Source of the DNA: Escherichia coli
GTDB taxonomy: Bacteria > Pseudomonadota > Gammaproteobacteria > Enterobacterales > Enterobacteriaceae
Assembly: GCF_036507355.1 (NCBI RefSeq)
Contig: NZ_AP027877.1
Reading direction: 5' to 3' (one strand)
Length of the DNA stretch: 64,000 bases
Shown: positions 1 to 64,000 of the stretch, piece after piece
Numbering within the stretch: position 1 is the first letter of the stretch
Layout: each line of letters begins with the position of its first letter
Position numbers and translations under genes: made by a program
The notes under the pieces: model-generated
What the model was told of the DNA's origin: nothing
Database searches by the model: none
The model's input: the letters and a program-made list of their open reading frames with translations, nothing else

Positions 1-886
1 GCGCCACCTTCATACATTCGTAGCTGTCGCACAACAAGGAACTTTGGGGCGCGCGGCTGAAACCCTTAATTTGAGTCAACCTGCGCTCTCTAAGACATTG
101 AATGAACTGGAGCAACTGACGGGCGCTCGCTTGTTTGAGCGTGGTCGTCAGGGGGCGCAACTTACCTTACCCGGCGAACAATTTTTAACGCATGCAGTCA
201 GAGTTCTTGACGCCATCAACACTGCTGGACAGTCGCTTAATCGTAAAGAAGGTCCTAATAATGATGTCGTCAGGGTTGGTGCACTACCTACTGCGGCACT
301 GGGGATATTACCTTCGGTTATAGGTCAGTTTCATCAGCAACAAAAAGAGACGACCTTGCAAGTTGCGACAATGAGTAACCCTATGATTCTGGCGGGTTTG
401 AAAACCGGGGAAATCGATATCGGCATTGGTCGGATGTCAGATCCTGAACTGATGACCGGGCTTAATTACGAACTGCTGTTTCTTGAATCGCTGAAGCTGG
501 TTGTCCGCCCTAATCACCCGCTACTTCAGGAGAACGTAACGCTAAGCCGGGTGCTGGAATGGCCGGTCGTTGTATCACCAGAAGGCACTGCGCCACGCCA
601 GCATTCAGATGCATTAGTACAGAGCCAGGGATGTAAAATTCCTTCGGGTTGTATCGAAACGCTGTCTGCTTCGCTATCTCGTCAACTTACGGTTGAATAC
701 GACTACGTGTGGTTTGTCCCTTCTGGCGCGGTAAAAGACGACCTGCGTCATGCCACGCTGGTGGCCCTGCCTGTTCCGGGACATGGTGCAGGCGAACCGA
801 TTGGAATACTGACCCGCGTAGATGCGACGTTCTCTTCTGGTTGCCAGTTGATGATTAACGCTATTCGAAAATCAATGCCGTTCTGA
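1..886 (+). CDS. ydcI: LysR-family transcriptional regulator, 5' end lies outside the window
   Basis: Reading frame is open from the window edge (…LRHLHTFVAVAQQGTLGRAAETLNLSQPALSKTL…, a LysR-type HTH) and continues into ORF 44..886; symbol from synteny next to trg. Confidence 0.7.
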   Translation, partial: RHLHTFVAVAQQGTLGRAAETLNLSQPALSKTLNELEQLTGARLFERGRQGAQLTLPGEQFLTHAVRVLDAINTAGQSLNRKEGPNNDVVRVGALPTAALGILPSVIGQFHQQQKETTLQVATMSNPMILAGLKTGEIDIGIGRMSDPELMTGLNYELLFLESLKLVVRPNHPLLQENVTLSRVLEWPVVVSPEGTAPRQHSDALVQSQGCKIPSGCIETLSASLSRQLTVEYDYVWFVPSGAVKDDLRHATLVALPVPGHGAGEPIGILTRVDATFSSGCQLMINAIRKSMPF

Positions 887-923
887 AAGGTGAAGGGATC
901 TGTCGATCCCTCCTTGAACATTT

Positions 924-2564
924 TCACACCGTAGCGAAACTAACTTGTTCACCCGCTCCGCGAGGTTCTGCCGACACAGAATGTTTGTTCAGACGGAATA
1001 CGTCCACCGCCTCAGTTAATCGTGCAGCCTGTTCTTCAAGGGACACCGCCGCTGCTGAGGCCTCTTCTACCAGAGAAGCATTCTGTTGCGTCACCTTATC
1101 CATTTCAGAAATCGCCTGGCTAACCTGAGTTATGCCTCTACTTTGCTCATCCGAGGCGGCGGCGATTTCCTGCATGATATGTGTGACACTCGCGACGGCA
1201 TCAACAATAGTGCTCATGGTTTTCCCGGCCGTTGCCACCTCATCCGATCCCAGGTCAATTAACCTGACTGATTCACTGATCAAGCCTTCAATCTCTTTCG
1301 CCGCCTGGGCGCTGCGGCTTGCGAGTGTCCGTACTTCGCTGGCGACAACGGCAAATCCACGCCCTTGCTCACCCGCTCGCGCAGCTTCAACGGCAGCATT
1401 CAGTGCCAGAATATTCGTCTGGAAAGCAATACTGTTGATGACGGCGGTGATCTCAGAAATTTTCTTCGAACTCATAGAGATAGCACCCATCGTTTTTACT
1501 ACCCCGGAAACCGTCTGCCCGCCATCGCTGGCTTTAATAGAAGCCTCTTGCGCCAGTTTGCTGGCATGATGCGCGTTATCCGCATTCTGTTTCACCGTCG
1601 CAGTGAGTTGCTCCATGCTGGCGGCAGTTTGTTCGATAGCCGCCGCTTGTTCTTCGGTGCGAGATGAAAGGTCCGCATTGCCAGCGGAAATTTCGCTGGT
1701 GCCACGATAAATCTCTTCCGCGCCCTGTCGAACAGTCCCTACTGTCATCCCCAGTGAATGCTGCATTTGCTGTAAATGACGACTTAAGCGACCGATTTCA
1801 TTACGACCCGCCGGTTCATCATTCATCGTCAGATCGCCACTGGCGATTTTTTCAATCCGTTGTGCGGCATGTTGCAGTGGACGAATGACGATCTGCCGTA
1901 GCACCATAAATGTTATCAGCGTCATGACCAGGGCAAGCACAAACGCGCCAATCATGAACATCCCACCCACGCGGGTGCGCTGATGGGCCAGTTCCGCCAG
2001 TTGGTTGGCTCTGGTGCTACGTATCTTAACGGCTTTGTTCAAAATATCGGTATAAGCATTATCCAGCGTTCGGATCTGCTCACTTTCATGATTGATAATT
2101 GCTTCAAACATACCATTTTTGGCATATTTCAACATAGGTTGCATACCCGTGATATAAGCCTGAAAGCGTTGATTTAATTCAGTGTCGAGGGCTTCATCAG
2201 CAGGTGTTTTCACCGGCCGATTCTGATAAGCACGATAACCTTGCTGCGACTGTTTAATCTCCGATTCGGCTTGCGCAATATTTCGCTTCATTGCTTCCAT
2301 TTCCGCAATACGACTCGCAGCCCCGGCCTGAATCATATTGATCCGGGCTGAACGCAAAAAATCTGAACTGTTCGCTAACCCGGTCCGAATCTCAATCTCC
2401 GCAGTAACATCACGCTGATCGCGATCGGCCTGCCAGAGGAAATAGCCAGCCAGGGCTGAACTTAATGCGAATAGAACTAAGATACCGCCTAGAATGCAGG
2501 CAAATAACGGAACCAACCTGATGTGATGCAAAAAACCTAATCGCTGTGAGGGAGTTGTATTCAT
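924..2564 (-). CDS. trg: Methyl-accepting chemotaxis protein (ribose/galactose sensor type)
   Basis: 546-aa ORF with two TM segments, HAMP region and the conserved MCP signalling/methylation region (…[28 protein letters not shown]…); synteny. Confidence 0.85.
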
Positions 2565-2904
2565 TACCGTTGTCTCTCGTCTAGGTTTACTCCTGATAGA
2601 AAGTCATCGGCATTTGACGGTAATTACTTACGACTAAAAGCCTCTTTGCGTCACATTTTTACAACAATTATTGCAGAGAAGATTAATGCCATTGGAATGA
2701 AGAGAGTAACGAATGGTTAAACTGGCTAACCCGAATGACGAAAAATTCTGGAAAACAGCACGCAATTTCGTCAGGTGATTATTTTCGTCCCTAAGGAAAC
2801 CACATAGGATGCTCACGGGTGCCTGAGACTTTCTGTTTTCAGGCTAACCGGGAATCAGAAAGACGAAGGCCCCGACCGATATTTCTATCAACCGAGGCCA
2901 ACGA

Positions 2905-3112
<208 letters not shown>

Positions 3113-3116
3113 GGGC

Positions 3117-3140
3117 AAGCGCGGGGATTTTCCCCGCGCA
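3117..3140 (+). terminator. Stem-loop just downstream of hokB (gcgcgggga-ttt-tccccgcgc)
   Basis: Perfect GC-rich inverted repeat immediately after the hokB stop; no clear T-run, so function as terminator or mRNA fold element is uncertain. Confidence 0.4.
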
Positions 3141-3183
3141 TCTGACTAGCAGATTCATTTTCTCATGGCACCCCTTTTATACT

Positions 3184-3357
3184 TCAGTTAGTGCATGTTT
3201 TTTTCGATGCACTAATAGAACCATCATTACAGACAAATTTGCCGCCTGCCGTACAGTGTGAGATCCCCCCTTTCGAACCAGAACAGGGTTTGCGCCCGGC
3301 ATCGGCATAAAAGGAAACAAGCGTTCCCATAAACAAAATAAGTGCCAGTTTTTTCAT
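3184..3357 (-). CDS. ydcA: Small Cys-rich secreted protein (57 aa)
   Basis: Manual translation gives MKKLALILFMGTLVSFYADAGRKPCSGSKGGISHCTAGGKFVCNDGSISASKKTCTN (signal peptide, 4 Cys); position between hokB and cybB. Confidence 0.6.
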   Translation of the reverse strand: MKKLALILFMGTLVSFYADAGRKPCSGSKGGISHCTAGGKFVCNDGSISASKKTCTN

Positions 3358-3601
3358 ATAACCTCCATGGTTTATCGAATCTTATGTTCGATTTGAACGT
3401 TATACGCTGGTTTATTTTGATACCGTTGATGAGATCAAAGATCGGGTGAATTGATTAAAAATAAGCCAGATGGACGTATGGGCAAGGATTATGGTTTTAT
3501 TTGTCATACAAATAAATATAATAGGCGCTTCCGATGTAGACCCGTATTCTTCGCCTGTACCACGGGTCGGTTTTAGTACAGGCGTTTTCTTTAAATATCC
3601 T

Positions 3602-4132
3602 TCAGGAACGTTTACGCGGCATCATGCGTAGAAGTGTGTTGTCCTTCCAGAAATAGTGGTGTGCCAGTGCAGCCGCAGCGTGCAACCCGATGACAAAATA
3701 TCCCAGATTCGCCAGCGTTTCATGCCACGACTTTAAGCTATCTACCCGTTCGAAATTGGCCTCTGAAGCGTAAGGCATCGTCAAACCAAACGCAAACCAC
3801 GGGTTGCCCCGGTTATACATCATCACCAAACCAATCACTGGCAGCGCAATAAACAGGAGATAAATCACCAAATGTCCCAAATGCGCCAGTCCCGTCATCA
3901 TCGGTTTCGGCTTAGGTATAATCGGCGGGGGTGGGTATTTCAGTCTTAACAAAAGACGAACCACCATCAGCACGAGAATTGAGATGCCACAGGAAACATG
4001 AATCATGTTGATGAGCGGCCGATCGCTACGTGGGAAGAAACCACGAAACTCCATTGCGCAATACGCTGCGATAACCAGCAAAAAGACCAGCCAGTGAATG
4101 CCGATTTGTAACCTTGAGTATTTATTTTCCAT
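3602..4132 (-). CDS. cybB: Cytochrome b561
   Basis: Four-TM protein with conserved His ligands; start placed at the internal ATG giving MENKYSRLQIGIHW… (the ORF track begins 12 codons upstream). Confidence 0.85.
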   Translation of the reverse strand: MENKYSRLQIGIHWLVFLLVIAAYCAMEFRGFFPRSDRPLINMIHVSCGISILVLMVVRLLLRLKYPPPPIIPKPKPMMTGLAHLGHLVIYLLFIALPVIGLVMMYNRGNPWFAFGLTMPYASEANFERVDSLKSWHETLANLGYFVIGLHAAAALAHHYFWKDNTLLRMMPRKRS

Positions 4133-4320
4133 AACATTTCCTGCTTTAACATAATTTTCCGTTAACATAACGGGCTTTTCTCAAAATTTCATTAAATATT
4201 GTTCGCCCGTTTTCAGTACGTTACGTTTCACTGTAAGAATGGAGATTGCCCATCCCACAATCCTGGTCTAAGCCTGGAAAGGATCAATTTTCATCCGAAC
4301 GTTCCTGACAGGAGAAAACC

Positions 4321-5322
4321 ATGAGTAAAGTTGGTATTAACGGTTTTGGTCGTATCGGTCGACTGGTGTTGCGTCGTTTACTTGAAGTCAAAAGCAACAT
4401 AGACGTTGTCGCTATTAATGATCTTACTTCCCCAAAAATTCTCGCCTATCTGCTGAAACATGATTCAAACTATGGTCCGTTCCCCTGGAGCGTTGATTTT
4501 ACGGAAGATTCACTTATCGTTGATGGGAAAAGTATCGCGATTTACGCCGAAAAAGAGGCTAAAAATATTCCGTGGAAAGCGAAAGGGGCAGAAATCATTG
4601 TCGAATGTACTGGCTTTTATACCTCCGCCGATAAATCGCAGGCGCATCTTGATGCTGGTGCGAAGAAGGTGTTGATTTCCGCTCCTGCCGGTGAAATGAA
4701 AACCATCGTTTATAACGTTAATGACGACACTCTGGATGGCAACGACACCATTGTTTCCGTGGCGTCATGCACCACTAACTGCCTTGCGCCGATGGCCAAA
4801 GCCTTGCATGACAGTTTCGGGATAGAAGTCGGCACGATGACGACCATTCATGCCTATACTGGCACCCAGTCACTGGTGAATGGCCCGCGTGGTAAAGATT
4901 TACGTGCTTCACGCGCAGCGGCAGAAAATATCATTCCCCACACTACGGGGGCGGCAAAAGCCATTGGTCTGGTGATCCCGGAACTGAGCGGCAAACTGAA
5001 AGGTCATGCGCAACGCGTGCCGGTGAAAACAGGTTCGGTCACTGAGCTGGTGTCCATTCTCGGAAAAAAAGTGACTGCCGAAGAGGTGAATAACGCACTT
5101 AAACAAGCAACCACCAATAACGAGTCATTTGGTTATACCGATGAAGAAATAGTCTCTTCCGATATCATTGGCAGCCATTTCGGTTCAGTGTTTGATGCCA
5201 CGCAAACGGAAATTACCGCCGTGGGCGATTTACAACTGGTGAAAACGGTCGCCTGGTACGATAACGAATATGGCTTCGTCACGCAGCTTATTCGCACCCT
5301 CGAAAAATTCGCTAAACTCTGA
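4321..5322 (+). CDS. gapC: Glyceraldehyde-3-phosphate dehydrogenase, apparently intact
   Basis: 333-aa uninterrupted ORF with NAD-binding [10 protein letters not shown] and catalytic [10 protein letters not shown] motifs. Confidence 0.85.
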
Positions 5323-5330
5323 CGCGCACA

Positions 5331-5360
5331 GGCGGAGGGAAAAAACCTCCGCCTCTTTCA
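5331..5360. terminator. Bidirectional stem-loop between convergent gapC and aldA
   Basis: ggcggaggg-aaaaaa-cctccgcc followed by a T-rich stretch, lying between the two stop codons. Confidence 0.55.
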
Positions 5361-5364
5361 CTCA

Positions 5365-6804
5365 TTAAGACTGTAAATAAACCACCTGGGTCTGCAGATA
5401 TTCATGCAGGCCATGTTTACCATCTGCGCCGCCAATACCGGATTTACGCCATCCGGCGTGGAAGCCTTGCATAGCTTCGAAGTTTTCACGATTGATGTAA
5501 GTTTCACCAAACTTCAGCCCTTTAATGGCTTTCATCGCGACGTTCAGATTTTGGGTATAGATTGATGAGGTCAGGCCGTAATCACTGTCATTAGCCATTG
5601 AGATAGCATCTTCCAGCGTGTCAAATGCGACTACCGGCAGAACCGGGCCAAAGGTTTCCTCATGCATAATCGACATTTCCTGGCGAACATCCAGCAGCAA
5701 TGTCGGCGGATAATAATATCCTTTCCCCTCTACCGCTTTGCCACCCAACGCCACTCTCGCCCCTTCTTCTACTGCGCGCGCCACTTTTTGCTCGACCCTT
5801 TCCAGCGCCGCGGCGTTAATCAACGGCCCCATCGCAATGTCGTTGCGTTCAGCGGGGTTACCAAATTGAACCGCCTGCATCGCTTCACCCAGCCGATTGA
5901 CGAACTGATCATAAATGCCTTTCTGTACATAAACACGTTCTGCACAGTTACACACTTGCCCACTATTAATGACGCGTGAATCAACGATGGCTTTGACTGC
6001 CAGTTCAAGATCGGCATCGTCCATTACGATAGCTGGTGCTTTACCCCCCAGTTCCAGGCACACTTTGGTGATGTTTTTCGCCGCAGTCGCCATGATCTTC
6101 TCACCTGCAGAGACGCTGCCTGTCATACTGACCATTGCGACCTTTGGGTTACCCGCCAGTTCTTGCCCAACGGTTTCACCACACCCCAGAACAAGGTTAA
6201 ACACGCCGCGCGGAAGGCCTATTTCATCGACGATTTTGGCGAATGCAATCGCATTGTTTGGCGTAAATTCACTGGGTTTAATGACAATGGTATTACCAGT
6301 CAAAAGAGCGGGAGCCATTTTGCGGGCAATGAGGAAGAACGGGAAGTTCCACGGCAGAATGCCGGTAGTCACACCAAGCGCACGTTTAAACAGAAGAATA
6401 TTTTCTCCTGGACGATCGCTTTGAATAATCTCGCCCTCGTAACGCCGTGCCCACTCCGCCATGTAATCGATATAGTCGGCAGTAAAAGCCACTTCGACTT
6501 CAGCCAGCTGCTGGATCTTGCCCCCTTCTTCAACAATCAGCGCACTGATTTCACTGGCGCGTTCGCGGATCCCGGCGGAGATTTTGCGCAACCAACTGGC
6601 GCGTTCAATAGCAGGCAACGCTTCCCATTCTGGTTGTGCACGTTCTGCTGCATCGATTGCCTTACGGGCATCCTCGGCCTGACCATCGGGTATGCGGGAA
6701 ATGACAGCCTCTGTAGCAGGGTTTACCACATCAATCCATGCGTCTCCACGCCAGGTAACAAACTGTCCATCGATATACATAGGATGTTGAACGGGTACTG
6801 ACAT
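5365..6804 (-). CDS. aldA: NAD-dependent aldehyde dehydrogenase (lactaldehyde dehydrogenase type)
   Basis: 479-aa ORF with ALDH family features (catalytic Cys region …GQVCNCAERVYVQ…); synteny. Confidence 0.9.
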   Translation of the reverse strand: MSVPVQHPMYIDGQFVTWRGDAWIDVVNPATEAVISRIPDGQAEDARKAIDAAERAQPEWEALPAIERASWLRKISAGIRERASEISALIVEEGGKIQQLAEVEVAFTADYIDYMAEWARRYEGEIIQSDRPGENILLFKRALGVTTGILPWNFPFFLIARKMAPALLTGNTIVIKPSEFTPNNAIAFAKIVDEIGLPRGVFNLVLGCGETVGQELAGNPKVAMVSMTGSVSAGEKIMATAAKNITKVCLELGGKAPAIVMDDADLELAVKAIVDSRVINSGQVCNCAERVYVQKGIYDQFVNRLGEAMQAVQFGNPAERNDIAMGPLINAAALERVEQKVARAVEEGARVALGGKAVEGKGYYYPPTLLLDVRQEMSIMHEETFGPVLPVVAFDTLEDAISMANDSDYGLTSSIYTQNLNVAMKAIKGLKFGETYINRENFEAMQGFHAGWRKSGIGGADGKHGLHEYLQTQVVYLQS

Positions 6805-7000
6805 GGGCGACTCCTGTGATTTATATGTTTGTTTTCGGTGAATACATTGTTAATTAACATCAATCATCATAGAGACGGCATCGTGAAAGGACAATTCTGT
6901 GAAGGGCTTCATAAAAACAAGTGTAAAAGGAATAAAAGGCAGAAATAAAAGTCAGGAGTCATGCCCGTTTGCAAACAAGTGGTTCACAAACGGGCAATTT

Positions 7001-7801
7001 TTAACGTAACGAGCGACTTTCCATCGCCTCGATGAGCACCGCATCGTGTTTAAGCGTTTGCCATGCCTGAATGACTTCTGCCGGAAAATCAACGTGAACG
7101 ATAAAATCTCGCCCGCGGGGACCGTAGCCATCGCTATCATCGCGTAAACGCGGCAGCTCGCCAGTGAGTAGTGAGAGATAACGCTCAACCGGCCATAATC
7201 CTTGTAACTGATTAATAAAGATTACACTGTCTGCGTTATTTCCTAACTGAGGAACGAATCCGGGATAACTCAACCAGCGGGGTGCATCGGGATTGTCCCC
7301 GGTCATACGGCGGAACGTTGCCATCGTGCGCCGCTGCATGGTGGGGTCCTGTACAACGATAGCCGTATGAACTCGTTCTACGGCCTGATTCAATAGCGCG
7401 ATGCTAAAGCGTGCGTTTTCACCGCAGTTTGTTGACTGGTCTTCAACCCAGATTTTTTCATGCGGAATATGCCAGAACTGATGAGCGATATCCGCCAGGA
7501 TGGTCGCTTCTGCTCTGCCAGTGGTGCGGATAGTGTTGTAGTGCGGATGCTGTGCGATGGCGCTATACAAAAAAGTTGTCGAGTGACCGATACCACCACT
7601 AATCAGTAAAGGAATTTGCTGATCGCGAGCAATCTTACATGCCGCATCGATAGTCGGCATAACCGCATTTCCTGCAAGTATGACGCAATCAGCCTGATAC
7701 GGCACCTCACCGGAGAAATCATCCTGCGCCAGCCACTGTCCGATAACATTTATGGCATCTATAGTTGCCGTCGAAAGCGTCGGAAACGGGGTAATGTTCA
7801 T
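7001..7801 (-). CDS. ydcF: DUF218-family protein
   Basis: 266-aa ORF between aldA and hrpA; symbol from synteny. Confidence 0.7.
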
Positions 7802-8069
7802 GGTTCCTCCTTATCGTTCCCTTCAGAATACTGCGTGAGATAATAGTGAGAAGCGGAGCACTCTGAAAGGAGGAAGTCGTATGTCCTTAACCGCCACTCC
7901 GCAAGCCTGACATATCTTTTAAGGAAATGCTGTAGATAAACATTATTCATCTTGCAGCAGAGAATTGTATTTTTCAGAATTCCTGAATTTTTGCCCTTAC
8001 CGTTTTAGAATTAAAAAACCCGGCGCTAAATGCTTACCGGGTTTTAGATTTATCAGGCAAATAGCAGGG

Positions 8070-11000
8070 TTAACCGCTAATCTGCTCCATCGCCTGCAAA
8101 ATACGCTTATCTGAAATAGGATAAGGCGTACCAAGTTGTTGAGCGAAGTAACTAACGCGCAGCTCTTCTATCATCCAACGGATCTCTTTCACGTCTTCAT
8201 CCTCACGACGTGCAGGCGGCAGTTTGTTGATCCATTGCTGCCACGCCTGCTGGACGTTTTCGACTTTCAGCATCTGAGCACGGTCGCGATGCGGATCAAC
8301 CGCCAGTTTTTCCAGCCGTTTTTCAATCGCCTGCAAATAACGCAGCGTGTCGCCCAGCCGTTTGAAGCCGTTACCAGTCACAAAACCGCGATACACCAGC
8401 CCGCCCATCTGCGCTTTAATGTCAGAAAGCCCCAGCGCCATCGTCATATCCACCCGCCCTTTCAGGCGTTTGTTGATATTGAACACCGCAGTGAGGATTT
8501 GCTCGACCTGCTTCGCAATATCCACCACCGTGTCATTCAGTTCGGCGCGCACTTTTTCATGCAGCGCAGCAAAGCCTTCTTCCGTCCAGACCGGGCCACC
8601 ATTGGCGTCGATCAGTTGATCCACGCCGCAGGAGATACAATCGTCGATCAGATCCAACACTTTGCCATACGGGTTAAAGTACAGCCCTAACTTGGCTTTA
8701 TTTGGCAACTTCTCATGCAAATATTTGATTGGCGAAGGAATATTCAGCAACAGTAAACGGCGAAGGCCGTTCCACATTGCCTGTTTTTGCTCCAGCGGAT
8801 TATCAAACAGTTTGATCGCCACACTGTCGCGTTCATCAACCAGCGCAGGCCACGCCTTCACTTTGTAGTTGCCACGCTTCTGCTCGTAGCTTTCCGGCAG
8901 TTGTCCAAAGCTCCAGATATGCAGTCCGCTCTGCTCGATACCGTCATCCGCCACCGCAGACAACGTTTCCTGTACTTTGCCTTTTAGCGCCTCTTTCAGT
9001 GCCTGCAAAGAACGTCCTTCCTGAAGCTTCTTGTTTTTGTCATCCACCACGCGGAAGGTGATTTTCAGGTGATCGGGCACTTGATCCCAGTGCCAGTCTT
9101 CGCGGTCAACGGTAACGCCGGTCATCCGCCGTAACTCGCGCTCAAGGCTGTCGAGCAACGGTAACTCCAATGGTGTTGCGCGGCCTAAAAACGCTTCGGC
9201 GTAGTTTGGCGCAGGTACAAAATTACGGCGTACCGGTTTCGGCAGCGATTTAATCAGAGCAATCACCAGTTCGCGGCGCAGACCGGGGATCTGCCACTCA
9301 AACCCGCTCTCCTCAACCTGGTTAAGCAGCGGCAGCGGAATATGTACGGTCACGCCGTCAGCATCTGCCCCCGGCTCAAACTGATAGCTCAAACGCAGCT
9401 TGAGATTGCCCTGATGCCAGAAGTTCGGGTAATCCAGTTTGCTGATTTTTTCTGCGCCCTCTTTGATCAACATGCTTTTTTCAAAGTTGAGCAAATCAGG
9501 GGTTTCGCGGCTGACTTTTTTCCACCAGCTGTCGAAGTGACGAGCGGAGATTACATCGTGGCTGATGCGCTGGTCGTAGAACTCAAACAGCGTTTCGTCA
9601 TCCACCAGAATATCGCGGCGACGTGATTTGTGTTCCAGCTCTTCCACTTCCGCCCGCAGTTTCAGGTTTTCACGGAAGAATGCGTGACGCGTCTGCCAGT
9701 CACCTTCCACCAGCGCGTGGCGAATAAAGAGTTCACGACATAACGCCGGATCGATCTGGCTGTAGTTGACCTTGCGCGCAGCAACAATCGGCAAACCATA
9801 AACAGTGACTTTTTCCGTTGCCATCACCGCGCCCTGCGCCCGTTCCCAGTGCGGTTCGCTGTAGGTGCGTTTAATCAAATGCTGAGCGACAGGCTCCACC
9901 CATTCCGGGTCGATACGCGCAGCAATGCGGCCCCACAGGCGGCTGGTTTCTACCAGTTCCGCCACCATTACCCATTTCGGCGGTTTTTTGAATAAACCAG
10001 AACCGGGGAAGATGGAGAAACGCGCGTTACGTGCGCCGGTATATTCTTGTTTATCGGCATCTTTCATGCCGATATGCGAAAGCAAACCGGTCAGTAAGGC
10101 GATGTGAATTTCGCGATACTCCGCCGGTTCGCTGTTAACCGGAATGCCAAGCTCTTTCACCACCTGGCGCAACTGAGTGTAGATATCCTGCCATTCGCGC
10201 ACGCGCAGATAGTTGAGATAATCGGTACGACACAGGCGACGGAAGGCGTTAGAAGAAAGCGCCTTTTGCTGCTCGCCAAGATAATTCCACAGATTTACAA
10301 ACGCGAGGAAGTCGGATTCTTTGTCGTGGAAGCGACGATGTTTTTCGTCCGATGCCTGCTGTTTGTCCATCGGACGTTCGCGCGGATCCTGAATGGAGAG
10401 CGCGGACGTGATAATCATCGCCTCACGCACGCAGCCATGTTTTTGCGCTTCCAGCACCATACGCGCCAGACGTGGGTCGACAGGCAACTGCGAGAGCTGG
10501 CGACCGAGCGGCGTCAGTTTATAGGCGCTGGCCTGTTCATCAGTGGTGATCGCGCCCAGCTCTTCGAGCAGACGCACGCCATCCTGGATATTGCGTTTAT
10601 CCGGTGCTTCGACAAACGGGAACGCAGCGATATCGCCCAGCCCCAGCGCGGTCATCTGCAAAATAACCGAGGCCAGGTTGGTACGCAGAATCTCCGGATC
10701 GGTAAACTCCGGGCGCGAGAGGAAATCGTCTTCGGAATAGAGACGAATACAGATCCCTTCGGACACACGACCACAGCGGCCTTTACGCTGATTGGCAGAC
10801 GCCTGGGAAATCGGCTCAATCGGCAAACGCTGCACTTTGGTGCGATAGCTGTAGCGGCTGATACGTGCTGTACCGGGGTCGATAACGTATTTAATCCCCG
10901 GTACGGTCAGCGAGGTTTCCGCGACGTTGGTCGCCAGCACAATACGCCGTCCACTGTGCGACTGGAACACGCGGTTCTGTTCGCTGTTCGAAAGCCGCGC

Positions 11001-11972
11001 ATAAAGCGGCAAGATTTCGGTATGACGCAGATTTAGCTTGTTCAGCGCATCGGCGGTATCGCGAATTTCCCGCTCGCCGCTCATAAAGATCAGAATGTCG
11101 CCGGGGCTTTCCTGGCTCAGTTCGTCTACGGCGTCAAAAATCGCCTGCAATTGATCGCGCTCGGTGTCATCGGCTTCTTCAACAATCGGGCGATAGCGCA
11201 CTTCCACCGGATAGGTCCGACCGGAGACTTCAATAATCGGCGCATTATTAAAGTGGCGCGAAAAGCGTTCCGGGTCGATAGTCGCGGAAGTGATAATGAT
11301 TTTTAGGTCAGGACGCCGCGGCAGCAACTCTTTCAAATAGCCGAGCAAAAAATCGATATTCAGGCTGCGTTCGTGCGCTTCGTCAATAATGATAGTGTCG
11401 TACTGCATCAGCAGGCGGTCTTGCTGGATCTCCGCCAGCAGGATACCGTCGGTCATCAGCTTGACCATCGTGTTATCACTTACGTGATCGCTGAAACGCA
11501 CTTTGTAACCGATGCAACCGCCCGGCTCCGTTTTCAGCTCTTCCGCAATACGGTTCGCCACTGTTCTTGCCGCCAGACGACGCGGCTGGGTATGGCCGAT
11601 CAGCCCTTTAATCCCGCGCCCCAGCTCCATACAGATTTTCGGTAGCTGAGTCGTTTTACCGGAACCGGTTTCCCCGGCGACGATCACCACCTGGTGATCA
11701 CGAATCGCTTCGAGAATGTCCTGCTTTTTCTGACTAACCGGTAAATTGTCAGGGTAAGTAATTTCCGGTCGTGCCGCTTCACGCAGCAGGACTTTCCCTG
11801 CCGCCTGGTCAATCTCTTTCGCCATCTCCTGGAAAATGGCCTGTTGTGCATCAGGATTTTTAACCTTCTTCACACCATGCAGACGGCGAGAAAAACGCAG
11901 TCTGTCACGCAGCATCAGCGAATCCAGCCGCTGCTGCAAAGCAGTAAAGGTCAATTTTTGTTGTTCTGTCAT
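8070..11972 (-). CDS. hrpA: ATP-dependent DEAH-box RNA helicase
   Basis: 1300-aa ORF with Walker A (GETGSGKTTQ), DEAH box (IIIDEAHERS) and helicase C motifs. Confidence 0.9.
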   Translation of the reverse strand: MTEQQKLTFTALQQRLDSLMLRDRLRFSRRLHGVKKVKNPDAQQAIFQEMAKEIDQAAGKVLLREAARPEITYPDNLPVSQKKQDILEAIRDHQVVIVAGETGSGKTTQLPKICMELGRGIKGLIGHTQPRRLAARTVANRIAEELKTEPGGCIGYKVRFSDHVSDNTMVKLMTDGILLAEIQQDRLLMQYDTIIIDEAHERSLNIDFLLGYLKELLPRRPDLKIIITSATIDPERFSRHFNNAPIIEVSGRTYPVEVRYRPIVEEADDTERDQLQAIFDAVDELSQESPGDILIFMSGEREIRDTADALNKLNLRHTEILPLYARLSNSEQNRVFQSHSGRRIVLATNVAETSLTVPGIKYVIDPGTARISRYSYRTKVQRLPIEPISQASANQRKGRCGRVSEGICIRLYSEDDFLSRPEFTDPEILRTNLASVILQMTALGLGDIAAFPFVEAPDKRNIQDGVRLLEELGAITTDEQASAYKLTPLGRQLSQLPVDPRLARMVLEAQKHGCVREAMIITSALSIQDPRERPMDKQQASDEKHRRFHDKESDFLAFVNLWNYLGEQQKALSSNAFRRLCRTDYLNYLRVREWQDIYTQLRQVVKELGIPVNSEPAEYREIHIALLTGLLSHIGMKDADKQEYTGARNARFSIFPGSGLFKKPPKWVMVAELVETSRLWGRIAARIDPEWVEPVAQHLIKRTYSEPHWERAQGAVMATEKVTVYGLPIVAARKVNYSQIDPALCRELFIRHALVEGDWQTRHAFFRENLKLRAEVEELEHKSRRRDILVDDETLFEFYDQRISHDVISARHFDSWWKKVSRETPDLLNFEKSMLIKEGAEKISKLDYPNFWHQGNLKLRLSYQFEPGADADGVTVHIPLPLLNQVEESGFEWQIPGLRRELVIALIKSLPKPVRRNFVPAPNYAEAFLGRATPLELPLLDSLERELRRMTGVTVDREDWHWDQVPDHLKITFRVVDDKNKKLQEGRSLQALKEALKGKVQETLSAVADDGIEQSGLHIWSFGQLPESYEQKRGNYKVKAWPALVDERDSVAIKLFDNPLEQKQAMWNGLRRLLLLNIPSPIKYLHEKLPNKAKLGLYFNPYGKVLDLIDDCISCGVDQLIDANGGPVWTEEGFAALHEKVRAELNDTVVDIAKQVEQILTAVFNINKRLKGRVDMTMALGLSDIKAQMGGLVYRGFVTGNGFKRLGDTLRYLQAIEKRLEKLAVDPHRDRAQMLKVENVQQAWQQWINKLPPARREDEDVKEIRWMIEELRVSYFAQQLGTPYPISDKRILQAMEQISG

Positions 11973-12163
11973 AACGTTAGAGGGCAGTAGTCTGCCTGAT
12001 TAATTTTCTTTTAAATGATAGATATAGAGTACCACATCGCGGCTTTCTATGCGTTGTTCAATAAATTCGAACATAGGCTTCGATTTATTGCGCTATCTCT
12101 GTGGCAGGATTGTGAATAAAGTGTCAACAAGCAACGGGGCATCGCCCATTCAAACATCTATAA

Positions 12164-12778
<615 letters not shown>

Positions 12779-12831
12779 CCGGACACGGTCTTGATGTGGA
12801 CTGTAGATATTCAGTCCACATCTCAATCCAC

Positions 12832-15895
<3,064 letters not shown>

Positions 15896-15910
15896 TTTCT
15901 CTATTTTCCT

Positions 15911-16807
15911 TCAGTAACAGCAGTAGCGAATAAAATAAAAAAATACCGGATCGGTGAAAATTAATGAGTCAATCCTGTCAAGGAGTCCGCCATGTCCTGG
16001 TAATAGTTTTCCGCTATCTTTAACACCAATATCTCGTTTGATGGCTGACATCACTACATCGCCGCAAAAACCACTAATACCAATTAACAAACCCGCTAAT
16101 AATGCCTGTAATGTATTTAGCGGTGTCAGCAACGGTCCAATAATCAGTGACGCAATCATGGTGGTGATGACGCCCCCCACCAGACCTTCCAGCGTTTTTC
16201 CCGGGCTGACTTTGGGGACCACTTTTCTTCTGCCGCAGGATTTCCCCCATAAATACTGTGCAATATCGTTTGACTCTGTTAACGCCAAAAGAAATAACAC
16301 CAGTAACGCCCCGCCCTGGGTATTTATGGTTGGCAACATTAATAGCCAGGCGGTATGACTCAAGGCGAAAACGGTCATTATCCAGCCCCAAAAAATGGCG
16401 CTCACGATATGCAGAAAACCGGAGGGATCACCCACAAAAACTCGCCAGGTGGCTAATATCAGAAACCCAGTCAAAGGTATAAATAACAGAAACAGCTCAA
16501 AGCAATTAAAACCGATAAGCAAATAGTTAAGAGGAATAACCCAATATAACCAACGCGGAAAATGTACGGATATAAGCGTACAATATTCTTTCAATGCCAG
16601 AAAACTTATCAGCGCAAAAAACGTCAACGTCATCCAGCGTGGACCTGAAATCACCAGTGAAAAACAAATGACGATACCCCACCAGGTACGAATACGTAAT
16701 GTAACTTCATCCCCTTTTCTCTCCGGTAACCGCCATACCCGAAAACGGTTTATCAGCGTTGCTAAAATTAACAACGCGAAAAGTGTTGCCAGAGATTTTT
16801 CCAGCAT
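15911..16807 (-). CDS. ynbB: CDP-diglyceride synthetase (CdsA)-like integral membrane protein
   Basis: 298-aa multi-TM ORF; its start overlaps the ynbA stop at 16807. Confidence 0.7.
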   Translation of the reverse strand: MLEKSLATLFALLILATLINRFRVWRLPERKGDEVTLRIRTWWGIVICFSLVISGPRWMTLTFFALISFLALKEYCTLISVHFPRWLYWVIPLNYLLIGFNCFELFLLFIPLTGFLILATWRVFVGDPSGFLHIVSAIFWGWIMTVFALSHTAWLLMLPTINTQGGALLVLFLLALTESNDIAQYLWGKSCGRRKVVPKVSPGKTLEGLVGGVITTMIASLIIGPLLTPLNTLQALLAGLLIGISGFCGDVVMSAIKRDIGVKDSGKLLPGHGGLLDRIDSLIFTDPVFFYFIRYCCY

Positions 16808-17418
16808 TATCTTTCAGCACTCATCAGGAGCACACTCCGACAACGATTAATCGCAGTCCAGATAAGCAGAATTGAAGCAATGCCCCATAAAAGATTATTC
16901 CATTGCATCCACTGTGGATAAATGGCAACGGCCAGCCCCCACAACCCAAATATTAACGCACGATCGCTTTTGCCGAATGGACCGGCATAACTGCGAATAC
17001 CGTTAATCGTCTGCGCGAGTAAACCGCAAAACTCAGTCAATATGGTGCAAAATAACATGAGTATTACGAGTGATGCGTTACTTTCCGGTAAAAATAAAAA
17101 CGGTAAATAGAGCGCAATATCGGAAATAACATCGCCAGTTTCATTCAAAATCGCCCCCAGACGTGTTTGCTGATTGCACTCACGCGCCAACATGCCATCC
17201 AGCGCATTGAGTGCCATACGGATAAAAAGCACGATGGGCAATAGCAAAAAGAGGATGGGTTGTGCGACCAACATCAACAGCAATCCGTTAATAAGAGAAA
17301 GCGCCAGTGCAGCAAGAGTGATGTGATTCGCTGTAACATGGTGCTTATAAAGCCAAAACATCGTCGGCCTTAACAGCGACTGAAAGAGCGGTTTTATCTG
17401 GTAGAGCGTCATTATCAA
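16807..17418 (-). CDS. ynbA: CDP-alcohol phosphatidyltransferase family protein
   Basis: 203-aa membrane ORF with the CDP-alcohol transferase motif (…DGMLAR…G…GDVISD…). Confidence 0.75.
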   Translation of the reverse strand: MIMTLYQIKPLFQSLLRPTMFWLYKHHVTANHITLAALALSLINGLLLMLVAQPILFLLLPIVLFIRMALNALDGMLARECNQQTRLGAILNETGDVISDIALYLPFLFLPESNASLVILMLFCTILTEFCGLLAQTINGIRSYAGPFGKSDRALIFGLWGLAVAIYPQWMQWNNLLWGIASILLIWTAINRCRSVLLMSAER

Positions 17419-17581
17419 TCCTTGATAATTCGGTTTGCGCTATGGTGCATCAATTCCCCTGACGGAGATATCGCAACACGACGCTTCATTAAAAATTCAG
17501 AATATATCAAGGTATTGGGGACTCACTGTCAGGAATGATTATCCCAATAAATCAAGTGGTTAAAAATTATTACGCTGTTAT

Positions 17582-18478
17582 TCAATACAACTCATCAAGT
17601 TTTCTCATCGCTTGTTCCCGTATTGCGCGCGTCTTACCGTTAAGCGCCAGCTGGCGAACTAAATCCAGTTCAGGGTTAACAAGCTCTAACGCCAGCAAAG
17701 GATCACGTTTCAGCCTCGCCTTTAATACATCAACTGGAAAACGGGGATTATTCATCGCCACAATCCACCACTCGGGATCAATTTCTGCCGCCAGTACTGC
17801 AGGCGGTGTGTGGCGGTTGTTAAGTGCGCCGAACTTGAAAAATGTGAGATTGCTTTTCGCCAGTGTACTCCACCATATACGATCCGGTTGTTTTGCCAGT
17901 ACATCCAGTTGTGCTAACGCATCGGGGTCTAGTGCATAATAAACACGTAACGCTTCGTTAACCTGCGCACGGGAACTGTTTTCCTGCCTCAGAAAAAACT
18001 TCGCCCAAATATCATTGCGTGGCGTGTTTTGCTGTAATTCCTTGAGAACAACAGCGGGTAAATTATCCCAACTAATTAATGCACTCTCTAAAAAGTCCCA
18101 GTCGTCCGAACGTATCAGAGAGGTGGCATTTAATAGCATCTGGTCATCAACTTCACCGTAGCTGATAAGCTCAGACAAAATCATATCAGCGCTGGTTTCA
18201 TATGCATCTGAATCTGCTTTGGGATTATTTTTCCGATGCGATAAAGCACGTTGCCAAATTTTTTGTTTCATCGACGTGCTCAGATACTGATTTTTCGCCA
18301 GATTACTCCACCCCTCAGGATCGTTGAAACGTGTCAATAACCGTTGTAAAGCAGCGTCAGAGTGAATTATCTGCATATCCCGACAGCAAAAGTAGGCAGG
18401 GGATTTTTTCTCCATCCTTTTAACAAAATTAAACTGTAAGTTATCTGGCAACGCTAAAAATAACGCATCTATTAGATC
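17582..18478 (-). pseudogene. ydbD: 3' fragment of ydbD-like gene, truncated at its 5' side by IS1
   Basis: 289-aa C-terminal-type ORF (17582..18451) runs up to the IS1 end at 18479 with no credible upstream start; symbol from synteny next to ynbA, moderate certainty. Confidence 0.5.
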
Positions 18479-19246
18479 GGTAATGACTCCAACTTATTGA
18501 TAGTGTTTTATGTTCAGATAATGCCCGATGACTTTGTCATGCAGCTCCACCGATTTTGAGAACGACAGCGACTTCCGTCCCAGCCGTGCCAGGTGCTGCC
18601 TCAGATTCAGGTTATGCCGCTCAATTCGCTGCGTATATCGCTTGCTGATTACGTGCAGCTTTCCCTTCAGGCGGGATTCATACAGCGGCCAGCCATCCGT
18701 CATCCATATCACCACGTCAAAGGGTGACAGCAGGCTCATAAGATGCCCCAGCGTCGCCATCGTGCGTTCACCGAATACGTGCGCAACAACCGTCTTCCGG
18801 AGCCTGTCATACGCGTAAAACAGCCAGCGCTGGCGCGATTTAGCCCCGACATAGCCCCACTGTTCGTCCATTTCCGCGCAGACGATGACGTCACTGCCCG
18901 GCTGTATGCGCGAGGTTACCGACTGCGGCCTGAGTTTTTTAAGTGACGTAAAATCGTGTTGAGGCCAACGCCCATAATGCGGGCTGTTGCCCGGCATCCA
19001 ACGCCATTCATGGCCATATCAATGATTTTCTGGTGCGTACCGGGTTGAGAAGCGGTGTAAGTGAACTGCAGTTGCCATGTTTTACGGCAGTGAGAGCAGA
19101 GATAGCGCTGATGTCCGGCGGTGCTTTTGCCGTTACGCACCACCCCGTCAGTAGCTGAACAGGAGGGACAGCTGATAGAAACAGAAGCCACTGGAGCACC
19201 TCAAAAACACCATCATACACTAAATCAGTAAGTTGGCAGCATCACC
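18479..19246 (-). mobile_element. insAB: IS1 (768 bp), copy 1, minus orientation; insA 18916..19191, insB' 18494..18997
   Basis: Both terminal inverted repeats recognised (GGTGATGCTGCCAACTTACTGAT… and …AAGTTGGAGTCATTACC); InsA/InsB ORFs; flanking 9-mers differ (attagatcg vs cacgtcggt), so no target-site duplication. Confidence 0.9.
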
Positions 19247-21479
19247 CACGTCGGTATCAGCCGTTTTGTTTGTGTTGCTAAATGCAATCGAACGGCTACT
19301 GTCAAGGTTGTGAACGTCATAACGCAATGCGTTATTCCAGTTCATGCCGTTGTCGAAGGACATCTGATGTTTCAGGCCAAAGAACTGGCTATAACCACCT
19401 GTGACGCCATTATCACCCGCTTTCTGCGCACCATCACCATCGAGACGAGCGATACCGTATTCCAGGCTCATGCTCTGGCTTTCGCTCAGGTCAACGGTTT
19501 TACGCAGTGCCAGCATGTCATACTCGGTGTTATTTCCGAGTTCCTCACGCGGGTCACCTTTCGCCACCACGTTAAAGGCCAGGCCATTGCCCACCTTCGG
19601 CGCGGCATCCGCCAGCATGCTGAAGCGGTTGCTTAACATACGCGCTTCACGGAATACCGTGGTCGCCTGGCTACCGCTCACCTGCTTCAGGGCGCTATTC
19701 AGTTCAGCAGTGGTGCCCACGTTCAGGCTGGTATACAGCTCGTTATTGGTGTAACCCGCATCCAGTGCCTTCGCCACATCGTTCACCGAAGCATCGGTCG
19801 CCACATCGGTGTAGGCGTTTTTGCTCATGATGACGTCAACGTTGCCGCTGGCATCGGTGCTGCCTTTGGCGGTCCATACCACGGACGTTGAGGTGATGGC
19901 ATCGGCGTCGGTCAGGTTGATGCCTTCCACCACGTTGTCGAAACTGACCGTGGTGTCTGCCGTACCGGCGGCGAAACCGGTGTTGATCCCGACACCATTC
20001 ATGCTGGCGTTGTTGACCTTCAGTTTACCGGCGCTGCCGTCAACGTTGGTACCGACGATATAGCCGTTGAGGTTGTTACTGCTGCCATCGCTACTACCGC
20101 TATCAGTCGTTTCACTGAAAGGTGAAGTGGTGTAAGTGTTTGGCATGTCCGGCAACGTGTAGTCGGTGTAATGCACTTCGGTATTGTTACCGCTGTTGCC
20201 GTTCACCCCTTCCACATTCACGCTGTCGCCCTGCTTAATCAACCCCGAACCAGTCACGCCGTCGGCAATCACCACCGTACCGTTGTTAACGATATGACCT
20301 TCTGTGCCCAGTACGCTGAACGCAAACGAGTCGTTAGCAAAAATATTGATCGTGCCGTTGTTCTCAATTACCGCATCGGCGGTGGCATTGGCATCCAGTT
20401 GCATACCAGTCAATCCGGTATCGGTGGTGCCTTCGGTACCGAGATTGATAACACCGTTGTTAACCAGCTGTGCGTTTTTATCGCCTTCCATCGCCACGGC
20501 GTTGTTGCCGCTGATGTTCATTACACCATCGTTGAGAGCAACATAGTTGTTGTGGGTGAATTTAACCGCGCTGGCGTTGTCTTTATCGAAGTTAATTACC
20601 CCGCCATCCTGGTTCCACAAGAAGGCATCGCTTTCTGTCGCACCGGCAGTACTTACCGCCACGGTGACTTTCGCATCCACCACGCCCTTGTTAATAAACT
20701 GGCTGGCGCCATCGTCATAGTGAATAGCGCCCGCACCTAATGCGGCATCCAGCGTCATTTCACCGGTGTTATATAACGTGGCGTTAGCATTGCTGCCCTG
20801 GAAGCGAATGGCGTTTTTGCTGTTATCAAGGATGAGTTTGCCGCTGTTGTTGAACGTTGACTTATCGTCAATATCCAGCGTCCCGGCATTGTTGTTTTCA
20901 TCCTGATAACCCATTTTCCAGGTACCCGCGTTATTCACTACCGCAGAGTTATAGAGAATCGCGCCTTTACGCGCCTCGCCGCCTGCAAGGTTATTGAATA
21001 CCGCATCGCCCTGAGCGTTAACGCGCGCCGACGCAATACCGCTGTTATTCACCGTACCATCGTGAAGTTGTAAAGTTGACAGGGAACCGGTGTTATTAAT
21101 TACCGCGTTGCTGTTTTTCTCAATTTTTACGACGTCATTAAGCGTTCCGTTGTTATTGAAGGTCCCTCCTTCCAAAGTCACCGTGTTCAATACACCTTCA
21201 TTGGTTAACGCACCGCCTGCATTCACGACGATGGCTGAGCTAATGGTTCCGCTCGACTCGTTAACCAGCGCACCATTTTCGAGTATCCTGATCGTTCCAT
21301 TTTTAACAGCACCCGCACTGGTGACATCCCCGTTGATAATCGCACCAGACGATAATAATACGGTCTCACCCGCAGAACTTAATACATCGCCATCATCATA
21401 CAAATCGGCGATATAATTATCCGTCGGATTATATTCATCGGCCCCCTGGCAAACCCCAAAGGTACAAATGGTGCCATAG
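19247..21479 (-). pseudogene. ydbA: Internal fragment of autotransporter adhesin passenger domain (ydbA-like)
   Basis: Asn/Gly/Thr-rich beta-helix-type repeats (…NNGTLN…VNNSG…). The apparent start (TTG) and last 8 codons (GDAANLLI*) are encoded by IS1 ends, so this is not an intact gene. Confidence 0.7.
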
Positions 21480-22247
21480 GGTGATGCTGCCAACTTACTG
21501 ATTTAGTGTATGATGGTGTTTTTGAGGTGCTCCAGTGGCTTCTGTTTCTATCAGCTGTCCCTCCTGTTCAGCTACTGACGGGGTGGTGCGTAACGGCAAA
21601 AGCACCGCCGGACATCAGCGCTATCTCTGCTCTCACTGCCGTAAAACATGGCAACTGCAGTTCACTTACACCGCTTCTCAACCCGGTACGCACCAGAAAA
21701 TCATTGATATGGCCATGAATGGCGTTGGATGCCGGGCAACAGCCCGCATTATGGGCGTTGGCCTCAACACGATTTTACGTCACTTAAAAAACTCAGGCCG
21801 CAGTCGGTAACCTCGCGCATACAGCCGGGCAGTGACGTCATCGTCTGCGCGGAAATGGACGAACAGTGGGGCTATGTCGGGGCTAAATCGCGCCAGCGCT
21901 GGCTGTTTTACGCGTATGACAGGCTCCGGAAGACGGTTGTTGCGCACGTATTCGGTGAACGCACGATGGCGACGCTGGGGCGTCTTATGAGCCTGCTGTC
22001 ACCCTTTGACGTGGTGATATGGATGACGGATGGCTGGCCGCTGTATGAATCCCGCCTGAAGGGAAAGCTGCACGTAATCAGCAAGCGATATACGCAGCGA
22101 ATTGAGCGGCATAACCTGAATCTGAGGCAGCACCTGGCACGGCTGGGACGGAAGTCGCTGTCGTTCTCAAAATCGGTGGAGCTGCATGACAAAGTCATCG
22201 GGCATTATCTGAACATAAAACACTATCAATAAGTTGGAGTCATTACC
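21480..22247 (+). mobile_element. insAB: IS1 (768 bp), copy 2, plus orientation; insA 21535..21810, insB' 21729..22232
   Basis: Terminal IRs at both ends; flanking 9-mers differ (gtgccatag vs ctggactta); inverted relative to copy 1. Confidence 0.9.
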
Positions 22248-22357
22248 CTGGACTTACGTGTTTTTTCGGTTGAGTCGGGTATTGAAGTATCCGCAGCCCA
22301 TGTCTGGCTACTTAACGCCATGGCAACACAAACAGACAATAATTTTTTCCTTTGCAT
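22248..22357 (-). pseudogene. ydbA: 5' end of autotransporter gene (signal peptide) cut by IS1
   Basis: Minus-strand ATG at 22355-22357 gives MQRKKLLSVCVAMALSSQTWAADTSIPDSTEKT… (signal peptide) and runs into IS1 copy 2 after about 36 codons. Confidence 0.55.
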
Positions 22358-22764
22358 ATAAAATTCCTTAGATCTAGACCGTGCGTAACAAGCCATGCAG
22401 AATTTGAAGATAAATCGTAGTAAATATTCATAGTGAAATAAGCAATAAAGAAATGCTTATATAATTCACAAAATCAATATTAAAATCAGGCAAGTAAAAG
22501 CATACAAAAAAACAGTTGATGGAATTATATTCCACAAAAAACTCACTTCAATCTAAAAATTAACGACAAAAAACAAAAACACACTAATAATTCATTGACG
22601 CTGCATATATATTTTGTGATTACATATATATTGGTAATGATTTGTTATTTAAGGGAAGGATATATAAGGTTTTTGTAGAAATATCCACGGTAATTAAGCA
22701 TGCTAACGTCAGTTTAAATACTGTAAAAGATCATTAATAGATACATTTTGTAGCCAACTATAAT

Positions 22765-23091
22765 TTATTTGCGCAACCATTTACCATTAATTCCCTGAAC
22801 ATATTGCCCCGACTTCGCGCGAGCAACAAGCTTTTGTCCAGCCAGTTTGGCTATCTCTTTAGTGGATACATTATTTTGCTTTGCCAGTTGTTGGTAACTA
22901 TGGTTACGAGCTTCATTAATATCTTTTACTAATGCCTGTGTTTCGGCATCCGTTTGTAGCGCCACCAGGTAACCGTTAAGCGTTTCACCTACCCGCCCCT
23001 GACTTCTGGCTTCGTTCAGGGTTAAAGCCATTGCACTGTCGCTCATCAGGCCAATGGCCCATACAGCTATGAGTAATGTTCTTTTCATCAT
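22765..23091 (-). CDS. ydbL: DUF1318-family periplasmic protein
   Basis: Start chosen at the internal Met giving a 108-aa signal-peptide protein (MKRTLLIAVWAIGLMSDSAMA…); last gene of ydbH-ynbE-ydbL. Confidence 0.7.
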   Translation of the reverse strand: MMKRTLLIAVWAIGLMSDSAMALTLNEARSQGRVGETLNGYLVALQTDAETQALVKDINEARNHSYQQLAKQNNVSTKEIAKLAGQKLVARAKSGQYVQGINGKWLRK

Positions 23092-23095
23092 CACC

Positions 23096-23281
23096 TCAAA
23101 ATAGATCGCTACGGGTTTTGAGCAGGTCTTCAACGTCCTTATCCGCTTTAATGATGATTTCATGCTCAATTTTAACGTTCATATTAATGGTGATTGGCTC
23201 TTTCGGCGCAGCCACTTCAATGCGAGGCGTGCAACCAACCAACATAAAAGAGGACGCAAACGCGGCTATCACTATTTTCAT
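23096..23281 (-). CDS. ynbE: Small lipoprotein
   Basis: 61-aa ORF with lipobox (…FMLVGC…); overlaps the ydbH stop by 4 nt. Confidence 0.75.
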   Translation of the reverse strand: MKIVIAAFASSFMLVGCTPRIEVAAPKEPITINMNVKIEHEIIIKADKDVEDLLKTRSDLF

Positions 23282-25917
23282 TGTTTTTCCTCACACTCTT
23301 TTCCTGATGGGCAGCCAGTTTCCGGTAGCTGGGCATTCTGCTCCAGCCATACCTGGAGATTATCGCCAAAGCGTAAACTGCGCCATAACGTAAAAATATT
23401 CTCTTCATGGTGATAATTAAGGTTTACCGTACCGCTTTTACCATCGACGCGACTGGTGCCCGAAATGTTGGCCTGCATGGTTAACACACCGAGATTATCT
23501 AAATTAATCCTTGTTGATGAGCGACTGATTTCCATATAACGCAACCAGTTGATGGCAGTTCCAGCGGTCATATTGTCTTTGGCCACCGCATCTGCAGTGT
23601 CTTTATCCAGACGCAGCGTCATCGGCCCCGCGTTTGCCAACCAGCCATCTTTGACAATCCATTTTTCATTGTTCAGCCATAGTGGCAAGGCCCCACTGAA
23701 TGCCCCAGACATGGCGAATTGTTTCGGATTGACGGCGCTAACCAGTTCGCTGGATGAGAGATTATTCAGCCGCAACAGCGCCGGGTCATGTTGCGGCATA
23801 CGTAATTGTTTCATCAGCACGTTACCGCCTAACACATCGACGCTAACATCAGTCAACAGCAATGGTTCTTCTTCAGTCCACGGATAACGCCCTTGCAAAT
23901 CAGCCGTAATATTTTTCGCTGTCACCAGATTAATCACTTCGGCAATTCGCAACGTAACGGGGCCGCGAGTCCCAAGATGCCAGGCTCCATCGGCAAAACG
24001 GAAAGGCAGGACAAAATCGACACCGTTAACCTGATTATCTGGCATCCAGGCACTACCGCCTTTCAACACGCCGTGCCCTCCCGCGCGGAATCCTTGTTCA
24101 GGCGCAGCAGAAAATGCAACCTGAGCATACAGTTCACCATCGCGTAAGTTCATCTTCCAGTCGGGTGGCACCAGCGGCTGGAATACAGTCAGTGATTGTT
24201 TAGGCCACCAGGCGTTACCGCGCAGACGAATACCGTCCCAGCGACCATTTACCCGAACCGGGCCAATCTCACCAGCATGTAAATCGCCTTTAAAGAGGAA
24301 ATACGTCGGATCGCGCCCATCGACGCTAAATTTTAAGGTTGATGGCGGTAACACACTGCCGCCAGTGAACAGCGTTTGCCCGGCGTCCAGTGACAGCGCG
24401 CCGCTGAAGGAGGGATGCTGTGCGTCACGTACCCAGACGACGGGCTTGTCGAGAATTAATCGCGGCTTTTCTACCGTCATCGTACCGTATTGTAGCTGGT
24501 CGAAACCGGTGGAGAGATCGGTCAGCGTAATCGTGCTGTCATGCCACTCACCTTTTCCTGCGACATCCCAGGTGGCATTCATCGGTGTAAAACTCCCTTT
24601 TCCCCAGTAGCGCCACTGCCAGCGGCCAGCGTCAGGGAGAAAATCATTCGCCAGCCCATCCATATGCAGCACGAAATCGCCCAGTTCATTTTCATGCGCC
24701 TGCAAAATGGCCTGCAAACGTCCGTCAACACCACGTTGGGTGACTTTTACACCCGCTAAAGGCCAGCGGATTTCATCGATGTCCAGCGAATCGATGACTC
24801 TTCCCTTTGAACGAAGTAACGCGCCTGGCTCAAAGGTCAGCGTTGGGTCAGACAGACTTCCACTTACCTGCGCAGGTAAACGGGCATATAAAATGAGGTC
24901 CGCCTGTTTCGCTTCACCGGTCAGCTGCAGAGGCAGCTGGCTGTTATCCATGCTTAATTTTCCTGGGCCAAAATTAAGCACCGCGTTGCCCTTACCCGCT
25001 TGCCCCTGGGTCAGCACACTCAGTCGTCCGCTGACCAGAGCGTTCTCAAGCCCTGCCTGCCAGTTGTCGACTTTGACACCCAGTCGGCCACTCAAAGGAA
25101 AACCTGCATACGGCCAGCTCCAGCGACCATCGCTTACGGTCAATTGTTGACGCGTAATTTGCCACGGCAAATCGAGCAACGGATCGCCGTTATCCCGTGC
25201 CAGCACGATCAATTGCCCGCTATTTTCCTGCCAGTCCAGCTCTGCATCCACCAGTGACGGTTCCTGCGGCAAGTTTAACGTCGCAGTAGCATGCCCACTT
25301 ACAGGAAGTCCATCCGGCACGAGCGGCATAGTAAATTCCCCCACCAGTTTAACCGGCGGCTGATTTTCAAACGCGACGACATCCAGCTCGCTGACTGTAA
25401 GTTGTTGCCCTTTCAGCTGGCCTTGAAATTTAACTTTTTCGCCCTGATAACGCAGTTGCTGGATATCAGAGGTTAATGCGAGAGAGAGTTTTCCCTGCCA
25501 TTCCTGCCAGGGAGAAAAAATCAGTTTATCGATATTGATCCAGGTGTTAGGCAGCATGGACTGCCACTGCGCGAGGGTTTTTGGAGCAGCTGGCGATTGC
25601 TCCGTCTGCGGCAATTTCGCCAGACAAGCAGAATCAAGTTCTACCGTGCCGACGTTCAATAACCAGCGGCTGGGATGTGAAAGGCTGGCGTTGGTGATAT
25701 GCGCAAGCTGACAATCTCCCACCAGATAACGGAGATCGGGAATGATTAAACCTTTACGCGTAATGCGTGGGCTTTCATCTAATGCAATACGTGTCCCGAG
25801 CGGTAGCCAGATGCCCGCCAGCGTGGGAACCCACAGCCCGAGCGTCATCAGCAGCGTCAACGGCACAAGAATAATCAGTAATAACAGCGCGAGAACGGCT
25901 TTATATTTACCCAGCAT
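23278..25917 (-). CDS. ydbH: AsmA-like large envelope protein
   Basis: 879-aa ORF with N-terminal TM anchor; operon with ynbE and ydbL. Confidence 0.8.
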   Translation of the reverse strand: MLGKYKAVLALLLLIILVPLTLLMTLGLWVPTLAGIWLPLGTRIALDESPRITRKGLIIPDLRYLVGDCQLAHITNASLSHPSRWLLNVGTVELDSACLAKLPQTEQSPAAPKTLAQWQSMLPNTWINIDKLIFSPWQEWQGKLSLALTSDIQQLRYQGEKVKFQGQLKGQQLTVSELDVVAFENQPPVKLVGEFTMPLVPDGLPVSGHATATLNLPQEPSLVDAELDWQENSGQLIVLARDNGDPLLDLPWQITRQQLTVSDGRWSWPYAGFPLSGRLGVKVDNWQAGLENALVSGRLSVLTQGQAGKGNAVLNFGPGKLSMDNSQLPLQLTGEAKQADLILYARLPAQVSGSLSDPTLTFEPGALLRSKGRVIDSLDIDEIRWPLAGVKVTQRGVDGRLQAILQAHENELGDFVLHMDGLANDFLPDAGRWQWRYWGKGSFTPMNATWDVAGKGEWHDSTITLTDLSTGFDQLQYGTMTVEKPRLILDKPVVWVRDAQHPSFSGALSLDAGQTLFTGGSVLPPSTLKFSVDGRDPTYFLFKGDLHAGEIGPVRVNGRWDGIRLRGNAWWPKQSLTVFQPLVPPDWKMNLRDGELYAQVAFSAAPEQGFRAGGHGVLKGGSAWMPDNQVNGVDFVLPFRFADGAWHLGTRGPVTLRIAEVINLVTAKNITADLQGRYPWTEEEPLLLTDVSVDVLGGNVLMKQLRMPQHDPALLRLNNLSSSELVSAVNPKQFAMSGAFSGALPLWLNNEKWIVKDGWLANAGPMTLRLDKDTADAVAKDNMTAGTAINWLRYMEISRSSTRINLDNLGVLTMQANISGTSRVDGKSGTVNLNYHHEENIFTLWRSLRFGDNLQVWLEQNAQLPETGCPSGKECEEKQ

Positions 25918-26124
25918 GGGTAGTTAATATCCTGATTTAGCGAAAAATTAAGCATTCAATACGGGTATTGTGGCATGTTTAACCGTTCAGTTGAAGGTTG
26001 CGCCTACACTAAGCATAGTTGTTGATGAATTTTTCAATATCGCCATAGCTTTCAATTAAATTTGAAATTTTGTAAAATATTTTTAGTAGCTTAAATGTGA
26101 TTCAACATCACTGGAGAAAGTCTT

Positions 26125-27114
26125 ATGAAACTCGCCGTTTATAGCACAAAACAGTACGACAAGAAGTACCTGCAACAGGTGAACGAGTCCTTTGGCTTTG
26201 AGCTGGAATTTTTTGACTTTCTGCTGACGGAAAAAACCGCTAAAACTGCCAATGGCTGCGAAGCGGTATGTATTTTCGTAAACGATGACGGCAGCCGCCC
26301 GGTGCTGGAAGAGCTGAAAAAGCACGGCGTTAAATATATCGCCCTGCGCTGTGCCGGTTTCAATAACGTCGACCTTGACGCGGCAAAAGAACTGGGGCTG
26401 AAAGTAGTCCGTGTTCCAGCCTATGATCCAGAGGCCGTTGCTGAACACGCCATCGGTATGATGATGACGCTGAACCGCCGTATTCACCGCGCGTATCAGC
26501 GTACCCGTGACGCTAACTTCTCTCTGGAAGGTCTGACCGGCTTTACTATGTATGGCAAAACGGCAGGCGTTATCGGTACCGGTAAAATCGGTGTGGCGAT
26601 GCTGCGCATTCTGAAAGGTTTTGGTATGCGTCTGCTGGCGTTCGATCCGTATCCAAGTGCAGCGGCGCTGGAACTCGGTGTGGAGTATGTCGATCTGCCA
26701 ACCCTGTTCTCTGAATCTGACGTTATCTCTCTGCACTGCCCGCTGACACCGGAAAACTACCATCTGTTGAACGAAGCCGCCTTCGATCAGATGAAAAATG
26801 GCGTGATGATCGTCAATACCAGTCGCGGTGCATTGATTGATTCTCAGGCAGCAATTGAAGCGCTGAAAAATCAGAAAATTGGTTCGTTGGGTATGGACGT
26901 GTATGAGAACGAACGCGATCTATTCTTTGAAGATAAATCCAACGACGTGATCCAGGATGACGTATTCCGTCGCCTGTCTGCCTGCCACAACGTGCTGTTT
27001 ACCGGGCACCAGGCATTCCTGACAGCAGAAGCTCTGACCAGTATTTCTCAGACTACGCTGCAAAACTTAAGCAATCTGGAAAAAGGTGAAACCTGCCCGA
27101 ACGAACTGGTTTAA
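26125..27114 (+). CDS. ldhA: Fermentative D-lactate dehydrogenase (2-hydroxyacid dehydrogenase family)
   Basis: 329-aa ORF MKLAVYSTKQYDKKYLQQVNE… with NAD-binding GxGxxG (GVIGTGKIG). Confidence 0.9.
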   Translation: MKLAVYSTKQYDKKYLQQVNESFGFELEFFDFLLTEKTAKTANGCEAVCIFVNDDGSRPVLEELKKHGVKYIALRCAGFNNVDLDAAKELGLKVVRVPAYDPEAVAEHAIGMMMTLNRRIHRAYQRTRDANFSLEGLTGFTMYGKTAGVIGTGKIGVAMLRILKGFGMRLLAFDPYPSAAALELGVEYVDLPTLFSESDVISLHCPLTPENYHLLNEAAFDQMKNGVMIVNTSRGALIDSQAAIEALKNQKIGSLGMDVYENERDLFFEDKSNDVIQDDVFRRLSACHNVLFTGHQAFLTAEALTSISQTTLQNLSNLEKGETCPNELV

Positions 27115-27224
27115 TCTTGCCGCTCCCCTGCAATCCAGGGGAGCTGATTCAGATAATCCCCAATGACCTTTCATCCTCTATTCTTAAAATAGTCCTGAGT
27201 CAGAAACTGTAATTGAGAACCACA

Positions 27225-27647
27225 ATGAAGAAAGTAGCCGCGTTTGTTGCGCTAAGCCTGCTGATGGCGGGATGTGTAAGTAATGACAAAATTGCTGTTA
27301 CGCCAGAACAGCTACAGCATCATCGCTTTGTGCTGGAAAGCGTAAACGGTAAGCCCGTGACCAGCGATAAAAATCCGCCAGAAATCAGCTTTGGTGAAAA
27401 AATGATGATTTCCGGCAGCATGTGTAACCGCTTTAGCGGTGAAGGCAAACTGTCTAATGGTGAACTGACAGCCAAAGGGCTGGCAATGACCCGTATGATG
27501 TGCGCTAACCCGCAGCTTAATGAACTCGATAACACCATTAGCGAAATGCTGAAAGAAGGTGCACAAGTGGATCTGACCGCGAACCAGTTAACGCTGGCGA
27601 CCGCGAAACAGACATTAACTTATAAGCTGGCGGATTTAATGAATTAA
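27225..27647 (+). CDS. hslJ: Heat-inducible lipoprotein HslJ (META domain)
   Basis: Start at the internal ATG giving MKKVAAFVALSLLMAGCVSN… (lipobox); about 140 aa. Confidence 0.8.
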   Translation: MKKVAAFVALSLLMAGCVSNDKIAVTPEQLQHHRFVLESVNGKPVTSDKNPPEISFGEKMMISGSMCNRFSGEGKLSNGELTAKGLAMTRMMCANPQLNELDNTISEMLKEGAQVDLTANQLTLATAKQTLTYKLADLMN

Positions 27648-27910
27648 TAGCTGCCACAGCTCCCGGCGGCAAGTGACTGTTCGCTACAGCGTTTGCCGTT
27701 GGGTAATGCACACATCCCAATCGCCGTACCATCCAGTTGACGGGCAACAGAAAGCGAACCGCCGATCATTGCACAATTTGCTTCTCCACTACTGGACATC
27801 GACGCTTTTAAACCTGGCACTACGTGCGCCGCTGTCGCCTGCTGAACAGGCTCACTACTACACGCCGACAACAATAAAGCGGCACACCCTACCCAAAACG
27901 CTGCTCGCAT
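27644..27910 (-). CDS. ydbJ: DUF333 small lipoprotein
   Basis: 88-aa ORF with lipobox (…LLLSACSS…) and conserved Cys residues. Confidence 0.7.
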   Translation of the reverse strand: MRAAFWVGCAALLLSACSSEPVQQATAAHVVPGLKASMSSSGEANCAMIGGSLSVARQLDGTAIGMCALPNGKRCSEQSLAAGSCGSY

Positions 27911-28183
27911 CTCTTCTTCCTCTGATCTTCAAGCCAAACGACACCGCCATAAATAATAGGCAGCACAGAGGGTGGCGTCGAGAGCTGTCCTGCGCGTTGC
28001 CCCGCATTTTTACTTTTTTATGGCTATTTTTTTGCCCTCTGTTTGATCAAAACATTCATTACTCTGATGTGGGGGACACAAAAGCGAAAATGCAGAAGAA
28101 AGCCATTTGCTAAAATTGAAGGATTACTACTGGGCGCGCAGCAATTTCGTGCGCCCCTCATTTGCGCAATGTAAGGGTGTCAT

Positions 28184-31100
28184 ATGATTACTATTGACGG
28201 TAATGGCGCGGTTGCTTCGGTGGCGTTTCGCACCAGTGAAGTTATCGCCATCTACCCTATTACCCCCAGTTCCACGATGGCAGAACAGGCTGATGCCTGG
28301 GCCGGAAACGGCTTGAAGAACGTTTGGGGAGACACACCACGCGTGGTTGAAATGCAGTCGGAAGCGGGTGCTATCGCTACCGTGCATGGCGCTTTGCAGA
28401 CGGGTGCCCTTTCAACATCGTTTACGTCATCGCAGGGTTTGCTGCTGATGATCCCGACGCTGTACAAACTGGCAGGCGAACTCACACCGTTTGTCCTGCA
28501 TGTAGCGGCACGTACCGTTGCCACACATGCACTCTCTATTTTTGGCGATCATTCCGACGTCATGGCGGTGCGCCAGACGGGTTGCGCGATGTTGTGTGCG
28601 GCAAACGTCCAGGAAGCGCAAGACTTTGCTCTCATTTCGCACATCGCGACGCTGAAAAGCCGCGTGCCATTTATTCATTTCTTTGATGGTTTCCGTACGT
28701 CCCACGAAATCAATAAAATTGTCCCGCTGGCCGATGACACGATTCTTGATCTCATGCCGCAGGCCGAAATTGATGCTCATCGCGCCCGGGCGCTCAACCC
28801 GGAACATCCGGTGATCCGCGGTACGTCCGCCAATCCTGACACTTATTTCCAGTCTCGCGAAGCCACCAACCCATGGTACAACGCGGTCTATGACCATGTT
28901 GAACAGGCGATGAATGATTTCTCTGCCGCGACAGGTCGTCAGTATCAGCCGTTTGAATATTACGGGCATCCGCAAGCGGAACGGGTGATTATCCTGATGG
29001 GCTCTGCCATTGGCACCTGTGAAGAAGTGGTTGATGAATTGCTAACCCGTGGCGAAAAAGTTGGCGTGCTGAAAGTTCGCCTGTACCGTCCCTTCTCCGC
29101 CAAACACTTGCTGCAAGCTCTGCCGGGATCCGTACGCAGCGTGGCGGTACTGGACAGAACCAAAGAACCCGGTGCCCAGGCAGAACCACTCTATCTGGAT
29201 GTAATGACCGCACTGGCAGAAGCCTTTAATAATGGCGAGCGCGAAACTCTGCCCCGTGTCATTGGTGGGCGCTATGGTCTTTCATCCAAAGAATTTGGCC
29301 CGGACTGTGTACTGGCGGTATTTGCCGAGCTCAACGCGGCTAAACCGAAAGCGCGCTTTACGGTTGGTATTTACGATGATGTGACCAATCTGTCACTGCC
29401 GTTGCCGGAAAACATCCTGCCAAACTCGGCGAAACTGGAAGCCTTGTTTTATGGCCTTGGCAGTGATGGCAGCGTTTCCGCGACCAAAAACAATATCAAG
29501 ATTATCGGTAATTCCACGCCGTGGTACGCACAGGGCTATTTTGTTTACGACTCCAAAAAGGCGGGCGGCCTGACGGTTTCTCACCTTCGAGTGAGCGAAC
29601 AGCCGATTCGTTCCGCTTATCTCATTTCCCAGGCTGATTTTGTTGGCTGCCACCAGTTGCAGTTTATCGATAAATATCAGATGGCTGAGCGTTTAAAACC
29701 TGGCGGCATTTTCCTGCTCAACACGCCGTACAGCGCAGATGAAGTGTGGTCGCGCTTGCCGCAAGAAGTTCAGGCCGTGTTAAACCAGAAAAAAGCGCGC
29801 TTCTATGTGATTAACGCAGCTAAAATCGCCCGCGAATGTGGCCTGGCGGCCCGTATTAATACCGTCATGCAGATGGCTTTTTTCCATCTGACGCAAATTC
29901 TGCCTGGCGATAGCGCCCTCGCAGAATTGCAGGGTGCGATTGCCAAAAGTTACAGTAGCAAAGGTCAGGATCTGGTGGAGCGCAACTGGCAGGCTCTGGC
30001 GCTGGCACGTGAATCCGTAGAAGAAGTTCCGTTGCAACCGGTAAATCCGCACAGCGCCAATCGACCGCCAGTGGTTTCCGATGCCGCCCCTGATTTCGTG
30101 AAAACCGTAACCGCTGCGATGCTCGCCGGGCTTGGTGATGCCCTCCCCGTTTCGGCGCTGCCGCCAGACGGCACCTGGCCGATGGGCACCACTCGCTGGG
30201 AAAAACGCAATATCGCCGAAGAGATCCCCATCTGGAAAGAGGAACTCTGTACCCAATGTAACCACTGCGTCGCCGCTTGCCCACACTCAGCTATTCGCGC
30301 AAAAGTGGTACCGCCTGAAGCGATGGAAAACGCCCCTGCCAGCCTGCATTCGCTGGATGTGAAATCGCGTGATATGCGCGGGCAGAAATATGTCTTGCAG
30401 GTGGCTCCGGAAGATTGCACCGGTTGTAACCTGTGCGTCGAAGTTTGCCCGGCGAAAGACCGTCAGAATCCAGAGATTAAAGCCATCAATATGATGTCGC
30501 GCCTGGAACATGTCGAAGAAGAGAAAATCAATTACGATTTCTTCCTCAACCTGCCAGAAATCAACCGTAGCAAACTGGAACGTATTGATATTCGTACATC
30601 GCAGCTGATTACACCGCTGTTTGAATATTCCGGTGCTTGCTCCGGTTGTGGCGAGACGCCGTATATTAAATTGCTGACTCAGCTCTATGGCGACCGGATG
30701 TTGATCGCTAACGCCACCGGCTGTTCTTCAATTTATGGCGGTAACCTGCCCTCTACACCGTATACCACCGATGCCAACGGTCGTGGGCCGGCATGGGCGA
30801 ACTCTCTATTTGAAGATAATGCCGAATTTGGCCTTGGTTTCCGCCTGACGGTCGATCAACACCGTGTCCGCGTGCTGCGTCTGCTGGATCAATTTGCCGA
30901 TAAAATCCCGGCGGAATTACTGACTGCATTGAAATCAGACGCCACGCCAGAGGTTCGTCGTGAACAGGTCACAGCTTTACGCCAGCAACTCAACGATGTT
31001 GCCGAAGCACATGAACTGCTGCGTGACGCAGATGCACTGGTGGAAAAATCAATCTGGCTGATTGGTGGCGACGGCTGGGCTTACGATATCGGCTTTGGCG

Positions 31101-31708
31101 GTCTGGATCATGTATTGAGTTTGACGGAAAACGTCAACATTCTGGTGCTGGATACGCAATGCTATTCCAACACCGGTGGTCAGGCGTCGAAAGCGACACC
31201 GCTGGGTGCAGTAACTAAATTTGGCGAGCACGGCAAACGTAAAGCGCGTAAAGATCTTGGCGTCAGTATGATGATGTACGGTCATGTTTATGTGGCGCAG
31301 ATTTCTCTCGGCGCGCAACTGAACCAGACGGTGAAAGCGATTCAGGAAGCGGAAGCGTATCCGGGGCCATCGCTGATCATCGCTTATAGCCCATGTGAAG
31401 AGCATGGTTACGATCTGGCACTCAGCCATGACCAGATGCGCCAACTCACAGCTACCGGCTTCTGGCCGCTATATCGCTTCGATCCGCGTCGTGCCGATGA
31501 AGGCAAACTGCCGCTGGCGCTGGATTCACGCCCGCCGTCAGAAGCACTGGAAGAAACGTTACTTCACGAGCAACGTTTCCGTCGGCTGAATTCGCAGCAG
31601 CCAGAAGTGGCAGAACAGTTATGGAAAGATGCTGCAGCTGATTTGCAAAAACGCTATGACTTCCTGGCACAAATGGCCGGAAAAGCGGAAAAAAGCAACA
31701 CCGATTAA
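28184..31708 (+). CDS. ydbK: Pyruvate:flavodoxin/ferredoxin oxidoreductase
   Basis: 1174-aa ORF with two 4Fe-4S ferredoxin motifs (CTQCNHCVAACP, CTGCNLCVEVCP) and a TPP-binding region. Confidence 0.9.
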   Translation: MITIDGNGAVASVAFRTSEVIAIYPITPSSTMAEQADAWAGNGLKNVWGDTPRVVEMQSEAGAIATVHGALQTGALSTSFTSSQGLLLMIPTLYKLAGELTPFVLHVAARTVATHALSIFGDHSDVMAVRQTGCAMLCAANVQEAQDFALISHIATLKSRVPFIHFFDGFRTSHEINKIVPLADDTILDLMPQAEIDAHRARALNPEHPVIRGTSANPDTYFQSREATNPWYNAVYDHVEQAMNDFSAATGRQYQPFEYYGHPQAERVIILMGSAIGTCEEVVDELLTRGEKVGVLKVRLYRPFSAKHLLQALPGSVRSVAVLDRTKEPGAQAEPLYLDVMTALAEAFNNGERETLPRVIGGRYGLSSKEFGPDCVLAVFAELNAAKPKARFTVGIYDDVTNLSLPLPENILPNSAKLEALFYGLGSDGSVSATKNNIKIIGNSTPWYAQGYFVYDSKKAGGLTVSHLRVSEQPIRSAYLISQADFVGCHQLQFIDKYQMAERLKPGGIFLLNTPYSADEVWSRLPQEVQAVLNQKKARFYVINAAKIARECGLAARINTVMQMAFFHLTQILPGDSALAELQGAIAKSYSSKGQDLVERNWQALALARESVEEVPLQPVNPHSANRPPVVSDAAPDFVKTVTAAMLAGLGDALPVSALPPDGTWPMGTTRWEKRNIAEEIPIWKEELCTQCNHCVAACPHSAIRAKVVPPEAMENAPASLHSLDVKSRDMRGQKYVLQVAPEDCTGCNLCVEVCPAKDRQNPEIKAINMMSRLEHVEEEKINYDFFLNLPEINRSKLERIDIRTSQLITPLFEYSGACSGCGETPYIKLLTQLYGDRMLIANATGCSSIYGGNLPSTPYTTDANGRGPAWANSLFEDNAEFGLGFRLTVDQHRVRVLRLLDQFADKIPAELLTALKSDATPEVRREQVTALRQQLNDVAEAHELLRDADALVEKSIWLIGGDGWAYDIGFGGLDHVLSLTENVNILVLDTQCYSNTGGQASKATPLGAVTKFGEHGKRKARKDLGVSMMMYGHVYVAQISLGAQLNQTVKAIQEAEAYPGPSLIIAYSPCEEHGYDLALSHDQMRQLTATGFWPLYRFDPRRADEGKLPLALDSRPPSEALEETLLHEQRFRRLNSQQPEVAEQLWKDAAADLQKRYDFLAQMAGKAEKSNTD

Positions 31709-31737
31709 ATGCTCTGGATAAGGATTATCCAATTCTA

Positions 31738-31846
31738 AAAAAAAGCCCGGACGACTGTTCGGGCTTGTCTTTTTATATGTTGGAAAATCAGTGGCAATGC
31801 AATGGCCCAACAGAAAATAAAATCTGTGACAATAAAGGCATATAAC
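31738..31846 (-). ncRNA. micC: MicC small RNA (porin regulator), divergent from ompN
   Basis: Minus strand reads GTTATATGCCTTTATTGTCACAGATTTTATTTTCTGTTGGGCCATTGCATTGCCACTGATTTTCCAACATATAAAAAGACAAGCCCGAACAGTCGTCCGGGCTTTTTTT, matching MicC as I recall it, ending in a hairpin plus T-run. Confidence 0.8.
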
Positions 31847-32073
31847 CCGCGCAGAATAACGTATAGAAAATTAAAAGTATAATTTTTATTTTGTATGTAT
31901 TATCTTCGATACATTCACCAGACTTATTATCATTTCAGAAGAATTATTTGATTAAGGTTTTACTTAAGGCGTAACAAATGATATTTATCGGCTAACTGAA
32001 CTTCTCCTTTAGGATGTTTTCACTCCCCGAAATGGGGATAAAAGGCAAATAAAATAACTAAAGGATTTATTCA

Positions 32074-33207
32074 ATGAAAAGCAAAGTACTGGCACTTTTA
32101 ATTCCTGCCCTGCTCGCCGCAGGTGCTGCACATGCAGCCGAAGTTTATAATAAAGACGGCAACAAATTAGATCTGTATGGCAAAGTTGATGGCCTGCATT
32201 ATTTTTCAGATAATTCGGCGAAAGATGGCGACCAGAGCTATGCGCGTCTGGGTTTTAAAGGCGAAACCCAAATTAACGATCAACTTACTGGCTACGGTCA
32301 ATGGGAATACAATATTCAGGCAAACAACACTGAATCTTCAAAAAACCAGTCATGGACCCGTCTGGCATTTGCCGGACTGAAATTTGCAGATTACGGTTCT
32401 TTCGATTACGGACGTAATTATGGCGTAATGTACGACATCGAAGGCTGGACCGATATGCTGCCTGAATTTGGCGGTGACTCTTATACCAATGCAGACAACT
32501 TTATGACTGGTCGAGCCAATGGCGTCGCGACTTATCGTAATACTGATTTCTTCGGTCTGGTAAATGGTCTGAACTTCGCGGTGCAGTATCAAGGTAACAA
32601 CGAAGGAGCCAGTAATGGTCAGGAAGGCACCAACAACGGACGTGATGTTCGCCATGAAAACGGTGACGGCTGGGGTCTTTCCACAACATATGATTTAGGC
32701 ATGGGCTTTAGCGCTGGTGCGGCATACACCTCTTCTGACCGCACCAATGACCAGGTTAACCATACTGCGGCGGGTGGTGATAAAGCAGACGCGTGGACTG
32801 CTGGGCTAAAATACGATGCTAACAATATTTACCTGGCAACCATGTATTCAGAAACGCGTAATATGACCCCGTTTGGCGACAGCGATTATGCTGTTGCAAA
32901 CAAAACCCAGAACTTTGAAGTCACTGCACAGTACCAGTTTGATTTTGGTCTGCGTCCGGCAGTCTCTTTCCTGATGTCTAAAGGCCGTGACCTGCACGCT
33001 GCCGGTGGTGCAGACAACCCGGCAGGTGTTGATGATAAAGATCTGGTTAAATACGCCGATGTTGGCGCGACTTACTATTTCAATAAAAACATGTCCACTT
33101 ATGTTGACTATAAAATCAACCTGTTGGATGAAGATGACAGTTTCTACGCTGCCAACGGCATCTCTACCGATGATATTGTCGCTTTAGGTCTGGTTTATCA
33201 GTTCTAA
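32074..33207 (+). CDS. ompN: Outer membrane porin (OmpC/OmpF family)
   Basis: 377-aa ORF with signal peptide ([21 protein letters not shown]), porin beta-strand pattern and C-terminal …LVYQF. Confidence 0.85.
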
Positions 33208-33215
33208 ATCCTCCT

Positions 33216-33240
33216 GCCCGCTGTTATGGCGGGCTTTTTC
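33216..33240 (+). terminator. Rho-independent terminator after ompN
   Basis: gcccgc-tgttatg-gcgggc followed by ttttt. Confidence 0.7.
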
Positions 33241-33266
33241 TGCTTATTCTTCCTCCTTTGATCTAA

Positions 33267-33782
<516 letters not shown>

Positions 33783-33789
33783 CACTAAC

Positions 33790-33815
33790 GCCCGCACATT
33801 GCTGCGGGCTTTTTG
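33790..33815 (+). terminator. Rho-independent terminator after uspF
   Basis: gcccgcacattgctgcgggc followed by ttttt. Confidence 0.7.
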
Positions 33816-33957
33816 ATTCATTTCGCAAATGTGCTGACATTTTCCCCTCTAATCCGTACCATACACGCCACAGTTTTTATATCAGATTTCTTATGCTGGG
33901 CGTTCCGGCATGACGCATACTCTTCTGATGCCATATAACGAATTGAGTCGCTTTTAA

Positions 33958-34010
33958 ATGTCGCAAAATCAAGAAATTAGCAAGAAAGAACAATACAACC
34001 TGAACAAGTA
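33958..34010 (+). pseudogene. ttcC: ttcA 5' remnant (ttcC-like) at the int-distal prophage junction
   Basis: atgtcgcaaaatcaagaaattagcaagaaagaacaatacaacctgaacaag ([17 protein letters not shown]) parallels the start of ttcA at 45115 and contains the shared att core. Confidence 0.65.
33982..34007. repeat. Prophage att core, int-distal copy (direct repeat of 45140..45165)
   Basis: About 26 bp, aagaaagaacaatacaacctgaacaa, occurs again within the start of ttcA next to intR. Confidence 0.75.
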
Positions 34011-34248
34011 AGGGCAAAAATCACAACTATCTGACTCATAAGTGTTTTACTTATTTTTCAATGTGTTAAACATCATCAGCGAGAACAATAAACTACGATA
34101 ATCAACTCTTTTTTTGCCCCTTTTTTGCCCCTTTTGCAGCGTTTTGCCCCATTTTTGCCACAAAAAAAAATTCCAAAACGTCTCAATCAAAGTCAAACCA
34201 ACCGCAGCACGTTCTTGCTTAAGACGTGCTGCGGCATAATCCCAATGA

Positions 34249-34833
34249 TTACTCCCTGACAGGGTTCGTAGGCCACTCAATATCAGGTGCAGTTGATGTA
34301 TCAACACGGTTCAGCAACACCCGATACTTTTTCCAGGCTTCCAGCAATGAGGTTTCTTCCTCCGTTGCGATTTCCAGATCCACAGCATCCTGAAGTGGCG
34401 CAATATGCTCACTGGCTACCTGCATCAGGCTGTTTTTTGTTTCTTCCGCCTCTCGGATCCGGAACAGTTTTTCTGCTTCTGCATCTTTCACCCAGGCTGT
34501 GCCGTTCCACTTCTGAAACTCCCCTTCCGGCGATAACCAGGTAACATTTTCCGGTAACGGACCGAGTTCAGAAATAAATAACGCGTCCCCTGACGCTACG
34601 TCATAAACCGTTTTACCCCGATGGTCTTCAACGAGATGCCACGATGCCTCATCACTGTTGAAAACAGCCACGAAGCCTGCCGGAATATCTGGCGGTGCAA
34701 TATCGGTACTGTTTGCTGGCAGACCTGTATGAGGCGGAATATATGCATCACCTTCACCAATAAATTCATTAGTTCCGGCCAGCAGATTATAAATTTTTAT
34801 GGTCCGTGGTTGTTCACTCATTCTGAATGCCAT
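34249..34833 (-). CDS. tfaR: Phage tail fibre assembly protein
   Basis: 194-aa ORF directly downstream of the tail-fibre remnant; Tfa-like sequence; prophage context. Confidence 0.7.
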
Positions 34834-35737
34834 TATGCAAGCCTCACAATGTAGTTAAATGCGATGTTTTTGACGGTGTTTTCCGCGTTACCCGCAGCGT
34901 TAACGGTGATGGTGTGTCCATGTGAGCCAATCGAAACAGAGTGCGTATGAGCACCAATTCCGACAGTATGTGCGTGAGCACCTGCAGATGCAGCTGTGCC
35001 GCTGACACTATGAGTGTGCGCTCCTGCAGCACTTGTATTCACACTGGCCGCAGACACAACCTTATGTACTGACCCATTTTGTGACTACTGGCTGACTGCT
35101 GATGCGCCTGTGACACTATGAGTATGGTTTCCGGCACTTGCGGCTGTACCGCTCACACTGTGTGTATGTGCCCCGGTGTTATTCGTAGATTTAGTGCCGT
35201 AATCAAACGACGATGTGGTTTTCGTACCCAAATCCGTACTGGATGCGCTGGCGCTGTGGGTGTGCGATTTAATACCGTCCTGTTCCTGAGACAATACGGC
35301 CCGACCACTGGCAGGTTTGCCCTTAATCGTCCAGCCACGCATATCAGGGATCACGCCTGACGGATAAGCGGCTGCAAGTTTCGGGTAAGCAGATTTGTCA
35401 AAAGTTTGCCCCTGCATCAGGGCATAGCCAGACGGAACGGTATCTGATGGCCACGGGATTGGTGCACCGACTGGATAAAACTCTGCAGGAGGATGAGCTG
35501 AGGTGTAAAGCTGCGCCCACGGCGACCAGTTTGCGTCGGTCGTATCCCGTCGTGAACGAATAAATGCCGGAGCATGAGCACCGCTTGTACCACTCCAGCC
35601 GATGAGTAACTCACCTTCGCCAACGGCTGTCATCCCTTTCAGGTGAATGATATTTCCATACGCTGTTGGATATCCGTTGTTATACACCTCGTATAACTCA
35701 AGACCTGTTGCCCCCTGCGTATTGTCTGTCAGCGCGG
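34833..35737 (-). pseudogene. stfR: Side tail fibre gene, C-terminal remnant with an internal frame break
   Basis: Two ORFs (35085..35687 and 34833..35057) in different frames with G-A-H-T-H-S-V-S-G-type repeats typical of tail-fibre C-termini; the N-terminal about 800 codons are absent. Confidence 0.65.
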
Positions 35738-36238
35738 TTAGCCGCCATTGTCACCAAGAAAATCCCCGCCCTGCGACATAGCGATGGAAAGAGCAGGTAT
35801 TGATTCGTAGTACGCCAGCATTTCAGAAAGGATCGCATCCAGTTTCCTTATCGGAAAATAGGCCTGGTCATAGTTGCGATCCACCCGAAACTGGAACTCG
35901 TGATAATCATCATCGAGCTGAATGAAGTATTTACACCCGACCAGTTTTGCCTGGTCGAAACAGGCATTACGGGCGTAAAAAATTGAGCGGCGGTCACAGA
36001 AATTATCGGCTTCGTCAAAACGACTGGCGATATCGGCTTTGGAAAACACCAGCACCTGTTCACCAAATTCAGCCATGTACTGATGCCGTGTCTTATCTTC
36101 ATCATCAACAACGATAAAAATTTTCCCGGTATAGCCAGCACGACGCAACGTCCGGTAAGTCAGAACTTTGTCCGGTCGCCCGTGAGTCAGAATAAAGGCG
36201 CAAAAATCATCACGCATATTCCTCCTCCTCACCACCAT
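35738..36238 (-). CDS. Prophage hypothetical protein (ydaY-like); possible nucleotide-sugar transferase-like N-terminal fold
   Basis: 166-aa ORF overlapping the upstream gene by 29 nt; motifs …IFIVVDDED… and …QLDDDY… resemble GT-A/DxD signatures (eyeball inference); abuts the tail-fibre deletion junction. Confidence 0.45.
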
Positions 36239-37001
36239 GCATGATCTCCACCATGCGCTGCGTCATCCGGACAAATCCATTTTCAATAGCCTGCTGATAA
36301 TCAATGATCACCAGCGCCGACTCCTCGAAAAAACACTGAATTTCAGCGGGGGCGTGAGCGTAATAGTCCGCAATTCTGCTGAAATTAAACACCGTGTGAC
36401 GTTCTGCCGCACACAGGAGGAATTTCTCAATATCAGGCTCAAGGGACGCCGAACGTATCCGGCTGATCAGCTCCTGAGTTTTCGTATCGTCGTACAGTTC
36501 ACTGATATCCGGTTTACCGCCCGACGGCTCATAAACAGGCGTATCAATTTTCGTCGTATACGGCTCCTCCTCATTTCCTGTACCGGGCAAAACATCCGTC
36601 AACAGTTCATCAATTTCTGTCGGGATGAAGCCTGTCAGGGAGACATCAAAATCAGCATTGATTAGGTCCGACAGCTCCATCCGCAACAGATCTTCATCCC
36701 AGCCAGCATTCATCGGCAGGCGATTATCTGCCAGGCGGTACGCCTTTTTCTGCTCATCCGTCAGGCCAGACAGAACAATGACCGGAACAGAATCCATTTT
36801 GAGCATTTCAGCCGCCATAACACGACCGTGACCCGCAATAATTTCGCCCTTTTCGTCAATCAGCACCGGATTAGTCCAGCCGAATTGCTTAATACTTTCT
36901 ACCAGTTGTGCCACCTGCTCAGTACTGTGCGTCCTGGCGTTGTGCGCATACGGTGACAATTCTTGTAATGGGCGATAGACTATCTTTAATTTCTCGCTCA
37001 T
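36210..37001 (-). CDS. ParB-like nuclease (ParB N-terminal) domain protein, prophage-encoded (ynaK-like)
   Basis: 263-aa ORF; N-terminus …YRPLQELSPYAHNARTH…LVESIKQFGWTNPVLID…IIAGHGRVMAA…VPVIVL…AYRLADNRL matches the ParB/Srx-fold signature. Confidence 0.6.
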   Translation of the reverse strand: MSEKLKIVYRPLQELSPYAHNARTHSTEQVAQLVESIKQFGWTNPVLIDEKGEIIAGHGRVMAAEMLKMDSVPVIVLSGLTDEQKKAYRLADNRLPMNAGWDEDLLRMELSDLINADFDVSLTGFIPTEIDELLTDVLPGTGNEEEPYTTKIDTPVYEPSGGKPDISELYDDTKTQELISRIRSASLEPDIEKFLLCAAERHTVFNFSRIADYYAHAPAEIQCFFEESALVIIDYQQAIENGFVRMTQRMVEIMHGGEEEEYA

Positions 37002-37138
37002 ACAGCCTTGCTTTATGAATAAAACGCACCCCAGCAGCCAGTGCTACTGGGGACGGAGGTGTTGCTGGTAAAGTTAGGTATTGGATCAATGAGTGAGTCA
37101 ACATAATATTAAACTCACAATTATAAATCAGCCATATA

Positions 37139-38596
37139 TTAGGAGCGCCAAAAAAAACCTGAAAACAATATAATAACAGGATAAATTTCAAGGCGACCAA
37201 GAATCATAGCTATGCACATTAAACATTTTGCAATGTCATTAAGCACTCCGAATGACGATGCAGTAGCCCCAAAACCTAATCCCATATTATTAATACATGC
37301 AGCCACTGTTGCAAATGATGTAAGAAAATCATATCCCATACCATTTAACACCAGTATAAAAAACACCGTGAAGAGAGTATAAAGAAAAAAGAAACTCCAT
37401 ACAGACCTCATTACACGATCTGTAACTATCTTCCCTCCTACATTTACACTCAACAACGCTCTGGGATGAGAAAGCTGATTTATCTCGTGTTTGCTTTGTT
37501 TGAAAAGTATAAGAAATCGAAGTGACTTAATTCCACCACAAGTTGAACCTATACATCCCCCAAAGAAACTTGACAACAGCAAAAACACTATCGTGTGCGT
37601 GGGCCAACTTGCATAATCCTGCGTAGCTAAACCATTATCAGTGAGCATGGAGCTGGCAAGAAAAAACGAATGAATAAAACTTCCATGCAAGTCATACATA
37701 CCTATATGCCAGACCTGGAAAGAGGTAACAATGATCACCCCTAAGGCTATTAACAGAAAGAAACGAAGTTCAATATCTCTGATTAAAGGTTTTATCGTTT
37801 TCCTGCTAATAACAATATACCAAAGAGTGAAGTTGAAAGCCGATAGCAGGGAAAAAGAACCAGCCACCAGCTCAACCAAATAGTTATTAAAATATCCGAT
37901 ACTCTCGCTATGAGTTGAGAAACCACCAAGCGAAACTGTGGAAATCCCGTGACAAATAGCATCAAACAAAGGCATTCCTGCAAGTCTATAACAGACAATA
38001 CAAGCAATACCTAATAAAGAATAAGTTATCCACAGTGTCCGTGACGTATCGGCCAGGCGGGGAGTGAGTTTGTCATCCTTAAATGGCCCCGGCATTTCTG
38101 ACTGATAAAGCTTTGCACCACCAATACCCAATAATGGCAATACAGCAACCGCCAGAACAATAACTCCTAAACCACCTATAAAATTTAACTGTGACCGATA
38201 GTACAAATATGCCCGAGGTAATGAACTAACATCATCAATTACAGTTGCTCCTGTTGTTGTTATTCCAGAAACCCCTTCAAACAGAGCATCAATGAACGTT
38301 AAATTAAGTTCTGAGTCAATCCATAAAGGGAATGCACTAATAACAGAAAACAAAATCCAAAACATTACAATTATAATAAACCCATCACGGGTACGTAATT
38401 GAATGCCAGATTTCTTAGTTGTATACCACGCTCCGCCACCAATGCAAAAAAATATAACGAAAGTTATAAAGAAAACGAACAGGCTTTTTTCTTTATAAAA
38501 CAATGCTACAACCATTGGTGGCAACATTGAAAGACTATAGAGCCAAACCAGGAACCCACACATATGAGTAACAACTCTTACATGAGATGTATTCAT
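37139..38596 (-). CDS. trkG: Trk-system potassium uptake protein (prophage cargo)
   Basis: 485-aa multi-TM TrkH/TrkG-family ORF from the internal ATG (MNTSHVRVVTH…). Confidence 0.8.
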   Translation of the reverse strand: MNTSHVRVVTHMCGFLVWLYSLSMLPPMVVALFYKEKSLFVFFITFVIFFCIGGGAWYTTKKSGIQLRTRDGFIIIVMFWILFSVISAFPLWIDSELNLTFIDALFEGVSGITTTGATVIDDVSSLPRAYLYYRSQLNFIGGLGVIVLAVAVLPLLGIGGAKLYQSEMPGPFKDDKLTPRLADTSRTLWITYSLLGIACIVCYRLAGMPLFDAICHGISTVSLGGFSTHSESIGYFNNYLVELVAGSFSLLSAFNFTLWYIVISRKTIKPLIRDIELRFFLLIALGVIIVTSFQVWHIGMYDLHGSFIHSFFLASSMLTDNGLATQDYASWPTHTIVFLLLSSFFGGCIGSTCGGIKSLRFLILFKQSKHEINQLSHPRALLSVNVGGKIVTDRVMRSVWSFFFLYTLFTVFFILVLNGMGYDFLTSFATVAACINNMGLGFGATASSFGVLNDIAKCLMCIAMILGRLEIYPVIILFSGFFWRS

Positions 38597-38733
38597 ATCT
38601 AAATATTCTTTCAATTATAACCACCTTGCTGCAATATTATGATTATACTGTATAAAATTTAACTCCTCTTAGATCTTACTTCACTGTTCCTTATGAAACA
38701 ATCATCAAAATGAATCATATTGTAGTTAAGATT

Positions 38734-38862
38734 TTACTTTAAACACTGCTCGGTTATGTATTGCTGAGCACCTTCAAGTTGGGCCTGCATCATTACCAGT
38801 CGTTCCCGGAGGGTGAAATAATCCCGTTCAGCGGTGTCTGCCAGTCGGGGGGAGGCTGCATT
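38734..38862 (-). pseudogene. rzpR: 3' ends of phage lysis genes Rz/Rz1 (rzpR/rzoR-like), 5' parts replaced by IS3
   Basis: Minus-strand translation …ADTAERDYFTLRERLVMMQAQLEGAQQYITEQCLK*, with an embedded +1-frame proline-rich Rz1 tail (…QPPPDWQTPLNGIISPSGNDW*). Confidence 0.65.
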
Positions 38863-40120
38863 TGATCCTACCCACGTAATATGGACACAGGCCTAAGCGA
38901 GGTTCTGGTTTTCAAATTGTTCCGGACTGAGGCCGCCACACCAACTGTGCCGCCGCCACCGATTGTAATCACATTCGATATAATTAAACACCGTTGCCCG
39001 CATTATTTCCCGGCTGATAAAGTGTTCTCCATGGATACATTCCACTTTCAGCGAATGAAAGAAGCTTTCCACGCAGGCATTATCGTAGCAGCAACCTTTT
39101 GCGCTCATACTTCCACGCAGATTATGCCGCTTCAGTTGCGCCTGATAATCTGCTGAACAGTACTGGCCTCCACGGTCCGTGTGAACGATAACGTTCCGGG
39201 GCCTCTTACGCCGCCACAGCGCCATCTGCAGGGCATCGCAGGCCAGTTGCGCCGTCATGCGTGGCGACATTGACCAGCCAATAACGGCACGTGACCACAG
39301 GTCAATGACCACTGCCAGATACAGCCAGCCTTCATCTGTACGTAAGTACGTGATGTCTCCTGCCCACTTCTGGTTCGGGCCACTGGCGTAAAAATCCTGC
39401 TCCAACAGATTTTCTGACACAGGCAGGCCGTGTGCGCGGTAGCTGACCGGGCTGAACTTCCGGGAGGCCTTTGCCCTCAGTCCCTGACGGCGCAGGCTTG
39501 CCGCCACGGTTTTTACGTTAAAGGGGTAACCCTGAGCACGCAGTTCATCCGTCAGGCGTGGGGCACCGTAACGCTGTTTTGACCGGGTAAAAGCCGCGAG
39601 GACAACGCTGTCGCAGTGTTGGCGGAACTGCTGACGCGTGCTTATCCTTGTCCGCCGCTGACACCACGTATACCAGCCGCTGCGGGCCACCCGGAGCACG
39701 CGGCACATTGCTTTGATGCTGAACTCAGCCTGATGTTTTTCAATAAAGACATACTTCATTTCAGGCGCTTCGCGAAGTATGTCGCGGCCTTTTGGAGGAT
39801 AGCCAGCTCTTCATCCCGTTCTGCCAGCTGGCGTTTGAGACGTGCAATCTCGGTAGACATCTCCAGTTCACGTTCAGAAGACGTCTGCTGATTTTGCTGT
39901 TTACTGCGCCAGTTGTAGAGCTGTGATTCATACAGGCTGAGTTCACGGGCTGCGGCAGTAACACCGATGCGTTCAGCAAGCTTCAGGGCTTCACTGCGAA
40001 ATTCAGGCGAATGCTGTTTACGGGGTTTTTTACTGGTTGATACTGTTTTTGTCATGTGAGTCACCTCTGACTGAGAGTTTACTCACTTAGCCGCGTGTCC
40101 ACTATTGCTGGGTAAGATCA
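38863..40120 (-). mobile_element. insEF: IS3 (1258 bp); insE/orfA 39756..40055, insF/orfB 38893..39759
   Basis: Terminal IRs TGATCCTACCCACGTAATATGGACAC… and …GTGTCCACTATTGCTGGGTAAGATCA; orfA/orfB transposase pair; flanking triplets differ, so no 3-bp target duplication. Confidence 0.9.
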
Positions 40121-40270
40121 CCGGACGCAACTGAACATCATCAGGACACGCAGCCGCTGGATGCTCAGTCACAGGTAAATTCTGTTGATGCGAAATATCA
40201 GGAACTGCGGGCAGAACTCCATGAAGCCCGGAAAAACATTCCATCAAAAAATCCTGTCGATGCCGATAAA

Positions 40271-41500
40271 TTGCTTGCTGCATCACGTGGTGAATTTGTT
40301 GACGGAATTAGCGACCCGAACGATCCGAAATGGGTAAAGGGGATCCAGACTCGCGATTGTGTGTACCAGAACCAGCCAGAAACGGAAAAAACCAGCCCAG
40401 ATATGAATCAACCTGAGCCAGTAGTGCAACAGGAACCGGAAATAGCCTGCAATGCCTGCGGCCAGACTGGCGGGGATAACTGCCCTGACTGTGGTGCGGT
40501 GATGGGCGACGCAACATACCAGGAAACATTCGATGAAGAGAGTCAGGTTGAAGCTAAGGAAAATGATCCGGAGGAAATGGAAGGCGCTGAACATCCGCAC
40601 AATGAGAATGCTGGCAGCGATCCGCATCGCGATTGCAGTGATGAAACTGGCGAAGTCGCAGATCCCGTAATCGTAGAAGACATAGAGCCAGGTATTTATT
40701 ACGGAATTTCGAATGAGAATTACCACGCGGGTCCCGGTATCAGTAAGTCTCAGCTCGATGACATTGCTGATACTCCGGCACTATATTTGTGGCGTAAAAA
40801 TGCCCCCGTGGACACCACAAAGACAAAAACGCTCGATTTAGGAACTGCTTTCCACTGCCGGGTACTTGAACCGGAAGAATTCAGTAACCGCTTTATCGTA
40901 GCACCTGAATTTAACCGCCGTACAAACGCCGGAAAAGAAGAAGAGAAAGCGTTTCTGATGGAATGCGCAAGCACAGGAAAAACGGTTATCACTGCGGAAG
41001 AAGGCCGGAAAATTGAACTCATGTATCAAAGCGTTATGGCTTTGCCGCTGGGGCAATGGCTTGTTGAAAGCGCCGGACACGCTGAATCATCAATTTACTG
41101 GGAAGATCCTGAAACAGGAATTTTGTGTCGGTGCCGTCCGGACAAAATTATCCCTGAATTTCACTGGATCATGGACGTGAAAACTACGGCGGATATTCAA
41201 CGATTCAAAACCGCTTATTACGACTACCGCTATCACGTTCAGGATGCATTCTACAGTGACGGTTATGAAGCACAGTTTGGAGTGCAGCCAACTTTCGTTT
41301 TTCTGGTTGCCAGCACAACTATTGAATGCGGACGTTATCCGGTTGAAATTTTCATGATGGGCGAAGAAGCAAAACTGGCAGGTCAACAGGAATATCACCG
41401 CAATCTGCGAACCCTGTCTGACTGCCTGAATACCGATGAATGGCCAGCTATTAAGACATTATCACTGCCCCGCTGGGCTAAGGAATATGCAAATGACTAA
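40271..41500 (+). CDS. recE: Exonuclease VIII (RecE) C-terminal portion, N-terminal part of gene missing
   Basis: 409-aa ORF ending …[12 protein letters not shown] just upstream of recT and beginning shortly after the IS3 end; contains the nuclease-domain region. Confidence 0.7.
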
Positions 41501-42302
41501 GCAACCACCAATCGCAAAAGCCGATCTGCAAAAAACTCAGGGAAACCGTGCACCAGCAGCAGTTAAAAATAGCGACGTGATTAGTTTTATTAACCAGCCA
41601 TCAATGAAAGAGCAACTGGCAGCAGCTCTTCCACGCCATATGACGGCTGAACGTATGATCCGTATCGCCACCACAGAAATTCGTAAAGTTCCGGCGTTAG
41701 GAAACTGTGACACTATGAGTTTTGTCAGTGCGATCGTACAGTGTTCACAGCTCGGACTTGAGCCAGGTAGCGCCCTCGGTCATGCATATTTACTGCCTTT
41801 TGGTAATAAAAACGAAAAGAGCGGTAAAAAGAACGTTCAGCTAATCATTGGCTATCGCGGCATGATTGATCTGGCTCGCCGTTCTGGTCAAATCGCCAGC
41901 CTGTCAGCCCGTGTTGTCCGTGAAGGTGACGAGTTTAGCTTCGAATTTGGCCTTGATGAAAAGTTAATACACCGCCCGGGAGAAAACGAAGATGCCCCGG
42001 TTACCCACGTCTATGCTGTCGCAAGACTGAAAGACGGAGGTACTCAGTTTGAAGTTATGACGCGCAAACAGATTGAGCTGGTGCGCAGCCTGAGTAAAGC
42101 TGGTAATAACGGGCCGTGGGTAACTCACTGGGAAGAAATGGCAAAGAAAACGGCTATTCGTCGCCTGTTCAAATATCTGCCCGTATCAATTGAGATCCAG
42201 CGTGCAGTATCAATGGATGAAAAGGAACCACTGACAATCGATCCTGCAGATTCCTCTGTATTAACCGGGGAATACAGTGTAATCGATAATTCAGAGGAAT
42301 AA
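41493..42302 (+). CDS. recT: Single-strand annealing recombinase RecT
   Basis: 269-aa ORF from the internal ATG ([29 protein letters not shown]…), overlapping the recE stop. Confidence 0.85.
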
Positions 42303-42346
42303 TTCAGCCTGGCGGTGTAATGCACCGCCAACTTGAAATATTTTTT

Positions 42347-43330
42347 ATGAGAAAAATTATGAGATATGACAATGTTGGTGATGCTGCCAACTTACTGATT
42401 TAGTGTATGATGGTGTTTTTGAGGTGCTCCAGTGGCTTCTGTTTCTATCAGCTGTCCCTCCTGTTCAGCTACTGACGGGGTGGTGCGTAACGGCAAAAGC
42501 ACCGCCGGACATCAGCGCTATCTCTGCTCTCACTGCCGTAAAACATGGCAACTGCAGTTCACTTACACCGCTTCTCAACCCGGTACGCACCAGAAAATCA
42601 TTGATATGGCCATGAATGGCGTTGGATGCCGGGCAACAGCCCGCATTATGGGCATTGGCCTCAACACGATTTTACGTCACTTAAAAAACTCAGGCCGCAG
42701 TCGGTAACCTCGCGCATACAGCCGGGCAGTGACGTCATCGTCTGCGCGGAAATGGACGAACAGTGGGGCTATGTCGGGGCTAAATCGCGCCAGCGCTGGC
42801 TGTTTTACGCGTATGACAGGCTCCGGAAGACGGTTGTTGCGCACGTATTCGGTGAACGCACGATGGCGACGCTGGGGCGTCTTATGAGCCTGCTGTCACC
42901 CTTTGACGTGGTGATATGGATGACGGATGGCTGGCCGCTGTATGAATCCCGCCTGAAGGGAAAGCTGCACGTAATCAGCAAGCGATATACGCAGCGAATT
43001 GAGCGGCATAACCTGAATCTGAGGCAGCACCTGGCACGGCTGGGACGGAAGTCGCTGTCGTTCTCAAAATCGGTGGAGCTGCATGACAAAGTCATCGGGC
43101 ATTATCTGAACATAAAACACTATCAATAAGTTGGAGTCATTACCGACAATGTTAAACCATGTCCATTTTGTGGTTGTCCATCAGTAACGGTGAAAGCCAT
43201 TTCAGGATATTACCGAGCGAAGTGTAACGGATGCGAATCCCGAACCGGTTATGGTGGAAGTGAAAAAGAAGCACTCGAAAGATGGAATAAACGAACCACT
43301 GGAAATAATAATGGAGGTGTTCATGTATAA
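42347..43330 (+). pseudogene. ralR: lar/ralR (restriction alleviation; type I TA toxin) interrupted by IS1
   Basis: 5' codons (MRKIMRYDNV) at 42347..42376 and the remainder (…KPCPFCGCPSVTVKAISGYYRAKCNGCESRTGYGGSEKEALERWNKRTTGNNNGGVHV*) at 43145..43330, separated by IS1 with a duplicated GACAATGTT. Confidence 0.7.
42377..43144 (+). mobile_element. insAB: IS1 (768 bp), copy 3, simple insertion; insA 42432..42707, insB' 42626..43129
   Basis: Terminal IRs present; perfect 9-bp target-site duplication GACAATGTT at 42368..42376 and 43145..43153. Confidence 0.9.
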
Positions 43331-43532
43331 AATTACCGCCACTATTGAAAAGGAAGGTGGCACTCCTACTAACTGGACAAGATATTCAAAATCTAAACTA
43401 ACGAAATCAGAATGCGAAAAAATGCTCTCAGGTAAAAAAGAAGCAGGCGTTTCCAGAGAGCAGAAAGTAAAACTGATAAATTTTAATTGCGAGAAACTTC
43501 AGTCCTCGAGAATTGCATTGTATTCAAATTAA
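43323..43532 (+). CDS. ydaC: Small prophage protein
   Basis: 69-aa ORF MYKITATIEKEGGTPTNWTRYSKSK… whose start overlaps the lar stop; symbol from position between lar and xisR. Confidence 0.6.
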   Translation: MYKITATIEKEGGTPTNWTRYSKSKLTKSECEKMLSGKKEAGVSREQKVKLINFNCEKLQSSRIALYSN

Positions 43533-43610
43533 AACTTCATAGCTGATTATTAATAATCAACATCGGGCGTCAATTTCAGTCTAACATTGGCGCCTGCCAG
43601 AGGTGATGCG

Positions 43611-43826
43611 ATGGCACAAGTAATCTTTAATGAAGAGTGGATGGTTGAATACGGCCTGATGCTTCGCACTGGTCTGGGGGCCAGACAAATTGAAGCATAC
43701 CGCCAGAACTGTTGGGTGGAGGGCTTCCACTTCAAACGAGTATCTCCTTTAGGTAAGCCAGACAGCAAACGAGGGATTATCTGGTACAACTATCCAAAGA
43801 TAAATCAGTTTATCAAAGACTCATGA
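43611..43826 (+). CDS. xisR: Prophage excisionase
   Basis: 71-aa ORF from the internal ATG ([17 protein letters not shown]…) immediately upstream of the integrase. Confidence 0.7.
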
Positions 43827-43827
43827 T

Positions 43828-45063
43828 ATGTCTAAATTACCAACAGGTGTCGAGATTAGAGGTAGATACATTCGCATCTGGTTCATGTTTCGAGGAAAAC
43901 GATGTCGGGAAACATTAAAAGGCTGGGAGATTACAAACAGTAATATTAAAAAGGCCGGAAATTTAAGAGCGCTGATAGTTCATGAAATAAACTCCGGTGA
44001 ATTTGAGTATTTAAGACGTTTTCCCCAGTCCAGCACTGGGGCAAAAATGGTGACAACGAGAGTCATAAAAACGTTCGGAGAGCTTTGTGATATCTGGACA
44101 AAAATTAAAGAGACAGAGTTAACAACAAACACAATGAAGAAAACGAAATCACAATTAAAAACACTCAGAATAATAATTTGTGAAAGTACCCCGATATCAC
44201 ATATTCGTTATAGCGATATCTTAAACTACCGGAATGAACTGCTGCATGGAGAAACGCTTTACCTGGATAATCCAAGATCCAACAAAAAAGGAAGAACCGT
44301 GCGCACAGTTGATAACTATATCGCCCTGCTCTGTTCGCTGTTGCGTTTTGCGTATCAGTCGGGATTTATATCAACCAAACCATTTGAAGGAGTAAAAAAA
44401 TTACAGCGAAACAGAATAAAGCCTGATCCGTTATCTAAAACAGAATTCAATGCATTAATGGAAAGTGAAAAAGGACAGAGCCAGAACTTGTGGAAATTTG
44501 CCGTTTACTCAGGACTTCGTCACGGGGAACTGGCAGCTCTGGCGTGGGAGGATGTGGATCTCGAAAAGGGAATAGTGAATGTCAGAAGAAACCTGACGAT
44601 ACTTGATATGTTCGGTCCCCCAAAAACAAATGCCGGGATCCGAACAGTAACACTACTGCAGCCTGCTCTTGAAGCACTGAAGGAGCAATACAAACTGACC
44701 GGGCATCATCGCAAAAGCGAAATCACCTTTTATCATCGGGAGTACGGCAGAACCGAAAAGCAAAAACTGCATTTTGTTTTCATGCCCAGGGTGTGTAACG
44801 GAAAACAAAAACCTTATTACTCGGTAAGCAGTTTGGGGGCAAGGTGGAATGCAGCAGTAAAACGTGCTGGTATTCGCCGCCGTAATCCGTACCATACGCG
44901 GCATACTTTTGCCTGCTGGCTGTTGACGGCAGGAGCGAACCCGGCATTTATAGCCAGCCAAATGGGGCATGAAACTGCGCAGATGGTGTATGAAATTTAC
45001 GGTATGTGGATTGATGACATGAACGACGAACAGATAGCCATGTTGAATGCGCGGTTATCGTAG
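43828..45063 (+). CDS. intR: Prophage tyrosine integrase
   Basis: 411-aa ORF with the C-terminal catalytic tyrosine-recombinase region (…HTRHTFACWLLTAGANP…QMGHET…MVYEIY…). Confidence 0.85.
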   Translation: MSKLPTGVEIRGRYIRIWFMFRGKRCRETLKGWEITNSNIKKAGNLRALIVHEINSGEFEYLRRFPQSSTGAKMVTTRVIKTFGELCDIWTKIKETELTTNTMKKTKSQLKTLRIIICESTPISHIRYSDILNYRNELLHGETLYLDNPRSNKKGRTVRTVDNYIALLCSLLRFAYQSGFISTKPFEGVKKLQRNRIKPDPLSKTEFNALMESEKGQSQNLWKFAVYSGLRHGELAALAWEDVDLEKGIVNVRRNLTILDMFGPPKTNAGIRTVTLLQPALEALKEQYKLTGHHRKSEITFYHREYGRTEKQKLHFVFMPRVCNGKQKPYYSVSSLGARWNAAVKRAGIRRRNPYHTRHTFACWLLTAGANPAFIASQMGHETAQMVYEIYGMWIDDMNDEQIAMLNARLS

Positions 45064-45114
45064 TTGCAAAGTTTGCCCCCAATTTGCCCCATTTAGTACC
45101 AGGGAACTGAAATA

Positions 45115-46050
45115 ATGCAAGAAAATCAACAAATTACAAAGAAAGAACAATACAACCTGAACAAATTACAAAAACGCCTGCGTCGTAACGTGGGCGAAGC
45201 CATTGCTGACTTCAATATGATTGAAGAAGGCGATCGCATCATGGTTTGCCTCTCCGGGGGTAAAGACAGCTATACCATGCTGGAGATTCTGCGCAATTTG
45301 CAGCAAAGCGCGCCAATCAATTTTTCGCTGGTGGCTGTTAACCTCGATCAAAAGCAACCGGGCTTCCCGGAACACGTTCTGCCCGAGTATCTTGAAAAGC
45401 TGGGCGTTGAGTACAAGATTGTTGAAGAGAACACTTACGGTATCGTGAAAGAGAAGATTCCAGAGGGCAAAACCACTTGCTCACTGTGTTCTCGGCTACG
45501 TCGCGGTATCCTTTATCGCACCGCAACGGAACTGGGGGCGACGAAGATCGCGCTGGGTCACCATCGTGACGATATCCTGCAAACGCTGTTCTTAAATATG
45601 TTCTACGGCGGCAAGATGAAAGGTATGCCTCCGAAATTGATGAGCGATGATGGCAAACATATCGTGATTCGTCCGCTGGCCTACTGCCGCGAGAAAGATA
45701 TTCAGCGCTTTGCCGATGCAAAAGCGTTCCCGATTATTCCGTGCAACCTGTGCGGTTCACAGCCTAACCTGCAACGTCAGGTGATTGCTGACATGTTGCG
45801 TGACTGGGATAAACGTTATCCGGGGCGTATCGAGACGATGTTCAGCGCGATGCAGAATGTGGTGCCATCGCATCTGTGCGATACCAACCTGTTCGATTTT
45901 AAAGGCATTACCCACGGTTCTGAAGTGGTTAACGGGGGTGATCTGGCGTTTGATCGCGAAGAGATCCCACTACAACCGGCGGGCTGGCAGCCAGAAGAAG
46001 ATGAAAATCAGTTGGATGAGTTACGGCTGAATGTGGTTGAAGTGAAATAA
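45115..46050 (+). CDS. ttcA: tRNA 2-thiocytidine(32) synthetase
   Basis: 311-aa ORF with PP-loop (…[11 protein letters not shown]…) and Cys clusters. Confidence 0.85.
45140..45165. repeat. Prophage att core, int-proximal copy inside the 5' end of ttcA
   Basis: aaagaaagaacaatacaacctgaacaa matches 33982..34007. Confidence 0.75.
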
Positions 46051-46057
46051 CCAGGAT

Positions 46058-46135
46058 AGCGCCCGATGCGCAAGCGTATCGGGCTACTCTTATGGAGGCC
46101 GGATAAGACGCGGCCAGCGTCGCATCCGGCAATCC
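46058..46135. repeat. REP (palindromic unit) elements downstream of ttcA
   Basis: gcccgatgcgcaagcgtatcgggc and gccggataagacgcggccagcgtcgcatccggc palindromes typical of enterobacterial REP. Confidence 0.7.
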
Positions 46136-46178
46136 CGAATAAGATGTTTACTCTTGCACCCGGCAATTCAACATTTCA

Positions 46179-47552
46179 TTATTTTAATAACCGCACCCGG
46201 CACGTTTTTCCTTTAATCTTCCCGCCCTGTAACTGTTTCCATGCTTTATGAGCAACAGCCTGACGGACCGCGACATAGACATGCGCCGGATGCACGGCGA
46301 TTTTGCCAATATCTGCGCCATCAAGCCCGATATCTCCTGTCAGTGCACCTAATACATCACCCGGGCGCATTTTGGCTTTTTTCCCGCCATCGATACACAA
46401 CGTTGCCATTTCTGCTTCCAGCGTCACAATGGAACTATTAGCTGGCGGCGTTTGCCAGTTAAGTTTTATCTGCAACATGTCAGAAATGATATTGGCCCGC
46501 TGTGCTTCTTCCGGAGCACAGAAACTGATCGCCAGACCGCTATTTCCTGCACGAGCTGTACGACCGATGCGATGTACATGAACTTCAGGGTCCCACGCCA
46601 GCTCAAAGTTCACCACCAGCTCAAGCGATTTAATATCCAGACCACGCGCAGCAACATCAGTCGCGACCAGTACACGGGCGCTACCGTTAGCAAAACGTAC
46701 CAGGGTCTGATCGCGATCGCGTTGCTCCAAATCGCCGTGTAATGACAATGCACTTTGCCCTACTTCATTCAGCGCGTCGCAGACAGCCTGGCAATCTTTT
46801 TTGGTATTGCAAAACACCACGCAAGAGGATGGCTGATGCAAGCTTAATAACCGTTGCAACAGAGGAATTTTGCCTTTACTGGATGTCTCATAAAATTGTT
46901 GATCAATGGGTGGCAAAGCATCTGTTGAGTCAATTTCAATCGCCAAAGGATCGCGTTGCACTCGTCCGCTGATTGCAGCGATGGCTTCCGGCCAGGTTGC
47001 TGAAAACAGAAGCGTCTGTCGAGATGCAGGCGCAAAACGGATGACATCATCAATGGCATCGCTAAATCCCATATCCAGCATGCGGTCGGCCTCATCCATC
47101 ACCAAAGTATTCAGCGCATCCAGTGATACCGTGCCTTTTTGCAAGTGATCCAGCAAACGACCCGGCGTTGCCACGATAATATGCGGCGCATGTTGCAACG
47201 AATCACGCTGCATACCGAACGGTTGACCACCGCACAACGTCAAAATTTTGGTATTTGGCAGAAAACGCGCCAGCCGACGCAATTCACCTGCCACCTGATC
47301 CGCCAGTTCACGCGTAGGACACAGCACTAAAGCCTGGGTTTGAAATAGCGACGCATCAATTTGCTGTAACAAGCCGAGGCCAAAAGCCGCCGTTTTGCCG
47401 CTGCCGGTTTTCGCCTGCACGCGAACATCTTTTCCGGCAAGGATCGCCGGAAGCGCGGCGGCCTGCACCGGCGTCATGGTTAAATAACCCAACTCATTAA
47501 GGTTCGTGAGTTGGGCGGGAGGCAAAACATTCAGGGTAGAAAAAGCGGTCAC
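46179..47552 (-). CDS. dbpA: DEAD-box ATP-dependent RNA helicase (23S rRNA specific)
   Basis: 457-aa ORF with Walker A (AKTGSGKT), DEAD box (LVMDEADRML), SAT and HRIGRTAR motifs. Confidence 0.9.
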   Translation of the reverse strand: MTAFSTLNVLPPAQLTNLNELGYLTMTPVQAAALPAILAGKDVRVQAKTGSGKTAAFGLGLLQQIDASLFQTQALVLCPTRELADQVAGELRRLARFLPNTKILTLCGGQPFGMQRDSLQHAPHIIVATPGRLLDHLQKGTVSLDALNTLVMDEADRMLDMGFSDAIDDVIRFAPASRQTLLFSATWPEAIAAISGRVQRDPLAIEIDSTDALPPIDQQFYETSSKGKIPLLQRLLSLHQPSSCVVFCNTKKDCQAVCDALNEVGQSALSLHGDLEQRDRDQTLVRFANGSARVLVATDVAARGLDIKSLELVVNFELAWDPEVHVHRIGRTARAGNSGLAISFCAPEEAQRANIISDMLQIKLNWQTPPANSSIVTLEAEMATLCIDGGKKAKMRPGDVLGALTGDIGLDGADIGKIAVHPAHVYVAVRQAVAHKAWKQLQGGKIKGKTCRVRLLK

Positions 47553-47581
47553 AATCTATTCTCGTGGTCATCGACGCAAAG

Positions 47582-47755
47582 TTAGCAGGCGCGTATCCTC
47601 GCAGATCTACGCTCACGATGCGACAATTTAATCGGTTCTTCATCGGGTGGTGGGTCAGGCATGGGTTGCGGGCGAGGGATCGGATCGGGCACTGGAACAG
47701 GATCGCCAGGAATCGGTTCAGGGACAGGAATTTGCAAATAAATAAGTGTCGTCAT
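47582..47755 (-). CDS. Small proline-rich ORF (57 aa) immediately upstream of dbpA, unidentified
   Basis: Manual translation: MTTLIYLQIPVPEPIPGDPVPVPDPIPRPQPMPDPPPDEEPIKLSHRERRSARIRAC; GGAGGG Shine-Dalgarno about 5 nt upstream of the ATG; ends 30 nt before the dbpA start. Confidence 0.45.
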   Translation of the reverse strand: MTTLIYLQIPVPEPIPGDPVPVPDPIPRPQPMPDPPPDEEPIKLSHRERRSARIRAC

Positions 47756-47812
47756 ATTTCCCTCCGGTCATTGGGTGGACTCTTAAAGGGTAGACGCTGA
47801 TAAATAACAGGC

Positions 47813-47934
47813 AAAAAAAAGCCGACTCATCAAAGTCGGCGTCGTACGAATCAATTGTGCTATGCAGTAATTCAAAAAAGGAAGTAAGACAATATGGAGC
47901 GCAACGCCCATCGCTTGACGTTGCATTCACCTGC
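47813..47934 (-). ncRNA. fnrS: FnrS small RNA
   Basis: Minus strand reads GCAGGTGAATGCAACGTCAAGCGATGGGCGTTGCGCTCCATATTGTCTTACTTCCTTTTTTGAATTACTGCATAGCACAATTGATTCGTACGACGCCGACTTTGATGAGTCGGCTTTTTTTT, matching FnrS as I recall it, with terminal hairpin and T-run. Confidence 0.8.
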
Positions 47935-47969
47935 AAGAGAGATATTGCCCTGAATGGGTAGAGAGTTTA

Positions 47970-47983
47970 TTGACTTCGCTCAA
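47970..47983. promoter_or_regulatory. FNR-type binding site (TTGAC-N4-CTCAA) centred about 42 bp upstream of fnrS
   Basis: ttgacttcgctcaa palindrome resembling the FNR consensus TTGAT-N4-ATCAA, at the class II activation distance. Confidence 0.6.
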
Positions 47984-48029
47984 ACTTTGCGGCGTTTTTG
48001 TATACAGACAGCCGGAAAAATTGCTTTTG

Positions 48030-49034
<1,005 letters not shown>

Positions 49035-49267
49035 TTATTTTGTAGTCTAGCCTTCTGGCCCTGTTACGCAACATCTCATCACCCCATTACCCTGAAATGA
49101 TTAATAAAATTCTGTCTAAATTGAATACAAAAAGCAAAATGCTTTTCCGTATACAAACCGTGTGAAGTGTTAAATAGCGTCTATCATTATCAGAATTATC
49201 TGATCATATGACGAGGCTTTTTTGCGATCGGATAGCAACAAAAATTGATAAAAATAATGGGATCTCA

Positions 49268-50500
49268 ATGATTACGCACAACTTCAATACCCTGGACTTA
49301 CTCACCAGTCCTGTCTGGATCGTTTCGCCCTTTGAGGAACAGTTAATTTATGCCAATAGCGCGGCGCGACTGTTGATGCAAGACCTCACGTTTAGTCAGC
49401 TACGAACCGGTCCCTATTCCGTCTCCTCACAAAAAGAACTGCCGAAATACCTCTCCGATCTGCAAAACCAACACGATATTATCGAAATCCTCACTGTTCA
49501 GCGTAAAGAAGAGGAAACAGCATTAAGCTGTCGGCTTGTTTTGCGAGAGCTGACAGAAACAGAACCGGTGATTATTTTCGAAGGTATCGAAGCGCCGGCA
49601 ACGCTGGGGTTAAAAGCCAGTCGCTCGGCAAATTATCAGCGCAAAAAACAAGGTTTTTATGCGCGCTTTTTTCTGACTAACTCTGCACCAATGTTGTTGA
49701 TTGACCCGTCACGAGATGGACAAATCGTCGATGCTAACCTCGCCGCGCTCAATTTCTATGGTTATAACCATGAAACGATGTGCCAGAAACATACCTGGGA
49801 AATAAATATGCTCGGGCGTCGCGTCATGCCTATCATGCATGAAATTTCGCATTTACCCGGCGGTCATAAACCTTTGAATTTTGTTCATAAACTGGCGGAT
49901 GGATCTACTCGTCATGTGCAGACCTATGCCGGACCGATTGAAATTTATGGCGACAAGCTCATGTTATGTATTGTGCATGATATTACTGAGCAAAAACGGC
50001 TGGAGGAGCAGCTGGAACATGCTGCTCACCATGACGCGATGACCGGATTACTGAATCGGCGACAGTTTTATCACATTACGGAACCAGGCCAAATGCAGCA
50101 TCTCGCCATCGCTCAGGATTACAGCTTGTTGCTCATCGACACCGATCGTTTTAAACACATTAACGATCTCTATGGGCATTCTAAAGGTGATGAGGTGTTA
50201 TGCGCCCTCGCCCGCACCCTCGAAAGTTGCGCTCGCAAAGGCGATTTGGTGTTTCGTTGGGGAGGCGAAGAGTTTGTCTTATTGCTACCAAGAACCCCAC
50301 TGGATACCGCGCTTTCGCTGGCTGAAACTATCCGCGTAAGCGTGGCAAAAGTGAGTATTTCGGGCTTACCACGCTTTACCGTCAGCATTGGTGTGGCGCA
50401 TCACGAAGGAAATGAAAGCATCGATGAACTGTTTAAACGCGTTGATGATGCTTTGTATCGGGCGAAAAATGATGGACGCAACCGCGTGCTGGCGGCATAA
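49268..50500 (+). CDS. dgcM: PAS-GGDEF diguanylate cyclase
   Basis: About 410-aa ORF from the internal ATG (MITHNFNTLDLLTSPVWIV…) with PAS regions and a GGEEF active site (RWGGEEF). Confidence 0.8.
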   Translation: MITHNFNTLDLLTSPVWIVSPFEEQLIYANSAARLLMQDLTFSQLRTGPYSVSSQKELPKYLSDLQNQHDIIEILTVQRKEEETALSCRLVLRELTETEPVIIFEGIEAPATLGLKASRSANYQRKKQGFYARFFLTNSAPMLLIDPSRDGQIVDANLAALNFYGYNHETMCQKHTWEINMLGRRVMPIMHEISHLPGGHKPLNFVHKLADGSTRHVQTYAGPIEIYGDKLMLCIVHDITEQKRLEEQLEHAAHHDAMTGLLNRRQFYHITEPGQMQHLAIAQDYSLLLIDTDRFKHINDLYGHSKGDEVLCALARTLESCARKGDLVFRWGGEEFVLLLPRTPLDTALSLAETIRVSVAKVSISGLPRFTVSIGVAHHEGNESIDELFKRVDDALYRAKNDGRNRVLAA

Positions 50501-50559
50501 GCCGCGGATGCGTCTCGAGATCAACGACTGCGCTTAGCGTGGCGCTCCCAGTTTTCTTG

Positions 50560-51084
50560 CTACGCCTGCGCCGTTTTACGTAGTGCGACGTAACACGCCC
50601 CGCTGCCGCCATGATGCGGTAGCGCGGTGCAATATGCCTGAACATCATCAAATTCGGTCAGCCAGCGCGCCACATAGCTGCGGACAATATTGGCATGCGA
50701 TTTATCATCCCGCCCTTTACCATGAATAATCAGCACGTTACGCAAACCATCCGCCAGGGCTTGTTGAATAAAACTGAACACCATTTTGCGGCACTCTTCC
50801 ACCGGCTGGCGCAAAAGATTCAGGCTCGCCTGTTGCGGATATTTACCACTGCGCAGCTTATCCAGCACCCCATGTTGCAACCCTTCCCGCCGAAACTCCA
50901 GCGGCTGACTTAGTGGGATGATGTCGAGAAATCCGGTGGTGAGGAAATTATCAAGCTGCAGCGTGTCGATACGCTGCGGCGCACGTTGGTTACGCGTTGG
51001 ATGCCAGTGGACATCGGTAGCACGTTTCAGCGGCTGGACATCTTCCATGGCGTCAAGAAACAGCGATTTGTCGTCAAGGTTCAT
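50560..51084 (-). CDS. smrA: Smr-domain DNA endonuclease
   Basis: 174-aa ORF with a C-terminal Smr-like region (…LIIHGKGR…); synteny next to dgcM. Confidence 0.65.
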   Translation of the reverse strand: MNLDDKSLFLDAMEDVQPLKRATDVHWHPTRNQRAPQRIDTLQLDNFLTTGFLDIIPLSQPLEFRREGLQHGVLDKLRSGKYPQQASLNLLRQPVEECRKMVFSFIQQALADGLRNVLIIHGKGRDDKSHANIVRSYVARWLTEFDDVQAYCTALPHHGGSGACYVALRKTAQA

Positions 51085-51278
51085 GTAACCTCCTATGCAC
51101 CTTCACACGTCGTGATTCAGACGGGTTAATTGTTCATACTTACTGCATCGTTCCCTTCACAGATTGAAACAATACTCTACTTCATACCTGTGAGTATCTG
51201 CGCAGGCGGGGCATTTTATACTAGCCTGTTAGCAGTATCGAACAGTTTAGCCCGAGTTTAATTCAGCACAGGCTCCGA

Positions 51279-52792
51279 TCAGGATGATTTATTCATAGCA
51301 GGAACCAACAAAAATGCGATAAATAACAGACCACTGATTAGCAGAAAGGTATCCGAAAATGCCATAGTTTGCGCCTCCCTCAGCATCAATTGACTCAATA
51401 ATTTGGTTGAAGCCAGTATTTCCGATGTCTGGTCACTTCCACTGCGATTAAAAAATAAAGCACTTCTGGAAATGAAGTCATTCACCGTATGGGGAACAGA
51501 AACCATTTTTTCACCCATTCTCGAAAAATGAAAATTAGTTCGATTATTGAGAATAGAGCCACACAGGGCAATACCGATCGCGCCCCCAAGATTACGTGTT
51601 AAATTAAATACACCAGAGGCTAACTTCAGCCGTTCTTTTGGAATTCCCCCCAGCGTTAATGTTACGATGGGGGCCATCGCAAACTGCTGCGAAATCCCTC
51701 TAATTGCCTGTGGAAACAGTAACTCCTGCCATCCCCATTCGTGGGTTATAGGGGTAAAAAGATACATTGAAAACACAAATCCGCCCAGCCCCGCCATCAA
51801 CAGCCATCGCAGATTTATTTTTTTACTTAACCAGAAGTAAAAGGGAACAGAAAATAACTGGAAAATACCTGTTGTGCAAACGGCAAAACCTATCTCTTCG
51901 GCATTTAATCCGCGAATCTGCCCCAAAAACACAGGTATTAAATATACAGTAGAGAATATCCCAACTCCTCCAGAAAAAGAAAAAAACATCCCAGAGTGAA
52001 ATTTTTATCCTTAAAAGCATGAAGATCCATTATCGGATTGGATATTGTAAGTGTACGCGCAGCAAATAAAATAAAACTCACCAATGCCAGAACTGATGTC
52101 AGCAAAATAGTATTATCATCCAGCCATCCCCAGCGCGCTCCTTCTTCAAGGGTATATTCCAGACATCCCAGTGTCATGGCCAACAGGATAATACTCGGAT
52201 AATCAGCAACTTTCAGTAAAGAGAGATCAGGTTTATCAAAATTAACCAGAAAAGGAATACTCAAAACTAAATATATGCCAGGTAATATATTGATATAAAA
52301 TAGCCATCGCCAGTCGAGGTTATCAGTGATCCAGCCCCCCAGAGTTGGCCCTAGCGTCGGTGACAGTGAGGCCAGCGCACTGACTACCGCAGCAGCCAAC
52401 CCCAACTCTTTACCCTGGTAATAAATAAACGCCGTCGTGAAAACTAAAGGGATCATGGATGCGCCAGCAGCTCCCTGTAAAGCACGAAACAAAATCATGA
52501 TCTGAATATTCCATGCAAGTCCACACGCGATACTCATTAAAGTAAATATTCCCGCGGATAGAGTAAAAAGCCAACGAGTGGAAAATACCCGTGACAGCCA
52601 CCCAGAGAGCGGAATAACAATAATCTCAGCAATTAAATAGCTGGTCTGAAGCCAGGCCATTTCGTCTTTACCTGCGGACAGACCACCACCTATTTCATTT
52701 AGGGATGACGATACAATTTGAATATCAAGCTGAGCAATAAATAATCCCATACACATACTGGCGAAAGCAATATGTTTACGCATAGACATCAT
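51279..52792 (-). pseudogene. EmrB/QacA-family MFS efflux transporter, disrupted by a frameshift
   Basis: Two ORFs in different frames (51938..52792 N-terminal half, 51279..51989 C-terminal half) overlapping by about 50 nt; both multi-TM MFS-like. Confidence 0.65.
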
Positions 52793-53820
52793 CTCTCATC
52801 AACACTGACGGTGACGGACAGTCCCGGGCGAAGAAGTTGCTTTAATTCCTTTGCGTCGTCAAATGCAATCCGTACCGGGACACGCTGAACAATTTTGGTG
52901 AAATTGCCAGTGGCATTTTCTATCGGAATCAAGCTGAAACTGGCTCCTGTCGCTGGGGAAAGGCTTTCAATGTGACCGTGAAACACTTCCCCTTTGAGAA
53001 TATCAGCACGGATCTCAGCCTTCATTCCTGGCTTCATTCCCGCTATTTGGTTTTCTTTATAATTTGCATCAACCCACAACTCACTGACTGGTACTAGTGA
53101 AACTAACGATGTGCCGCCTTCCACCCAACTGCCTGTATGGGCGCTGCGGTTTGCGACAATGCCATCAATCGGCGCACGAACAAGGGTATATTCCAGATCC
53201 AGTAGTGCCTGAGTCAAAGCGGCCTGAACTTCTTCGATACTCGCACGTACGTTTTCTTCCTGAGCAGATAAAACTGCCAGCCGTTGCTTCTCCACCAGGA
53301 AATCGTTCGCGGCTTTGCGCTCCTTTGCTGCGACCTGCTGGTAGTCAAACCTGGCGTTATCAATAATTTGTTGCGATATTGCCGCTGATTGTGCGAGTTT
53401 TTCATAACGTTCAGTATCTCGCAGGCGCTTTTGCTCCTCATGTTTTACTGCCTGCCATGTTTCACTGGCACTTTGAATTATCGACTGCTGCATCGCAATA
53501 GTGGCTTGAATGCTTTCGAGATTGGCTTTGCTACTTTTTATTTTTGCCTCAAGCCTGGCGACATTTGCACGATAATCCCGATCATCGAGACGCAGGATAA
53601 TATCGCCTTTTTTTACGCTCTGATTATCGCGCACCTCTATAGCAGAAATATAACCAGAAACTTTACTTGCCACCGTGGTGATATTACCACCAATGTAAGC
53701 ATCATCCGTCGTCTGTATAAATCTTCCTTTGCTTACCCACCAGATAAAAAAGACAACGCCAGTCAAAAGAATACCGATCGCTACCACCCCAATAAGCTGT
53801 TTTTTAGAAATTATCATCAC
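52789..53820 (-). CDS. HlyD/EmrA-family membrane fusion protein
   Basis: 343-aa ORF with N-terminal TM anchor, long coiled-coil region and a C-terminal beta domain; stop overlaps the MFS start. Confidence 0.75.
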   Translation of the reverse strand: MMIISKKQLIGVVAIGILLTGVVFFIWWVSKGRFIQTTDDAYIGGNITTVASKVSGYISAIEVRDNQSVKKGDIILRLDDRDYRANVARLEAKIKSSKANLESIQATIAMQQSIIQSASETWQAVKHEEQKRLRDTERYEKLAQSAAISQQIIDNARFDYQQVAAKERKAANDFLVEKQRLAVLSAQEENVRASIEEVQAALTQALLDLEYTLVRAPIDGIVANRSAHTGSWVEGGTSLVSLVPVSELWVDANYKENQIAGMKPGMKAEIRADILKGEVFHGHIESLSPATGASFSLIPIENATGNFTKIVQRVPVRIAFDDAKELKQLLRPGLSVTVSVDER

Positions 53821-53913
53821 TCTTTACACCGTATATATCCGGAAACTTGCATACGTCATATTTAAAATTTAACATGGCTTATTTGATGATTTCTGACAAA
53901 ATACCTACTGTAA

Positions 53914-54729
53914 ATGACAATTACACTGCAACCCAAAGCATCACCAGGGCATCACATTATCGGACTGGATTCGGAACATCTGAATGGAGGTACAGTTCCC
54001 TGGCATAAACATCTCTATGCCCAGTTGCTTTACCCGGCTGAAGGAGTCGTTCGTGTATGGGCTGGAGAAAGCGTCTGGCTAGTCCATGCCAGCAGCGCGC
54101 TTTGGCTGCCCCCACAAATGCCGCATAAGTTTGTTGCGACAGGCAACGTACTTTTAAAAACCGTACTGGTTTCAGAAGCGGAAAGTGAAACGCTGGGAAC
54201 AGTTTGCTTCATGACGGGTATTTCACCCCTGTTAAGGGAATTACTAATTGCAATTAACCAACTTCCACCGTCGCAAAGTACCACAGATAAACAACAGTTA
54301 CGTTTTTCAGCCCTCGAGACACTGATACTTCAGGAAATAAAAATGGGGGTGAAAATGTCACTTGAACTCCCTTGGCCAAATGATGAGCGGCTACAGCAGC
54401 TTTGTGAGAATTTGCTAAACAACCAAGGGTATCTGCCAACACTGGATAATCTAGCGGATAAAATTAACGTCAGTAGCCGTACACTCATGCGCTTATTTGT
54501 TAAAGAGACGGGATTAACATTTCGCCACTGGGTTCAGCAAATGCACGTTATATCTGCAGTGACGCTTCTTGATGATGGATATTCGTTGACCAAAATTGCC
54601 CATCGTCTGGGCTATGCCTCAGCTGAATCGTTCGGCAATATGTTTAAGCGTCGAACGGGTTACTCGCCCGGTAAATTTACTCGTCGATTAACGATGCATG
54701 ATTATGCAATCACAAGACAAATGATTTAA
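53914..54729 (+). CDS. AraC-family transcriptional regulator (cupin N-domain plus HTH), divergent from the efflux genes
   Basis: 271-aa ORF with a C-terminal AraC-type HTH (…LTKIAHRLGYASAESFGNMFKRRTGYSPGKF…). Confidence 0.75.
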   Translation: MTITLQPKASPGHHIIGLDSEHLNGGTVPWHKHLYAQLLYPAEGVVRVWAGESVWLVHASSALWLPPQMPHKFVATGNVLLKTVLVSEAESETLGTVCFMTGISPLLRELLIAINQLPPSQSTTDKQQLRFSALETLILQEIKMGVKMSLELPWPNDERLQQLCENLLNNQGYLPTLDNLADKINVSSRTLMRLFVKETGLTFRHWVQQMHVISAVTLLDDGYSLTKIAHRLGYASAESFGNMFKRRTGYSPGKFTRRLTMHDYAITRQMI

Positions 54730-54799
54730 CTTATATTTTCGTGAAATCTGTCACTGAAGAAAATTGGCAACGGATGGGTAAAACCGTTATAACACTGTC

Positions 54800-54894
54800 A
54801 CCGGTCACCAGGACCCCAGGCCGGATTTAAGACGAGGATGCACTGCTGTGTGTACTGTAGAGTCTGGCGGATGTCGACAGGCTCTATTTTTTTA
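54800..54894 (+). ncRNA. mcaS: McaS (IsrA)-like small RNA, variant sequence
   Basis: …GGATTTAAGACGAGGATGCACTGCTGTGTGTACTGTAGAGTCTGGCGGATGTCGACAGGCTCTATTTTTTTAT closely matches McaS as I recall it; the 5' about 25 nt differ but still form a stem. Confidence 0.6.
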
Positions 54895-55272
54895 TTCATT
54901 TTTTAGCTCTGTAAATAACCACATTCTCGCCGGGATTGGGGAATGAGTGACGAGATCAGTGGTGTCTGGCGGCTATCACGCCACAGAATCAAATAACAGA
55001 TAGCCTACGGTAAAATTTCGCTGACTGGAATTATCCCACCCTCGATCCATGTGATGGCTTGCCCTCATTTCTTCAGGCAGAAAAATCAAAAAATCGCTTT
55101 ATGCTATCAAACTGCGACAAACCAGACGCGAAACTGGGTACTTACTATTCGTTAGTCTTGCCCTATCCACTTATCTTTTTGGTGGTATGGCTGCTGATGT
55201 TGCTGGCGTGGTATCTTGTCGGTCTGCCGATAGGTCCGGGTATTTACCCACGTTTGTCTTAAGAGAGAACGG

Positions 55273-55788
55273 ATGCTGAGATTACTTGAAGAAAAAATTG
55301 CCACGCCACTGGGTCCACTGTGGGTGATTTGCGATGAGCAATTTCGCCTGCGGGCGGTTGAATGGGAAGAGTACAGCGAACGCATGGTGCAGCTGCTGGA
55401 CATCCATTATCGCAAAGAAGGCTATGAGCGCATTTCTGCCACCAACCCAGGTGGTTTAAGCGACAAGCTTCGTGAATATTTTGCCGGTAATCTTAGCATT
55501 ATTGATACGCTTCCCACTGCCACGGGGGGGACGCCATTTCAGCGCGAAGTCTGGAAAACACTGCGCACTATCCCCTGCGGGCAGGTAATGCATTACGGCC
55601 AACTGGCTGAACAATTGGGCCGCCCTGGCGCGGCGCGTGCCGTTGGTGCGGCAAACGGATCGAATCCCATCAGCATCGTCGTACCTTGCCATCGGGTTAT
55701 TGGCCGAAACGGCACCATGACCGGATATGCAGGCGGAGTTCAGCGAAAAGAGTGGTTATTGCGCCACGAAGGTTATCTTTTGCTGTAA
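55273..55788 (+). CDS. ogt: Methylated-DNA--protein-cysteine methyltransferase
   Basis: 171-aa ORF with the active site PCHRV. Confidence 0.9.
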
Positions 55789-55982
55789 ACATTAAACAAT
55801 TTGTGCCAGCTTGTTCACACTTTTATGTAAAGTTACCCTTAACAACTTAAGGGTTTTCAAATAGATAGACATATATTTACATCTAATATCGGAATTCTCT
55901 GCTGTTAAGGTTTGCTTAGACTTACTTGCTCCCTAAAAAGATGTTAAAATTGACAAATATCAATTACGGCTTGAGCAGACCT

Positions 55983-56735
55983 ATGATCCCGGAAAAGCGA
56001 ATTATACGGCGCATTCAGTCTGGCGGTTGTGCTATCCATTGCCAGGATTGCAGCATCAGCCAGCTTTGCATCCCGTTCACACTCAACGAACATGAGCTTG
56101 ATCAGCTTGATAATATCATTGAGCGGAAGAAGCCTATTCAGAAAGGCCAGACGCTGTTTAAGGCTGGTGATGAACTTAAATCGCTTTATGCCATCCGCTC
56201 CGGTACGATTAAAAGTTATACCATCACTGAGCAAGGCGACGAGCAAATCACTGGTTTTCATTTAGCAGGTGACCTGGTGGGATTTGATGCCATCGGCAGC
56301 GGTCATCACCCGAGCTTCGCGCAGGCGCTGGAAACCTCGATGGTATGTGAAATCCCGTTCGAAACGCTGGACGATTTGTCCGGTAAAATGCCGAATCTGC
56401 GTCAGCAGATGATGCGTCTGATGAGCGGTGAAATCAAAGGCGATCAGGACATGATCCTGCTGTTGTCGAAGAAAAATGCCGAGGAACGTCTGGCTGCATT
56501 CATCTACAACCTGTCCCGTCGTTTTGCCCAACGCGGCTTCTCCCCTCGTGAATTCCGCCTGACGATGACTCGTGGCGATATCGGTAACTATCTGGGCCTG
56601 ACGGTAGAAACCATCAGCCGTCTGCTGGGTCGCTTCCAGAAAAGCGGCATGCTGGCAGTCAAAGGTAAATACATCACCATCGAAAATAACGATGCGCTGG
56701 CCCAGCTTGCTGGTCATACGCGTAACGTTGCCTGA
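55983..56735 (+). CDS. fnr: Anaerobic global regulator FNR (CRP/FNR family)
   Basis: 250-aa ORF from the internal ATG with the N-terminal Cys cluster (…[16 protein letters not shown]…) and C-terminal HTH. Confidence 0.9.
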
Positions 56736-56886
56736 TTTTTCCGCATAACTCACTATCCTTCTGTCATATCATTAAATTTTTCTGATTTATTGATCTGGCA
56801 GAAGGTTCATCACTGTTTCATTCACCAGATATGGGTTAATCTTTTAATTACAAACTGCGTTGACAGTTGTTGTAAGGAGACCCTGT

Positions 56887-57837
56887 ATGGCTATGTATCA
56901 GAACATGCTCGTTGTTATCGATCCTAACCAGGACGACCAACCAGCATTGCGGCGAGCTGTTTATTTACATCAACGGATTGGTGGCAAAATTAAAGCCTTT
57001 TTGCCGATCTATGACTTCTCATACGAAATGACCACCCTGCTCTCCCCGGACGAACGTACCGCTATGCGTCAGGGCGTCATCAGCCAGCGTACAGCCTGGA
57101 TCCACGAGCAGGCAAAATATTATCTCAATGCTGGCGTTCCCATTGAAATTAAAGTGGTCTGGCATAACCGTCCTTTCGAAGCCATCATTCAGGAAGTGAT
57201 CAGCGGCGGGCACGATTTGGTGCTAAAAATGGCGCACCAACATGACCGTCTGGAAGCGGTGATTTTTACGCCAACGGACTGGCATCTGTTACGCAAATGC
57301 CCAAGCCCGGTGTGGATGGTGAAAGACCAGCCGTGGCCGGAAGGAGGTAAGGCGCTGGTGGCGGTGAATCTCGCCAGTGAAGAGCCGTATCATAATGCGC
57401 TCAATGAAAAACTGGTCAAAGAGACGATCGAACTGGCAGAACAAGTCAACCATACCGAAGTTCATCTGGTTGGCGCTTACCCAGTAACGCCAATTAATAT
57501 CGCGATTGAACTGCCGGAATTTGATCCGAGCGTTTATAACGATGCCATTCGTGGGCAACATTTGCTGGCAATGAAAGCTCTGCGGCAGAAATTCGGCATT
57601 AATGAAAACATGACGCACGTAGAAAAAGGTCTGCCAGAAGAGGTGATTCCTGATTTGGCGGAGCACTTACAGGCGGGGATTGTGGTTCTGGGTACGGTAG
57701 GACGCACCGGTATTTCAGCAGCATTCCTCGGCAACACGGCGGAACAGGTGATTGATCATCTTCGCTGCGATCTGTTGGTCATTAAACCTGACCAGTATCA
57801 GACACCCGTTGAACTGGATGACGAAGAAGACGATTAA
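56887..57837 (+). CDS. uspE: Tandem-domain universal stress protein E
   Basis: About 316-aa ORF from the internal ATG ([15 protein letters not shown]…), two Usp domains. Confidence 0.85.
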
Positions 57838-57886
57838 CGACTCTTCAATAACTGACAAGGCCCGAGTTATCGGGCCTATTTTTTAC

Positions 57887-58144
57887 TTACTGCTCTTCGC
57901 CGCCAAGGAAATAAATTCCCAACGGGATTGCCAGCAACACAGTAAAGACCAGGCTATAAACAAAAATCATCGATGACTGAATCACATACATTGATGTCGT
58001 CCACTCAGACAGCGGAATATTGTACTGTTCTATAACGCCGCCGATAGTCGCGCGAGTCACAACCGACGCCGCAATAATGAAAACCGCCAACAAACCAAAG
58101 AGAAATTTCTTCCCTTTCGCTGACTTCAGTTTCGCCATAATCAT
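57887..58144 (-). CDS. ynaJ: Small inner-membrane protein (DUF2534)
   Basis: 85-aa two-TM ORF; synteny between uspE and ynaI. Confidence 0.7.
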   Translation of the reverse strand: MIMAKLKSAKGKKFLFGLLAVFIIAASVVTRATIGGVIEQYNIPLSEWTTSMYVIQSSMIFVYSLVFTVLLAIPLGIYFLGGEEQ

Positions 58145-58387
58145 GATGTAATCCTTGTGCAGACAAATTTCTTGTTACCTAAACGTAACAATACCATGAC
58201 ATTTCACCGTTGTCTGCTCTGAAAACCTCACCTCTTAGCTGGATTTACAATCAACGCATTGATTAGTTAGCTAATGTTGCTACTTCCTTCCCTGACTATT
58301 GATGATCTGAATGAATTGTCGCGGTAAAATAGCCCCGCCAGGGGTTTCCGGCATGACGACAATTATCTGGAGGAGCCTGATAAAACA

Positions 58388-59419
58388 ATGATCGCTGAAC
58401 TGTTTACAAATAATGCGCTTAATCTGGTCATTATTTTCGGTAGCTGCGCAGCATTGATTCTGATGAGCTTTTGGTTTCGCCGCGGAAATCGTAAAAGAAA
58501 AGGTTTTTTATTCCATGCGGTGCAATTTTTAATCTACACCATAATTATCAGTGCTGTTGGTAGCATTATTAATTATGTTATAGAAAACTATAAACTCAAA
58601 TTTATCACCCCAGGCGTTATCGATTTTATCTGTACGTCCCTGATTGCGGTTATTCTGACGATTAAGCTATTTTTGCTGATTAATCAGTTTGAAAAACAGC
58701 AGATTAAAAAAGGTCGCGATATCACCAGTGCGCGGATTATGTCGCGCATTATCAAAATCACCATTATTGTGGTGCTTGTTCTGCTTTATGGCGAACATTT
58801 TGGCATGAGCCTTTCTGGCTTGCTGACCTTTGGTGGTATTGGTGGTCTGGCTGTCGGTATGGCCGGTAAAGATATTCTGAGTAATTTCTTTTCCGGGATC
58901 ATGCTCTATTTCGACCGTCCTTTCAGTATTGGCGACTGGATCCGTTCACCGGACAGAAATATCGAAGGTACAGTAGCGGAAATTGGCTGGCGAATTACCA
59001 AAATTACGACCTTTGATAATCGTCCATTGTACGTACCGAACTCGCTGTTTTCGTCGATCAGCGTAGAAAACCCAGGACGAATGACCAACCGCCGCATTAC
59101 CACGACCATTGGTTTACGTTATGAGGATGCGGCAAAAGTGGGCGTTATTGTCGAAGCCGTACGTGAGATGCTGAAAAATCACCCGGCCATCGACCAGCGA
59201 CAAACCTTACTGGTTTATTTCAACCAGTTTGCTGACTCGTCATTGAATATTATGGTTTATTGCTTTACCAAAACCACGGTATGGGCTGAGTGGCTTGCTG
59301 CACAGCAAGACGTTTATTTGAAGATTATCGATATTGTACAGTCACACGGCGCGGACTTTGCCTTCCCCAGCCAGACGCTGTATATGGATAACATTACACC
59401 GCCGGAACAGGGTCGCTAA
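58388..59419 (+). CDS. ynaI: MscS-family mechanosensitive channel
   Basis: 343-aa ORF with N-terminal TM helices and the MscS pore/beta-domain region. Confidence 0.8.
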
Positions 59420-59469
59420 ATCAGACATCACTGGCGTTATCCACAAGGGTAACGCCAGTTCCCATCACA

Positions 59470-61083
59470 TCAATGCTTCACAATATACATAGTCCGACTG
59501 TACGCCACATCTTCAGGGTTATTAATGGGATAACCTTTCAGCCACGGTTTGATTAATCGTCCATTGGTATATTGATAAATTGGTGCAATCGGTGCTTGCT
59601 CCATGAGGATTTTTTCTGCCGCGTTGTAATCGGCATTACGCGCTTTAACGGTATTTTCCGTCGATGCCTGGGCCAGAACTTTGTCGTATGCCGGATTGTT
59701 AAAGCGTGAAATATTTCCTGAATGCGTTGACGTTAATAATGTCAGGAAAGTGGAGGGTTCATTATAATCCCCCACCCATGAGGCGCGGATAACATCAAAA
59801 TTGCCGGTGTTACGGCTATCGATATAGGTTTTCCATTCCTGATTTTGCAATTTAACATCTACGCCAAGGTTCTTTTTCCACATCGATGCTACAGCAATCG
59901 CAATTTTTTGATGGTTTTCTGAAGTGTTATACAAAAGCGTCAGCTTCAGCGGTTTTTGCGGACCATAACCAGCTGCGCTCAACAAAGTTTTTGCCTGCGC
60001 ATTCAGTTCTTCCTGACTCATTTGTTCAAACGGCGAAGGTTCCGGCGTAAATCCGGCGGTAACATCTGGTGTAAAATGCCACGCTGGCTTTTCGCCCGTC
60101 CCTAATACTTTTTCGGTCATCAGGCGGCGATCTATCGTCATACTTAATGCCAGACGAACGCGCTGATCTGCCGTCGGCCCTTTTTGCGTGTTAAACGCAT
60201 AATAATAGGTCCCGAGCTGCGGCGGCGTATAAACCTGCCCCGGAATATCCTTCAACAGCTTCTGATACATATTTTTCGGGAAGGATTCGGTGATATCAAT
60301 ATCCCCCGCGAGGTAACGCTTAGTGGCTGCGGATTCCTGATTAATTGGCAGGAAGGTCACTTTTTGCAGTACCGTTTTGGCGTTATCCCAATAATGGGTA
60401 TTCGGTACCACGACCAGTTTTTCATTGACTACGCGCTCTTTAAGAACATAAGCGCCATTGCCGATCAGATTTCCGGGTTTCGTCCACTCTTTACCGCTTT
60501 CTACGTTGGCTTTTTGCACCGGGAAGAAGGCAAAGTTAGCGGTTAAATTCACAAACCACGGCAACGGTTTATCAAGCTGAATTTTCAAAGTATGGGCATC
60601 AACTGCGGTGACGCCAAGCTGGTCAGGCGTAGCTTTACCATCAATAATCGCCTGTGCGTTGTTGATTCCCGCCAGCGCGGCAAACCATGCAAATGGCGAT
60701 AGCGTTTTCGGGTCCACCAGACGCTGCCAGCTGTAGACAAAATCTTGCGCCGTTACCGGTGTGCCATCCGCCCATTTTGCGTTATCGCGCAGGGTAAAAG
60801 TCCAGATACGGTTGTCATTACTTTTCCACTGAGTCGCAACGCCGGGGACAATCTCCCCTTTCTCGTTCTGATTCACCAGTCCTTCAAACAGATCGCGAAT
60901 GACCTGAATCTCTGGCAGGCCCACGGCTTTAGCGGGATCCAGCGACGCAGGCTCATCTTTAATGTGGCGCACCAGCTCCTGCTTCTCTGCCAGTACTGTG
61001 CCGCTCGGAACTTCTGCAGCATACGAAAGAGAAATGCTGCTGACCAACAGCGCACAACACGTGACTGAAACAGAGTGCTTCAT
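59470..61083 (-). CDS. mppA: Periplasmic murein tripeptide-binding protein (ABC substrate-binding family 5)
   Basis: About 537-aa ORF from the internal ATG (MKHSVSVTCCALLVSS…), OppA-like. Confidence 0.85.
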   Translation of the reverse strand: MKHSVSVTCCALLVSSISLSYAAEVPSGTVLAEKQELVRHIKDEPASLDPAKAVGLPEIQVIRDLFEGLVNQNEKGEIVPGVATQWKSNDNRIWTFTLRDNAKWADGTPVTAQDFVYSWQRLVDPKTLSPFAWFAALAGINNAQAIIDGKATPDQLGVTAVDAHTLKIQLDKPLPWFVNLTANFAFFPVQKANVESGKEWTKPGNLIGNGAYVLKERVVNEKLVVVPNTHYWDNAKTVLQKVTFLPINQESAATKRYLAGDIDITESFPKNMYQKLLKDIPGQVYTPPQLGTYYYAFNTQKGPTADQRVRLALSMTIDRRLMTEKVLGTGEKPAWHFTPDVTAGFTPEPSPFEQMSQEELNAQAKTLLSAAGYGPQKPLKLTLLYNTSENHQKIAIAVASMWKKNLGVDVKLQNQEWKTYIDSRNTGNFDVIRASWVGDYNEPSTFLTLLTSTHSGNISRFNNPAYDKVLAQASTENTVKARNADYNAAEKILMEQAPIAPIYQYTNGRLIKPWLKGYPINNPEDVAYSRTMYIVKH

Positions 61084-61419
61084 AAGTTTCCCTCTAACCG
61101 ACATTAAAATTGATGCGTAATTATTTGTTTCGCCTTAAAGAAATGCAAACAACTTCCATCAAAAAAGTGACACAGGAAGCATAAAATGTTTTATGTATCA
61201 ATATATTAAATCAGATTTAGTGTAAATAATAGACGCCAAAATGCGGCAAAGCACATAGAACACCGAACACTACGTTCGGGCTTCGCACGTTCAAACCAGT
61301 TTTCGGTATCATAATCAGCATCTGTCGCCATTGTACGAAGAATAAAAAATAACCAAAACGTTGAAAGGAACTGAGAATACGTTAAGAGAAGAATTAAATT
61401 AATGTATCAGCAAGTAGTG

Positions 61420-62319
61420 CTAAACAGCACCTTTATACTTCAGCCTATCTATAAATAATGAGAATGCCGAGCCAGCATGTCGACGGTGTGGATAGTACAG
61501 GTGATAACCGGGTAAATCTGGTGTGAATTTATCCAAAACACGTATCAGTTTTTTTTCTTTAATAGCCCGCTCAACCTGATCATAAGGTAGATACGCCAAT
61601 CCATGCCCATCAATTGCAGCATCAATGATCAGGTCTATCGTATTCAGTAAAAGCTGACCTTCCATGCGAACACGAACTTCACGTCCACCGCGTATTAATC
61701 TCCAGCGATTTGCTGTACCCGATGTGGGAAGATACAAATTAACTGCCTGATGATCTATTAATTGTGACACTGACGTTGGAACACTTCGGCGGGAAAAATA
61801 ATCCGGTGAGCCGACAATAGCCATTGGTATATCTGGCCCGATTCGAATGGCGATCATATCTTTATCCATCTCCCCACCCAGACGGACGCCTGCATCAAAA
61901 CGCTCAGAAACGACATCAGTCAAACCATAATCAATGATAAGCTGAATATCAATTTCAGGGTGTGATTTCAGGAATGTGCGCATGGCTGGTAACAATATCG
62001 TTTTTGCTGCATGTTCTACAGTAGTAATACGTATTGTCCCGGATGGGCGGTTCTGCAGATCGCTCAGGGATGCCAGGGCAGAATCTATGTCATGCAGCAT
62101 AGGGCCAAGAACAGACAAAAGATGCTCGCCCGCTTCAGTGGGTACAACACTGCGCGTGGTTCGCGTCAGAAGCCGCAATCCCAATCGTTCTTCTATACGG
62201 CGCACTATCTGGCTTAAAGCTGACTGCGCCATGCTCAGGCGGGCTGCTGCTCGAGTGAAGCTACGCTCCTCTGCAACGACGACAAACGCCATCAGATCAG
62301 CGATCTCTTCACGCTTCAT
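61420..62319 (-). CDS. pgrR: LysR-family transcriptional regulator
   Basis: 299-aa ORF with N-terminal LysR HTH (…FTRAAARLSMAQSALSQIVRRIEERLG…); symbol from synteny next to mppA. Confidence 0.7.
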   Translation of the reverse strand: MKREEIADLMAFVVVAEERSFTRAAARLSMAQSALSQIVRRIEERLGLRLLTRTTRSVVPTEAGEHLLSVLGPMLHDIDSALASLSDLQNRPSGTIRITTVEHAAKTILLPAMRTFLKSHPEIDIQLIIDYGLTDVVSERFDAGVRLGGEMDKDMIAIRIGPDIPMAIVGSPDYFSRRSVPTSVSQLIDHQAVNLYLPTSGTANRWRLIRGGREVRVRMEGQLLLNTIDLIIDAAIDGHGLAYLPYDQVERAIKEKKLIRVLDKFTPDLPGYHLYYPHRRHAGSAFSLFIDRLKYKGAV

Positions 62320-62424
62320 TCAGTATCTCCATACAATCTATTAATCATTTAAATGATAGGTCTAATCATGATTTTGGGTCTAATCAACTTAATGATCAAT
62401 ATCTATAGTGATATCACCAACCGT

Positions 62425-63653
62425 TGAATCGCCACGGGTTTAACAGACACCTCAGAGTCATTTAAGATGGCTTAAAGAGAGGTGCCCATGAGCGGTAAGC
62501 GTTATCCCGAAGAGTTTAAAATTGAAGCAGTCAAACAGGTTGTTGATCGCGGTTATTCTGTTGCCAGCGTTGCAACACGTCTCGATATCACCACCCACAG
62601 CCTTTACGCCTGGATAAAGAAGTACGGTCCGGATTCTTCCGCTAATAAAGAACAGTCAGATGCTCAGGCCGAGATCCGCCGTCTCCAGAAAGAGCTGAAG
62701 CGGGTTACCGACGAACGGGACATATTAAAAAAAGCCGCGGCGTACTTCGCAAAGCTGTCCGACTGAGGTACGCCTTTATCCGTGACAACACCTGTTGCTG
62801 GCCTGTTCGCCTGCTCTGTCGGGTGCTGGATGTTCATCCCAGTGGTTTTTACGCCTGGCTTCAGCAGCCGCATTCACAACGCCATCAGGCAGACCTGAGG
62901 CTGACAGGGCAGATTAAACAGTTCTGGCTGGAATCGGGATGCGTCTATGGTTATCGCAAAATCCATCTGGATCTGCGGGACAGCGGGCAACAGTGCGGAG
63001 TGAACAGAGTCTGGCGACTGATGAAACGTGTCGGGATAAAGGCTCAGGTCGGATACCGGAGCCCGCGGGCACGTAAAGGCGAGGCCAGTATCGTGTCGCC
63101 CAACAGGCTCCAGCGACAGTTCAATCCGGATGCTCCGGATAAGCGTTGGGTAACGGACATAACCTACATCAGGACCCACGAAGGCTGGCTGTATCTTGCC
63201 GTGGTTGTTGATCTGTTCTCACGCAAAATTATCGGCTGGTCCATGCAATCCCGGATGACAAAGGACATTGTCCTGAACGCACTGCTGATGGCTGTATGGC
63301 GCCGTAATCCCCAAAAACAGGTGCTGGTTCATTCGGATCAGGGCAGTCAGTACACAAGCCATGAGTGGCAGTCGTTCCTGAAATCACACGGCCTGGATGG
63401 CAGCATGAGCCGTCGCGGTAACTGCCATGATAATGCGGTTGCAGAAAGCTTTTTCCAGTTGTTGAAACGCGAACGGATAAAGAAAAAGATCTACGGAACG
63501 CGGGAAGAAGCCCGCAGCGATATTTTTGATTACATCGAAATGTTTTATAACAGTAAGCGTCGGCATGGTTCCAGCGATCAGATGTCACCGACAGAATATG
63601 AAAACCAGTATTATCAACGGCTCGGAAGTGTCTAGATTATCCGTGGCGATTCA
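62425..63653 (+). mobile_element. IS3-family insertion sequence (about 1229 bp), exact IS name not resolved; orfA 62482..62766, orfB 62823..63635
   Basis: Terminal inverted repeats TGAATCGCCACGG … CCGTGGCGATTCA; orfA (HTH) and orfB (DDE transposase) in -1 frame relation with an A7G slippery site at 62726..62733. Confidence 0.8.
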
Positions 63654-63864
63654 TACAATTCTTCGCCCTGCCTGGCTGACGGATGAAGATATTATTGATT
63701 ATGAGCTTACCTCACGCAATGAACCATTCAAAGGTACGATCGTATCACGTAAGAGTGTCGCAGCATTAATTACAGATATCATCGATAAACCTGAGAAACA
63801 CATTGGTGAGAATATAGGCATCAATCAACCCGGGACTGATGGCGATAAGCCATTCTTCATGTAA
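63654..63864 (+). pseudogene. 3' fragment of an unidentified gene truncated by the IS3-family element
   Basis: Open frame (…WLTDEDIIDYELTSRNEPFKGTIVSRKSVAALITDIIDKPEKHIGENIGINQPGTDGDKPFFM*) begins at the IS boundary with no start codon of its own. Confidence 0.4.
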
Positions 63865-64000
63865 ATCAATTATATAGCCACCATCGTACTGTACTATGTG
63901 CAGTACGATTTATTAAACTTATTAAGGTGAACTGATCAATCAGATGCGATTAACATGTGTAGAACCAGTAAGAATAAAATACGCCATGTATATAACATTA

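Follow-up and report, generated by a model that had tools for sequence, protein, structure and literature searches.

The recE-recT region described here belongs to a decayed Rac prophage of Escherichia coli, and we consider it probable, at about 80%, that it holds a silent recE pseudogene followed by a promoterless recT rather than an activated recombination system. The region lies within a 64,000-nucleotide stretch of contig NZ_AP027877.1 (the whole of which we call the window), in which a complete IS3 connects the 3' part of the Rz/Rz1 genes to the 3' part of recE. We propose that IS3 inserted near the 3' end of Rz/Rz1 and then lost its original right flank, either through an adjacent deletion made by IS3 or through recombination between IS3 copies, and that this loss set the IRL of the element against codon 408 of recE. 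As it stands, recE is a 5'-truncated pseudogene, stripped of its promoter, RBS, and start codon, and recT is intact yet promoterless. We infer that recE'-recT is most likely silent, with background transcription at most, like recET in wild-type K-12.

Anatomy of the Rac remnant

A reduced Rac prophage occupies ttcA in the window, in the orientation opposite to that of the MG1655 record. By BLAST, the window and MG1655 share three colinear blocks (Table 1); the gap between the first and second blocks is the complete IS3, and the gap between the second and third is an IS1. IS3 stands in place of 7349 bp of MG1655, and the sequences missing relative to that strain comprise recE codons 1-407, racC, ydaE, kilR, sieB, ydaF, ydaG, racR, ydaS-W, and the 5' part of rzpR. 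What is left of rzpR next to IS3 is its last 129 nt, colinear with K-12, and this remnant overlaps the 3' 70 nt of rzoR (Rz1) at 38793-38862.

Table 1. Positions of the Rac remnant features in the window, with their K-12 counterparts where available
Feature	Position	Strand	Remarks
Block 1	37000-38862		MG1655 locus L003 16379-14517; trkG, intergenic region, rzpR/rzoR 3' end
trkG	37139-38596	-	Rac cargo gene, intact, in the left arm of the remnant; colinear with K-12 trkG, 99.9% identity
rzpR (Rz) 3' remnant	38734-38862	-	Last 42 codons and stop; matches K-12 L003 14517-14645
IS3, complete	38863-40120	-	1258 bp; IRR at 38863, IRL at 40120
IS3 orfB	38893-39759	-	288 aa; overlaps orfA
IS3 orfA	39756-40064	-	102 aa; overlaps orfB
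Block 2	40120/1-42376		L003 7167-4911; recE from codon 408, recT, first ralR codons
recE pseudogene fragment	40121-41500	+	Codons 408-866 and stop, by comparison with K-12
RecE nuclease domain	40715-41497	+	Residues 606-866, complete; full-length alignment to PDB 3H4R, E = 4e-181
recT	41493-42302	+	Intact, 269 aa; identical to K-12 RecT
IS1	42377-43144	+	Simple insertion; 9-bp duplication GACAATGTT
Block 3	43145-46000		L003 4919-2064; ralR, rcbA, xisR, intR, ttcA
RalA antitoxin sRNA	43329-43507	-	Intact; Rfam RF02694, 225 bits

We recognized IS3 by a length of about 1258 bp, inverted repeats beginning TGATC, and orfA and orfB with a programmed -1 frameshift; the element in the window has exactly this size and its two reading frames overlap. 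Beyond its first 3 bp, the sequence has two differences from K-12 IS3A, and bases 4-150 of the IRL end are identical between the two elements. The IRR adjoins Rz and the IRL, which lies upstream of the transposase, adjoins recE; the transposase gene and recE diverge, and IS3 transcribes away from recE. The flanking sequences are ...GGCTGCATT on the Rz side and CCGGACG... on the recE side. No 3-bp target duplication is present at the element, the adjoining triplets being ATT and CCG, and IS3 is not a simple insertion at this place. The absence of a duplication points to a secondary deletion or recombination and is not evidence against the identity of the element. The layout given in the preliminary description, an IS3 without target duplication joining the 3' end of Rz/Rz1 to recE, was therefore confirmed.

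recE resumes at 40121, the first base of codon 408 in the 866-codon K-12 gene, and 459 codons are kept in frame without a single internal stop. The preliminary description had rightly stated that the C-terminal part of recE is retained, but its count of 409 codons is that of the open reading frame beginning at TTG 40271. Over residues 408-866 there is one residue change from K-12 RecE, D455A. The C-terminal PD-(D/E)XK nuclease domain (approximately 606-866) is intact. The claim that the retained part contains the region sufficient for exonuclease activity also stood, since 3H4R is fully covered and the exonuclease activity of E588 (RecE residues 588-866) has been reported to be intact (PMC11257833). 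The start codon, RBS, and promoter are all deleted, and what remains is not a complete gene; the same IS3-recE junction in the genome Ec1120 is annotated as a pseudogene by PGAP. That the fragment carries no disabling mutations says little, because it is about 99.9% identical to K-12. Among 5426 complete E. coli genomes, the collection used for all genome comparisons, the C-terminal half of recE and recT are present at a coverage of at least 80% in 1692.

Directly after recE comes recT, which, as had been described, is intact: a full-length open reading frame homologous to Rac RecT. Its ATG overlaps the recE stop, its Shine-Dalgarno sequence is AAGGAA, and it has no promoter of its own. Across the 2256 bp of the recE'-recT block there are two differences from MG1655, at 40263 and 42177.

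Beyond recT, IS1 splits the ralR toxin gene after codon 6 (window 42359-43330) and cuts the start codon and promoter from the remainder. The outcome is a beheaded toxin gene beside an orphan RalA antitoxin.

The far left arm has features of its own. The interval 34235-36750 is unlike K-12, and a 263-aa full-length ParB/Srx-like gene at 36210-37001 has the truncated ynaK as its K-12 counterpart. IS009 is found at 34292-34490 on the minus strand (Rfam RF02111, 225.8 bits), near the pinR/tfaR-like region. No colinear match across 30000-38862 was found among the complete E. coli genomes in the collection, and the best matches to the nifJ-ompN flank are only about 98.5-98.9% identical. Likewise, queries of 5.5 kb and 8.9 kb returned no record colinear across the region among these complete genomes. 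The components (IS3, IS1, and the Rac genes recE, recT, ralR, and RalA) are all already known, and their arrangement adds a new case to the decay of prophages through IS elements.

Expression signals of recE'-recT

It had been suggested that the arrangement resembles the sbcA-type rearrangements that activate RecET in K-12. In a natural activation of this kind, RacR would have been lost, recE'-recT would have come under a promoter in or created by IS3, and translation from an internal ATG (codon 502 or 560, for example) would yield a shortened RecE that is still active and that, with RecT, confers constitutive RecET recombination. Several features are in keeping with such an activation: the nuclease domain is complete and RecT is kept; racR is deleted; internal ATGs lie upstream of residue 588, with GGAGG next to ATG560; N-terminally truncated RecE, in the form of E588, is active (PMC11257833); and single point mutations can make promoters in IS3 ends (PMC12095673). 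We nevertheless regard natural activation as very unlikely, on the grounds of the transcription and translation signals considered here and of the junctions considered below.

First, nothing that we detected would transcribe the two genes. The native early-left promoter is deleted, as is racR. It is the IRL that faces recE, and IS3 transcription runs away from it. We scanned the plus strand for matches to the promoter consensus, a procedure that overlooks weak or non-sigma-70 promoters, and found no promoter-like site scoring at least 9/12 within IS3 or across the junction. One scan gave no site over 38823-40757; in a second, the matches near the IRL were limited to two of 8/12. The best plus-strand site of the region, scoring 10/12, is at 40758-40787, within the nuclease domain; it is identical in K-12, with neither of the MG1655 differences falling there, and gives no measurable activity in that strain. 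This site cannot explain activation, because it is also present in K-12, where recET is described as completely repressed (MG1655; PMC3945230).

Second, the ends of IS3 have been studied directly. Fuqua and Wagner worked with the terminal 150 bp of IS3 on the left and on the right, since promoter activity was undetectable on both strands (PMC12095673), a dual reporter having detected none. Earlier candidates for outward promoters of IS3 lie only in its right end, and a promoter needs to be within about 150 bp of an IS end to drive a neighbor (PMC12095673). Wild-type IS3 ends are thus promoter-inactive, and the IRL end in the window has the K-12 sequence. On the scans and the published reporter data (PMC12095673), we rejected both an outward promoter borne by IS3 and a hybrid promoter at the junction. 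No outward promoter was found near the IS3 end at 40120, and the likeness to sbcA is not supported, as the native promoter, RBS, and ATG are deleted and the element transcribes away from recE.

Third, no start codon is available at the junction. The recE frame reads back 10 codons into IS3, to TAG 40088-40090, and contains no ATG, GTG, or TTG between this stop and TTG 40271, which has no Shine-Dalgarno sequence. A translational fusion of recE into IS3 was rejected on these grounds. The preliminary description had named an in-frame stop or the lack of a usable start as findings that would make the fragment untranslatable; the former is absent, the fragment being open, whereas the latter applies to the stretch from TAG 40088 to TTG 40271. 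The first in-frame ATGs of recE are codons 502, 535, and 560. The Shine-Dalgarno sequences of ATG502 and ATG535 are weak, and at ATG560 the spacing of the GGAGG, 2 nt, is too short. Hence, the reading frame of the nuclease domain is open, with only internal starts available, all with weak or mis-spaced Shine-Dalgarno sequences.

Two counterpoints to silence should be kept in view. ATG560, with GGAGG 2 nt upstream, would yield a RecE564-like protein given an mRNA, and the Shine-Dalgarno sequence of recT is reasonable. If weak transcription invisible to the scan, arising for example from antisense read-out of IS3 or from a non-canonical promoter at the junction, were combined with initiation at ATG502 or ATG560, a RecE564-like nuclease would be made together with RecT, giving low RecET activity. 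We give this combination a very slim chance. The locus could behave differently from K-12, because it has lost both its native context and the repressor RacR. Overall, the signals around the junction favor a silent recE pseudogene and a promoterless recT.

Junctions shared with other genomes and the order of events

To place the two ends of IS3 in a wider context, we compared them with the 5426 genomes. The junction between the IRL and recE codon 408 occurs in three (Ec1120, NZ_CP126598; OY754416; and OY754389), and in each of them IS3 is bordered on its far side by a DUF977 gene, belonging to a module unrelated to K-12 Rac. A junction found in only 3/5426 genomes also speaks against natural activation. 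The junction between Rz and the IRR, in which ...GGCTGCATT runs directly into TGATCC, was matched without a break in about ten genomes, with a variety of right flanks. In B27, where the prophage occupies the bioA/lambda attachment site, it is joined to a fragment of lysozyme. In MB50, its partner is a divergent recE, of which only the last ~38 codons remain before recT, and the nuclease domain is gone. In ETEC1720 and ETEC1739, it is joined to DNA upstream of ral-cIII-kil-gam-bet-exo. In these four genomes, which were the ones examined individually, no ATT duplication is present at the Rz-IS3 junction.

Such a pattern, with one end of the IS constant and several distal partners at the other, is the mark of adjacent deletions, of IS3-IS3 recombination, or of both. 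With three other right flanks known for the identical Rz-IS3 junction, several deletions or recombinations appear to have been anchored at IS3, and the place in recE where the one in the window ended looks arbitrary. Retention of the nuclease domain looks accidental for the same reason, one of the three other junctions removing this domain. The MB50 deletion, which starts from the same IS3 anchor and destroys the nuclease domain, weighs further against activation, in that nothing suggests selection for the domain.

The two ETEC genomes deserve a separate remark. At about 4080-8160 of their loci (L007 for ETEC1720 and L008 for ETEC1739), trkG-Rz-IS3 stands directly upstream of a lambda-type Red block. 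This layout parallels IS3-recE'-recT, with the Red module replacing RecET, and here too pL/N, the part nearest the promoter, seems to have been deleted.

Meanwhile, the 3' part of Rz/Rz1 beside trkG has received IS3 more than once: three independent IS3 sites fall within 48 bp (window 38815-38862 and its equivalents), all in one orientation. A23 carries a simple insertion 6 bp from the window site, with the duplication GGC, and 23CRST025 carries another 42 bp away, with the duplication ATA; the third is the ATT site of the window. This clustering suggests that the 3' part of Rz is a hot region for IS3 targeting. We rejected 23CRST025 as a precursor of the window arrangement, as its own duplication marks an independent insertion.

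The left arm of the window (35741-38862) is colinear with a remnant of the BE2-5 type, in which Rz is fused to recE at codon ~241 without any IS. In BE2-5 itself (L006 9058) and nine further genomes, this IS-less deletion has brought recE and the 5' part of Rz together in a head-to-head fusion, so that the junction is found in 10 of the 5426 genomes. Relative to the BE2-5 type, IS3 replaces only 694 bp. Because the left arm is colinear with this type and only 694 bp is missing by comparison, the immunity, kil, and replication region, and with it most of the 7.3 kb, may already have been gone before IS3 arrived; IS3 would then have trimmed a little more.

The order of events can also be turned around, with IS3 inserting first into an intact recE at codon 407/408 and the Rz junction arising later, through homologous recombination with a second IS3 copy in Rz or through exchange with another prophage. 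A single IS3-IS3 crossover would then delete the whole 7.3-kb center, with no need for a prior IS-less deletion and a 694-bp loss. Such a history gains from the separate occurrence of each junction elsewhere with different partners, and from the clustering of IS3 insertions in Rz in the same orientation. It is weakened by the left arm of the window, which matches a BE2-5 lineage already without the central region, and by the fact that a simple insertion with target duplication was found at neither site in the 5426 genomes. We consider it unlikely. Indeed, a composite junction query for the ancestral simple insertions (recE...CCG followed by IS3, or IS3 followed by ATT...Rz) gave no single-piece match in these genomes. 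Because no duplication-flanked ancestor was found, we infer rather than observe that IS3 entered Rz first. The functional conclusion is unchanged under either history.

Relation to known systems and implications

The closest known system is recET of K-12 Rac (recE, b1350; recT, b1349), which has the same genes, in the same order and at the same ttcA integration site. The two differ in that K-12 Rac has recE 1-407 and the stretch from racC to the 5' part of rzpR, whereas the window has IS3, in addition to a ralR split by IS1. The Ec1120-type remnant (NZ_CP126598, OY754416, and OY754389) shares with the window the IRL of IS3 set against recE codon 408 and followed by recT. It differs in having a DUF977 gene beyond IS3, where the window has Rz-trkG, and a ralR without IS1. 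The window also fits the pattern of adjacent (nested) IS-mediated deletions, with one left junction, four right flanks, and no target duplication; a pattern in the sequence alone cannot separate intramolecular transposition from IS3-IS3 homologous recombination or prophage exchange.

Some sbcA alleles, known from work in the Clark laboratory, are deletions (sbcA8-type). Like the sbcA mutations of K-12, the window has a Rac rearrangement upstream of the nuclease part of recE, with repressor control lost. sbcA mutations act by switching on recE expression (PMC10956419, PMC3945230), and the alleles are defined by the expression of exonuclease VIII (PMC10956419), whereas the rearranged locus supplies no promoter or start codon. 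An sbcA-type rearrangement would call for a promoter that reads into recE-recT free of Rac repression, and in the window racR and the native promoter have gone together.

Expression of recE'-recT would endow a natural isolate with RecA-independent activity of a recombineering-like kind, a matter of consequence for genome plasticity as well as strain engineering; in the case of cryptic transcription, it would be a wild isolate with a naturally de-repressed, RacR-less mini-RecET. The evidence points away from expression, and the region is a further example of IS elements whittling down cryptic prophages. It is also a clean illustration of this process, a single IS3 anchor in Rz having, in one E. 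coli genome or another, four different distal partners. We suggest that the only remaining role of recE'-recT may be to supply material for rescue by an infecting phage. Lambda rev phages acquire such genes from Rac by recombination (PMC3945230), and the locus is a reservoir of an intact recT and a RecE nuclease domain, open to pick-up through recombination with lambdoid phages.

Follow-up and report, generated by a model that had tools for sequence, protein, structure and literature searches.

The locus analysed here corresponds to the RalR/RalA type I toxin-antitoxin system of the Rac prophage of Escherichia coli. Its toxin RalR, a non-specific DNase, becomes toxic on overproduction, and only the antisense RNA RalA, acting together with Hfq, keeps it in check (Guo 2014, PMC4041452). 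RalA is a 179-nt Hfq-dependent sRNA whose gene lies antisense inside ydaC and which base-pairs with a 16-nt stretch in the coding part of ralR, and its neutralization, with Hfq, of RalR DNase toxicity is established for the K-12 allele (PMC4041452). Residues 37, 39, 49, 51 and 52 of RalR matter for toxicity, the changes that lower it include one at residue 14, and ΔralR and ΔralRA strains display raised fosfomycin sensitivity (Guo 2014, PMC4041452). Excision of the Rac prophage in K-12 is unaffected by deletion of either ralR or ralA (PMC4632033). Inactivation of chromosomal type I toxins by insertion sequences has precedents: PMC7232551, citing Pedersen & Gerdes 1999, describes it for the chromosomal hok loci of K-12 and for hokX of E. 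coli B. The reference length of IS1, the element of concern here, is 768 bp and its target duplications measure 8 or 9 bp (PMC12428005).

The window, by which we mean the whole 64,000-nucleotide stretch of DNA that was analysed, is a piece of E. coli chromosome in which the Rac prophage persists as a badly eroded remnant. A Shigella origin, suggested by three IS1 copies in 64 kb and by the lack of the junction among complete E. coli genomes, was rejected because the exact, lineage-specific HrpA allele (51 blocks) carries the label E. coli in NCBI and UniRef. The surviving Rac arm, intR-xisR-rcbA-ralR-recT-recE adjoining ttcA, has the gene order annotated in Ec1120 and AR_0061, and within it ralR is split by a copy of IS1 (Table 1). 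The account that we consider very likely as a whole is that of a simple IS1 insertion that produced a RalR-null allele and an orphan RalA, most likely in the course of neutral decay. In this account a structurally intact IS1 would have entered the 5' end of ralR in a simple transposition event, duplicating the 9-bp target GACAATGTT at codons 4-6, at a time later than the IS3 truncation of recE. RalR would thereby have been lost in active form, RalA would have been left as an orphan antitoxin, and the insertion would represent a neutral or near-neutral step, not an adaptive one, in the decay of a prophage that was already heavily eroded.

Table 1. Positions in the window of the interrupted ralR gene, the inserted IS1 and neighbouring features
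Feature	Position	Strand	Remarks
Second IS1 copy	18479-19246	-	
Third IS1 copy	21480-22247	+	
IS3 truncating recE	38863-40120	-	break at 40120/40121
recE' ORF	40271-41500		matches exonuclease VIII profile positions 469-877
recT	41493-42302	+	intact, 269 aa; directly upstream of ralR
ralR 5' fragment, codons 1-6 (MRYDNV)	42359-42376	+	start according to Ec1120 and other annotation and Guo 2014
Left copy of 9-bp duplication, GACAATGTT	42368-42376		ralR codons 4-6
IS1	42377-43144	+	exactly 768 bp, structurally intact
insA	42432-42707	+	intact, 91 aa
insB frame	42626-43129	+	open
A6C -1 frameshift motif	42683-42689	+	links insA and insB
Right copy of 9-bp duplication, GACAATGTT	43145-43153		
ralR 3' fragment, codons 7-64 and stop	43154-43330	+	without promoter, ribosome-binding site or start codon of its own
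16-nt RalA target in ralR 3' fragment	43258-43273	+	as defined by Guo 2014
rcbA/ydaC	43323-43532	+	intact, 69 aa; NF007283, 141.6 bits; contains RalA antisense
RalA antitoxin sRNA	43329-43507	-	full length, 179 nt; Rfam RF02694
xisR (excisionase)	43611-43826	+	intact, 71 aa; annotated by homology
intR (Rac integrase)	43828-45063	+	intact, 411 aa; adjoins ttcA

The terminal inverted repeats of the IS1 in ralR are imperfect (GGTGATGCTGCCAACTTACTGAT versus GGTAATGACTCCAACTTATTGAT, matching at 18 of 23 positions), and its frameshift motif, TTAAAAAAC, begins at IS position 305. The Pfam domains Zn_ribbon_InsA, HTH_Tnp_IS1 and DDE_Tnp_IS1 are all found well above cut-off, with InsA scoring 76.4 bits against PF03811 and 106.4 bits against PF12759 and the InsB frame scoring 261.3 bits against PF03400. 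When both strands of the 64-kb window were searched, GACAATGTT was found to occur only twice, each time abutting IS1, and the probability that two given flanking 9-mers are identical by chance is 4^-9, or ~4e-6. The initial annotation had described a perfect 9-bp duplication and this is what we find, the 9-mer being exact on both sides of the element and present as a single copy in Ec1120. A duplication of 9 bp fits the 8-or-9-bp range given for IS1 (PMC12428005). The target is AT-rich, at 70% over 25 bp on each side as against 52% window-wide.

IS1 cuts off the promoter region, the ribosome-binding site and codons 1-6 of ralR from the remaining 58. As it stands, the 5' stub reads into the element and ends after 14 aa (MRYDNVGDAANLLI, followed by a stop codon). 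The limits that the initial annotation had given are correct, position 43330 being the final base of the ralR stop codon and position 42347 an in-frame ATG that lies four codons 5' of the standard start at 42359 and would add MRKI. Gene callers place the ralR start variously, yielding products of 64, 68 or 77 aa. The break had been placed after codon 10, a count that holds from the ATG at 42347 but not from the standard start, from which the break falls between codons 6 and 7. A complete 64-aa RalR ORF is absent from the window as found and is present only after the precise in silico excision that the initial annotation had suggested: removal of IS1 and one copy of the repeat restores a 195-nt ORF that encodes MRYDNVKPCPFCGCPSVTVKAISGYYRAKCNGCESRTGYGGSEKEALERWNKRTTGNNNGGVHV and matches the annotated ralR of Ec1120, as well as that of 34 of the 81 fetched loci, at every nucleotide. 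The rebuilt ORF is a full 64-aa Lar_restr_allev reading frame, in agreement with the proposal that lar/ralR is the gene split by IS1, and its identity with natural alleles indicates that IS1 entered an allele that carried no other lesion.

Comparison with Ec1120 resolves the insertion to the base. Ungapped alignment shows 5 mismatches in 3514 bp across window positions 38863-42376 and 42 mismatches in 5903 bp across positions 43145-49047, and the two aligned segments overlap by exactly 9 bp in Ec1120 (L040, 10398-10406), from which it follows that the target is present once in the empty site. The alignment breaks exactly at IS1 and nothing has been deleted, as expected of the clean simple insertion that had been proposed. 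These data also bear on a possible artefact of assembly, in which a copy of the repeat was put in the wrong place. IS1 is multicopy, with three copies in the window, and repeats are commonly misassembled; a misplaced repeat, however, would not produce a perfect duplicate of 9 bp that the empty site has only once, both flanks run collinear with Ec1120 base for base, and the copy in ralR has a private substitution relative to the two neighbouring copies. Together, the perfect duplication, the base-exact collinearity and the private SNP make an assembly artefact very unlikely, to the point that we regard it as scarcely credible.

The private substitution is a G-to-A change at window position 42654, which corresponds to IS1 position 278 (G278A) and sets the ralR copy apart from both other IS1 copies of the window. 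It replaces valine by isoleucine at InsA residue 75 (V75I), inside the stretch of residues 43-88 that matches HTH_Tnp_IS1. Relative to the ralR copy, the IS1 at 18479-19246 has 2 base differences and that at 21480-22247 has 1, and since G278A is private to the ralR copy, neither of these neighbours, in its present form, is an identical donor. The public collection has the InsA V75I variant in 161 blocks, at unrelated sites of which several are in the one genome CP151548.1, and the variant therefore marks a circulating IS1 sub-variant; none of the matches listed for it sits at ralR.

The two other IS1 copies, which are mutually inverted, had been contrasted with the one in ralR and the contrast is upheld: we sought a flanking duplication for these copies in every pairing of their ends and found no duplication, the best pairing matching at 4 of 9 bases. 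The lack of matching flanking 9-mers indicates that both copies underwent deletion or rearrangement. The 2.2 kb between them derive from the interior of a BigA-like autotransporter adhesin and correspond to profile positions 1239-1714 of the 1875 of NCBIfam NF033178. The 757-aa ORF between the two copies was also considered as tynA, which is of equal length, but it gave no match to the tynA region of AR_0061; it is a BigA-like autotransporter fragment. The right-hand junction of the IS1 pair (18479-22247) is not in any complete E. coli genome searched. Immediately right of the third IS1, 519 bp (22248-22766) lack both a long ORF and any match in the AR_0061 locus, and the ydbL-ynbE-ydbH genes that follow position 22766 are 86% identical to those of AR_0061, an unusually high divergence for E. 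coli core genes.

From the arrangement of the two ralR fragments we infer that RalR would not be made in active form and that the locus would be toxin-null. The 3' fragment contains no ATG, and its sole in-frame start, GTG 43190, would yield a remnant of 46 aa that is without residues 1-18 and hence without Cys9, Cys12 and Cys14. A RalR piece initiated at this GTG, or a fusion produced by read-through of the InsB stop, might in principle retain some function and still be a target of RalA: IS1 and ralR have the same orientation, the InsB-frame TAA at 43127-43129 shares its reading frame with the ralR 3' fragment and no further stop intervenes, and both the 16-nt RalA target and the toxicity residues 37, 39, 49, 51 and 52 (Guo 2014, PMC4041452) are retained in that fragment. 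Against PF14354 (Lar_restr_allev) the 46-aa remnant scores 24.6 bits, however, which is under the family cut-off of 28.6 bits, while intact RalR scores 53.5 bits, and the part that is gone, residues 1-18, contains the three cysteines and the residue 14 at which a change lowers toxicity. Read-through of a TAA stop is rare, and GTG 43190 is preceded neither by an ATG nor by an obvious Shine-Dalgarno sequence. A scan of the IS1 right end for a hybrid outward promoter detected no promoter-like site that passed, and the promoter of IS1 itself is extremely weak and repressed by InsA (PMC12428005). Low-level production of the 46-aa remnant by way of IS1 read-through or a hybrid promoter may occur; residual function of either product we consider highly improbable. 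That the insertion is a genuine event and the resulting allele a null is something we hold with high confidence. As a separate observation, a single base change in the InsB-frame TAA at 43127-43129 would fuse the InsB frame to RalR residues 7-64.

The antitoxin side of the locus, which the initial annotation had not mentioned, is preserved. RalA matches RF02694 over model positions 1-179 with 225.1 bits (gathering score 170; E = 1.5e-54), and positions 63-78 of RalA pair with ralR 43258-43273 at 15 of 16 positions, G-U pairs included. This location fits the RalA 5' end that Guo 2014 mapped to 62 nt upstream of the repeat. With RalA and its 16-nt target intact while ralR is split, RalA is orphaned. 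The downstream genes ydaC, xisR and intR had been expected to remain intact, and as ORF sequences they do, the IntR allele of the window being a very common one (38,011 blocks of the public collection); unchanged expression, however, does not follow from the sequence. Indeed, the rcbA ATG overlaps the ralR stop codon, so that transcription entering by way of ralR must now cross IS1.

The remainder of the Rac remnant allows the insertion to be placed in a relative order of events. The junction between IS3 and recE' is present, at 99.7% identity, in 3 of the 5426 complete E. coli genomes, namely Ec1120, OY754416 and OY754389. Ec1120, the junction carrier that was inspected, has an intact ralR with a single copy of the 9-mer; its sharing of the IS3/recE' junction together with an intact ralR indicates that the IS3 insertion is older and that IS1 entered ralR later. 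The insertion had been called probably recent, and in a relative sense this is supported, as the three complete genomes that share the IS3/recE' junction and everything else that was searched are without it; beyond that relative sense the description has no support.

On its far side, the IS3 of the window is directly followed by trkG, which implies that the early-region genes found around recE elsewhere (kilR, sieB and others) are missing. In Ec1120 it is a DUF977 gene that lies beyond IS3, and the difference between trkG and DUF977 at this position indicates that a second rearrangement happened at IS3. Divergence from Ec1120 is uneven, with 7 mismatches in ~5.4 kb from IS3 to the end of intR (38863-45063, IS1 excluded) and 40 mismatches in ~4 kb over ttcA-dbpA-zntB, which suggests that the Rac remnant and its flank may have acquired different histories through recombination. 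Among RefSeq complete genomes the best match to the right flank is 99.3% identical, and the lineage is not represented in that set. Located 3' of ttcA, a palindrome at 46097-46135 matches Rfam naRNA4 (RF02564) on both strands with 29 and 25 bits, scores so far below the gathering score of 59.5 that the match may be only a chance one.

The population survey of the empty site that the initial annotation had proposed finds the uninterrupted form to be widespread. The rebuilt 400-bp empty site has many natural counterparts in E. coli that are 100% identical to it, and at least 80% of it is covered in 1738 of 5426 complete genomes of this species; among the 1917 genomes that match at all, 1493 have a best match of at least 99% identity. 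Both filled junctions, in contrast, are absent from all 5426 complete genomes. Where the junction queries are covered to at least 80%, it is only by two-piece joins in which IS1 lies near ralR and not inside it. The filled-junction k-mers of ralR::IS1 are TTATGAGATATGACAATGTTGGTGATGCTGCC and GGAGTCATTACCGACAATGTTAAACCATGTCC. An exact 30-mer of the left junction has no match among metagenome contigs, and an exact 40-mer junction has none in species-representative genomes, a set that holds one genome per species and for this reason says little on variation within E. coli.

Neither junction was found in the 81 loci fetched by exact-protein look-ups, which would miss draft assemblies that break at IS1 copies. 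Among the matches listed for the IntR, RecT, DbpA, TrkG and OmpN alleles of the window (2,425 to 74,293 blocks), ralR is uninterrupted wherever the Rac region is present, and several of the DbpA and OmpN matches listed have no Rac at the site. Look-up of the IS3-truncated RecE, for which an ATG start was guessed, gave 91 blocks, with no IS1 in ralR among the matches listed, and look-up of the 46-aa truncated RalR gave 5 contigs, none of them with IS1. The literature that we searched likewise contained no report of an IS1 inserted in ralR.

The five public contigs recovered with the truncated RalR (L004-L008) have other lesions at the ralR 5' end, none of which involves IS1, and in each of them gene callers report only the 46-aa ralR remnant. 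In L004 a deletion joins the end of recT to ralR, in L007 a larger deletion affects the ralR 5' end, and in L005/L006 and L008 the 5' coding sequence of ralR is altered. Insertion sequences are also found elsewhere on the Rac arm. In MB51 an IS1 occupies the recT-ralR spacer and is bordered on its other side by a truncated dgcM, an arrangement that implies the absence of recT and recE; in B19695 an IS1 lies at truncated forms of rcbA and intR; recT is the site of an IS1 in GPEC1446 and of an IS3 in AR_0061. The Rac arm receives IS elements generally, without ralR being a specific target.

This distribution bears directly on whether the loss of RalR was selected, as it might have been if a DNase toxin became a liability after deletion of the prophage regulatory region or under weakened control by RalA/Hfq. 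The ralR::IS1 allele is a singleton, found in 0 of 5426 complete genomes of which at least 1738 keep the empty site, and a singleton is the opposite of what a recurrent sweep would leave. Moreover, most Rac carriers keep ralR, the truncated 46-aa call appears in only 5 contigs of a very large collection, and the IS elements of AR_0061, Ec1120, MB51, GPEC1446 and B19695 are scattered over the Rac arm without targeting ralR. In favour of selection, the interrupted allele carries no other lesion and the rest of the cassette, RalA included, is untouched; RalR is indeed a toxic DNase held only by RalA and Hfq (Guo 2014, PMC4041452), independent lesions of the ralR 5' end do occur in nature (L004, L007, L005/L006 and L008), and chromosomal type I toxins of the hok family are often IS-inactivated (PMC7232551). 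Fosfomycin tolerance is reduced in ΔralR strains, however (Guo 2014, PMC4041452), so that loss of RalR may carry a cost. On balance we consider selected loss, which the population data do not support, unlikely, and the insertion is most likely to have been a neutral or near-neutral event in the decay of the prophage.

In practical terms, the appropriate annotation of the locus is that of an IS1-interrupted ralR pseudogene plus an orphan sRNA, RalA, not that of a working type I toxin-antitoxin system, and beyond annotation the importance of the finding is small. The locus is a further instance in which insertion sequences erode a cryptic prophage and a chromosomal type I toxin gene. Naturally toxin-null and antitoxin-positive, it could serve as a background for testing whether phenotypes of rcbA/ydaC or RalA depend on RalR, and a slightly higher sensitivity to fosfomycin is predicted for the strain if the K-12 ΔralR phenotype carries over. 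A further idea, which we consider improbable, is that RalA or the rcbA/ydaC region might be kept and expressed for a role independent of RalR, candidates for which are the reported reduction of double-strand breaks and Hfq-mediated regulation of other mRNAs; in a weaker variant, IS1 would have been selected for removing a DNase toxin after loss of the regulatory region. If there were such a RalR-independent role, the strain would make it possible to tell apart two accounts of the rcbA phenotype that are at present confounded, namely that a protective product is lost and that RalR is derepressed.

Set beside described elements, the insertion is that of a typical IS1. Like the IS1A-like members of the family in E. 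coli K-12, it is 768 bp long, has imperfect terminal repeats and A6C-linked insA and insB, and it has entered an AT-rich target with a 9-bp duplication. Its setting resembles that in MB51, B19695, GPEC1446, AR_0061 and Ec1120, where an IS1 or IS3 likewise lies no more than a few hundred bases from ralR in a decaying Rac remnant by ttcA. In those five, however, the element sits in recE, recT, rcbA or a spacer and ralR is intact in 5 of 5, and in MB51, B19695 and GPEC1446 it marks the edge of a deletion, whereas in the window it is inside ralR and nothing has been deleted.

With the RalR/RalA type I system (PMC4041452) the locus shares the order recT-ralR-rcbA/ydaC-xisR-intR-ttcA and the antisense placement of RalA; the restored RalR is the common 64-aa allele, and RalA and the pairing elements are intact. 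It differs in that the toxin gene is split after codon 6, leaving an orphan antitoxin sRNA and a toxin 3' fragment without a start or promoter. The earlier remark that loss of toxin genes through IS insertion is a recurrent theme finds its precedent in the K-12 hok loci and in E. coli B hokX (Pedersen & Gerdes 1999, as cited in PMC7232551). The hok/sok loci and hokX resemble the present case in that a chromosomal type I toxin has been disabled by an insertion sequence and the rest of the locus has been kept, but Hok is a small membrane peptide encoded at another locus whereas RalR is a DNase, and the hok inactivations are fixed in laboratory lineages whereas ralR::IS1 is seen only in the window. 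The ralR::IS1 allele is therefore new as an instance and ordinary in kind.

Follow-up and report, generated by a model that had tools for sequence, protein, structure and literature searches.

In phage lambda, the int gene terminates beside the P′ arm, some 80 bp away from the core, and the arm-type sites follow the consensus C/AAGTCACTAT. The sites for bending proteins sit there between the arm-type and the core-type sites (PMC4880445). In KplE1 (CPS-53), the occupancy of the arm-type sites in attL by the integrase IntS can repress transcription (PMC2951348); the gene regulated is intS itself, whose mapped promoter (-10 and -35) overlaps the P′ sites. Closest by domain is the IntBPP-1 subgroup of integrases (DUF3596/PF12167), which includes those of the Stx2a phages and of Gifsy-2 and with which IntR, the integrase of the Rac prophage, shares PF12167; in the literature searched, no arm-type sites were found to be defined for any member of this subgroup. 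Few cryptic prophages of E. coli K-12 have been studied as much as Rac, whose excision depends on XisR/IntR (PMC4632033). Database records annotate only the 26-bp core at the Rac att site, and we found no paper defining the arm-type sites of IntR; the literature searched likewise gave nothing relevant on the motif TTTGCCCC in connection with an integrase or on arm-type sites in connection with Rac, and no reports of IntR-DNA binding or att-site mutagenesis.

The window analyzed here, a stretch of 64,000 nucleotides of an E. coli genome (contig NZ_AP027877.1), carries a Rac-type prophage inserted in ttcA (Table 1). Between 43800 and 45400 it is 99.9% identical to K-12 MG1655, whose annotation in that stretch is xisR, intR, and ttcA, and from the intR stop to the core the two sequences agree save for one base, 45103, which lies outside the repeats described below. 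The two copies of the 26-bp core, a sequence annotated as a misc_recomb feature in KU052037.1, are named as in Liu et al. (2015; PMC4632033), the int-proximal copy being attL. The distal core is preceded on its left by the 5′ end that the bacterial ttcA had originally, with its ATG at 33960 (the ttcC′ remnant), and to the left of the int-proximal core lies phage DNA that provides a substitute start codon and eight ttcA codons, in agreement with the same authors (PMC4632033). From core to core this copy of Rac measures 11.2 kb, against the 23,060 bp of K-12 (PMC11014345); it contains IS elements and a truncated recE region, yet xisR and intR are undamaged, and so are both junctions. The intR-ttcA junction was found in 1833 of 5426 complete E. 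coli genomes (about a third), and in the E. coli collection there is no end-to-end match for the Rac copy itself (33982-45164), the best one, AR_0061, reaching 85% coverage. A search of Rfam placed on the - strand the RalA antitoxin sRNA (43329-43507) and the IS009 RNA (34292-34490), and matched no RNA family at either prophage junction.

Table 1. Features at the two Rac junctions, in window coordinates.
Feature	Sequence	Position	Strand	Remarks
Distal att core (attR), 26 bp	AAGAAAGAACAATACAACCTGAACAA	33982..34007	+	
Distal arm-type sites 1 and 2 (putative)	TTTGCCCC twice	34113..34131	+	11 bp apart; starts 34113 and 34124
Distal arm-type sites 3 and 4 (putative)	TTTGCCCC and TTTGCCAC	34143..34161	+	11 bp apart; starts 34143 and 34154
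xisR (ydaQ), excisionase		43611..43826	+	Pfam PF06806 (E 8.9e-21); annotated xisR in E. coli genomes; PMC4632033
intR		43828..45063	+	tyrosine integrase with N-terminal arm-binding domain
Int-proximal arm-type site 1 (putative)	TTTGCCCC	45072..45079	+	9 bp past intR stop
Int-proximal arm-type site 2 (putative)	TTTGCCCC	45083..45090	+	conserved part TGCCCC; 25 bp before ttcA ATG
ttcA		45115..46050	+	first 8 codons, start codon, and SD-like element of prophage origin
IHF site	consensus WATCAANNNNTTR, actual AATCAACAAATTA	45124..45136	+	between arm pair and core
Int-proximal att core (attL), 26 bp	AAGAAAGAACAATACAACCTGAACAA	45139..45164	+	inside ttcA codons 9-17

The gap of 51 bp between the intR stop (45063) and the ttcA ATG (45115) contains, as the sequence-only reading had claimed, a pair of TTTGCCCC repeats, whose starts are 11 bp apart and whose sequence is identical in K-12; read directly, the sequence has no third site at a 10- or 11-bp register on either side. 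That reading had also taken the pair for the counterpart of a distal cluster and had placed it in the int-proximal arm. Both ideas are borne out; the same 8-mer recurs at 34113, 34124, and 34143. The distal cluster consists of two 11-bp-spaced pairs on one strand, about 105-150 bp inward of the distal core. Five of the seven exact copies of TTTGCCCC found on both strands of the whole window fall within the two arm stretches, and 34115, 34145, and 45074 are the only positions in the window that show the pattern TGCCCC-N5-TGCC[C/A]C. Taken alone, an 8-bp sequence repeated close by is no rarity, being present in 3254 of 200,000 random 51-bp stretches; the same 8-mer repeated in both regions of a random pair (51 bp and 200 bp, drawn from the window) was obtained in none of 200,000 trials.

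The conservation of the motif at related prophage junctions had been set beforehand as the test on which the claim could fall, and it proved to be strong. In a scan of one genome per species, which returned 80 relatives, the pair is kept in all 22 loci in which int adjoins ttcA. Their integrases are 64-100% identical to IntR, and they come from 14 genera (Escherichia, Pluralibacter, Citrobacter, Enterobacter, Erwinia, Pseudescherichia, Raoultella, Serratia, Brenneria, Klebsiella, Mangrovibacter, Silvania, Hafnia, and Cedecea). The pattern in these loci is TG[C/T]C[C/T]C-N5-TG[C/T]C[C/T]C, starting 7-10 bp past the int stop. When 23 junctions are aligned, the columns conserved in at least 85% of them are those of TTTGCCCC, of TGCCCC 11 bp further on, of a short T-run, of an SD-like GAG, and of the ATG region; all eight columns of the first site reach this level, as does the TGCCCC of the second in the same register, and the bases between and around the two sites are freely variable. 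As the third-codon identity among the int genes of the relatives is only about 0.38, a neutral spacer would not have been kept.

These data bear on the idea that the repeats, lying in a decayed prophage, are a relic without function or a low-complexity repetition due to chance. The copy in the window is certainly degraded, with its reduced length, its IS elements, and its truncated recE, and short 8-bp repeats alone are, as stated above, not rare. Nevertheless, the ORFs of xisR and intR are undamaged, as are both cores and all six sites, and the Rac of K-12, which has the identical pair, excises precisely (PMC4632033, PMC11014345); chance, for its part, is excluded by the conservation of the pair over 14 genera against a variable background. 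We therefore hold this explanation to be extremely improbable.

The pair belongs to the integrase and not to ttcA, because it is kept beside int in relatives that are not inserted in ttcA. In three such loci it still stands directly after the int stop, the genes that follow being an SDR-type gene (L148), an adenosine-deaminase-like gene (L115), and a membrane-protein gene (L139). The sites thus go with the int lineage regardless of the target, with the exception of one locus without ttcA downstream (L145), where a full-length Int 70% identical to IntR is followed by only a degenerate remnant of the pair; this is probably a decayed junction. In the more distant relatives, whose integrases are 48-56% identical to IntR, the pair is mostly missing at the int stop even though their N-terminal domains are 56-67% identical to that of IntR, so that the link between this domain and the motif is not clean, the identity of the domain and the presence of the pair showing a rough trend with no clean cut-off. 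Four loci of this range (L097, L098, L107, and L100; Int 53-56% identical; Atlantibacter and Citrobacter gillenii) lack the TGCCCC pair, and have in common a palindromic CTATAGGGGGGTATAG/CTATAGGGGGGTATGG element about 40-65 bp past the int stop, which may be the equivalent site of that lineage.

A different kind of conservation was observed within the 3′ part of the gene. In intR codons 336-400 (44833-45027) the third-codon positions are better conserved than elsewhere in int, for every one of the 78 pairs formed by 13 relatives (mean identity 0.58, against 0.38); AATCCGTACCATAC, for instance, is invariant there. In the E. coli genomes H8-H11, which have a different integrase, the DNA homology to the window starts at 44832. 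The stretch 44833-45027 could contain an element acting at the DNA level, such as a longer P′ arm or a promoter from which ttcA is fed, or else be a recombination hot zone.

The arrangement of both arms around a single core can be seen in phage DNA. A scan of IMG/VR with IntR gave 80 near-identical Rac prophage ends, most of which end at the int stop, and only one of them, the junction of a Rac circle (L035), was informative. Together with phage PHB10 (Int 69% identical) and a viral contig (L191), it makes three intact attP, all with the same order: two sites follow the int stop, then come the ttcA-like start and the core, and beyond an A+T-rich stretch of about 105-115 bp there are three or four further sites. 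Hence both arms carry a short repeated motif that bears no relation to the core sequence, in the three attP as well as at the junctions of the window. In L191 the first proximal site is TGTCCC and the distal arm has two TGTCCC and two TGCCCC, whereas TGTCCC is found in neither arm of Rac and PHB10; the arms covary in the site variant, in one instance and in a single lineage (L191 and its close relatives). Two other relatives, L095 and L091, are of the TGTCCC type, and L183 is of the TGCCTC type.

Other elements surround the arms. Just past the distal sites, at 34202-34234, there is a perfect 11-bp inverted repeat (CCGCAGCACGT / ACGTGCTGCGG), next to which K-12 and the Rac circle have a T-run, as in an intrinsic terminator. 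In attP this terminator would lie downstream of int across the att site, like tI/sib in lambda; in the prophage it is apart from int, whose transcripts run into ttcA. At 34012-34020, a few bases past the end of the distal core (four bases, counted from 34007), the arm motif recurs in inverted and nearly identical form (GGGCAAAAA, complementary to TTTTTGCCC); this may be due to chance, since it is not conserved in PHB10 or L191. The int-proximal core is flanked by the direct repeat ACAAATTACAAA, at 45129-45140 and at 45161-45172, with one copy of phage and the other of bacterial origin, which forms part of a 32-nt imperfect tandem, 72% identical.

Between the proximal pair and the core, the DNA carries a site for a bending protein. 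Of 25 relatives, 15 have the strict IHF consensus at the same offset, and a GeF-seq peak of IHF has been located on a consensus near the ttcA start codon, adjoining the attL of Rac (Kasho et al., PMC8407004). IntR, for its part, possesses, besides the core-binding and catalytic domains, a distinct domain for arm binding at its N-terminus. This N-domain corresponds to PF12167, with a predicted fold of three strands and a helix; a search of the IntR sequence against solved structures matched the catalytic domains only and nothing in the N-domain.

From all this we infer that the repeats are bound by the N-domain of IntR and are required for recombination, and that the proximal pair very probably represents the int-proximal, lambda P′-like arm-type sites of IntR as a heterobivalent tyrosine integrase. 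The workings of such a system would be as follows: (i) the small N-terminal domain of IntR would bind the TTTGCCCC/TGCCCC repeats, and the core-binding and catalytic domains would act at the 26-bp core, 50-70 bp from the pair; (ii) IHF at 45124-45136 would bend the DNA, in such a way that one IntR molecule could bridge arm and core; (iii) the four distal sites (34113-34161) would serve likewise in the other arm; and (iv) in the circular form of the phage, the two arms would flank the single core, in an attP of roughly 270 bp. IntR would thereby hold the arm sites while cutting the prophage into or out of ttcA.

Another protein of the same module could be thought of as the reader of the repeats, namely XisR, the recombination directionality factor. 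Excisionases often bind tandem direct repeats in one att arm, homologues of xisR are found alongside int in most of the motif-bearing relatives, and XisR shifts a 294-bp attR fragment that holds the four distal repeats (PMC4632033). However, when the published primers are mapped, the AttR fragment corresponds to 33884-34177 of the window (positions 218-511 of the K-12 locus L290, 294 bp) and the AttM fragment, used as a negative control, to L290 342-632 (291 bp, as published), with the four distal sites at L290 447-495; and AttM, which thus holds all of these sites, is not shifted by XisR in the published EMSA (PMC4632033). Our re-reading of this assay therefore does not find excisionase binding to the repeat-bearing DNA as such, and XisR is unlikely to be the reader of TTTGCCCC. 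In addition, the motif is in both arms, whereas the Xis sites of lambda are in the P arm only (PMC4880445), a distribution that fits Int better than Xis. Taking the two sides together, we regard XisR as a very improbable alternative to IntR. The presence or absence of xis among relatives was considered as a means of telling Int from Xis and was discarded, as the genes travel together and the loci without xis are int-truncated remnants.

The same assay contains an observation of its own on XisR. Along 33884-34298 (L290 218-632), XisR binds the fragment made up of bacterial flank, core, and arm, and leaves unbound the one that begins immediately past the core and includes the whole distal arm. 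Because AttR is bound and AttM is not, the determinant of XisR binding maps to 33884-34007 or to the core/arm boundary, an unusual location for an excisionase.

A further claim had been that the pair overlaps the likely promoter or ribosome-binding region of ttcA, and this one did not survive. A simple scan of 44500-45300 gave no sigma-70-like promoter and no terminator, and accordingly no -35/-10 hexamers at or next to the repeats; no mapped start sites were found in the literature, which, as far as it was searched, had nothing relevant on the promoter or expression of ttcA in E. coli. Reading by eye provided TTGAAT-17-CAAAGT (7/12) and others, all weak; a promoter reading was dropped, because these -35/-10 candidates were poor and not conserved among relatives. 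The nearest candidates on the + strand, also weak, are at 44148-44177 and, upstream of xisR, at 43529-43557. The conserved SD-like element, GAG/AGGGAA at 45101-45107, is 8-14 nt before the ttcA ATG and begins 11 bp downstream of the second repeat, clear of the pair. Its base 45103 is G in the window (AGGGAA) and A in K-12 and all other Rac copies examined (AGAGAA), a change that, being within a conserved SD-like element, could alter the translation of ttcA.

Integration also separates ttcA from its own upstream region. The native promoter-like site at 33834-33862 (CTGACA-17-TACCAT) and the original start (33960-34012) stay at the distal junction, where all that they now drive is a remnant of 17 codons running on into the distal arm. 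For this reason, ttcA in lysogens is probably transcribed from the phage side, and, as there is no terminator between the xisR-intR region and ttcA, such transcripts would cross the pair.

This leads to the proposal that the repeats serve, alone or besides another role, as an operator in the region of ttcA expression, where bound IntR would block or modulate transcription into ttcA and so couple the prophage recombination module to host tRNA thiolation. In its support can be cited the promoter-like site left behind by integration, the course of the transcripts across the pair, the precedent of KplE1, where IntS represses a promoter that overlaps the attL arm-type sites (PMC2951348), and the unusual conservation at synonymous positions over the final ~65 codons of int, where a promoter could be concealed. 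Against it stand the lack of a sigma-70-like promoter in 44500-45300, the SD-like element left free, and the low level at which RacR holds the transcripts of xisR and intR in lysogens (PMC11014345), so that little IntR would be available. The pair stands beside int in relatives that are not at ttcA, and the motif recurs in the distal arm, far from ttcA; thus the regulation of ttcA cannot be the reason why the pair exists, and the element is linked to int rather than to ttcA. As an account of the repeats, the operator is very unlikely. It is also improbable that the arm-type sites would, in addition, control the host gene, with IntR, together with IHF, throttling ttcA from 45072-45136; the transcription so controlled would come from the xisR-intR side or from an unrecognized promoter in the conserved 3′ end of int. 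If true, the synthesis of 2-thiocytidine in tRNA would be tied to the state of the prophage recombination module. Regulation of ttcA by bound IntR would be a side effect at best, conceivable although of low probability.

In summary, the repeats are most likely an ordinary, expected, and apparently undescribed set of integrase arm-type sites, which leaves our understanding of how such integrase systems work unchanged. The six sites, the IHF site, and the geometry of the arms provide a concrete map of the attP, attL, and attR of Rac, which could guide studies of excision and the use of IntR as a recombination tool, and they point to TGCCCC, spaced at 11 bp, as a candidate motif of the arm sites in the IntR clade of the PF12167 integrases across Enterobacterales.

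Set beside the known systems, the locus resembles KplE1 in that the arm-type sites of attL lie in a transcribed or regulatory region by the junction. It differs in that the neighbor is a host gene, ttcA, in that int is transcribed toward the junction, and in that no promoter is detectable. Within the IntBPP-1 subgroup, IntR is 43-44% identical to the integrases of 933W and VT2-Sakai, and the relatives at 42-47% identity do not have a TGCCCC pair past their stop codon. With the attP and attL of lambda it has the following in common: a heterobivalent integrase with an N-terminal arm-binding domain (PMC4880445), short tandem repeats unrelated to the core in the arm beside the 3′ end of int, more sites in the other arm, an IHF site (H′ in lambda) between arm sites and core, and an att site of roughly 250 bp (PMC4880445). 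Rac departs from lambda in its motif, TTTGCCCC; in the number of sites, two proximal and four distal as against three (P′1-P′3) and two; in its arm-binding domain, PF12167, which is not of the lambda-type family; and in the position of its core within the 5′ end of a protein-coding gene, where the phage replaces the start codon of the gene that it enters.

Follow-up and report, generated by a model that had tools for sequence, protein, structure and literature searches.

The proline-rich open reading frame upstream of Escherichia coli dbpA is the small-protein gene ynaL, and its 3' third overlies the dbpA promoter

The short proline-rich open reading frame (ORF) that precedes dbpA in Escherichia coli is the already annotated and experimentally detected small protein YnaL, and the last third of its gene, codons 41-57, overlies the core promoter of dbpA. 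A first-pass annotation of this DNA had seen in the ORF either a translation-sensing leader peptide or an unannotated small protein to which no known name could be assigned. The small-protein half of that interpretation was right, with translation of the ORF already published (PMC6001520, PMC5331693), and the missing name is ynaL (b4743, WP_001296046.1, PF23677); the leader-peptide idea is largely unsupported. Our preferred reading, to which we assign a probability of roughly 60%, is that ynaL is a genuine gene whose 3' third lies over an older dbpA promoter, that the main dbpA mRNA does not carry ynaL, and that YnaL acts in trans.

The window, that is, the whole 64,000-nucleotide stretch of E. 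coli chromosome that was analyzed, holds the following features around the ORF:

45115-46050, plus strand: ttcA, a gene in the E. coli chromosomal window
46179..47552, minus strand: dbpA coding sequence, ATP-dependent RNA helicase DbpA, with a GTG start at 47552 (ORF list and annotation)
47553..47585, minus strand: dbpA 5'UTR 3' of the +1, with a weak Shine-Dalgarno sequence (GAGAA) before the GTG (sequence and alignment)
47582..47755, minus strand: ynaL coding sequence, proline-rich small protein YnaL, 57 codons, coordinates including the stop (ORF list, RefSeq annotation of identical DNA, Pfam PF23677, peptide in PMC6001520)
47645..47653, minus strand: PPP, ynaL codons 35-37 (CCA CCA CCC), a predicted EF-P-dependent stall motif in a D-PPP-D context (sequence; motif class from PMC4176338)
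47760..47765, minus strand: Shine-Dalgarno sequence GGAGGG of ynaL (sequence; C[CT]GGAGG is kept 4-7 nt 5' of the ATG in nearly all of the 67 species with the ORF)
47817..47934, minus strand: FnrS sRNA gene and terminator (Rfam RF01796, 134.8 bits; terminator scan; species alignment)
Further genes in the window: zntB on the minus strand and dgcM on the plus strand

On the minus strand, the ynaL reading frame runs from an ATG at 47755 to a TAA at 47584-47582; 4 nt separate GGAGGG from the ATG, and proline accounts for 16 of the 57 residues. The 57-codon ORF, its GGAGGG Shine-Dalgarno sequence and the exact peptide given in the first-pass annotation all match the sequence, as do the claimed consecutive prolines (PPP at 47653-47645) and, taken as a sequence fact, the rare-codon tail: AGA, AGG and ATA codons all occur in the tail of ynaL. 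The close proximity to dbpA also stands, with a gap between the ynaL stop and the dbpA GTG (47552) of 29 nt in place of the 30 nt given there. The same description placed the ORF directly upstream of dbpA, which is right for the gene order; simple adjacency does not apply, as the dbpA promoter sits inside the ORF.

The identity of the ORF emerges from several independent records. RefSeq labels identical DNA as ynaL, 'proline-rich small protein YnaL' (WP_001296046.1 / YP_009518775.1), and the counterpart in strain MG1655 is b4743 at 1409308-1409481, whose sequence and position between fnrS and dbpA in E. coli K-12 are the same as those of the ORF in the window. The product fits the Pfam family PF23677, 'Protein YnaL-like', over its full length (residues 1-57 on profile positions 1-57), scoring 136.9 bits where the cut-off is 27. 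The ORF is well beyond what chance would give: of 5426 complete E. coli genomes, 5392 carry the ynaL region at an identity of at least 95%, and it is labeled ynaL throughout the ranking. VanOrsdel et al. 2018 describe a 57-aa product of identical sequence, encoded between fnrS and dbpA, report ynaL as positive in a tetracycline ribosome-profiling screen and detected YnaL via a chromosomal SPA tag and immunoblot; their sole comment is that ynaL may share an operon with dbpA (PMC6001520). The locus was formerly known under the ncRNA name C0343. For C0343/ynaL, Neuhaus et al. 2017 obtained a RIBOseq ribosome coverage value (RCV) of 2.49, and their paper cites Washietl et al. 2011 (RNAcode) for the statement that the C0343 locus encodes a 57-aa protein (PMC5331693). 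Ribosome occupancy of the ORF, which the first-pass annotation had named as a point on which its reading would turn, is thus already on record in both footprint datasets. An Rfam scan (E <= 1) returned no RNA family over the ynaL ORF, its matches being FnrS and a weak naRNA4/REP match elsewhere.

How far does the gene extend beyond E. coli? We compared dbpA loci from 80 species, taking one genome per species. The same ORF lies 5' of dbpA in 67 of these 80 other Enterobacteriaceae species, with ATG and Shine-Dalgarno sequence conserved, and the genera that carry ynaL include Escherichia, Citrobacter, Salmonella, Enterobacter, Lelliottia, Leclercia, Klebsiella, Raoultella, Kosakonia, Superficieibacter and Pseudocitrobacter. 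The synteny fnrS-ynaL-dbpA is strict in the 67 species, and the distance from the fnrS terminator to the ynaL ATG is always 42-65 nt among them. Conservation of the reading frame across Enterobacteriaceae, another point raised alongside the original description, is therefore borne out, from the start signals retained in 67 species down to a dN/dS of 0.06 in the following segment:

47636..47704, minus strand: acidic (P-x)n core of YnaL, codons 18-40, DPVPVPDPIPRPQPMPDPPPDEE, a target of purifying selection at the protein level

Within this core, the first two codon positions are fixed to at least 96% and the third is free to vary, and the NG86 (Nei-Gojobori) dN/dS is 0.061 at a dS of 1.43; for comparison, dbpA codons 2-120 give a dN/dS of 0.043 at a dS of 1.38. 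Because third positions vary, positions 1 and 2 are fixed and dN/dS is as low as 0.061, we attribute the constraint to the protein level. Judged by this codon pattern, the core peptide is under strong purifying selection, and by the same measure its constraint is about equal to that of the neighboring helicase gene. The alternating prolines of the core are invariant (67/67 species), and PPP is intact in 63 of the 67. Of the core prolines, the middle one of PPP, P36, is conserved least, being present in 64/67 species, with P37 present in 66/67; in E. albertii and two Citrobacter species, PSP takes the place of PPP and leaves no consecutive prolines at all. Because P36 is the least conserved proline and the alternating prolines are kept in every species, what selection maintains seems to be the (P-x)n pattern and not a stall motif. 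The N-terminus of YnaL is variable among species and often Leu-rich, and at the other end the ORF stops early, after codon 46-47, in about a dozen species. In five Kluyvera genomes, fnrS and dbpA are kept and the proline-rich ORF is missing. Cedecea, Dryocola, Atlantibacter, Siccibacter and one Enterobacter isolate likewise have dbpA without the ORF, the first four of these carrying other genes upstream of dbpA.

Downstream of the core, the 3' part of ynaL contains two blocks that are frozen at the level of the DNA and that can be placed on the dbpA promoter as follows:

47618..47635, minus strand: block 1, CCGATTAAATTGTCGCAT, ynaL codons 41-46; positions -49..-32 of the dbpA promoter, with an A/T-rich upstream part and a -35-like TTGTCG/GTCGCA
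47587..47608, minus strand: block 2, AGATC-TGC-GAGGAT-ACGCGCCT, ynaL codons 50-57; positions about -22..-2 of the dbpA promoter
47603-47602 and 47600-47595, minus strand: parts of block 2 as read from the sequence, namely the extended -10 TG and the hexamer GAGGAT, with an 8-nt G+C-rich discriminator
47586, minus strand: dbpA +1 G, the middle base of the last ynaL codon, TGC (PMC3415461 Table S1; PMC3923258 Table S6)

Block 1 is frozen at synonymous sites too (dS 0.07), and so are codons 50-56 of block 2 (AGATCTGCGAGGATACGCGCC, 47608-47588), with a dS of 0.005. The spacing between the blocks is fixed without indels in 73 species. Block 2 is invariant in these 73 species, including those with early-stop ORFs and the ORF-less Kluyvera, and both blocks are retained in the five Kluyvera genomes that lack the ORF. 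The rare-codon tail was part of the layout that had originally suggested a translation-sensing leader peptide or a small protein; with a dS of 0.005-0.07 and retention where there is no ORF, it is promoter DNA. Because it is frozen synonymously and kept where the ORF stops early or is absent, we read the tail as a nucleotide-level element and not as a codon-usage feature. The basic C-terminal tail of YnaL is accordingly set by promoter DNA, and it is dispensable in about a dozen species. We also considered that rare codons slow the ribosome ahead of dbpA and rejected this, the AGA/AGG/ATA block being nucleotide-invariant whether translated or not.

The assignment of the blocks to the dbpA promoter rests on published transcription start site (TSS) maps. 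Kim et al. 2012 (Table S1) place the dbpA TSS at NC_000913.2 1407501, with 126 reads and a 5'UTR of 34 nt, and the -50..+1 sequence that they print for it, ACCGATTAAATTGTCGCATCGTGAGCGTAGATCTGCGAGGATACGCGCCTG, ending in GAGGATACGCGCCTG (PMC3415461), is that of blocks 1 and 2. The same position, 1407501, is listed as the dbpA TSS in Table S6 of Cho et al. 2014, with sigma binding 'D' and binding+motif 'D' (sigma70) (PMC3923258). With the TSS maps agreeing, the frozen blocks are a conserved sigma70 promoter of dbpA, in which we infer that block 1 provides the -35/UP element. Because the published TSS falls at 47586, within the last ynaL codon, the main dbpA mRNA excludes ynaL.

What remains puzzling about this promoter is its sequence. 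Across the 73 species of the E. coli clade, the site reads TGC-GAGGAT-ACGCGCC; in E. coli, TGC-GAGGAT keeps the -10 A (position 2) and T (position 6) and is followed by 8 nt and then the +1 G. For the -35 element, the clade offers TTGTCG at 20 bp or GTCGCA, the best match with 3/6, at 18 bp, and the outgroups have ATGACC at 17 bp. At the homologous site, these outgroups (Cedecea, Dryocola, Atlantibacter, Siccibacter) read ATGACC-N17-TAGAAT/TAGCAT/TAGACT, with a TG two bases 5' of the hexamer and an (A)CGCGCC discriminator, 30-45 nt 5' of the dbpA GTG, which to judge from these motifs is a near-consensus extended -10 promoter. The promoter of the E. coli clade is a poor sigma70 match yet invariant, and a plain promoter is not the full explanation for it; a generic promoter scan returned no hit at the site. 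Its geometry, with TGn and hexamer, an 8-nt G+C-rich discriminator and a start at the ninth base, is one that we take to be rrnB P1-like. A minor possibility, which we set aside, is that block 1 forms a -10 element in its own right (TAAATT/TAAAAT): the two TSS tables place no start about 7 nt 3' of it, and it occupies -49..-32 of the mapped promoter.

But what about the source of the ynaL transcript itself? Between fnrS and ynaL, the sequence offers one candidate:

47787..47814, minus strand: candidate ynaL promoter TTGCCT-N16-TACCCT, overlapping the end of the fnrS terminator

Both hexamers are present in 68 of 81 sequences, and 63 of these 68 have the 16-nt spacer. The TSS tables of PMC3415461 and PMC3923258 contain no start at this candidate, and in the text of PMC7815308 and PMC4782308 no ynaL TSS and no EF-P data were found for the locus. 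Weak 5' ends are recorded inside ynaL, at window positions 47700 and 47677, and the fnrS promoter upstream is very strong, with 55305 reads against 126 for dbpA (PMC3923258). A terminator scan assigns the fnrS terminator an 8-bp stem with 5 G-C pairs and a U8 tract, and finds no terminator-like site between ynaL and dbpA. Since ynaL has no terminator of its own, its transcripts must run on into dbpA, so that some bicistronic mRNA has to exist; we expect the bicistronic ynaL-dbpA mRNA to be a minority species.

For the protein, the available indications come from its composition and from structure prediction. AlphaFold2 (AF2), run on a 31-sequence alignment, returns an extended chain with zero secondary structure (pTM 0.22) and a pLDDT of about 90 over residues 21-40; the core is thus predicted to form an extended, polyproline-II-like rod without a globular fold. 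A PDB search revealed no relatives of YnaL, and profile searches beyond PF23677 gave only compositional TonB-like matches far under the cut-off. YnaL scores 20.8 against 315 bits for the TonB NCBIfam model and 11 against 33 bits for Pfam TonB_N. We therefore rejected membership in the TonB polyproline region, the likeness being compositional only. Our best guess, made from the composition, is that YnaL is a trans-acting interaction peptide of the polyproline-II type. YnaL also contains one strong XPPX/XPPP motif, D-PPP-D at codons 34-38, and D before PPP belongs to the strong-stalling XPPP class (PMC4176338). From this motif, it is plausible that the synthesis of YnaL is itself EF-P-dependent.

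Taken together, we propose the following picture. In core Enterobacteriaceae, ynaL is a real protein-coding gene between the fnrS terminator and dbpA, from which a strong Shine-Dalgarno sequence and an ATG direct the synthesis of a protein of about 50-60 residues, with the acidic alternating Pro-x tract as its selected part. Codons 41-57 read through the dbpA core promoter, a promoter older than ynaL. This overlap explains the frozen AGA/AGG/ATA tail, the tolerated stops after codon 46-47 and the 29-nt gap. YnaL is most likely a small interaction peptide, rich in proline, that works in trans; its yield would probably depend on EF-P via D-PPP-D, and a role as cis-acting sensor for dbpA is improbable. 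As a counterpoint to the trans model, the strict fnrS-ynaL-dbpA synteny in the 67 species would also fit a functional link to dbpA.

Such a link would be most direct if ynaL encoded a cis-acting leader or arrest peptide, with slowing at D-PPP-D, under limiting EF-P or peptidyl-transferase capacity, on transcripts begun upstream of ynaL (at a promoter of its own or by read-through from fnrS) altering Rho access, reinitiation or folding and hence dbpA expression from the bicistronic mRNA. We consider this unlikely, even though several features are in its favor. The motif falls into the strong XPPP stall class (PMC4176338), mgtL and mgtP are precedents for EF-P/proline sensing, and polyproline-dependent uncoupling with Rho termination has been described (PMC5021804). 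In addition, dbpA starts with GTG behind a weak Shine-Dalgarno sequence, the peptide is conserved over about 17 residues before PPP, and the synteny is strict. The absence of a terminator between ynaL and dbpA can be read both ways: it would let a leader reach dbpA, and together with the absence of a statistically supported alternative RNA structure it also speaks against a leader peptide. Against a leader peptide stands that the major sigma70 TSS of dbpA lies 3' of the ORF body, in the last ORF codon, leaving the main mRNA with a 34-nt leader that does not contain ynaL. A stall at PPP also fits poorly with P36 as the least conserved core proline and with three species that have PSP and no PP, and ynaL does not occur among those entries of the efp/efpL pause table of PMC11611912 that were covered. 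Depending on the species, the ynaL stop lies anywhere from 14 to 63 nt away from the dbpA GTG, a spread that argues against precise termination-reinitiation coupling. Sequestration of the dbpA start was considered in the form of a helix that RNAalifold proposes from 66 junction sequences, pairing GUCGCA (ynaL codons 44-46) with UGUGAC (dbpA start). The helix, the lone one in the consensus, fails the controls: the E. coli junction folds no better than shuffled sequences (z -0.77; 48/200 shuffles as stable), the median probability of the helix is 0.008, with values under 0.1 in 51/67 species, and an equally long complement is present in 82% of shuffled upstreams. It was rejected also because its 5' arm lies outside the main dbpA transcript. 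The same argument removes mimicry of 23S rRNA helices 90-92, a candidate suggested by GGAUACGCGCCUG, which we take to resemble 23S GGUACGCGAGCUG: this block precedes the mapped +1 and is thus outside the main mRNA. Finally, loss of the ORF in Kluyvera came without change in the start, Shine-Dalgarno sequence or promoter of dbpA. The promoter block, the GTG and the weak Shine-Dalgarno sequence are all kept in the ORF-less Kluyvera, Cedecea, Dryocola, Atlantibacter, Siccibacter and the one Enterobacter isolate. Kluyvera and six outgroup genera retain this dbpA control region without the ORF.

A link to dbpA could also operate at the level of transcription: ynaL transcription or translation across the embedded promoter might modulate dbpA initiation, either by occlusion or by uncoupled RNA polymerase, and through the adjacent fnrS this could tie anaerobiosis or translation status to dbpA. 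The layout is suggestive, as PPP (47653-47645) is located about 10 nt 5' of the promoter position -49, the ORF spans -49..+1, the very strong fnrS promoter is just upstream and the candidate ynaL promoter overlaps the fnrS terminator. However, these points are purely geometric, they leave the low dN/dS of the core unexplained, and the fnrS terminator, with its G-C-rich stem and U8 tract, is a strong one; we regard such interplay as improbable. The helicase DbpA acts on 23S rRNA, where it remodels the peptidyl-transferase region. It is conceivable, if speculative, that the Pro-x/PPP peptide serves as a gauge in cis, where EF-P/PTC-dependent slowing would set DbpA output via uncoupling, Rho or promoter occlusion, and we hold this to be a rather doubtful proposition. 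If true, 50S assembly would receive feedback from the capacity for peptide-bond formation or from anaerobiosis. A ribosome held up at PPP would have the embedded dbpA promoter about 10 nt ahead of it and the dbpA start about 100 nt ahead. Could the ORF be no gene at all, fortuitous in the ncRNA C0343 or a product of translational noise? The past ncRNA label and the weak internal 5' ends at 47700 and 47677 would be in line with this. They are set against a dN/dS of 0.06 with synonymous change saturated, a Shine-Dalgarno sequence and ATG kept in 67 species, published ribosome footprints and a tagged protein, and an ORF without any Rfam family. Going by the conservation pattern, we consider this last reading effectively refuted, with hardly any probability left to it. 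We thus return to a genuine ynaL gene, laid over the dbpA promoter and acting in trans, as the preferred reading.

For the locus, the analysis amounts in the first place to a re-identification: a supposed new leader peptide is an annotated small protein. What is added here is that the 3' third of the ORF coincides with a conserved sigma70 promoter of dbpA. The regulatory-looking tail and the tight spacing to dbpA are by-products of this arrangement, because the ORF overlaps an older promoter. Compared with the earlier literature, the codon-level split between a protein-selected core and a promoter-frozen tail is new, as is the phylogenetic distribution, including the absence from Kluyvera. Two points should be of some value to researchers working on small proteins and on ribosome biogenesis. 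One is the acidic Pro-x core of YnaL, with a constraint as strong as that on the neighboring helicase. As for dbpA, the invariance of its promoter in 73 species and its rrnB P1-like geometry together suggest that DbpA may be under growth-rate or stringent control.

Finally, we would like to place ynaL and the dbpA promoter beside systems with similar features. Leader peptides such as mgtL and mgtP (Salmonella mgtA/mgtCBR) and secM-secA share with ynaL a short co-directional ORF before a larger gene and proline codons or an EF-P-relieved polyproline motif. However, in these systems, the ORF is located inside the regulated leader RNA, whereas the dbpA TSS is found at the end of ynaL; they use alternative RNA structures or Rho sites, whereas the ynaL-dbpA junction has no supported structure or terminator; and, unlike in these systems, relatives without the ORF keep the same dbpA control region. 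At the protein level, the (EP)n/(KP)n spacer of TonB and the proline-rich antimicrobial peptides (PrAMPs) show the same alternating P-x pattern and, as for YnaL, a predicted extended chain, although the PrAMPs are cationic and the YnaL core is acidic. Promoters of the rrnB P1 type differ from the dbpA promoter in that here the -10 element, GAGGAT, is poor and the -35-like hexamer is misplaced (TTGTCG at 20 bp; GTCGCA at 18 bp). Genes whose 3' end houses the promoter of the gene that follows have the same arrangement as found here, with ynaL codons 41-57 corresponding to positions -49..+1 of the dbpA promoter.

Four further elements can be placed around ynaL, the known gene for a proline-rich small protein that lies between fnrS and dbpA.

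Elements around ynaL (window coordinates)
47787-47814, minus strand: candidate ynaL promoter, TTGCCT-N16-TACCCT, conserved and overlapping the fnrS terminator at its U-tract end
47587-47635, minus strand: dbpA promoter, TGC-GAGGAT-ACGCGCCT, with +1 at 47586
about 49027-49074, minus strand: 15-codon ORF annotated in RefSeq as 'protein YnaN' (b4773), 13 nt 5' of zntB
46097-46135: palindromic REP-like element between the convergent ttcA and dbpA

The YnaN ORF is a second tiny upstream ORF in this neighbourhood. The REP-like element scores 29.1 bits with naRNA4 (RF02564) on one strand and 25.1 bits on the other, both below the family's gathering score of 59.5.

Judged from its sequence, the TTGCCT/TACCCT pair is a candidate for the promoter of ynaL; its spacer measures 16 nt in 63 of 68 sequences, and two published TSS tables (PMC3415461, PMC3923258) contain no entry for the site. 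Two weak 5' ends have been published within ynaL itself, both on the minus strand: one at 47700 (NC_000913.2 position 1407387, 28 reads), where the now obsolete ncRNA C0343 was annotated to begin, and one at 47677 (position 1407410, 23 reads). Either RNA processing or weak promoters inside the gene could account for them.

What happens to the region when ynaL is missing can be seen in Kluyvera (L070, L072, L073, L075 and L078 among our dbpA loci, one genome per species), where fnrS adjoins dbpA. About 100 nt 5' of dbpA, the Shine-Dalgarno sequence, ATG and proline-rich codons of ynaL are all absent and only the promoter blocks remain, while TACCCT is still retained. The absence of ynaL is probably a secondary deletion, and Kluyvera would therefore represent a natural ynaL knockout.

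Natural variants of YnaL also occur. In one E. coli lineage (E69), the variant is a 46-aa in-frame deletion between the repeated PVP(E/D)PIP units, and in E. albertii and two Citrobacter species PSP replaces PPP, leaving no consecutive prolines. In E. coli STEC388 (NZ_CP041425.1), an IS1A insertion splits the zntB-ynaL-dbpA stretch. Among RefSeq E. coli genomes, 6 of 5393 places matching the region lie on plasmid-labelled records.

In the alignment of dbpA loci, the nucleotides of the dbpA promoter are unchanged across 73 species, yet its match to sigma70 is poor; the outgroup genera, which lack ynaL, carry a far better hexamer, TAGAAT, together with ATGACC at proper spacing (comparison of L070-L081). 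The discriminator is 8 nt long and G+C-rich. rrnB P1 likewise has an 8-nt G+C-rich discriminator, and this shared geometry suggests that dbpA, encoding a ribosome-assembly helicase, may be under stringent or growth-rate control.

What the first reader, a model, noticed from the sequence alone, without database searches (positions are those of the whole stretch)
47813..47983. FnrS sRNA with an FNR box at the class II position
The sRNA and a ttgacttcgctcaa site centred about 42 bp upstream of its 5' end are both readable directly. Together with fnr itself 8 kb away, the anaerobic regulator and its sRNA arm are both in this window.
Basis: partly seen in the sequence, partly recalled or inferred. 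Interest (0 to 1): 0.25.

Follow-up and report, generated by a model that had tools for sequence, protein, structure and literature searches.

The report
Known FnrS sRNA with FNR promoter
This stretch is the well-known Escherichia coli small RNA gene fnrS with its oxygen-sensor (FNR) binding site, base-for-base identical to the laboratory strain K-12, so the finding is correct but ordinary.

Summary
The observation and its interpretation both hold. Rfam's FnrS model (RF01796) matches window 47934-47817 on the minus strand at 134.8 bits (gathering score 60). The whole zntB-ynaL spacer is identical to E. coli K-12 MG1655, where the 122-nt fnrS (b4699) is annotated. That places fnrS at window 47934 (5' end) to 47813 (3' end), minus strand. 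The quoted 14-mer is at 47970-47983. On the gene's strand it reads TTGAGCGAAGTCAA, 8 of 10 matches to the FNR consensus TTGAT-N4-ATCAA, centred at -42.5. This is the position given for fnrS in a published FNR ChIP-seq study, and it lies within that study's class II range (-41.5 +/- 4). The motif alone is not significant in the window (3 matches, 1.59 expected). Its placement is: 113 of 114 fnrS homologues across Enterobacterales carry a box at the same offset (within 1 nt), with invariant TG and TCAA cores, a conserved -10 (CAATAT) and invariant RNA from +1. fnr (100% identical to K-12 FNR) lies at 55983-56735, 8.05 kb away. Nothing here is new. Side observations: the abg operon is lost and replaced in this strain, and the small gene ynaL is tightly linked downstream of fnrS.

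The parts
47813..47934 (-). fnrS gene, 122 nt. The 5' end (+1, G) is at 47934 and the 3' end, after a U8 tail, is at 47813.
   Evidence: Rfam RF01796 at 134.8 bits. Identical to the MG1655 ncRNA b4699. Published mutant numbering (G4, G5; C47 U48 U49; U57-59) fits this 5' end. Cross-genus conservation becomes invariant exactly at +1.
47926..47934 (-). FnrS nt 1-9 (GCAGGUGAA), the 5' single-stranded pairing region. It holds G4 and G5, which are changed in the published fnrS-III mutant.
   Evidence: Invariant in 109 loci. Mutant definition. Unpaired or weakly paired in the fold.
47900..47925 (-). Stem-loop 1 (nt 10-35): a 9-bp stem with an invariant AAGCGAUG loop.
   Evidence: Minimum-energy and centroid folds. 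99.7% of cells paired across 36 genera-level sequences, with 2 pairs showing compensatory changes.
47874..47899 (-). C/U-rich single-stranded linker (nt 36-61), the main target-pairing and Hfq-type region. It includes C47-U49 and U57-U59, the published fnrS-II and fnrS-I mutant sites.
   Evidence: Unpaired in the centroid fold. Mutant positions. Single-base and other non-triplet gaps (1-9 columns) in this part of the alignment, so it is not coding.
47848..47873 (-). Stem-loop 2 (nt 62-87).
   Evidence: Fold. 94-97% of cells paired across genera.
47813..47840 (-). Intrinsic terminator: an 8-bp G+C-rich hairpin (47840-47821) plus a U8 tail (47820-47813).
   Evidence: Terminator scan. 5 of 8 pairs show compensatory changes across genera.
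47942..47947 (-). -10 hexamer CAATAT at -13 to -8. G-14 (47948) is also invariant.
   Evidence: Footprint over 109 loci: G-14, C-13, A-12 and T-8 are invariant. No two-hexamer sigma-70 consensus is found in 47500-48300, as expected for an activator-dependent promoter.
47970..47983 (-). FNR box TTGAGCGAAGTCAA, centred at -42.5 (class II), replacing the -35 element.
   Evidence: Same offset in 109 of 116 loci, within 1 nt in 4 more. T-48, G-47 and TCAA (-39 to -36) are invariant while -41 is free and -43 and -40 vary. ChIP-seq peak and a -42.5 site reported for the identical K-12 sequence.
47995..47999 (-). Conserved A-tract at -65 to -61, just upstream of the FNR dimer. Inferred to be a favourable alpha-CTD docking site; this is not shown.
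   Evidence: Positions -64 to -61 are 75-94% A, while conservation at -75 to -66 is near zero. The function is inferred from the class II activation model.
48030..49013 (-). zntB, the upstream neighbour on the same strand. Its stop codon lies 96 nt before the fnrS 5' end.
   Evidence: NCBIfam NF007092 ZntB, 645 bits. Annotation.
47582..47755 (-). ynaL, a 57-aa proline-rich small protein gene that starts 57 nt after the FnrS 3' end.
   Evidence: Translation identical to the published YnaL sequence. Annotation.
55983..56735 (+). fnr, the oxygen-sensing regulator that acts on the box.
   Evidence: NCBIfam NF008365 at 529.5 bits. 250/250 identical to MG1655 FNR.
55950..55963 (+). TTGACAAATATCAA, 20 nt upstream of the fnr start codon: the FNR site in fnr's own promoter.
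   Evidence: Pattern search and sequence. That this is the autoregulation site rests on established knowledge of fnr autorepression and was not tested here.

Best explanation
Window 47813-47983 (minus strand) is the fnrS locus of an E. coli strain. It is an independent transcription unit driven by a class II FNR-dependent sigma-70 promoter. Without oxygen, FNR holds a [4Fe-4S] cluster, dimerises and binds TTGAGCGAAGTCAA centred at -42.5. There it stands in for a -35 element and recruits RNA polymerase to the weak -10 hexamer CAATAT. Transcription starts at G 47934 and stops at the hairpin plus U8 terminator, giving a 122-nt Hfq-type sRNA. FnrS pairs through its single-stranded 5' end (nt 1-9) and its C/U-rich linker (nt 36-61) with the translation-initiation regions of mRNAs that are not needed anaerobically (reported examples: sodB, marA, iscR, gpmA, cydDC) and represses them. 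This gives the activator FNR an indirect repressing arm. Shown here: the identity, boundaries and structure of the RNA; the sequence, position and deep conservation of the box and the -10; the presence of an intact fnr. Taken from the literature for the identical K-12 sequence: FNR occupancy, anaerobic induction and the targets. Inferred: the contacts with RNA polymerase, Hfq binding, and the role of the A-tract.
For: Rfam RF01796 at 134.8 bits against 60, full length. Identity to annotated MG1655 fnrS and its promoter. The sequence is present in 5392 of 5426 complete E. coli genomes. Terminator found by scan. Three helices are supported across 36 diverged sequences: 94.8% of cells paired against 29-43% when the partners are slid, and 9 pairs with compensatory changes. 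The FNR box sits at the same offset in 113 of 114 homologues from Yersinia, Serratia, Erwinia, Pantoea, Pectobacterium, Dickeya, Edwardsiella, Photorhabdus, Arsenophonus and others. The footprint has invariant TG and TCAA, spacer positions -43, -41 and -40 variable, an invariant -10 core, and a sharp onset of invariance at +1. Myers et al. 2013 (PMC3688515) report an FNR ChIP-seq peak at fnrS, one site at -42.5, higher sigma-70 occupancy without O2, and 11 operons regulated indirectly through FnrS. Anaerobic expression and repression of iscR are reported in PMC11572966. fnr is intact.
Against: Nothing contradicts it. Limits: no expression data exist for this strain. The two founding papers (Durand & Storz 2010; Boysen et al. 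2010) were not held in the library, so their content is cited only through later papers. The box matches only 8 of 10 consensus positions, with G rather than T/A at the inner position of each half-site. The fold-energy z-score of the single sequence is modest at -1.67. A role for ArcA is reported, but no ArcA site was looked for here.
Confidence: 0.97

Rival explanations
1. The 14-mer is a chance match, or a site for CRP (a paralogue with a similar palindrome), and fnrS is driven by something else.
For: The core motif is no more frequent in the window than chance (3 against 1.59 expected). The box has only 8 of 10 consensus matches.
Against: Both half-sites begin TTGA, the FNR-discriminating form; CRP prefers GTGA...TCAC. 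The position is conserved within 1 nt in 113 of 114 homologues, with invariant cores and variable spacer positions. FNR ChIP-seq occupancy is reported on the identical sequence.
Confidence: 0.01
2. The RNA is not an independent gene but a 3'-UTR fragment processed from read-through zntB transcripts.
For: No terminator-like hairpin lies between the zntB stop (48030) and fnrS. The first terminator downstream of zntB is FnrS's own. The two genes are on the same strand, 96 nt apart.
Against: A conserved -10 and activator site sit at the right distances from a sharply defined +1. Higher sigma-70 occupancy without O2 is reported at this promoter. fnrS is annotated as its own gene. Read-through could add a minor second source but does not replace the promoter.
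Confidence: 0.02
3. The region encodes a small protein: a mechanical 72-codon ORF runs from 47936 to 47718 on the minus strand and covers FnrS.
For: The ORF appears in the six-frame list.
Against: It starts with TTG at -2 and has no ribosome-binding site. Homologues differ by gaps of 1, 2 and 4 bases inside the RNA, which would break any frame. Conservation follows base-paired helices with compensatory changes rather than codons. The ORF also runs through the terminator.
Confidence: 0.005

Closest known systems
FnrS (fnrS, b4699) of E. coli K-12 MG1655; Rfam RF01796
   Same: The sequence is identical over the whole 122-nt RNA and the promoter up to the zntB stop codon. Same neighbours (zntB upstream, ynaL-dbpA downstream), same FNR box at -42.5 and same terminator.
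   Different: Nothing within the locus. The wider context differs: fnr is 8.05 kb away here against 9.6 kb in K-12, because the abg operon is deleted or replaced.
Class II FNR-activated promoters of E. coli (narG, dmsA and nirB at -41.5; ydhY at -42.5)
   Same: A single FNR site overlaps the -35 position, no usable -35 hexamer is present, and the -10 is weak. The site lies inside the -41.5 +/- 4 range.
   Different: The product is a regulatory RNA rather than an enzyme operon. The centre is -42.5, but the -10 also sits one base further from the start (-13 to -8), so the box-to-(-10) distance equals that of a -41.5 promoter.
Regulator-plus-sRNA pairs such as Fur-RyhB, and FNR-induced sRNAs in Neisseria (from my own knowledge, not tested here)
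   Same: The same circuit logic: a transcription factor gains the opposite sign of control by switching on or off an Hfq-dependent sRNA. FnrS and RyhB share the targets sodA, sodB and marA according to PMC8595263.
   Different: No sequence relationship. RyhB is repressed by Fur, whereas FnrS is activated by FNR.

Membership tests
FnrS sRNA (Rfam RF01796) | Covariance-model score above the curated gathering score, over the full model | tested here: met
   134.8 bits against 60; model positions 1-119 of 119; E = 4.4e-24
FnrS sRNA (Rfam RF01796) | Sequence correspondence to the experimentally defined E. coli fnrS (b4699, 122 nt) | tested here: met
   100% identity over the RNA and promoter. Published mutant residue numbers fit.
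FnrS sRNA (Rfam RF01796) | Two internal stem-loops plus a Rho-independent terminator with a U tail, maintained in evolution | tested here: met
   Fold, terminator scan, and 94.8% of cells paired with 9 compensatory pairs in 36 sequences
FnrS sRNA (Rfam RF01796) | Conserved genomic context (between zntB and ynaL/dbpA in Enterobacteriaceae) | tested here: met
FnrS sRNA (Rfam RF01796) | Anaerobic, FNR-dependent accumulation; Hfq dependence; repression of targets by base pairing | not testable with these tools
   Known only from the literature on the identical K-12 sequence
Class II FNR-dependent promoter | Inverted repeat matching TTGAT-N4-ATCAA with both TTGA/TCAA cores | tested here: met
   TTGAGCGAAGTCAA, 8 of 10 matches, both cores intact
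Class II FNR-dependent promoter | Site centred near -41.5 (+/- 4) from the transcription start | tested here: met
   -42.5 from the annotated 5' end at 47934. The same value appears in Myers et al. Table 1.
Class II FNR-dependent promoter | A -10 element at the right distance and no autonomous -35/-10 consensus | tested here: met
   CAATAT at -13 to -8 with invariant A-12 and T-8. No two-hexamer match in the scan.
Class II FNR-dependent promoter | FNR occupancy in vivo and FNR-dependent activation | not testable with these tools
   ChIP-seq peak reported for K-12. Not measurable here for this strain.
Class II FNR-dependent promoter | Evolutionary maintenance of the site at a fixed position | tested here: met
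   109 loci at the identical offset and 4 within 1 nt. One exception has a 3-nt spacer, L119.

The most novel reading that the evidence does not exclude
fnrS and the small-protein gene ynaL, 57 nt downstream, may form a conserved functional unit. The same spacing is seen in Citrobacter, Enterobacter and Klebsiella, ynaL also follows fnrS in Salmonella, and the same spacing holds for one weaker Erwinia match. No promoter-like site was found in the spacer. On this reading, partial read-through of the FnrS terminator would put ynaL (and perhaps dbpA) under anaerobic FNR control. The conserved A-tract at -65 to -61 would be a second determinant of promoter strength. The evidence here neither shows nor excludes any of this.
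Probability: 0.08. Interest if true: 0.3.

Novelty: already known. Interest (0 to 1): 0.05.

Why it matters
It matters only as a correct annotation. FnrS is the post-transcriptional arm of the FNR oxygen response, and it explains how an activator indirectly shuts down aerobic functions. Its presence, intact and identical to K-12, alongside an intact fnr means the circuit is expected to work in this strain. The cross-genus footprint made here (box, -10, A-tract, sharp +1) is a tidy confirmation of the promoter architecture, not a discovery.

Tried and rejected
1. I tried to read the two founding papers, Durand & Storz 2010 and Boysen et al. 2010, by PubMed and PMC id. Neither is held. Their content is therefore used only as reported by later papers.

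2. The simple promoter scan found no sigma-70 consensus in 47500-48300. This fits an activator-dependent promoter, so I derived the -10 from the phylogenetic footprint instead.

3. RNAalifold's own consensus did not recover stem-loop 2 and proposed a long-range 1-4/72-75 pairing. I tested the three-helix structure explicitly and it held. The long-range pairing rests on nearly invariant columns and was not pursued.

4. A '+' strand terminator-like hairpin at 47945-47961 lies inside the promoter. It has a poor T-run and no convergent gene, so I treated it as chance.

5. A literature search for 'YnaL' alone returned chemistry papers. Refining the search gave VanOrsdel et al. 2018.

6. Two hits of the search pattern outside Enterobacterales (a Cyanobacteria MAG, L042, and a Dechloromonas MAG, L061) have no FnrS-like flanks. 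They are chance matches.

Full report
**Observation.** Window 47600-48200 was read directly. A scan of the whole window against Rfam gave seven matches above gathering score. One is RF01796 (FnrS) at 47934-47817 on the minus strand: 134.8 bits against a gathering score of 60, E = 4.4e-24, full model 1-119. On the strand of the gene it reads TTGAGCGAAGTCAA.

**Identity.** A 401-base query around the locus is found in 5392 of 5426 complete E. coli genomes, at 99% identity or more in 5225. In MG1655 the region is annotated zntB - fnrS (b4699, 122 nt) - ynaL - dbpA. Aligning window 47757-48029 (-) with the MG1655 zntB-ynaL spacer shows identity at every position except one base next to the ynaL ribosome-binding site.

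- The annotated fnrS therefore maps to 47934 (5' G) through 47813, minus strand.
- The residue numbers of the published Durand & Storz mutants, as listed in PMC8595263 (G4, G5; C47 U48 U49; U57-U59), fall on exactly those bases when counted from 47934.

**Anatomy of the RNA.**

- The single-sequence fold gives stem-loop 1 (nt 10-35), an unpaired C/U-rich linker (nt 36-61), stem-loop 2 (nt 62-87) and a terminator hairpin (nt 95-114) followed by U8. The terminator scan finds the same hairpin at 47840-47821.
- The fold energy alone is unremarkable (z = -1.67), so I tested the structure on relatives.
- One scan of the species-representative genome collection with a pattern from the RNA's loop and linker returned 120 loci, almost all Enterobacterales. 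Thirty-six sequences less than 90% alike were aligned.
- On that alignment the three-helix structure is paired in 94.8% of cells, against 29-43% when the partners are slid by 1-3 columns. Nine pairs show compensatory changes, five of them in the terminator.
- Non-triplet gaps such as 1, 2 and 4 bases occur within the RNA. This rules out the mechanical 72-codon ORF that overlaps it.

**The promoter.**

- Counting from +1 = 47934, the box spans -49 to -36 and is centred at -42.5.
- The motif TTGA-N6-TCAA is not enriched in the window: 3 matches against 1.59 expected. One of the other two matches lies 20 nt upstream of the fnr start codon, in fnr's own promoter.
- What makes the fnrS box convincing is its placement and its conservation. 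Of 116 loci with enough flank, 109 have their best FNR-like 14-mer at exactly the same offset from the RNA, and 4 more are within one base.
- Of the three remaining loci, two are chance pattern hits outside the order. The third, Enterobacter sp. EA-1, has a box with a 3-nt spacer.
- The column-by-column footprint over 109 loci shows several features:
  - T-48, G-47 and TCAA (-39 to -36) are invariant, while -41 is unconstrained and -43 and -40 vary.
  - G-14, C-13, A-12 and T-8 are invariant, defining a -10 hexamer CAATAT at -13 to -8.
  - An A-tract at -64 to -61 is conserved.
  - There is essentially no conservation upstream of -66.
  - Invariance begins abruptly at +1.
- No two-hexamer sigma-70 consensus is detectable, as expected when an activator replaces the -35 element.
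- Because the -10 sits one base further from the start than usual, the distance from the box to the -10 is the same as in a canonical -41.5 promoter.

**Literature.**

- Myers et al. 2013 (PMC3688515) list fnrS in their Table 1 among operons with an FNR ChIP-seq peak. It has one site at -42.5 and higher sigma-70 occupancy without oxygen.
- The same paper defines class II as -41.5 +/- 4 and attributes the indirect regulation of 11 operons to FnrS.
- Later papers report anaerobic expression, dependence on FNR and ArcA, and repression of targets such as iscR, sodB and marA by pairing.
- The two founding papers could not be read.

**The regulator.** fnr lies at 55983-56735 (+). It scores 529.5 bits against NCBIfam NF008365 and is 250/250 identical to K-12 FNR. 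In MG1655 the distance is 9.6 kb. The difference comes from the region between smrA and ogt. Here abgA and abgB are absent and abgR and abgT survive only as remnants. In their place sit a frameshifted DHA2 efflux gene, a HlyD-type adaptor gene and an AraC-family regulator gene. This layout is shared by 1316 of 5426 E. coli genomes.

**Mechanism and rivals.** The best explanation is the textbook one. Under anoxia, dimeric [4Fe-4S]-FNR binds the box at -42.5 and recruits RNA polymerase. A 122-nt sRNA is made and terminated, and it represses mRNAs of aerobic functions by pairing through its 5' end and its C/U-rich linker. I considered three rivals:

- A chance or CRP site.
- Processing from a zntB read-through transcript.
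- A small ORF.

Each is contradicted by the footprint, by the ChIP data or by the pattern of insertions and deletions. Read-through from zntB cannot be excluded as a minor extra source, because no terminator lies between zntB and fnrS.

**Verdict.** The locus is already known and is identical to the reference. Interest is low. The most novel reading still open is possible transcriptional coupling of fnrS to the downstream small gene ynaL. That remains speculative.

Noticed in passing
window 51100-55270: Compared with K-12 and O157, abgA and abgB are absent, and abgR and abgT are annotated as remnants at the corresponding place in strain A30. Between smrA and McaS lie a DHA2 MFS efflux gene split by a frameshift (ORFs 51279-51989 and 51938-52792, -), a HlyD-type adaptor (52789-53820, -) and an AraC-family regulator (53914-54729, +). 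The same layout occurs in 1316 of 5426 complete E. coli genomes, and it is annotated with pseudogenes in strain A30.
   Followed up: partly
window 47582-47755 (-), and loci L003, L008, L074, L102, L040 and others: ynaL, a validated 57-aa proline-rich small protein gene, starts 57 nt after the FnrS U-tail. tblastn finds it behind fnrS in Citrobacter, Enterobacter, Klebsiella, Salmonella and Kosakonia, and more weakly in Erwinia and Pantoea (low-complexity caveat). The fnrS-ynaL distance, worked out by hand for four loci (L003, L008, L074, L040), is 161-170 nt against 161 in the window. The simple scan finds no promoter-like site in the spacer, so ynaL may depend on read-through from fnrS.
   Followed up: partly
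window 47995-47999 (-65 to -61 of PfnrS): An A-tract just upstream of the FNR box is conserved across Enterobacterales (75-94% A at -64 to -61), while the sequence beyond -66 is unconstrained. It may be an alpha-CTD docking site or UP-like element.
   Followed up: no
window 47935-48029 (-): No terminator-like hairpin lies between the zntB stop codon (48030) and fnrS. The first terminator downstream of zntB is FnrS's own, so zntB transcripts may end there and carry the FnrS sequence in their 3' end.
   Followed up: no
L119 (Enterobacter sp. EA-1), upstream of its fnrS: This is the only true homologue of 114 whose FNR box is out of register. It reads TTGCG-CCA-GTCAA, with a 3-nt rather than a 4-nt spacer, although the -10 and the RNA are intact.
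   Followed up: partly
window 55950-55963 (+): TTGACAAATATCAA lies 20 nt upstream of the fnr start codon. It is a better consensus match (9 of 10) than the fnrS box and corresponds to the site through which FNR is known to repress its own gene.
   Followed up: partly
window 18324-18337 (+): A third TTGA-N6-TCAA match, TTGAAACGTGTCAA. Its context was not examined.
   Followed up: no
window 2817-2968, 3528-3591, 31729-31849, 34292-34490, 43329-43507, 54800-54895: Six other Rfam matches above gathering score: sok-type antitoxin RNA (+), RydC (+), MicC (-), IS009 (-), RalA antitoxin sRNA of a Rac-type prophage (-) and McaS (+). The spacing between fnrS, RalA, MicC and RydC looks much shorter than I recall for K-12 (not checked here), which suggests a reduced prophage and island content in this strain.
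   Followed up: no

Follow-up and report, generated by a model that had tools for sequence, protein, structure and literature searches.

What lies between smrA and ogt in this Escherichia coli chromosome, how did the interval come to differ from that of K-12, and can its genes still make a pump? The window is the whole stretch of DNA analysed, 64,000 nucleotides long, and the flanks of the interval are 99.1–99.3% identical to K-12. A preliminary description had stated that K-12 has abgR-abgA-abgB-abgT between smrA and ogt and had noted that these genes are missing here. The K-12 map agrees, giving the order ogt-abgT-abgB-abgA-abgR-mcaS-smrA; in the window abgA and abgB are indeed absent, and abgR and abgT are reduced to 3' stubs. 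The locus is probably best explained by insertion of a three-gene cassette, a separate deletion in abg, and a frameshift from a run of eight T (T8) to a run of seven (T7) in the transporter gene of a pump with an EmrAB-like function. A full-text literature search found no publications on the window's smrA-ogt variant, on the cassette or on McaS alleles.

Layout and occurrence of the locus

The features of the locus are collected in Table 1. On the smrA side, identity to K-12 stops at 51094, 10 nt 5' of the smrA ATG. From 51095 to 54693 the window has no K-12 counterpart, and 54694–55114 is only 81% identical to K-12. For the left edge of the inserted block (51095–51293), neither K-12 nor the orthologous cassettes have a homologue, and no terminator-like site was found on its minus strand. 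The cassette consists of the divergent AraC-type regulator gene and EmrAB-like HlyD/MFS pair that had been described, and the family profiles match. The MFS gene does occupy two overlapping frames. It forms a translationally coupled operon with the HlyD gene, delimited at 52789–53817 within the ORF of Table 1, and its start codon overlaps the HlyD stop codon (ATGA).

Table 1. Coordinates of features at the smrA-ogt locus of the window
Feature	Coordinates	Strand	Remarks
smrA (left flank)	50521..51084	-	99.1% identical to K-12 as far as 51094
Inserted block, left edge	51095..51293	-	final codons of MFS gene and 194-nt spacer to smrA
DHA2-family (EmrB-like) MFS transporter gene	51279..52792	-	split, two overlapping ORFs
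MFS C-terminal ORF	51279-51989	-	236 aa
Frameshift site	51980..51986	-	run of 7 T here, 8 T in intact alleles
MFS N-terminal ORF	51938-52792	-	284 aa
HlyD-family, EmrA-like membrane-fusion adaptor gene	52789-53820	-	343 aa
Divergent intergenic control region, HlyD-MFS operon / AraC gene	53818..53913		
AraC-family regulator gene	53914-54729	+	271 aa; cupin/AraC_binding and HTH_18
Resident DNA homologous to K-12 smrA-mcaS intergenic region	54694..54799	+	includes mcaS promoter region
mcaS sRNA gene	54800..54895	+	RF00115 match
abgR 3' stub (pseudogene)	about 54903..55098	-	
Junction of 5,040-bp deletion	55114		
abgT 3' stub	about 55119..55262	+	99% identical to K-12
ogt	55273-55788		after abgT stub

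The locus shares with the abgR-mcaS-smrA region of K-12 the same flanking genes, the placement of McaS directly beside the abgR 3' end, and a conserved mcaS promoter region. It differs in that K-12 lacks the cassette, keeps abgRABT intact, and fills the cassette's position upstream of smrA with an unrelated 111 bp. The McaS-like sRNA had been placed between the regulator and ogt, away from smrA. This holds, and the position next to the abgR stub is the customary one for McaS; it is the cassette that separates McaS from smrA. The window's McaS scores 112.8 bits against RF00115 (gathering score 42) over model positions 1–96 of 96. The allele differs from that of K-12 at 11 of 96 positions, nine of them in the 5' stem-loop, and two changed pairs in the 5' stem retain standard pairing. 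By inspection, the mcaS promoter region contains a CRP-like site, GTGAAATCTGTCAC, that is conserved in both haplotypes. Every carrier of the cassette has a McaS allele other than that of K-12 and a substituted sequence upstream of smrA, differences that could matter when K-12 regulation is extrapolated to pathogenic strains.

Haplotypes were counted in 5,426 complete E. coli genomes. The cassette is present at a coverage of at least 80% in 1,316 of them and the MFS gene in 1,318–1,454; the window's full 8-kb arrangement occurs in 1,000. The deletion junction is found in 1,170 genomes, the 5' part of abgR in 4,197, and in 314, for example the O7:H15 strain ST70, the cassette coexists with an intact abgRABT operon. 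Cassette carriers include ST131, UTI89, E2348/69 and ST38, which we take to be phylogroup B2 and D strains, and the cassette is also found in Shigella flexneri and in the divergent Escherichia genome E69. The locus had been called lineage-specific, a label that does not suit a cassette carried by roughly one in four complete E. coli genomes, and by others besides. Three structural versions of the smrA-ogt region are common, of which the window represents one, and the variation is an ordinary accessory-gene polymorphism.

Origin of the cassette and of the abg deletion

The same three genes occur in differing neighbourhoods in Citrobacter, Kluyvera and Salmonella. In the cassettes of Citrobacter, Kluyvera, Hafnia and Salmonella enterica (e.g. 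P0014, P0045) they have identical order and orientation, with amino-acid identities of about 82% for the MFS protein and 79% for the regulator, and the DNA is 71.5% identical across 51294–54691. In contrast to the E. coli locus, the neighbours in Salmonella are resolvase, DinI and copper-resistance genes, and the regulator of the orthologous cassettes has 262 aa, without an 11-aa tail.

This tail marks the right boundary. Homology to the foreign cassettes covers 51294–54691 and homology to K-12 starts at 54694. The last 11 codons of the regulator (54694–54729 with the stop), which encode the extension MHDYAITRQMI missing from the 262-aa orthologues, thus consist of resident K-12-homologous DNA. 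The cassette ends on the right where the regulator's stop codon originally stood, and in E. coli translation therefore runs on for 11 codons of resident DNA. The idea that part of the AraC gene survives in K-12, which would hence once have lost the cassette, was rejected, as the shared 36 nt encode the tail that orthologous regulators lack. It appears that a three-gene accessory cassette was inserted between smrA and mcaS, ending at the regulator's stop codon.

The cassette could instead be ancestral to E. coli and have been deleted from K-12-type chromosomes. The range of the carriers named above fits such a history, as does the presence of the cassette at the same site in a divergent Escherichia genome. 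We regard it as possible though unlikely, given the exact meeting of foreign and K-12 homology (54691/54694), the resident origin of the regulator's tail, and the unrelated 111 bp, with no cassette remnant, that K-12 has in this place. The two histories could both hold, each at its own depth, for instance if the insertion is ancient and alleles were replaced later. A single scan of genome contigs for outgroup synteny returned only Kluyvera intermedia, several Paraburkholderia and E69, and gave no such locus for E. albertii or E. fergusonii.

Relative to K-12, 5,040 bp are missing (K-12 1400396–1405435), comprising the 5' part of abgR, abgA, abgB and most of abgT. In place of a complete abgRABT operon, the window retains an abgR stub of about 200 nt and a 149-nt abgT 3' remnant (144 nt annotated). 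The p-aminobenzoyl-glutamate salvage operon is thus lacking wherever the deletion version is carried. The preliminary description had treated insertion and loss as one locus replacement. The 314 genomes that pair the cassette with an intact abg operon speak against this, and make the two separable events.

A single step in which a foreign block, comprising the cassette plus an mcaS and an abgR 3' end of foreign origin, was swapped for mcaS-abgRABT would nevertheless account for several observations. The DNA that is absent from K-12 or divergent from it (51095–55113) is bounded exactly by two structural breakpoints, the abgR stub is foreign in type, and E69 has the same block with the same junction. 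In the 314 genomes, however, the identical cassette and mcaS allele are joined to an abg operon that is intact and K-12-like. Moreover, what adjoins the cassette on its right is homologous to the intergenic DNA of K-12, from which it follows that the cassette entered the resident smrA-mcaS spacer independently of abg. We consider a single swap quite improbable. Rather, a separate 5-kb deletion would have taken out abgR' through 'abgT in the window's version of the locus.

The abgR stub adds a further element to this proposed history of insertion and separate deletion. Its identity to the 3' end of E. coli abgR is about 76%, compared with 92% to the corresponding stub of E69, so that the cassette-plus-deletion block contains DNA of a foreign type. 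The haplotype that combines the cassette with abg matches the window exactly as far as the end of the mcaS terminator and resembles K-12 beyond it; its abgR is 75.7% identical to the window's stub. E69 is colinear with the window, with flanks 78–94% identical and a cassette mostly 94–99% identical. Because the divergent type of stub is common to a distant Escherichia lineage, the block has probably been moved by recombination.

The interrupted transporter gene

The T run at the frameshift site was typed with 75/76-nt queries and a length sample of carriers; an 87/88-nt T7/T8 query seeded only 422 genomes, as low-complexity masking and SNPs close to the run interfered. Of the carriers sampled, about 75% have a gene of T8 length. 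The T8 reading frame encodes an uninterrupted protein of 504 aa that is colinear with the 505-aa orthologues from end to end (82% identity). Orthologous cassettes have T6-C-T at the site in contrast to the T8 of E. coli, and the T8 run is thus specific to Escherichia. In the window's strain the gene would have lost one T from such a run, cutting the protein after residue 271, within the ninth hydrophobic segment of a crude hydropathy scan. A transporter truncated at about this point should be inactive, and we infer that the window's pump has lost its function. The later decay that had been proposed for the locus therefore fits this strain, in which the MFS gene is disrupted, and does not extend to most carriers, which keep a full-length reading frame.

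As a single-base change in a homopolymer, the T7 run might be a sequencing or assembly error in an organism whose real gene is intact. T8 is the state of the closest complete genomes, among them A30 and 33F4, and the sister assemblies 2013C-4830 (T7) and 90-3040 (T8) differ solely in the T run. On the other hand, T7 recurs in unrelated genomes (E2348/69, swine ETEC, A34 and E69). The window's MFS allele also has a nearby SNP that is present in E69 and absent from all E. coli loci compared, and its exact 284-aa product, with this SNP, occurs in two independent short-read assemblies, ERZ27235504 and SRR7532973. The window's T7 is for this reason probably real, and we give little credence to an error.

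A real T7 allele could still be live if a -1 ribosomal slip or slippage of RNA polymerase made the pump leaky or switchable. U_UUU_UUU is a perfect zero-frame -1 slippery heptamer; in UGU UUU UUU CUU a -1 slip would give UCU UUU UCU GGA, which is the T8 reading, and restore the exact T8 protein. T7 and T8 also interconvert repeatedly between lineages. Against this, the sequence 3' of the slip site has no stimulatory RNA structure (z = -0.03), no Shine-Dalgarno-like motif was seen upstream of the run, and a stretch of seven or eight T is short for slippage to be efficient in E. coli. Unrelated deletions account for the loss of the gene in other carriers, a pattern that relaxed selection fits better than a regulated switch. 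A live T7 allele is accordingly very unlikely. We are just as doubtful of a broader proposal, in which the T8 run is a reversible switch or -1 frameshift site, with T7 strains making some full-length pump or reverting, and the cassette-plus-deletion block, with its distinct McaS allele and new smrA upstream region, entered by introgression from a cryptic Escherichia clade and rewires the regulation of biofilms and efflux in about one E. coli in five. The preferred reading is that of a simple loss of one T.

RefSeq flags even T8 alleles as 'frameshifted'. This flag was not accepted at face value, as the translated T8 alleles are intact and the ends of the RefSeq pseudogene coincide with the point at which a truncated S. 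flexneri protein (C-terminus ...AFSVPFC) stops. Judged from the pseudogene coordinates, the flag looks like an artefact of this truncated reference protein, presumably WP_162471458.1 or another shortened S. flexneri entry of the kind. RefSeq thus seems to call a pump with an intact frame a pseudogene, and surveys of pan-genomes or resistomes may drop it.

Protein families and likeness to EmrAB-TolC

With the frame repaired to T8, the MFS protein scores 397.5 bits against TIGR00711 (efflux_EmrB; cut-off 230.2), aligned over residues 9–496 of 504, and 133 bits against Pfam MFS_1. A DHA2 transporter of this family should have 14 helices in one uninterrupted polypeptide; the window's gene, split as it is, does not encode one. 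In a crude hydropathy scan about 12 segments stand out clearly, and the full set of 14 helices is not resolved. Against the exception-level EmrB model NF000391 the protein scores 212.3 bits, below the threshold of 925, and on these scores it is to be regarded as an EmrB paralogue and not as EmrB. The best family for the HlyD protein is EmrA/EmrK (TIGR00998), with which it aligns end to end (7–340 against 2–334 of 334) at 266.8 bits, below the cut-off of 390.8. It passes the generic RND_mfp model TIGR01730 (132.5 against 94.9) and Pfam HlyD domains, and has an N-terminal membrane anchor. The regulator has the C-terminal double helix-turn-helix and N-terminal cupin ligand-binding domain of the AraC/XylS family, with Pfam scores (cut-offs) of 78 bits (33.6) for HTH_18, 34.7 (21.1) for AraC_binding and 29.7 (27.2) for Cupin_2; no NCBIfam equivalog matched it above cut-off. 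The best PDB matches, unambiguous in sequence, are EmrB (E = 6.6e-54) and EmrA (E = 5.6e-43) of the EmrAB-TolC complex.

By analogy with that complex, the intact cassette most likely encodes an EmrAB-like, TolC-dependent exporter. A 14-helix inner-membrane proton antiporter and an anchored periplasmic adaptor would dock on TolC, a partner suggested by the EmrAB-TolC structures, since the cassette itself has no outer-membrane factor gene. Family resemblance suggests that the pump would export a small hydrophobic compound in the manner of EmrAB, and that the cupin-domain AraC regulator would sense an inducer. About a quarter of E. coli genomes, including the major extraintestinal lineages ST131 and UTI89, would then have an EmrAB-like pump with its own sensor, so far uncharacterised. 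Current understanding of efflux and sRNA biology is unaltered by the locus, and its practical consequences are modest.

The known system closest in design is EmrAB-TolC of E. coli K-12 (PDB 8zal, 8zar). Both combine a DHA2 MFS transporter with an anchored EmrA-type adaptor, and in both the genes overlap in an operon without an outer-membrane gene. The cassette differs in its shorter adaptor, 343 aa compared with 390 aa, which falls below the EmrA/EmrK cut-off. It also has a divergent AraC/cupin regulator, whereas the regulator of EmrAB is the MarR-type EmrR. Finally, the cassette is accessory (about 24–27% of genomes), whereas EmrAB is core.

A polymorphic interval between smrA and ogt

The smrA-ogt locus is the site of a widespread structural polymorphism, made up of an accessory efflux cassette and an independent deletion of abg, and it reflects ordinary biology. 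The anatomy given in the preliminary description, that is, a divergent AraC-family regulator, an EmrA-like HlyD adaptor, a split MFS gene and McaS, is borne out by the ORF listing, family searches and the Rfam match. Its map of K-12, with abg between smrA and ogt, was also right: the annotated order in MG1655 is ogt-abgT-abgB-abgA-abgR-mcaS-smrA, without the cassette. The observation itself was accurate, and the interpretation, a lineage-specific replacement followed by decay, is partly right.

The annotation of the closest complete genome matches the window layout, and its two small pseudogene stubs ahead of ogt are 3' fragments of a LysR gene (abgR) and of abgT. By alignment, the abgR stub joins the abgT stub at ~55114, which represents a 5,040-bp deletion of K-12 1400396-1405435.

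Features of the window, its alignment with K-12 and MFS features flagged by RefSeq (window positions, except for compared genome loci L001, L003 and L022)
Feature	Coordinates	Strand	Basis or identity
smrA	up to 51084	minus	ORF listing
MFS gene, two overlapping ORFs	51279-51989 and 51938-52792	minus	ORF listing, family searches
HlyD-family adaptor gene	52789-53817/53820	minus	ORF listing, family searches
AraC-family gene, divergently transcribed	53914-54729	plus	ORF listing, family searches
McaS	54800-54895		Rfam, 112.8 bits (gathering score 42)
K-12 alignment	45063-51094		99.1%
K-12 alignment	51095-54693		no counterpart; unrelated 111 bp at K-12 site
K-12 alignment	54694-55114		81% only
K-12 alignment	55114-58270		99.3%
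Rac-like remnant, whole	37139-45063
Rac-like remnant, TrkH/TrkG-like gene	37139-38614
Rac-like remnant, IS3-family transposase	38893-39759
Rac-like remnant, RecE C-terminal half	40271-41500
Rac-like remnant, RecT	41436-42302
Rac-like remnant, integrase	43828-45063
MFS gene (both ORFs together), window	51279-52792
RefSeq-flagged MFS, L001	5339-6794
RefSeq-flagged MFS, L003	2839-4255
RefSeq-flagged MFS, L022	3424-4879

The arrangement had been proposed to be lineage-specific, which it is not, since the cassette occurs at ≥80% coverage in 1,316 of 5,426 complete E. coli genomes. The MFS gene is present in 1,318-1,454 of these genomes, the abgR'/'abgT deletion junction in 1,170, the entire 8-kb window arrangement in 1,000, and the abgR 5' part missing from the window in 4,197. 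The genome sets carrying the MFS gene and the abgR 5' part overlap; therefore, a chimeric query was searched, in which the window AraC gene is fused to K-12 mcaS-abgR-abgA. It matched in a single piece in 314 genomes, one of which, O7:H15 strain ST70, is annotated smrA-MFS-HlyD-AraC-abgR-abgA-abgB-abgT-ogt. Because these 314 genomes hold cassette and abg together, there are three structural haplotypes: abg without the cassette (K-12 type, ~3,880 genomes), cassette with abg (314), and cassette with abg deleted, as in the window (~1,000-1,170). The same 314 genomes contradict a single-step replacement of abg by the cassette block. Cassette insertion and abg loss are separable events.

Upstream of the smrA start codon, identity with K-12 extends over 10 nt only, and thus the smrA upstream region differs in all cassette carriers. 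In these, a co-directional MFS gene lies 194 nt upstream of smrA (window 51085-51278), and no terminator-like site was detected between the two genes. Transcription of smrA may thus be tied to that of the efflux operon in cassette carriers.

Origin and movement of the cassette

Orthologues of the repaired MFS protein, 505 aa long and ~82% identical to it, occur in Citrobacter, Kluyvera, Hafnia, Pluralibacter and Salmonella. Among genomes with those orthologues, the AraC/HlyD/MFS trio occupies several unrelated neighbourhoods; in Salmonella it adjoins a resolvase fragment, DinI and copper-resistance genes. Over 51294-54691 the window is homologous at the DNA level to the orthologous cassettes (71.5% identity), and K-12 homology starts again at 54694. 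The regulator is 271 aa long in E. coli versus 262 aa in the orthologues, and the codons of its additional C-terminal tail, MHDYAITRQMI, coincide exactly with DNA common to the K-12 smrA-mcaS spacer. The simplest reading is that the cassette was inserted with its right end at the regulator stop codon, so that the ORF was extended into resident DNA.

Over the cassette and mcaS, as far as the mcaS terminator, the haplotype with both cassette and abg is identical to the window; past that point it is K-12-like. Its abgR 3' end is 75.7% identical to the window stub. The corresponding stub of E69 (CP089930.1), a genome labelled E. coli that serves as a GTDB species representative and was picked up by the genome scan, is 92% identical. 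The E69 locus runs colinear with that of the window and has the same deletion; identity to the window is only 78-94% over flanking core genes, against mostly 94-99% over the cassette. Because the cassette is closer than the flanks and the abgR stub is of the E69 type, the cassette/deletion block appears to have moved among Escherichia lineages by recombination. The genome scan recovered neither an E. albertii nor an E. fergusonii locus by which to order the events or polarise the empty site.

Compared with K-12, the McaS allele of the window has changes at 11 of 96 positions. Nine fall within the 5' stem-loop (nt 6-20), where the stem keeps standard pairing and GGA is still in the loop. It is 99-100% identical in the compared cassette-bearing E. 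coli loci and 96% in E69.

Elsewhere, dgcM (49445-50344) is unusually divergent from E69 (78-85% identity; adjoining core genes ~90%). A Rac-like prophage remnant adjoins ttcA and has, relative to E69, an IS1-sized insertion (42377-43144) with a 9-bp overlap between the alignments on either side. The prophage segment 40423-45244 is 99.8-100% identical to E69, and this near-identity in genomes otherwise ~8-20% divergent implies that the prophage was recently shared between lineages.

Decay and annotation of the MFS gene

A T run at 51980-51986 (minus strand) has seven T in the window (T7) and eight (T8) in A30, ws5-3, 90-3040 and strain ST70; a UPEC genome reads TTTCTTTT at this site. T8 gives an uninterrupted 504-aa ORF, alignable over its whole length to the 505-aa orthologues. 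The frameshift noted earlier is borne out. The orthologues read TGT TTT TTC TCT here, and the T8 run arose in Escherichia by a synonymous C-to-T change. The frameshift truncates the transporter past residue 271, about the ninth hydrophobic segment.

The exact T7 75-mer occurs in 2013C-4830, 2012C-4227 and A34, and T7 is further seen in swine ETEC, E2348/69 and E69. The window has A at 51966, where six compared E. coli loci have G (synonymous in the T8 frame); E69 combines this A with T7. No exact match to an 87-nt stretch around 51966 was found among complete genomes. The exact 284-aa N-terminal product of the window, with the effect of the A-for-G change, recurs in two independent short-read assemblies; the lesion is therefore very probably real and a sequencing error unlikely. 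The T7 run is also a perfect -1 slippery heptamer (U_UUU_UUU), at which slippage would restore the T8 protein and make the pump leaky or switchable. The probability of this is low, as no downstream structure was found past the run (z = -0.03) and the gene is lost through unrelated deletions in other lineages.

In a length sample of 60 of the 1,454 gene-carrying genomes, 45 had the T8 length (1,515 nt), 4 were one base shorter, 1 was one base longer, 4 had a deletion spanning the HlyD-MFS junction, and 6 kept 28% of the gene (rows H310-H315, including LF82, Nissle and Seattle 1946). The frameshift is one of several recurring decay routes; the proposed later decay holds for the window strain, but as a minority state. 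Other, independent forms of decay include a deletion that fuses the 3' half of the MFS gene to a shortened AraC gene in 2013C-4830 and 90-3040 (loci L005/L006, 2335-3183), the junction deletion of UPEC-455U (locus L004, 3249-5525), and the large deletion leaving the 28% remnant in LF82, a Nissle derivative and Seattle 1946.

RefSeq sets its 'frameshifted' flag even in genomes with T8 and an intact 504-aa ORF. Its pseudogene features span 1,456 nt and terminate 59 nt short of the true stop, in a different frame. NCBI holds 504-aa E. coli versions, and also shorter S. flexneri proteins (484 and 488 aa) with the C-terminus ...AFSVPFC, the result of the loss of 1 nt close to the 3' end of the gene. 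Because the pseudogene ends coincide exactly with the S. flexneri stop, the flag is most simply explained as an artefact of alignment to a truncated S. flexneri reference, and may touch more than 1,000 genomes. The locus analysis has useful by-products in this likely mis-annotation and in the linked differences in McaS and in the region upstream of smrA.

Proposed function and related systems

The MFS protein scores above the cut-off of the DHA2/EmrB-subfamily model (397.5 vs 230.2); identity as EmrB was rejected (212 vs 925). The best family of the adaptor is EmrA/EmrK, under the curated cut-off (266.8 vs 390.8). The adaptor carries an N-terminal membrane anchor, and the stop codon of its gene overlaps the start of the MFS gene (ATGA). 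In the regulator, a cupin/AraC_binding domain is combined with HTH_18. By family resemblance, the cassette would encode a proton-driven, TolC-dependent EmrAB-like exporter, which a ligand-sensing AraC protein would switch on from the 96-bp divergent region; the pump would be inactive in the window strain.

Among solved structures, the MFS protein and the adaptor are nearest to EmrB and EmrA, respectively, from the EmrAB-TolC complex. The orthologous cassettes of Citrobacter, Kluyvera, Salmonella and others have the same gene trio, but their 262-aa regulators lack the 11-aa tail found in E. coli.
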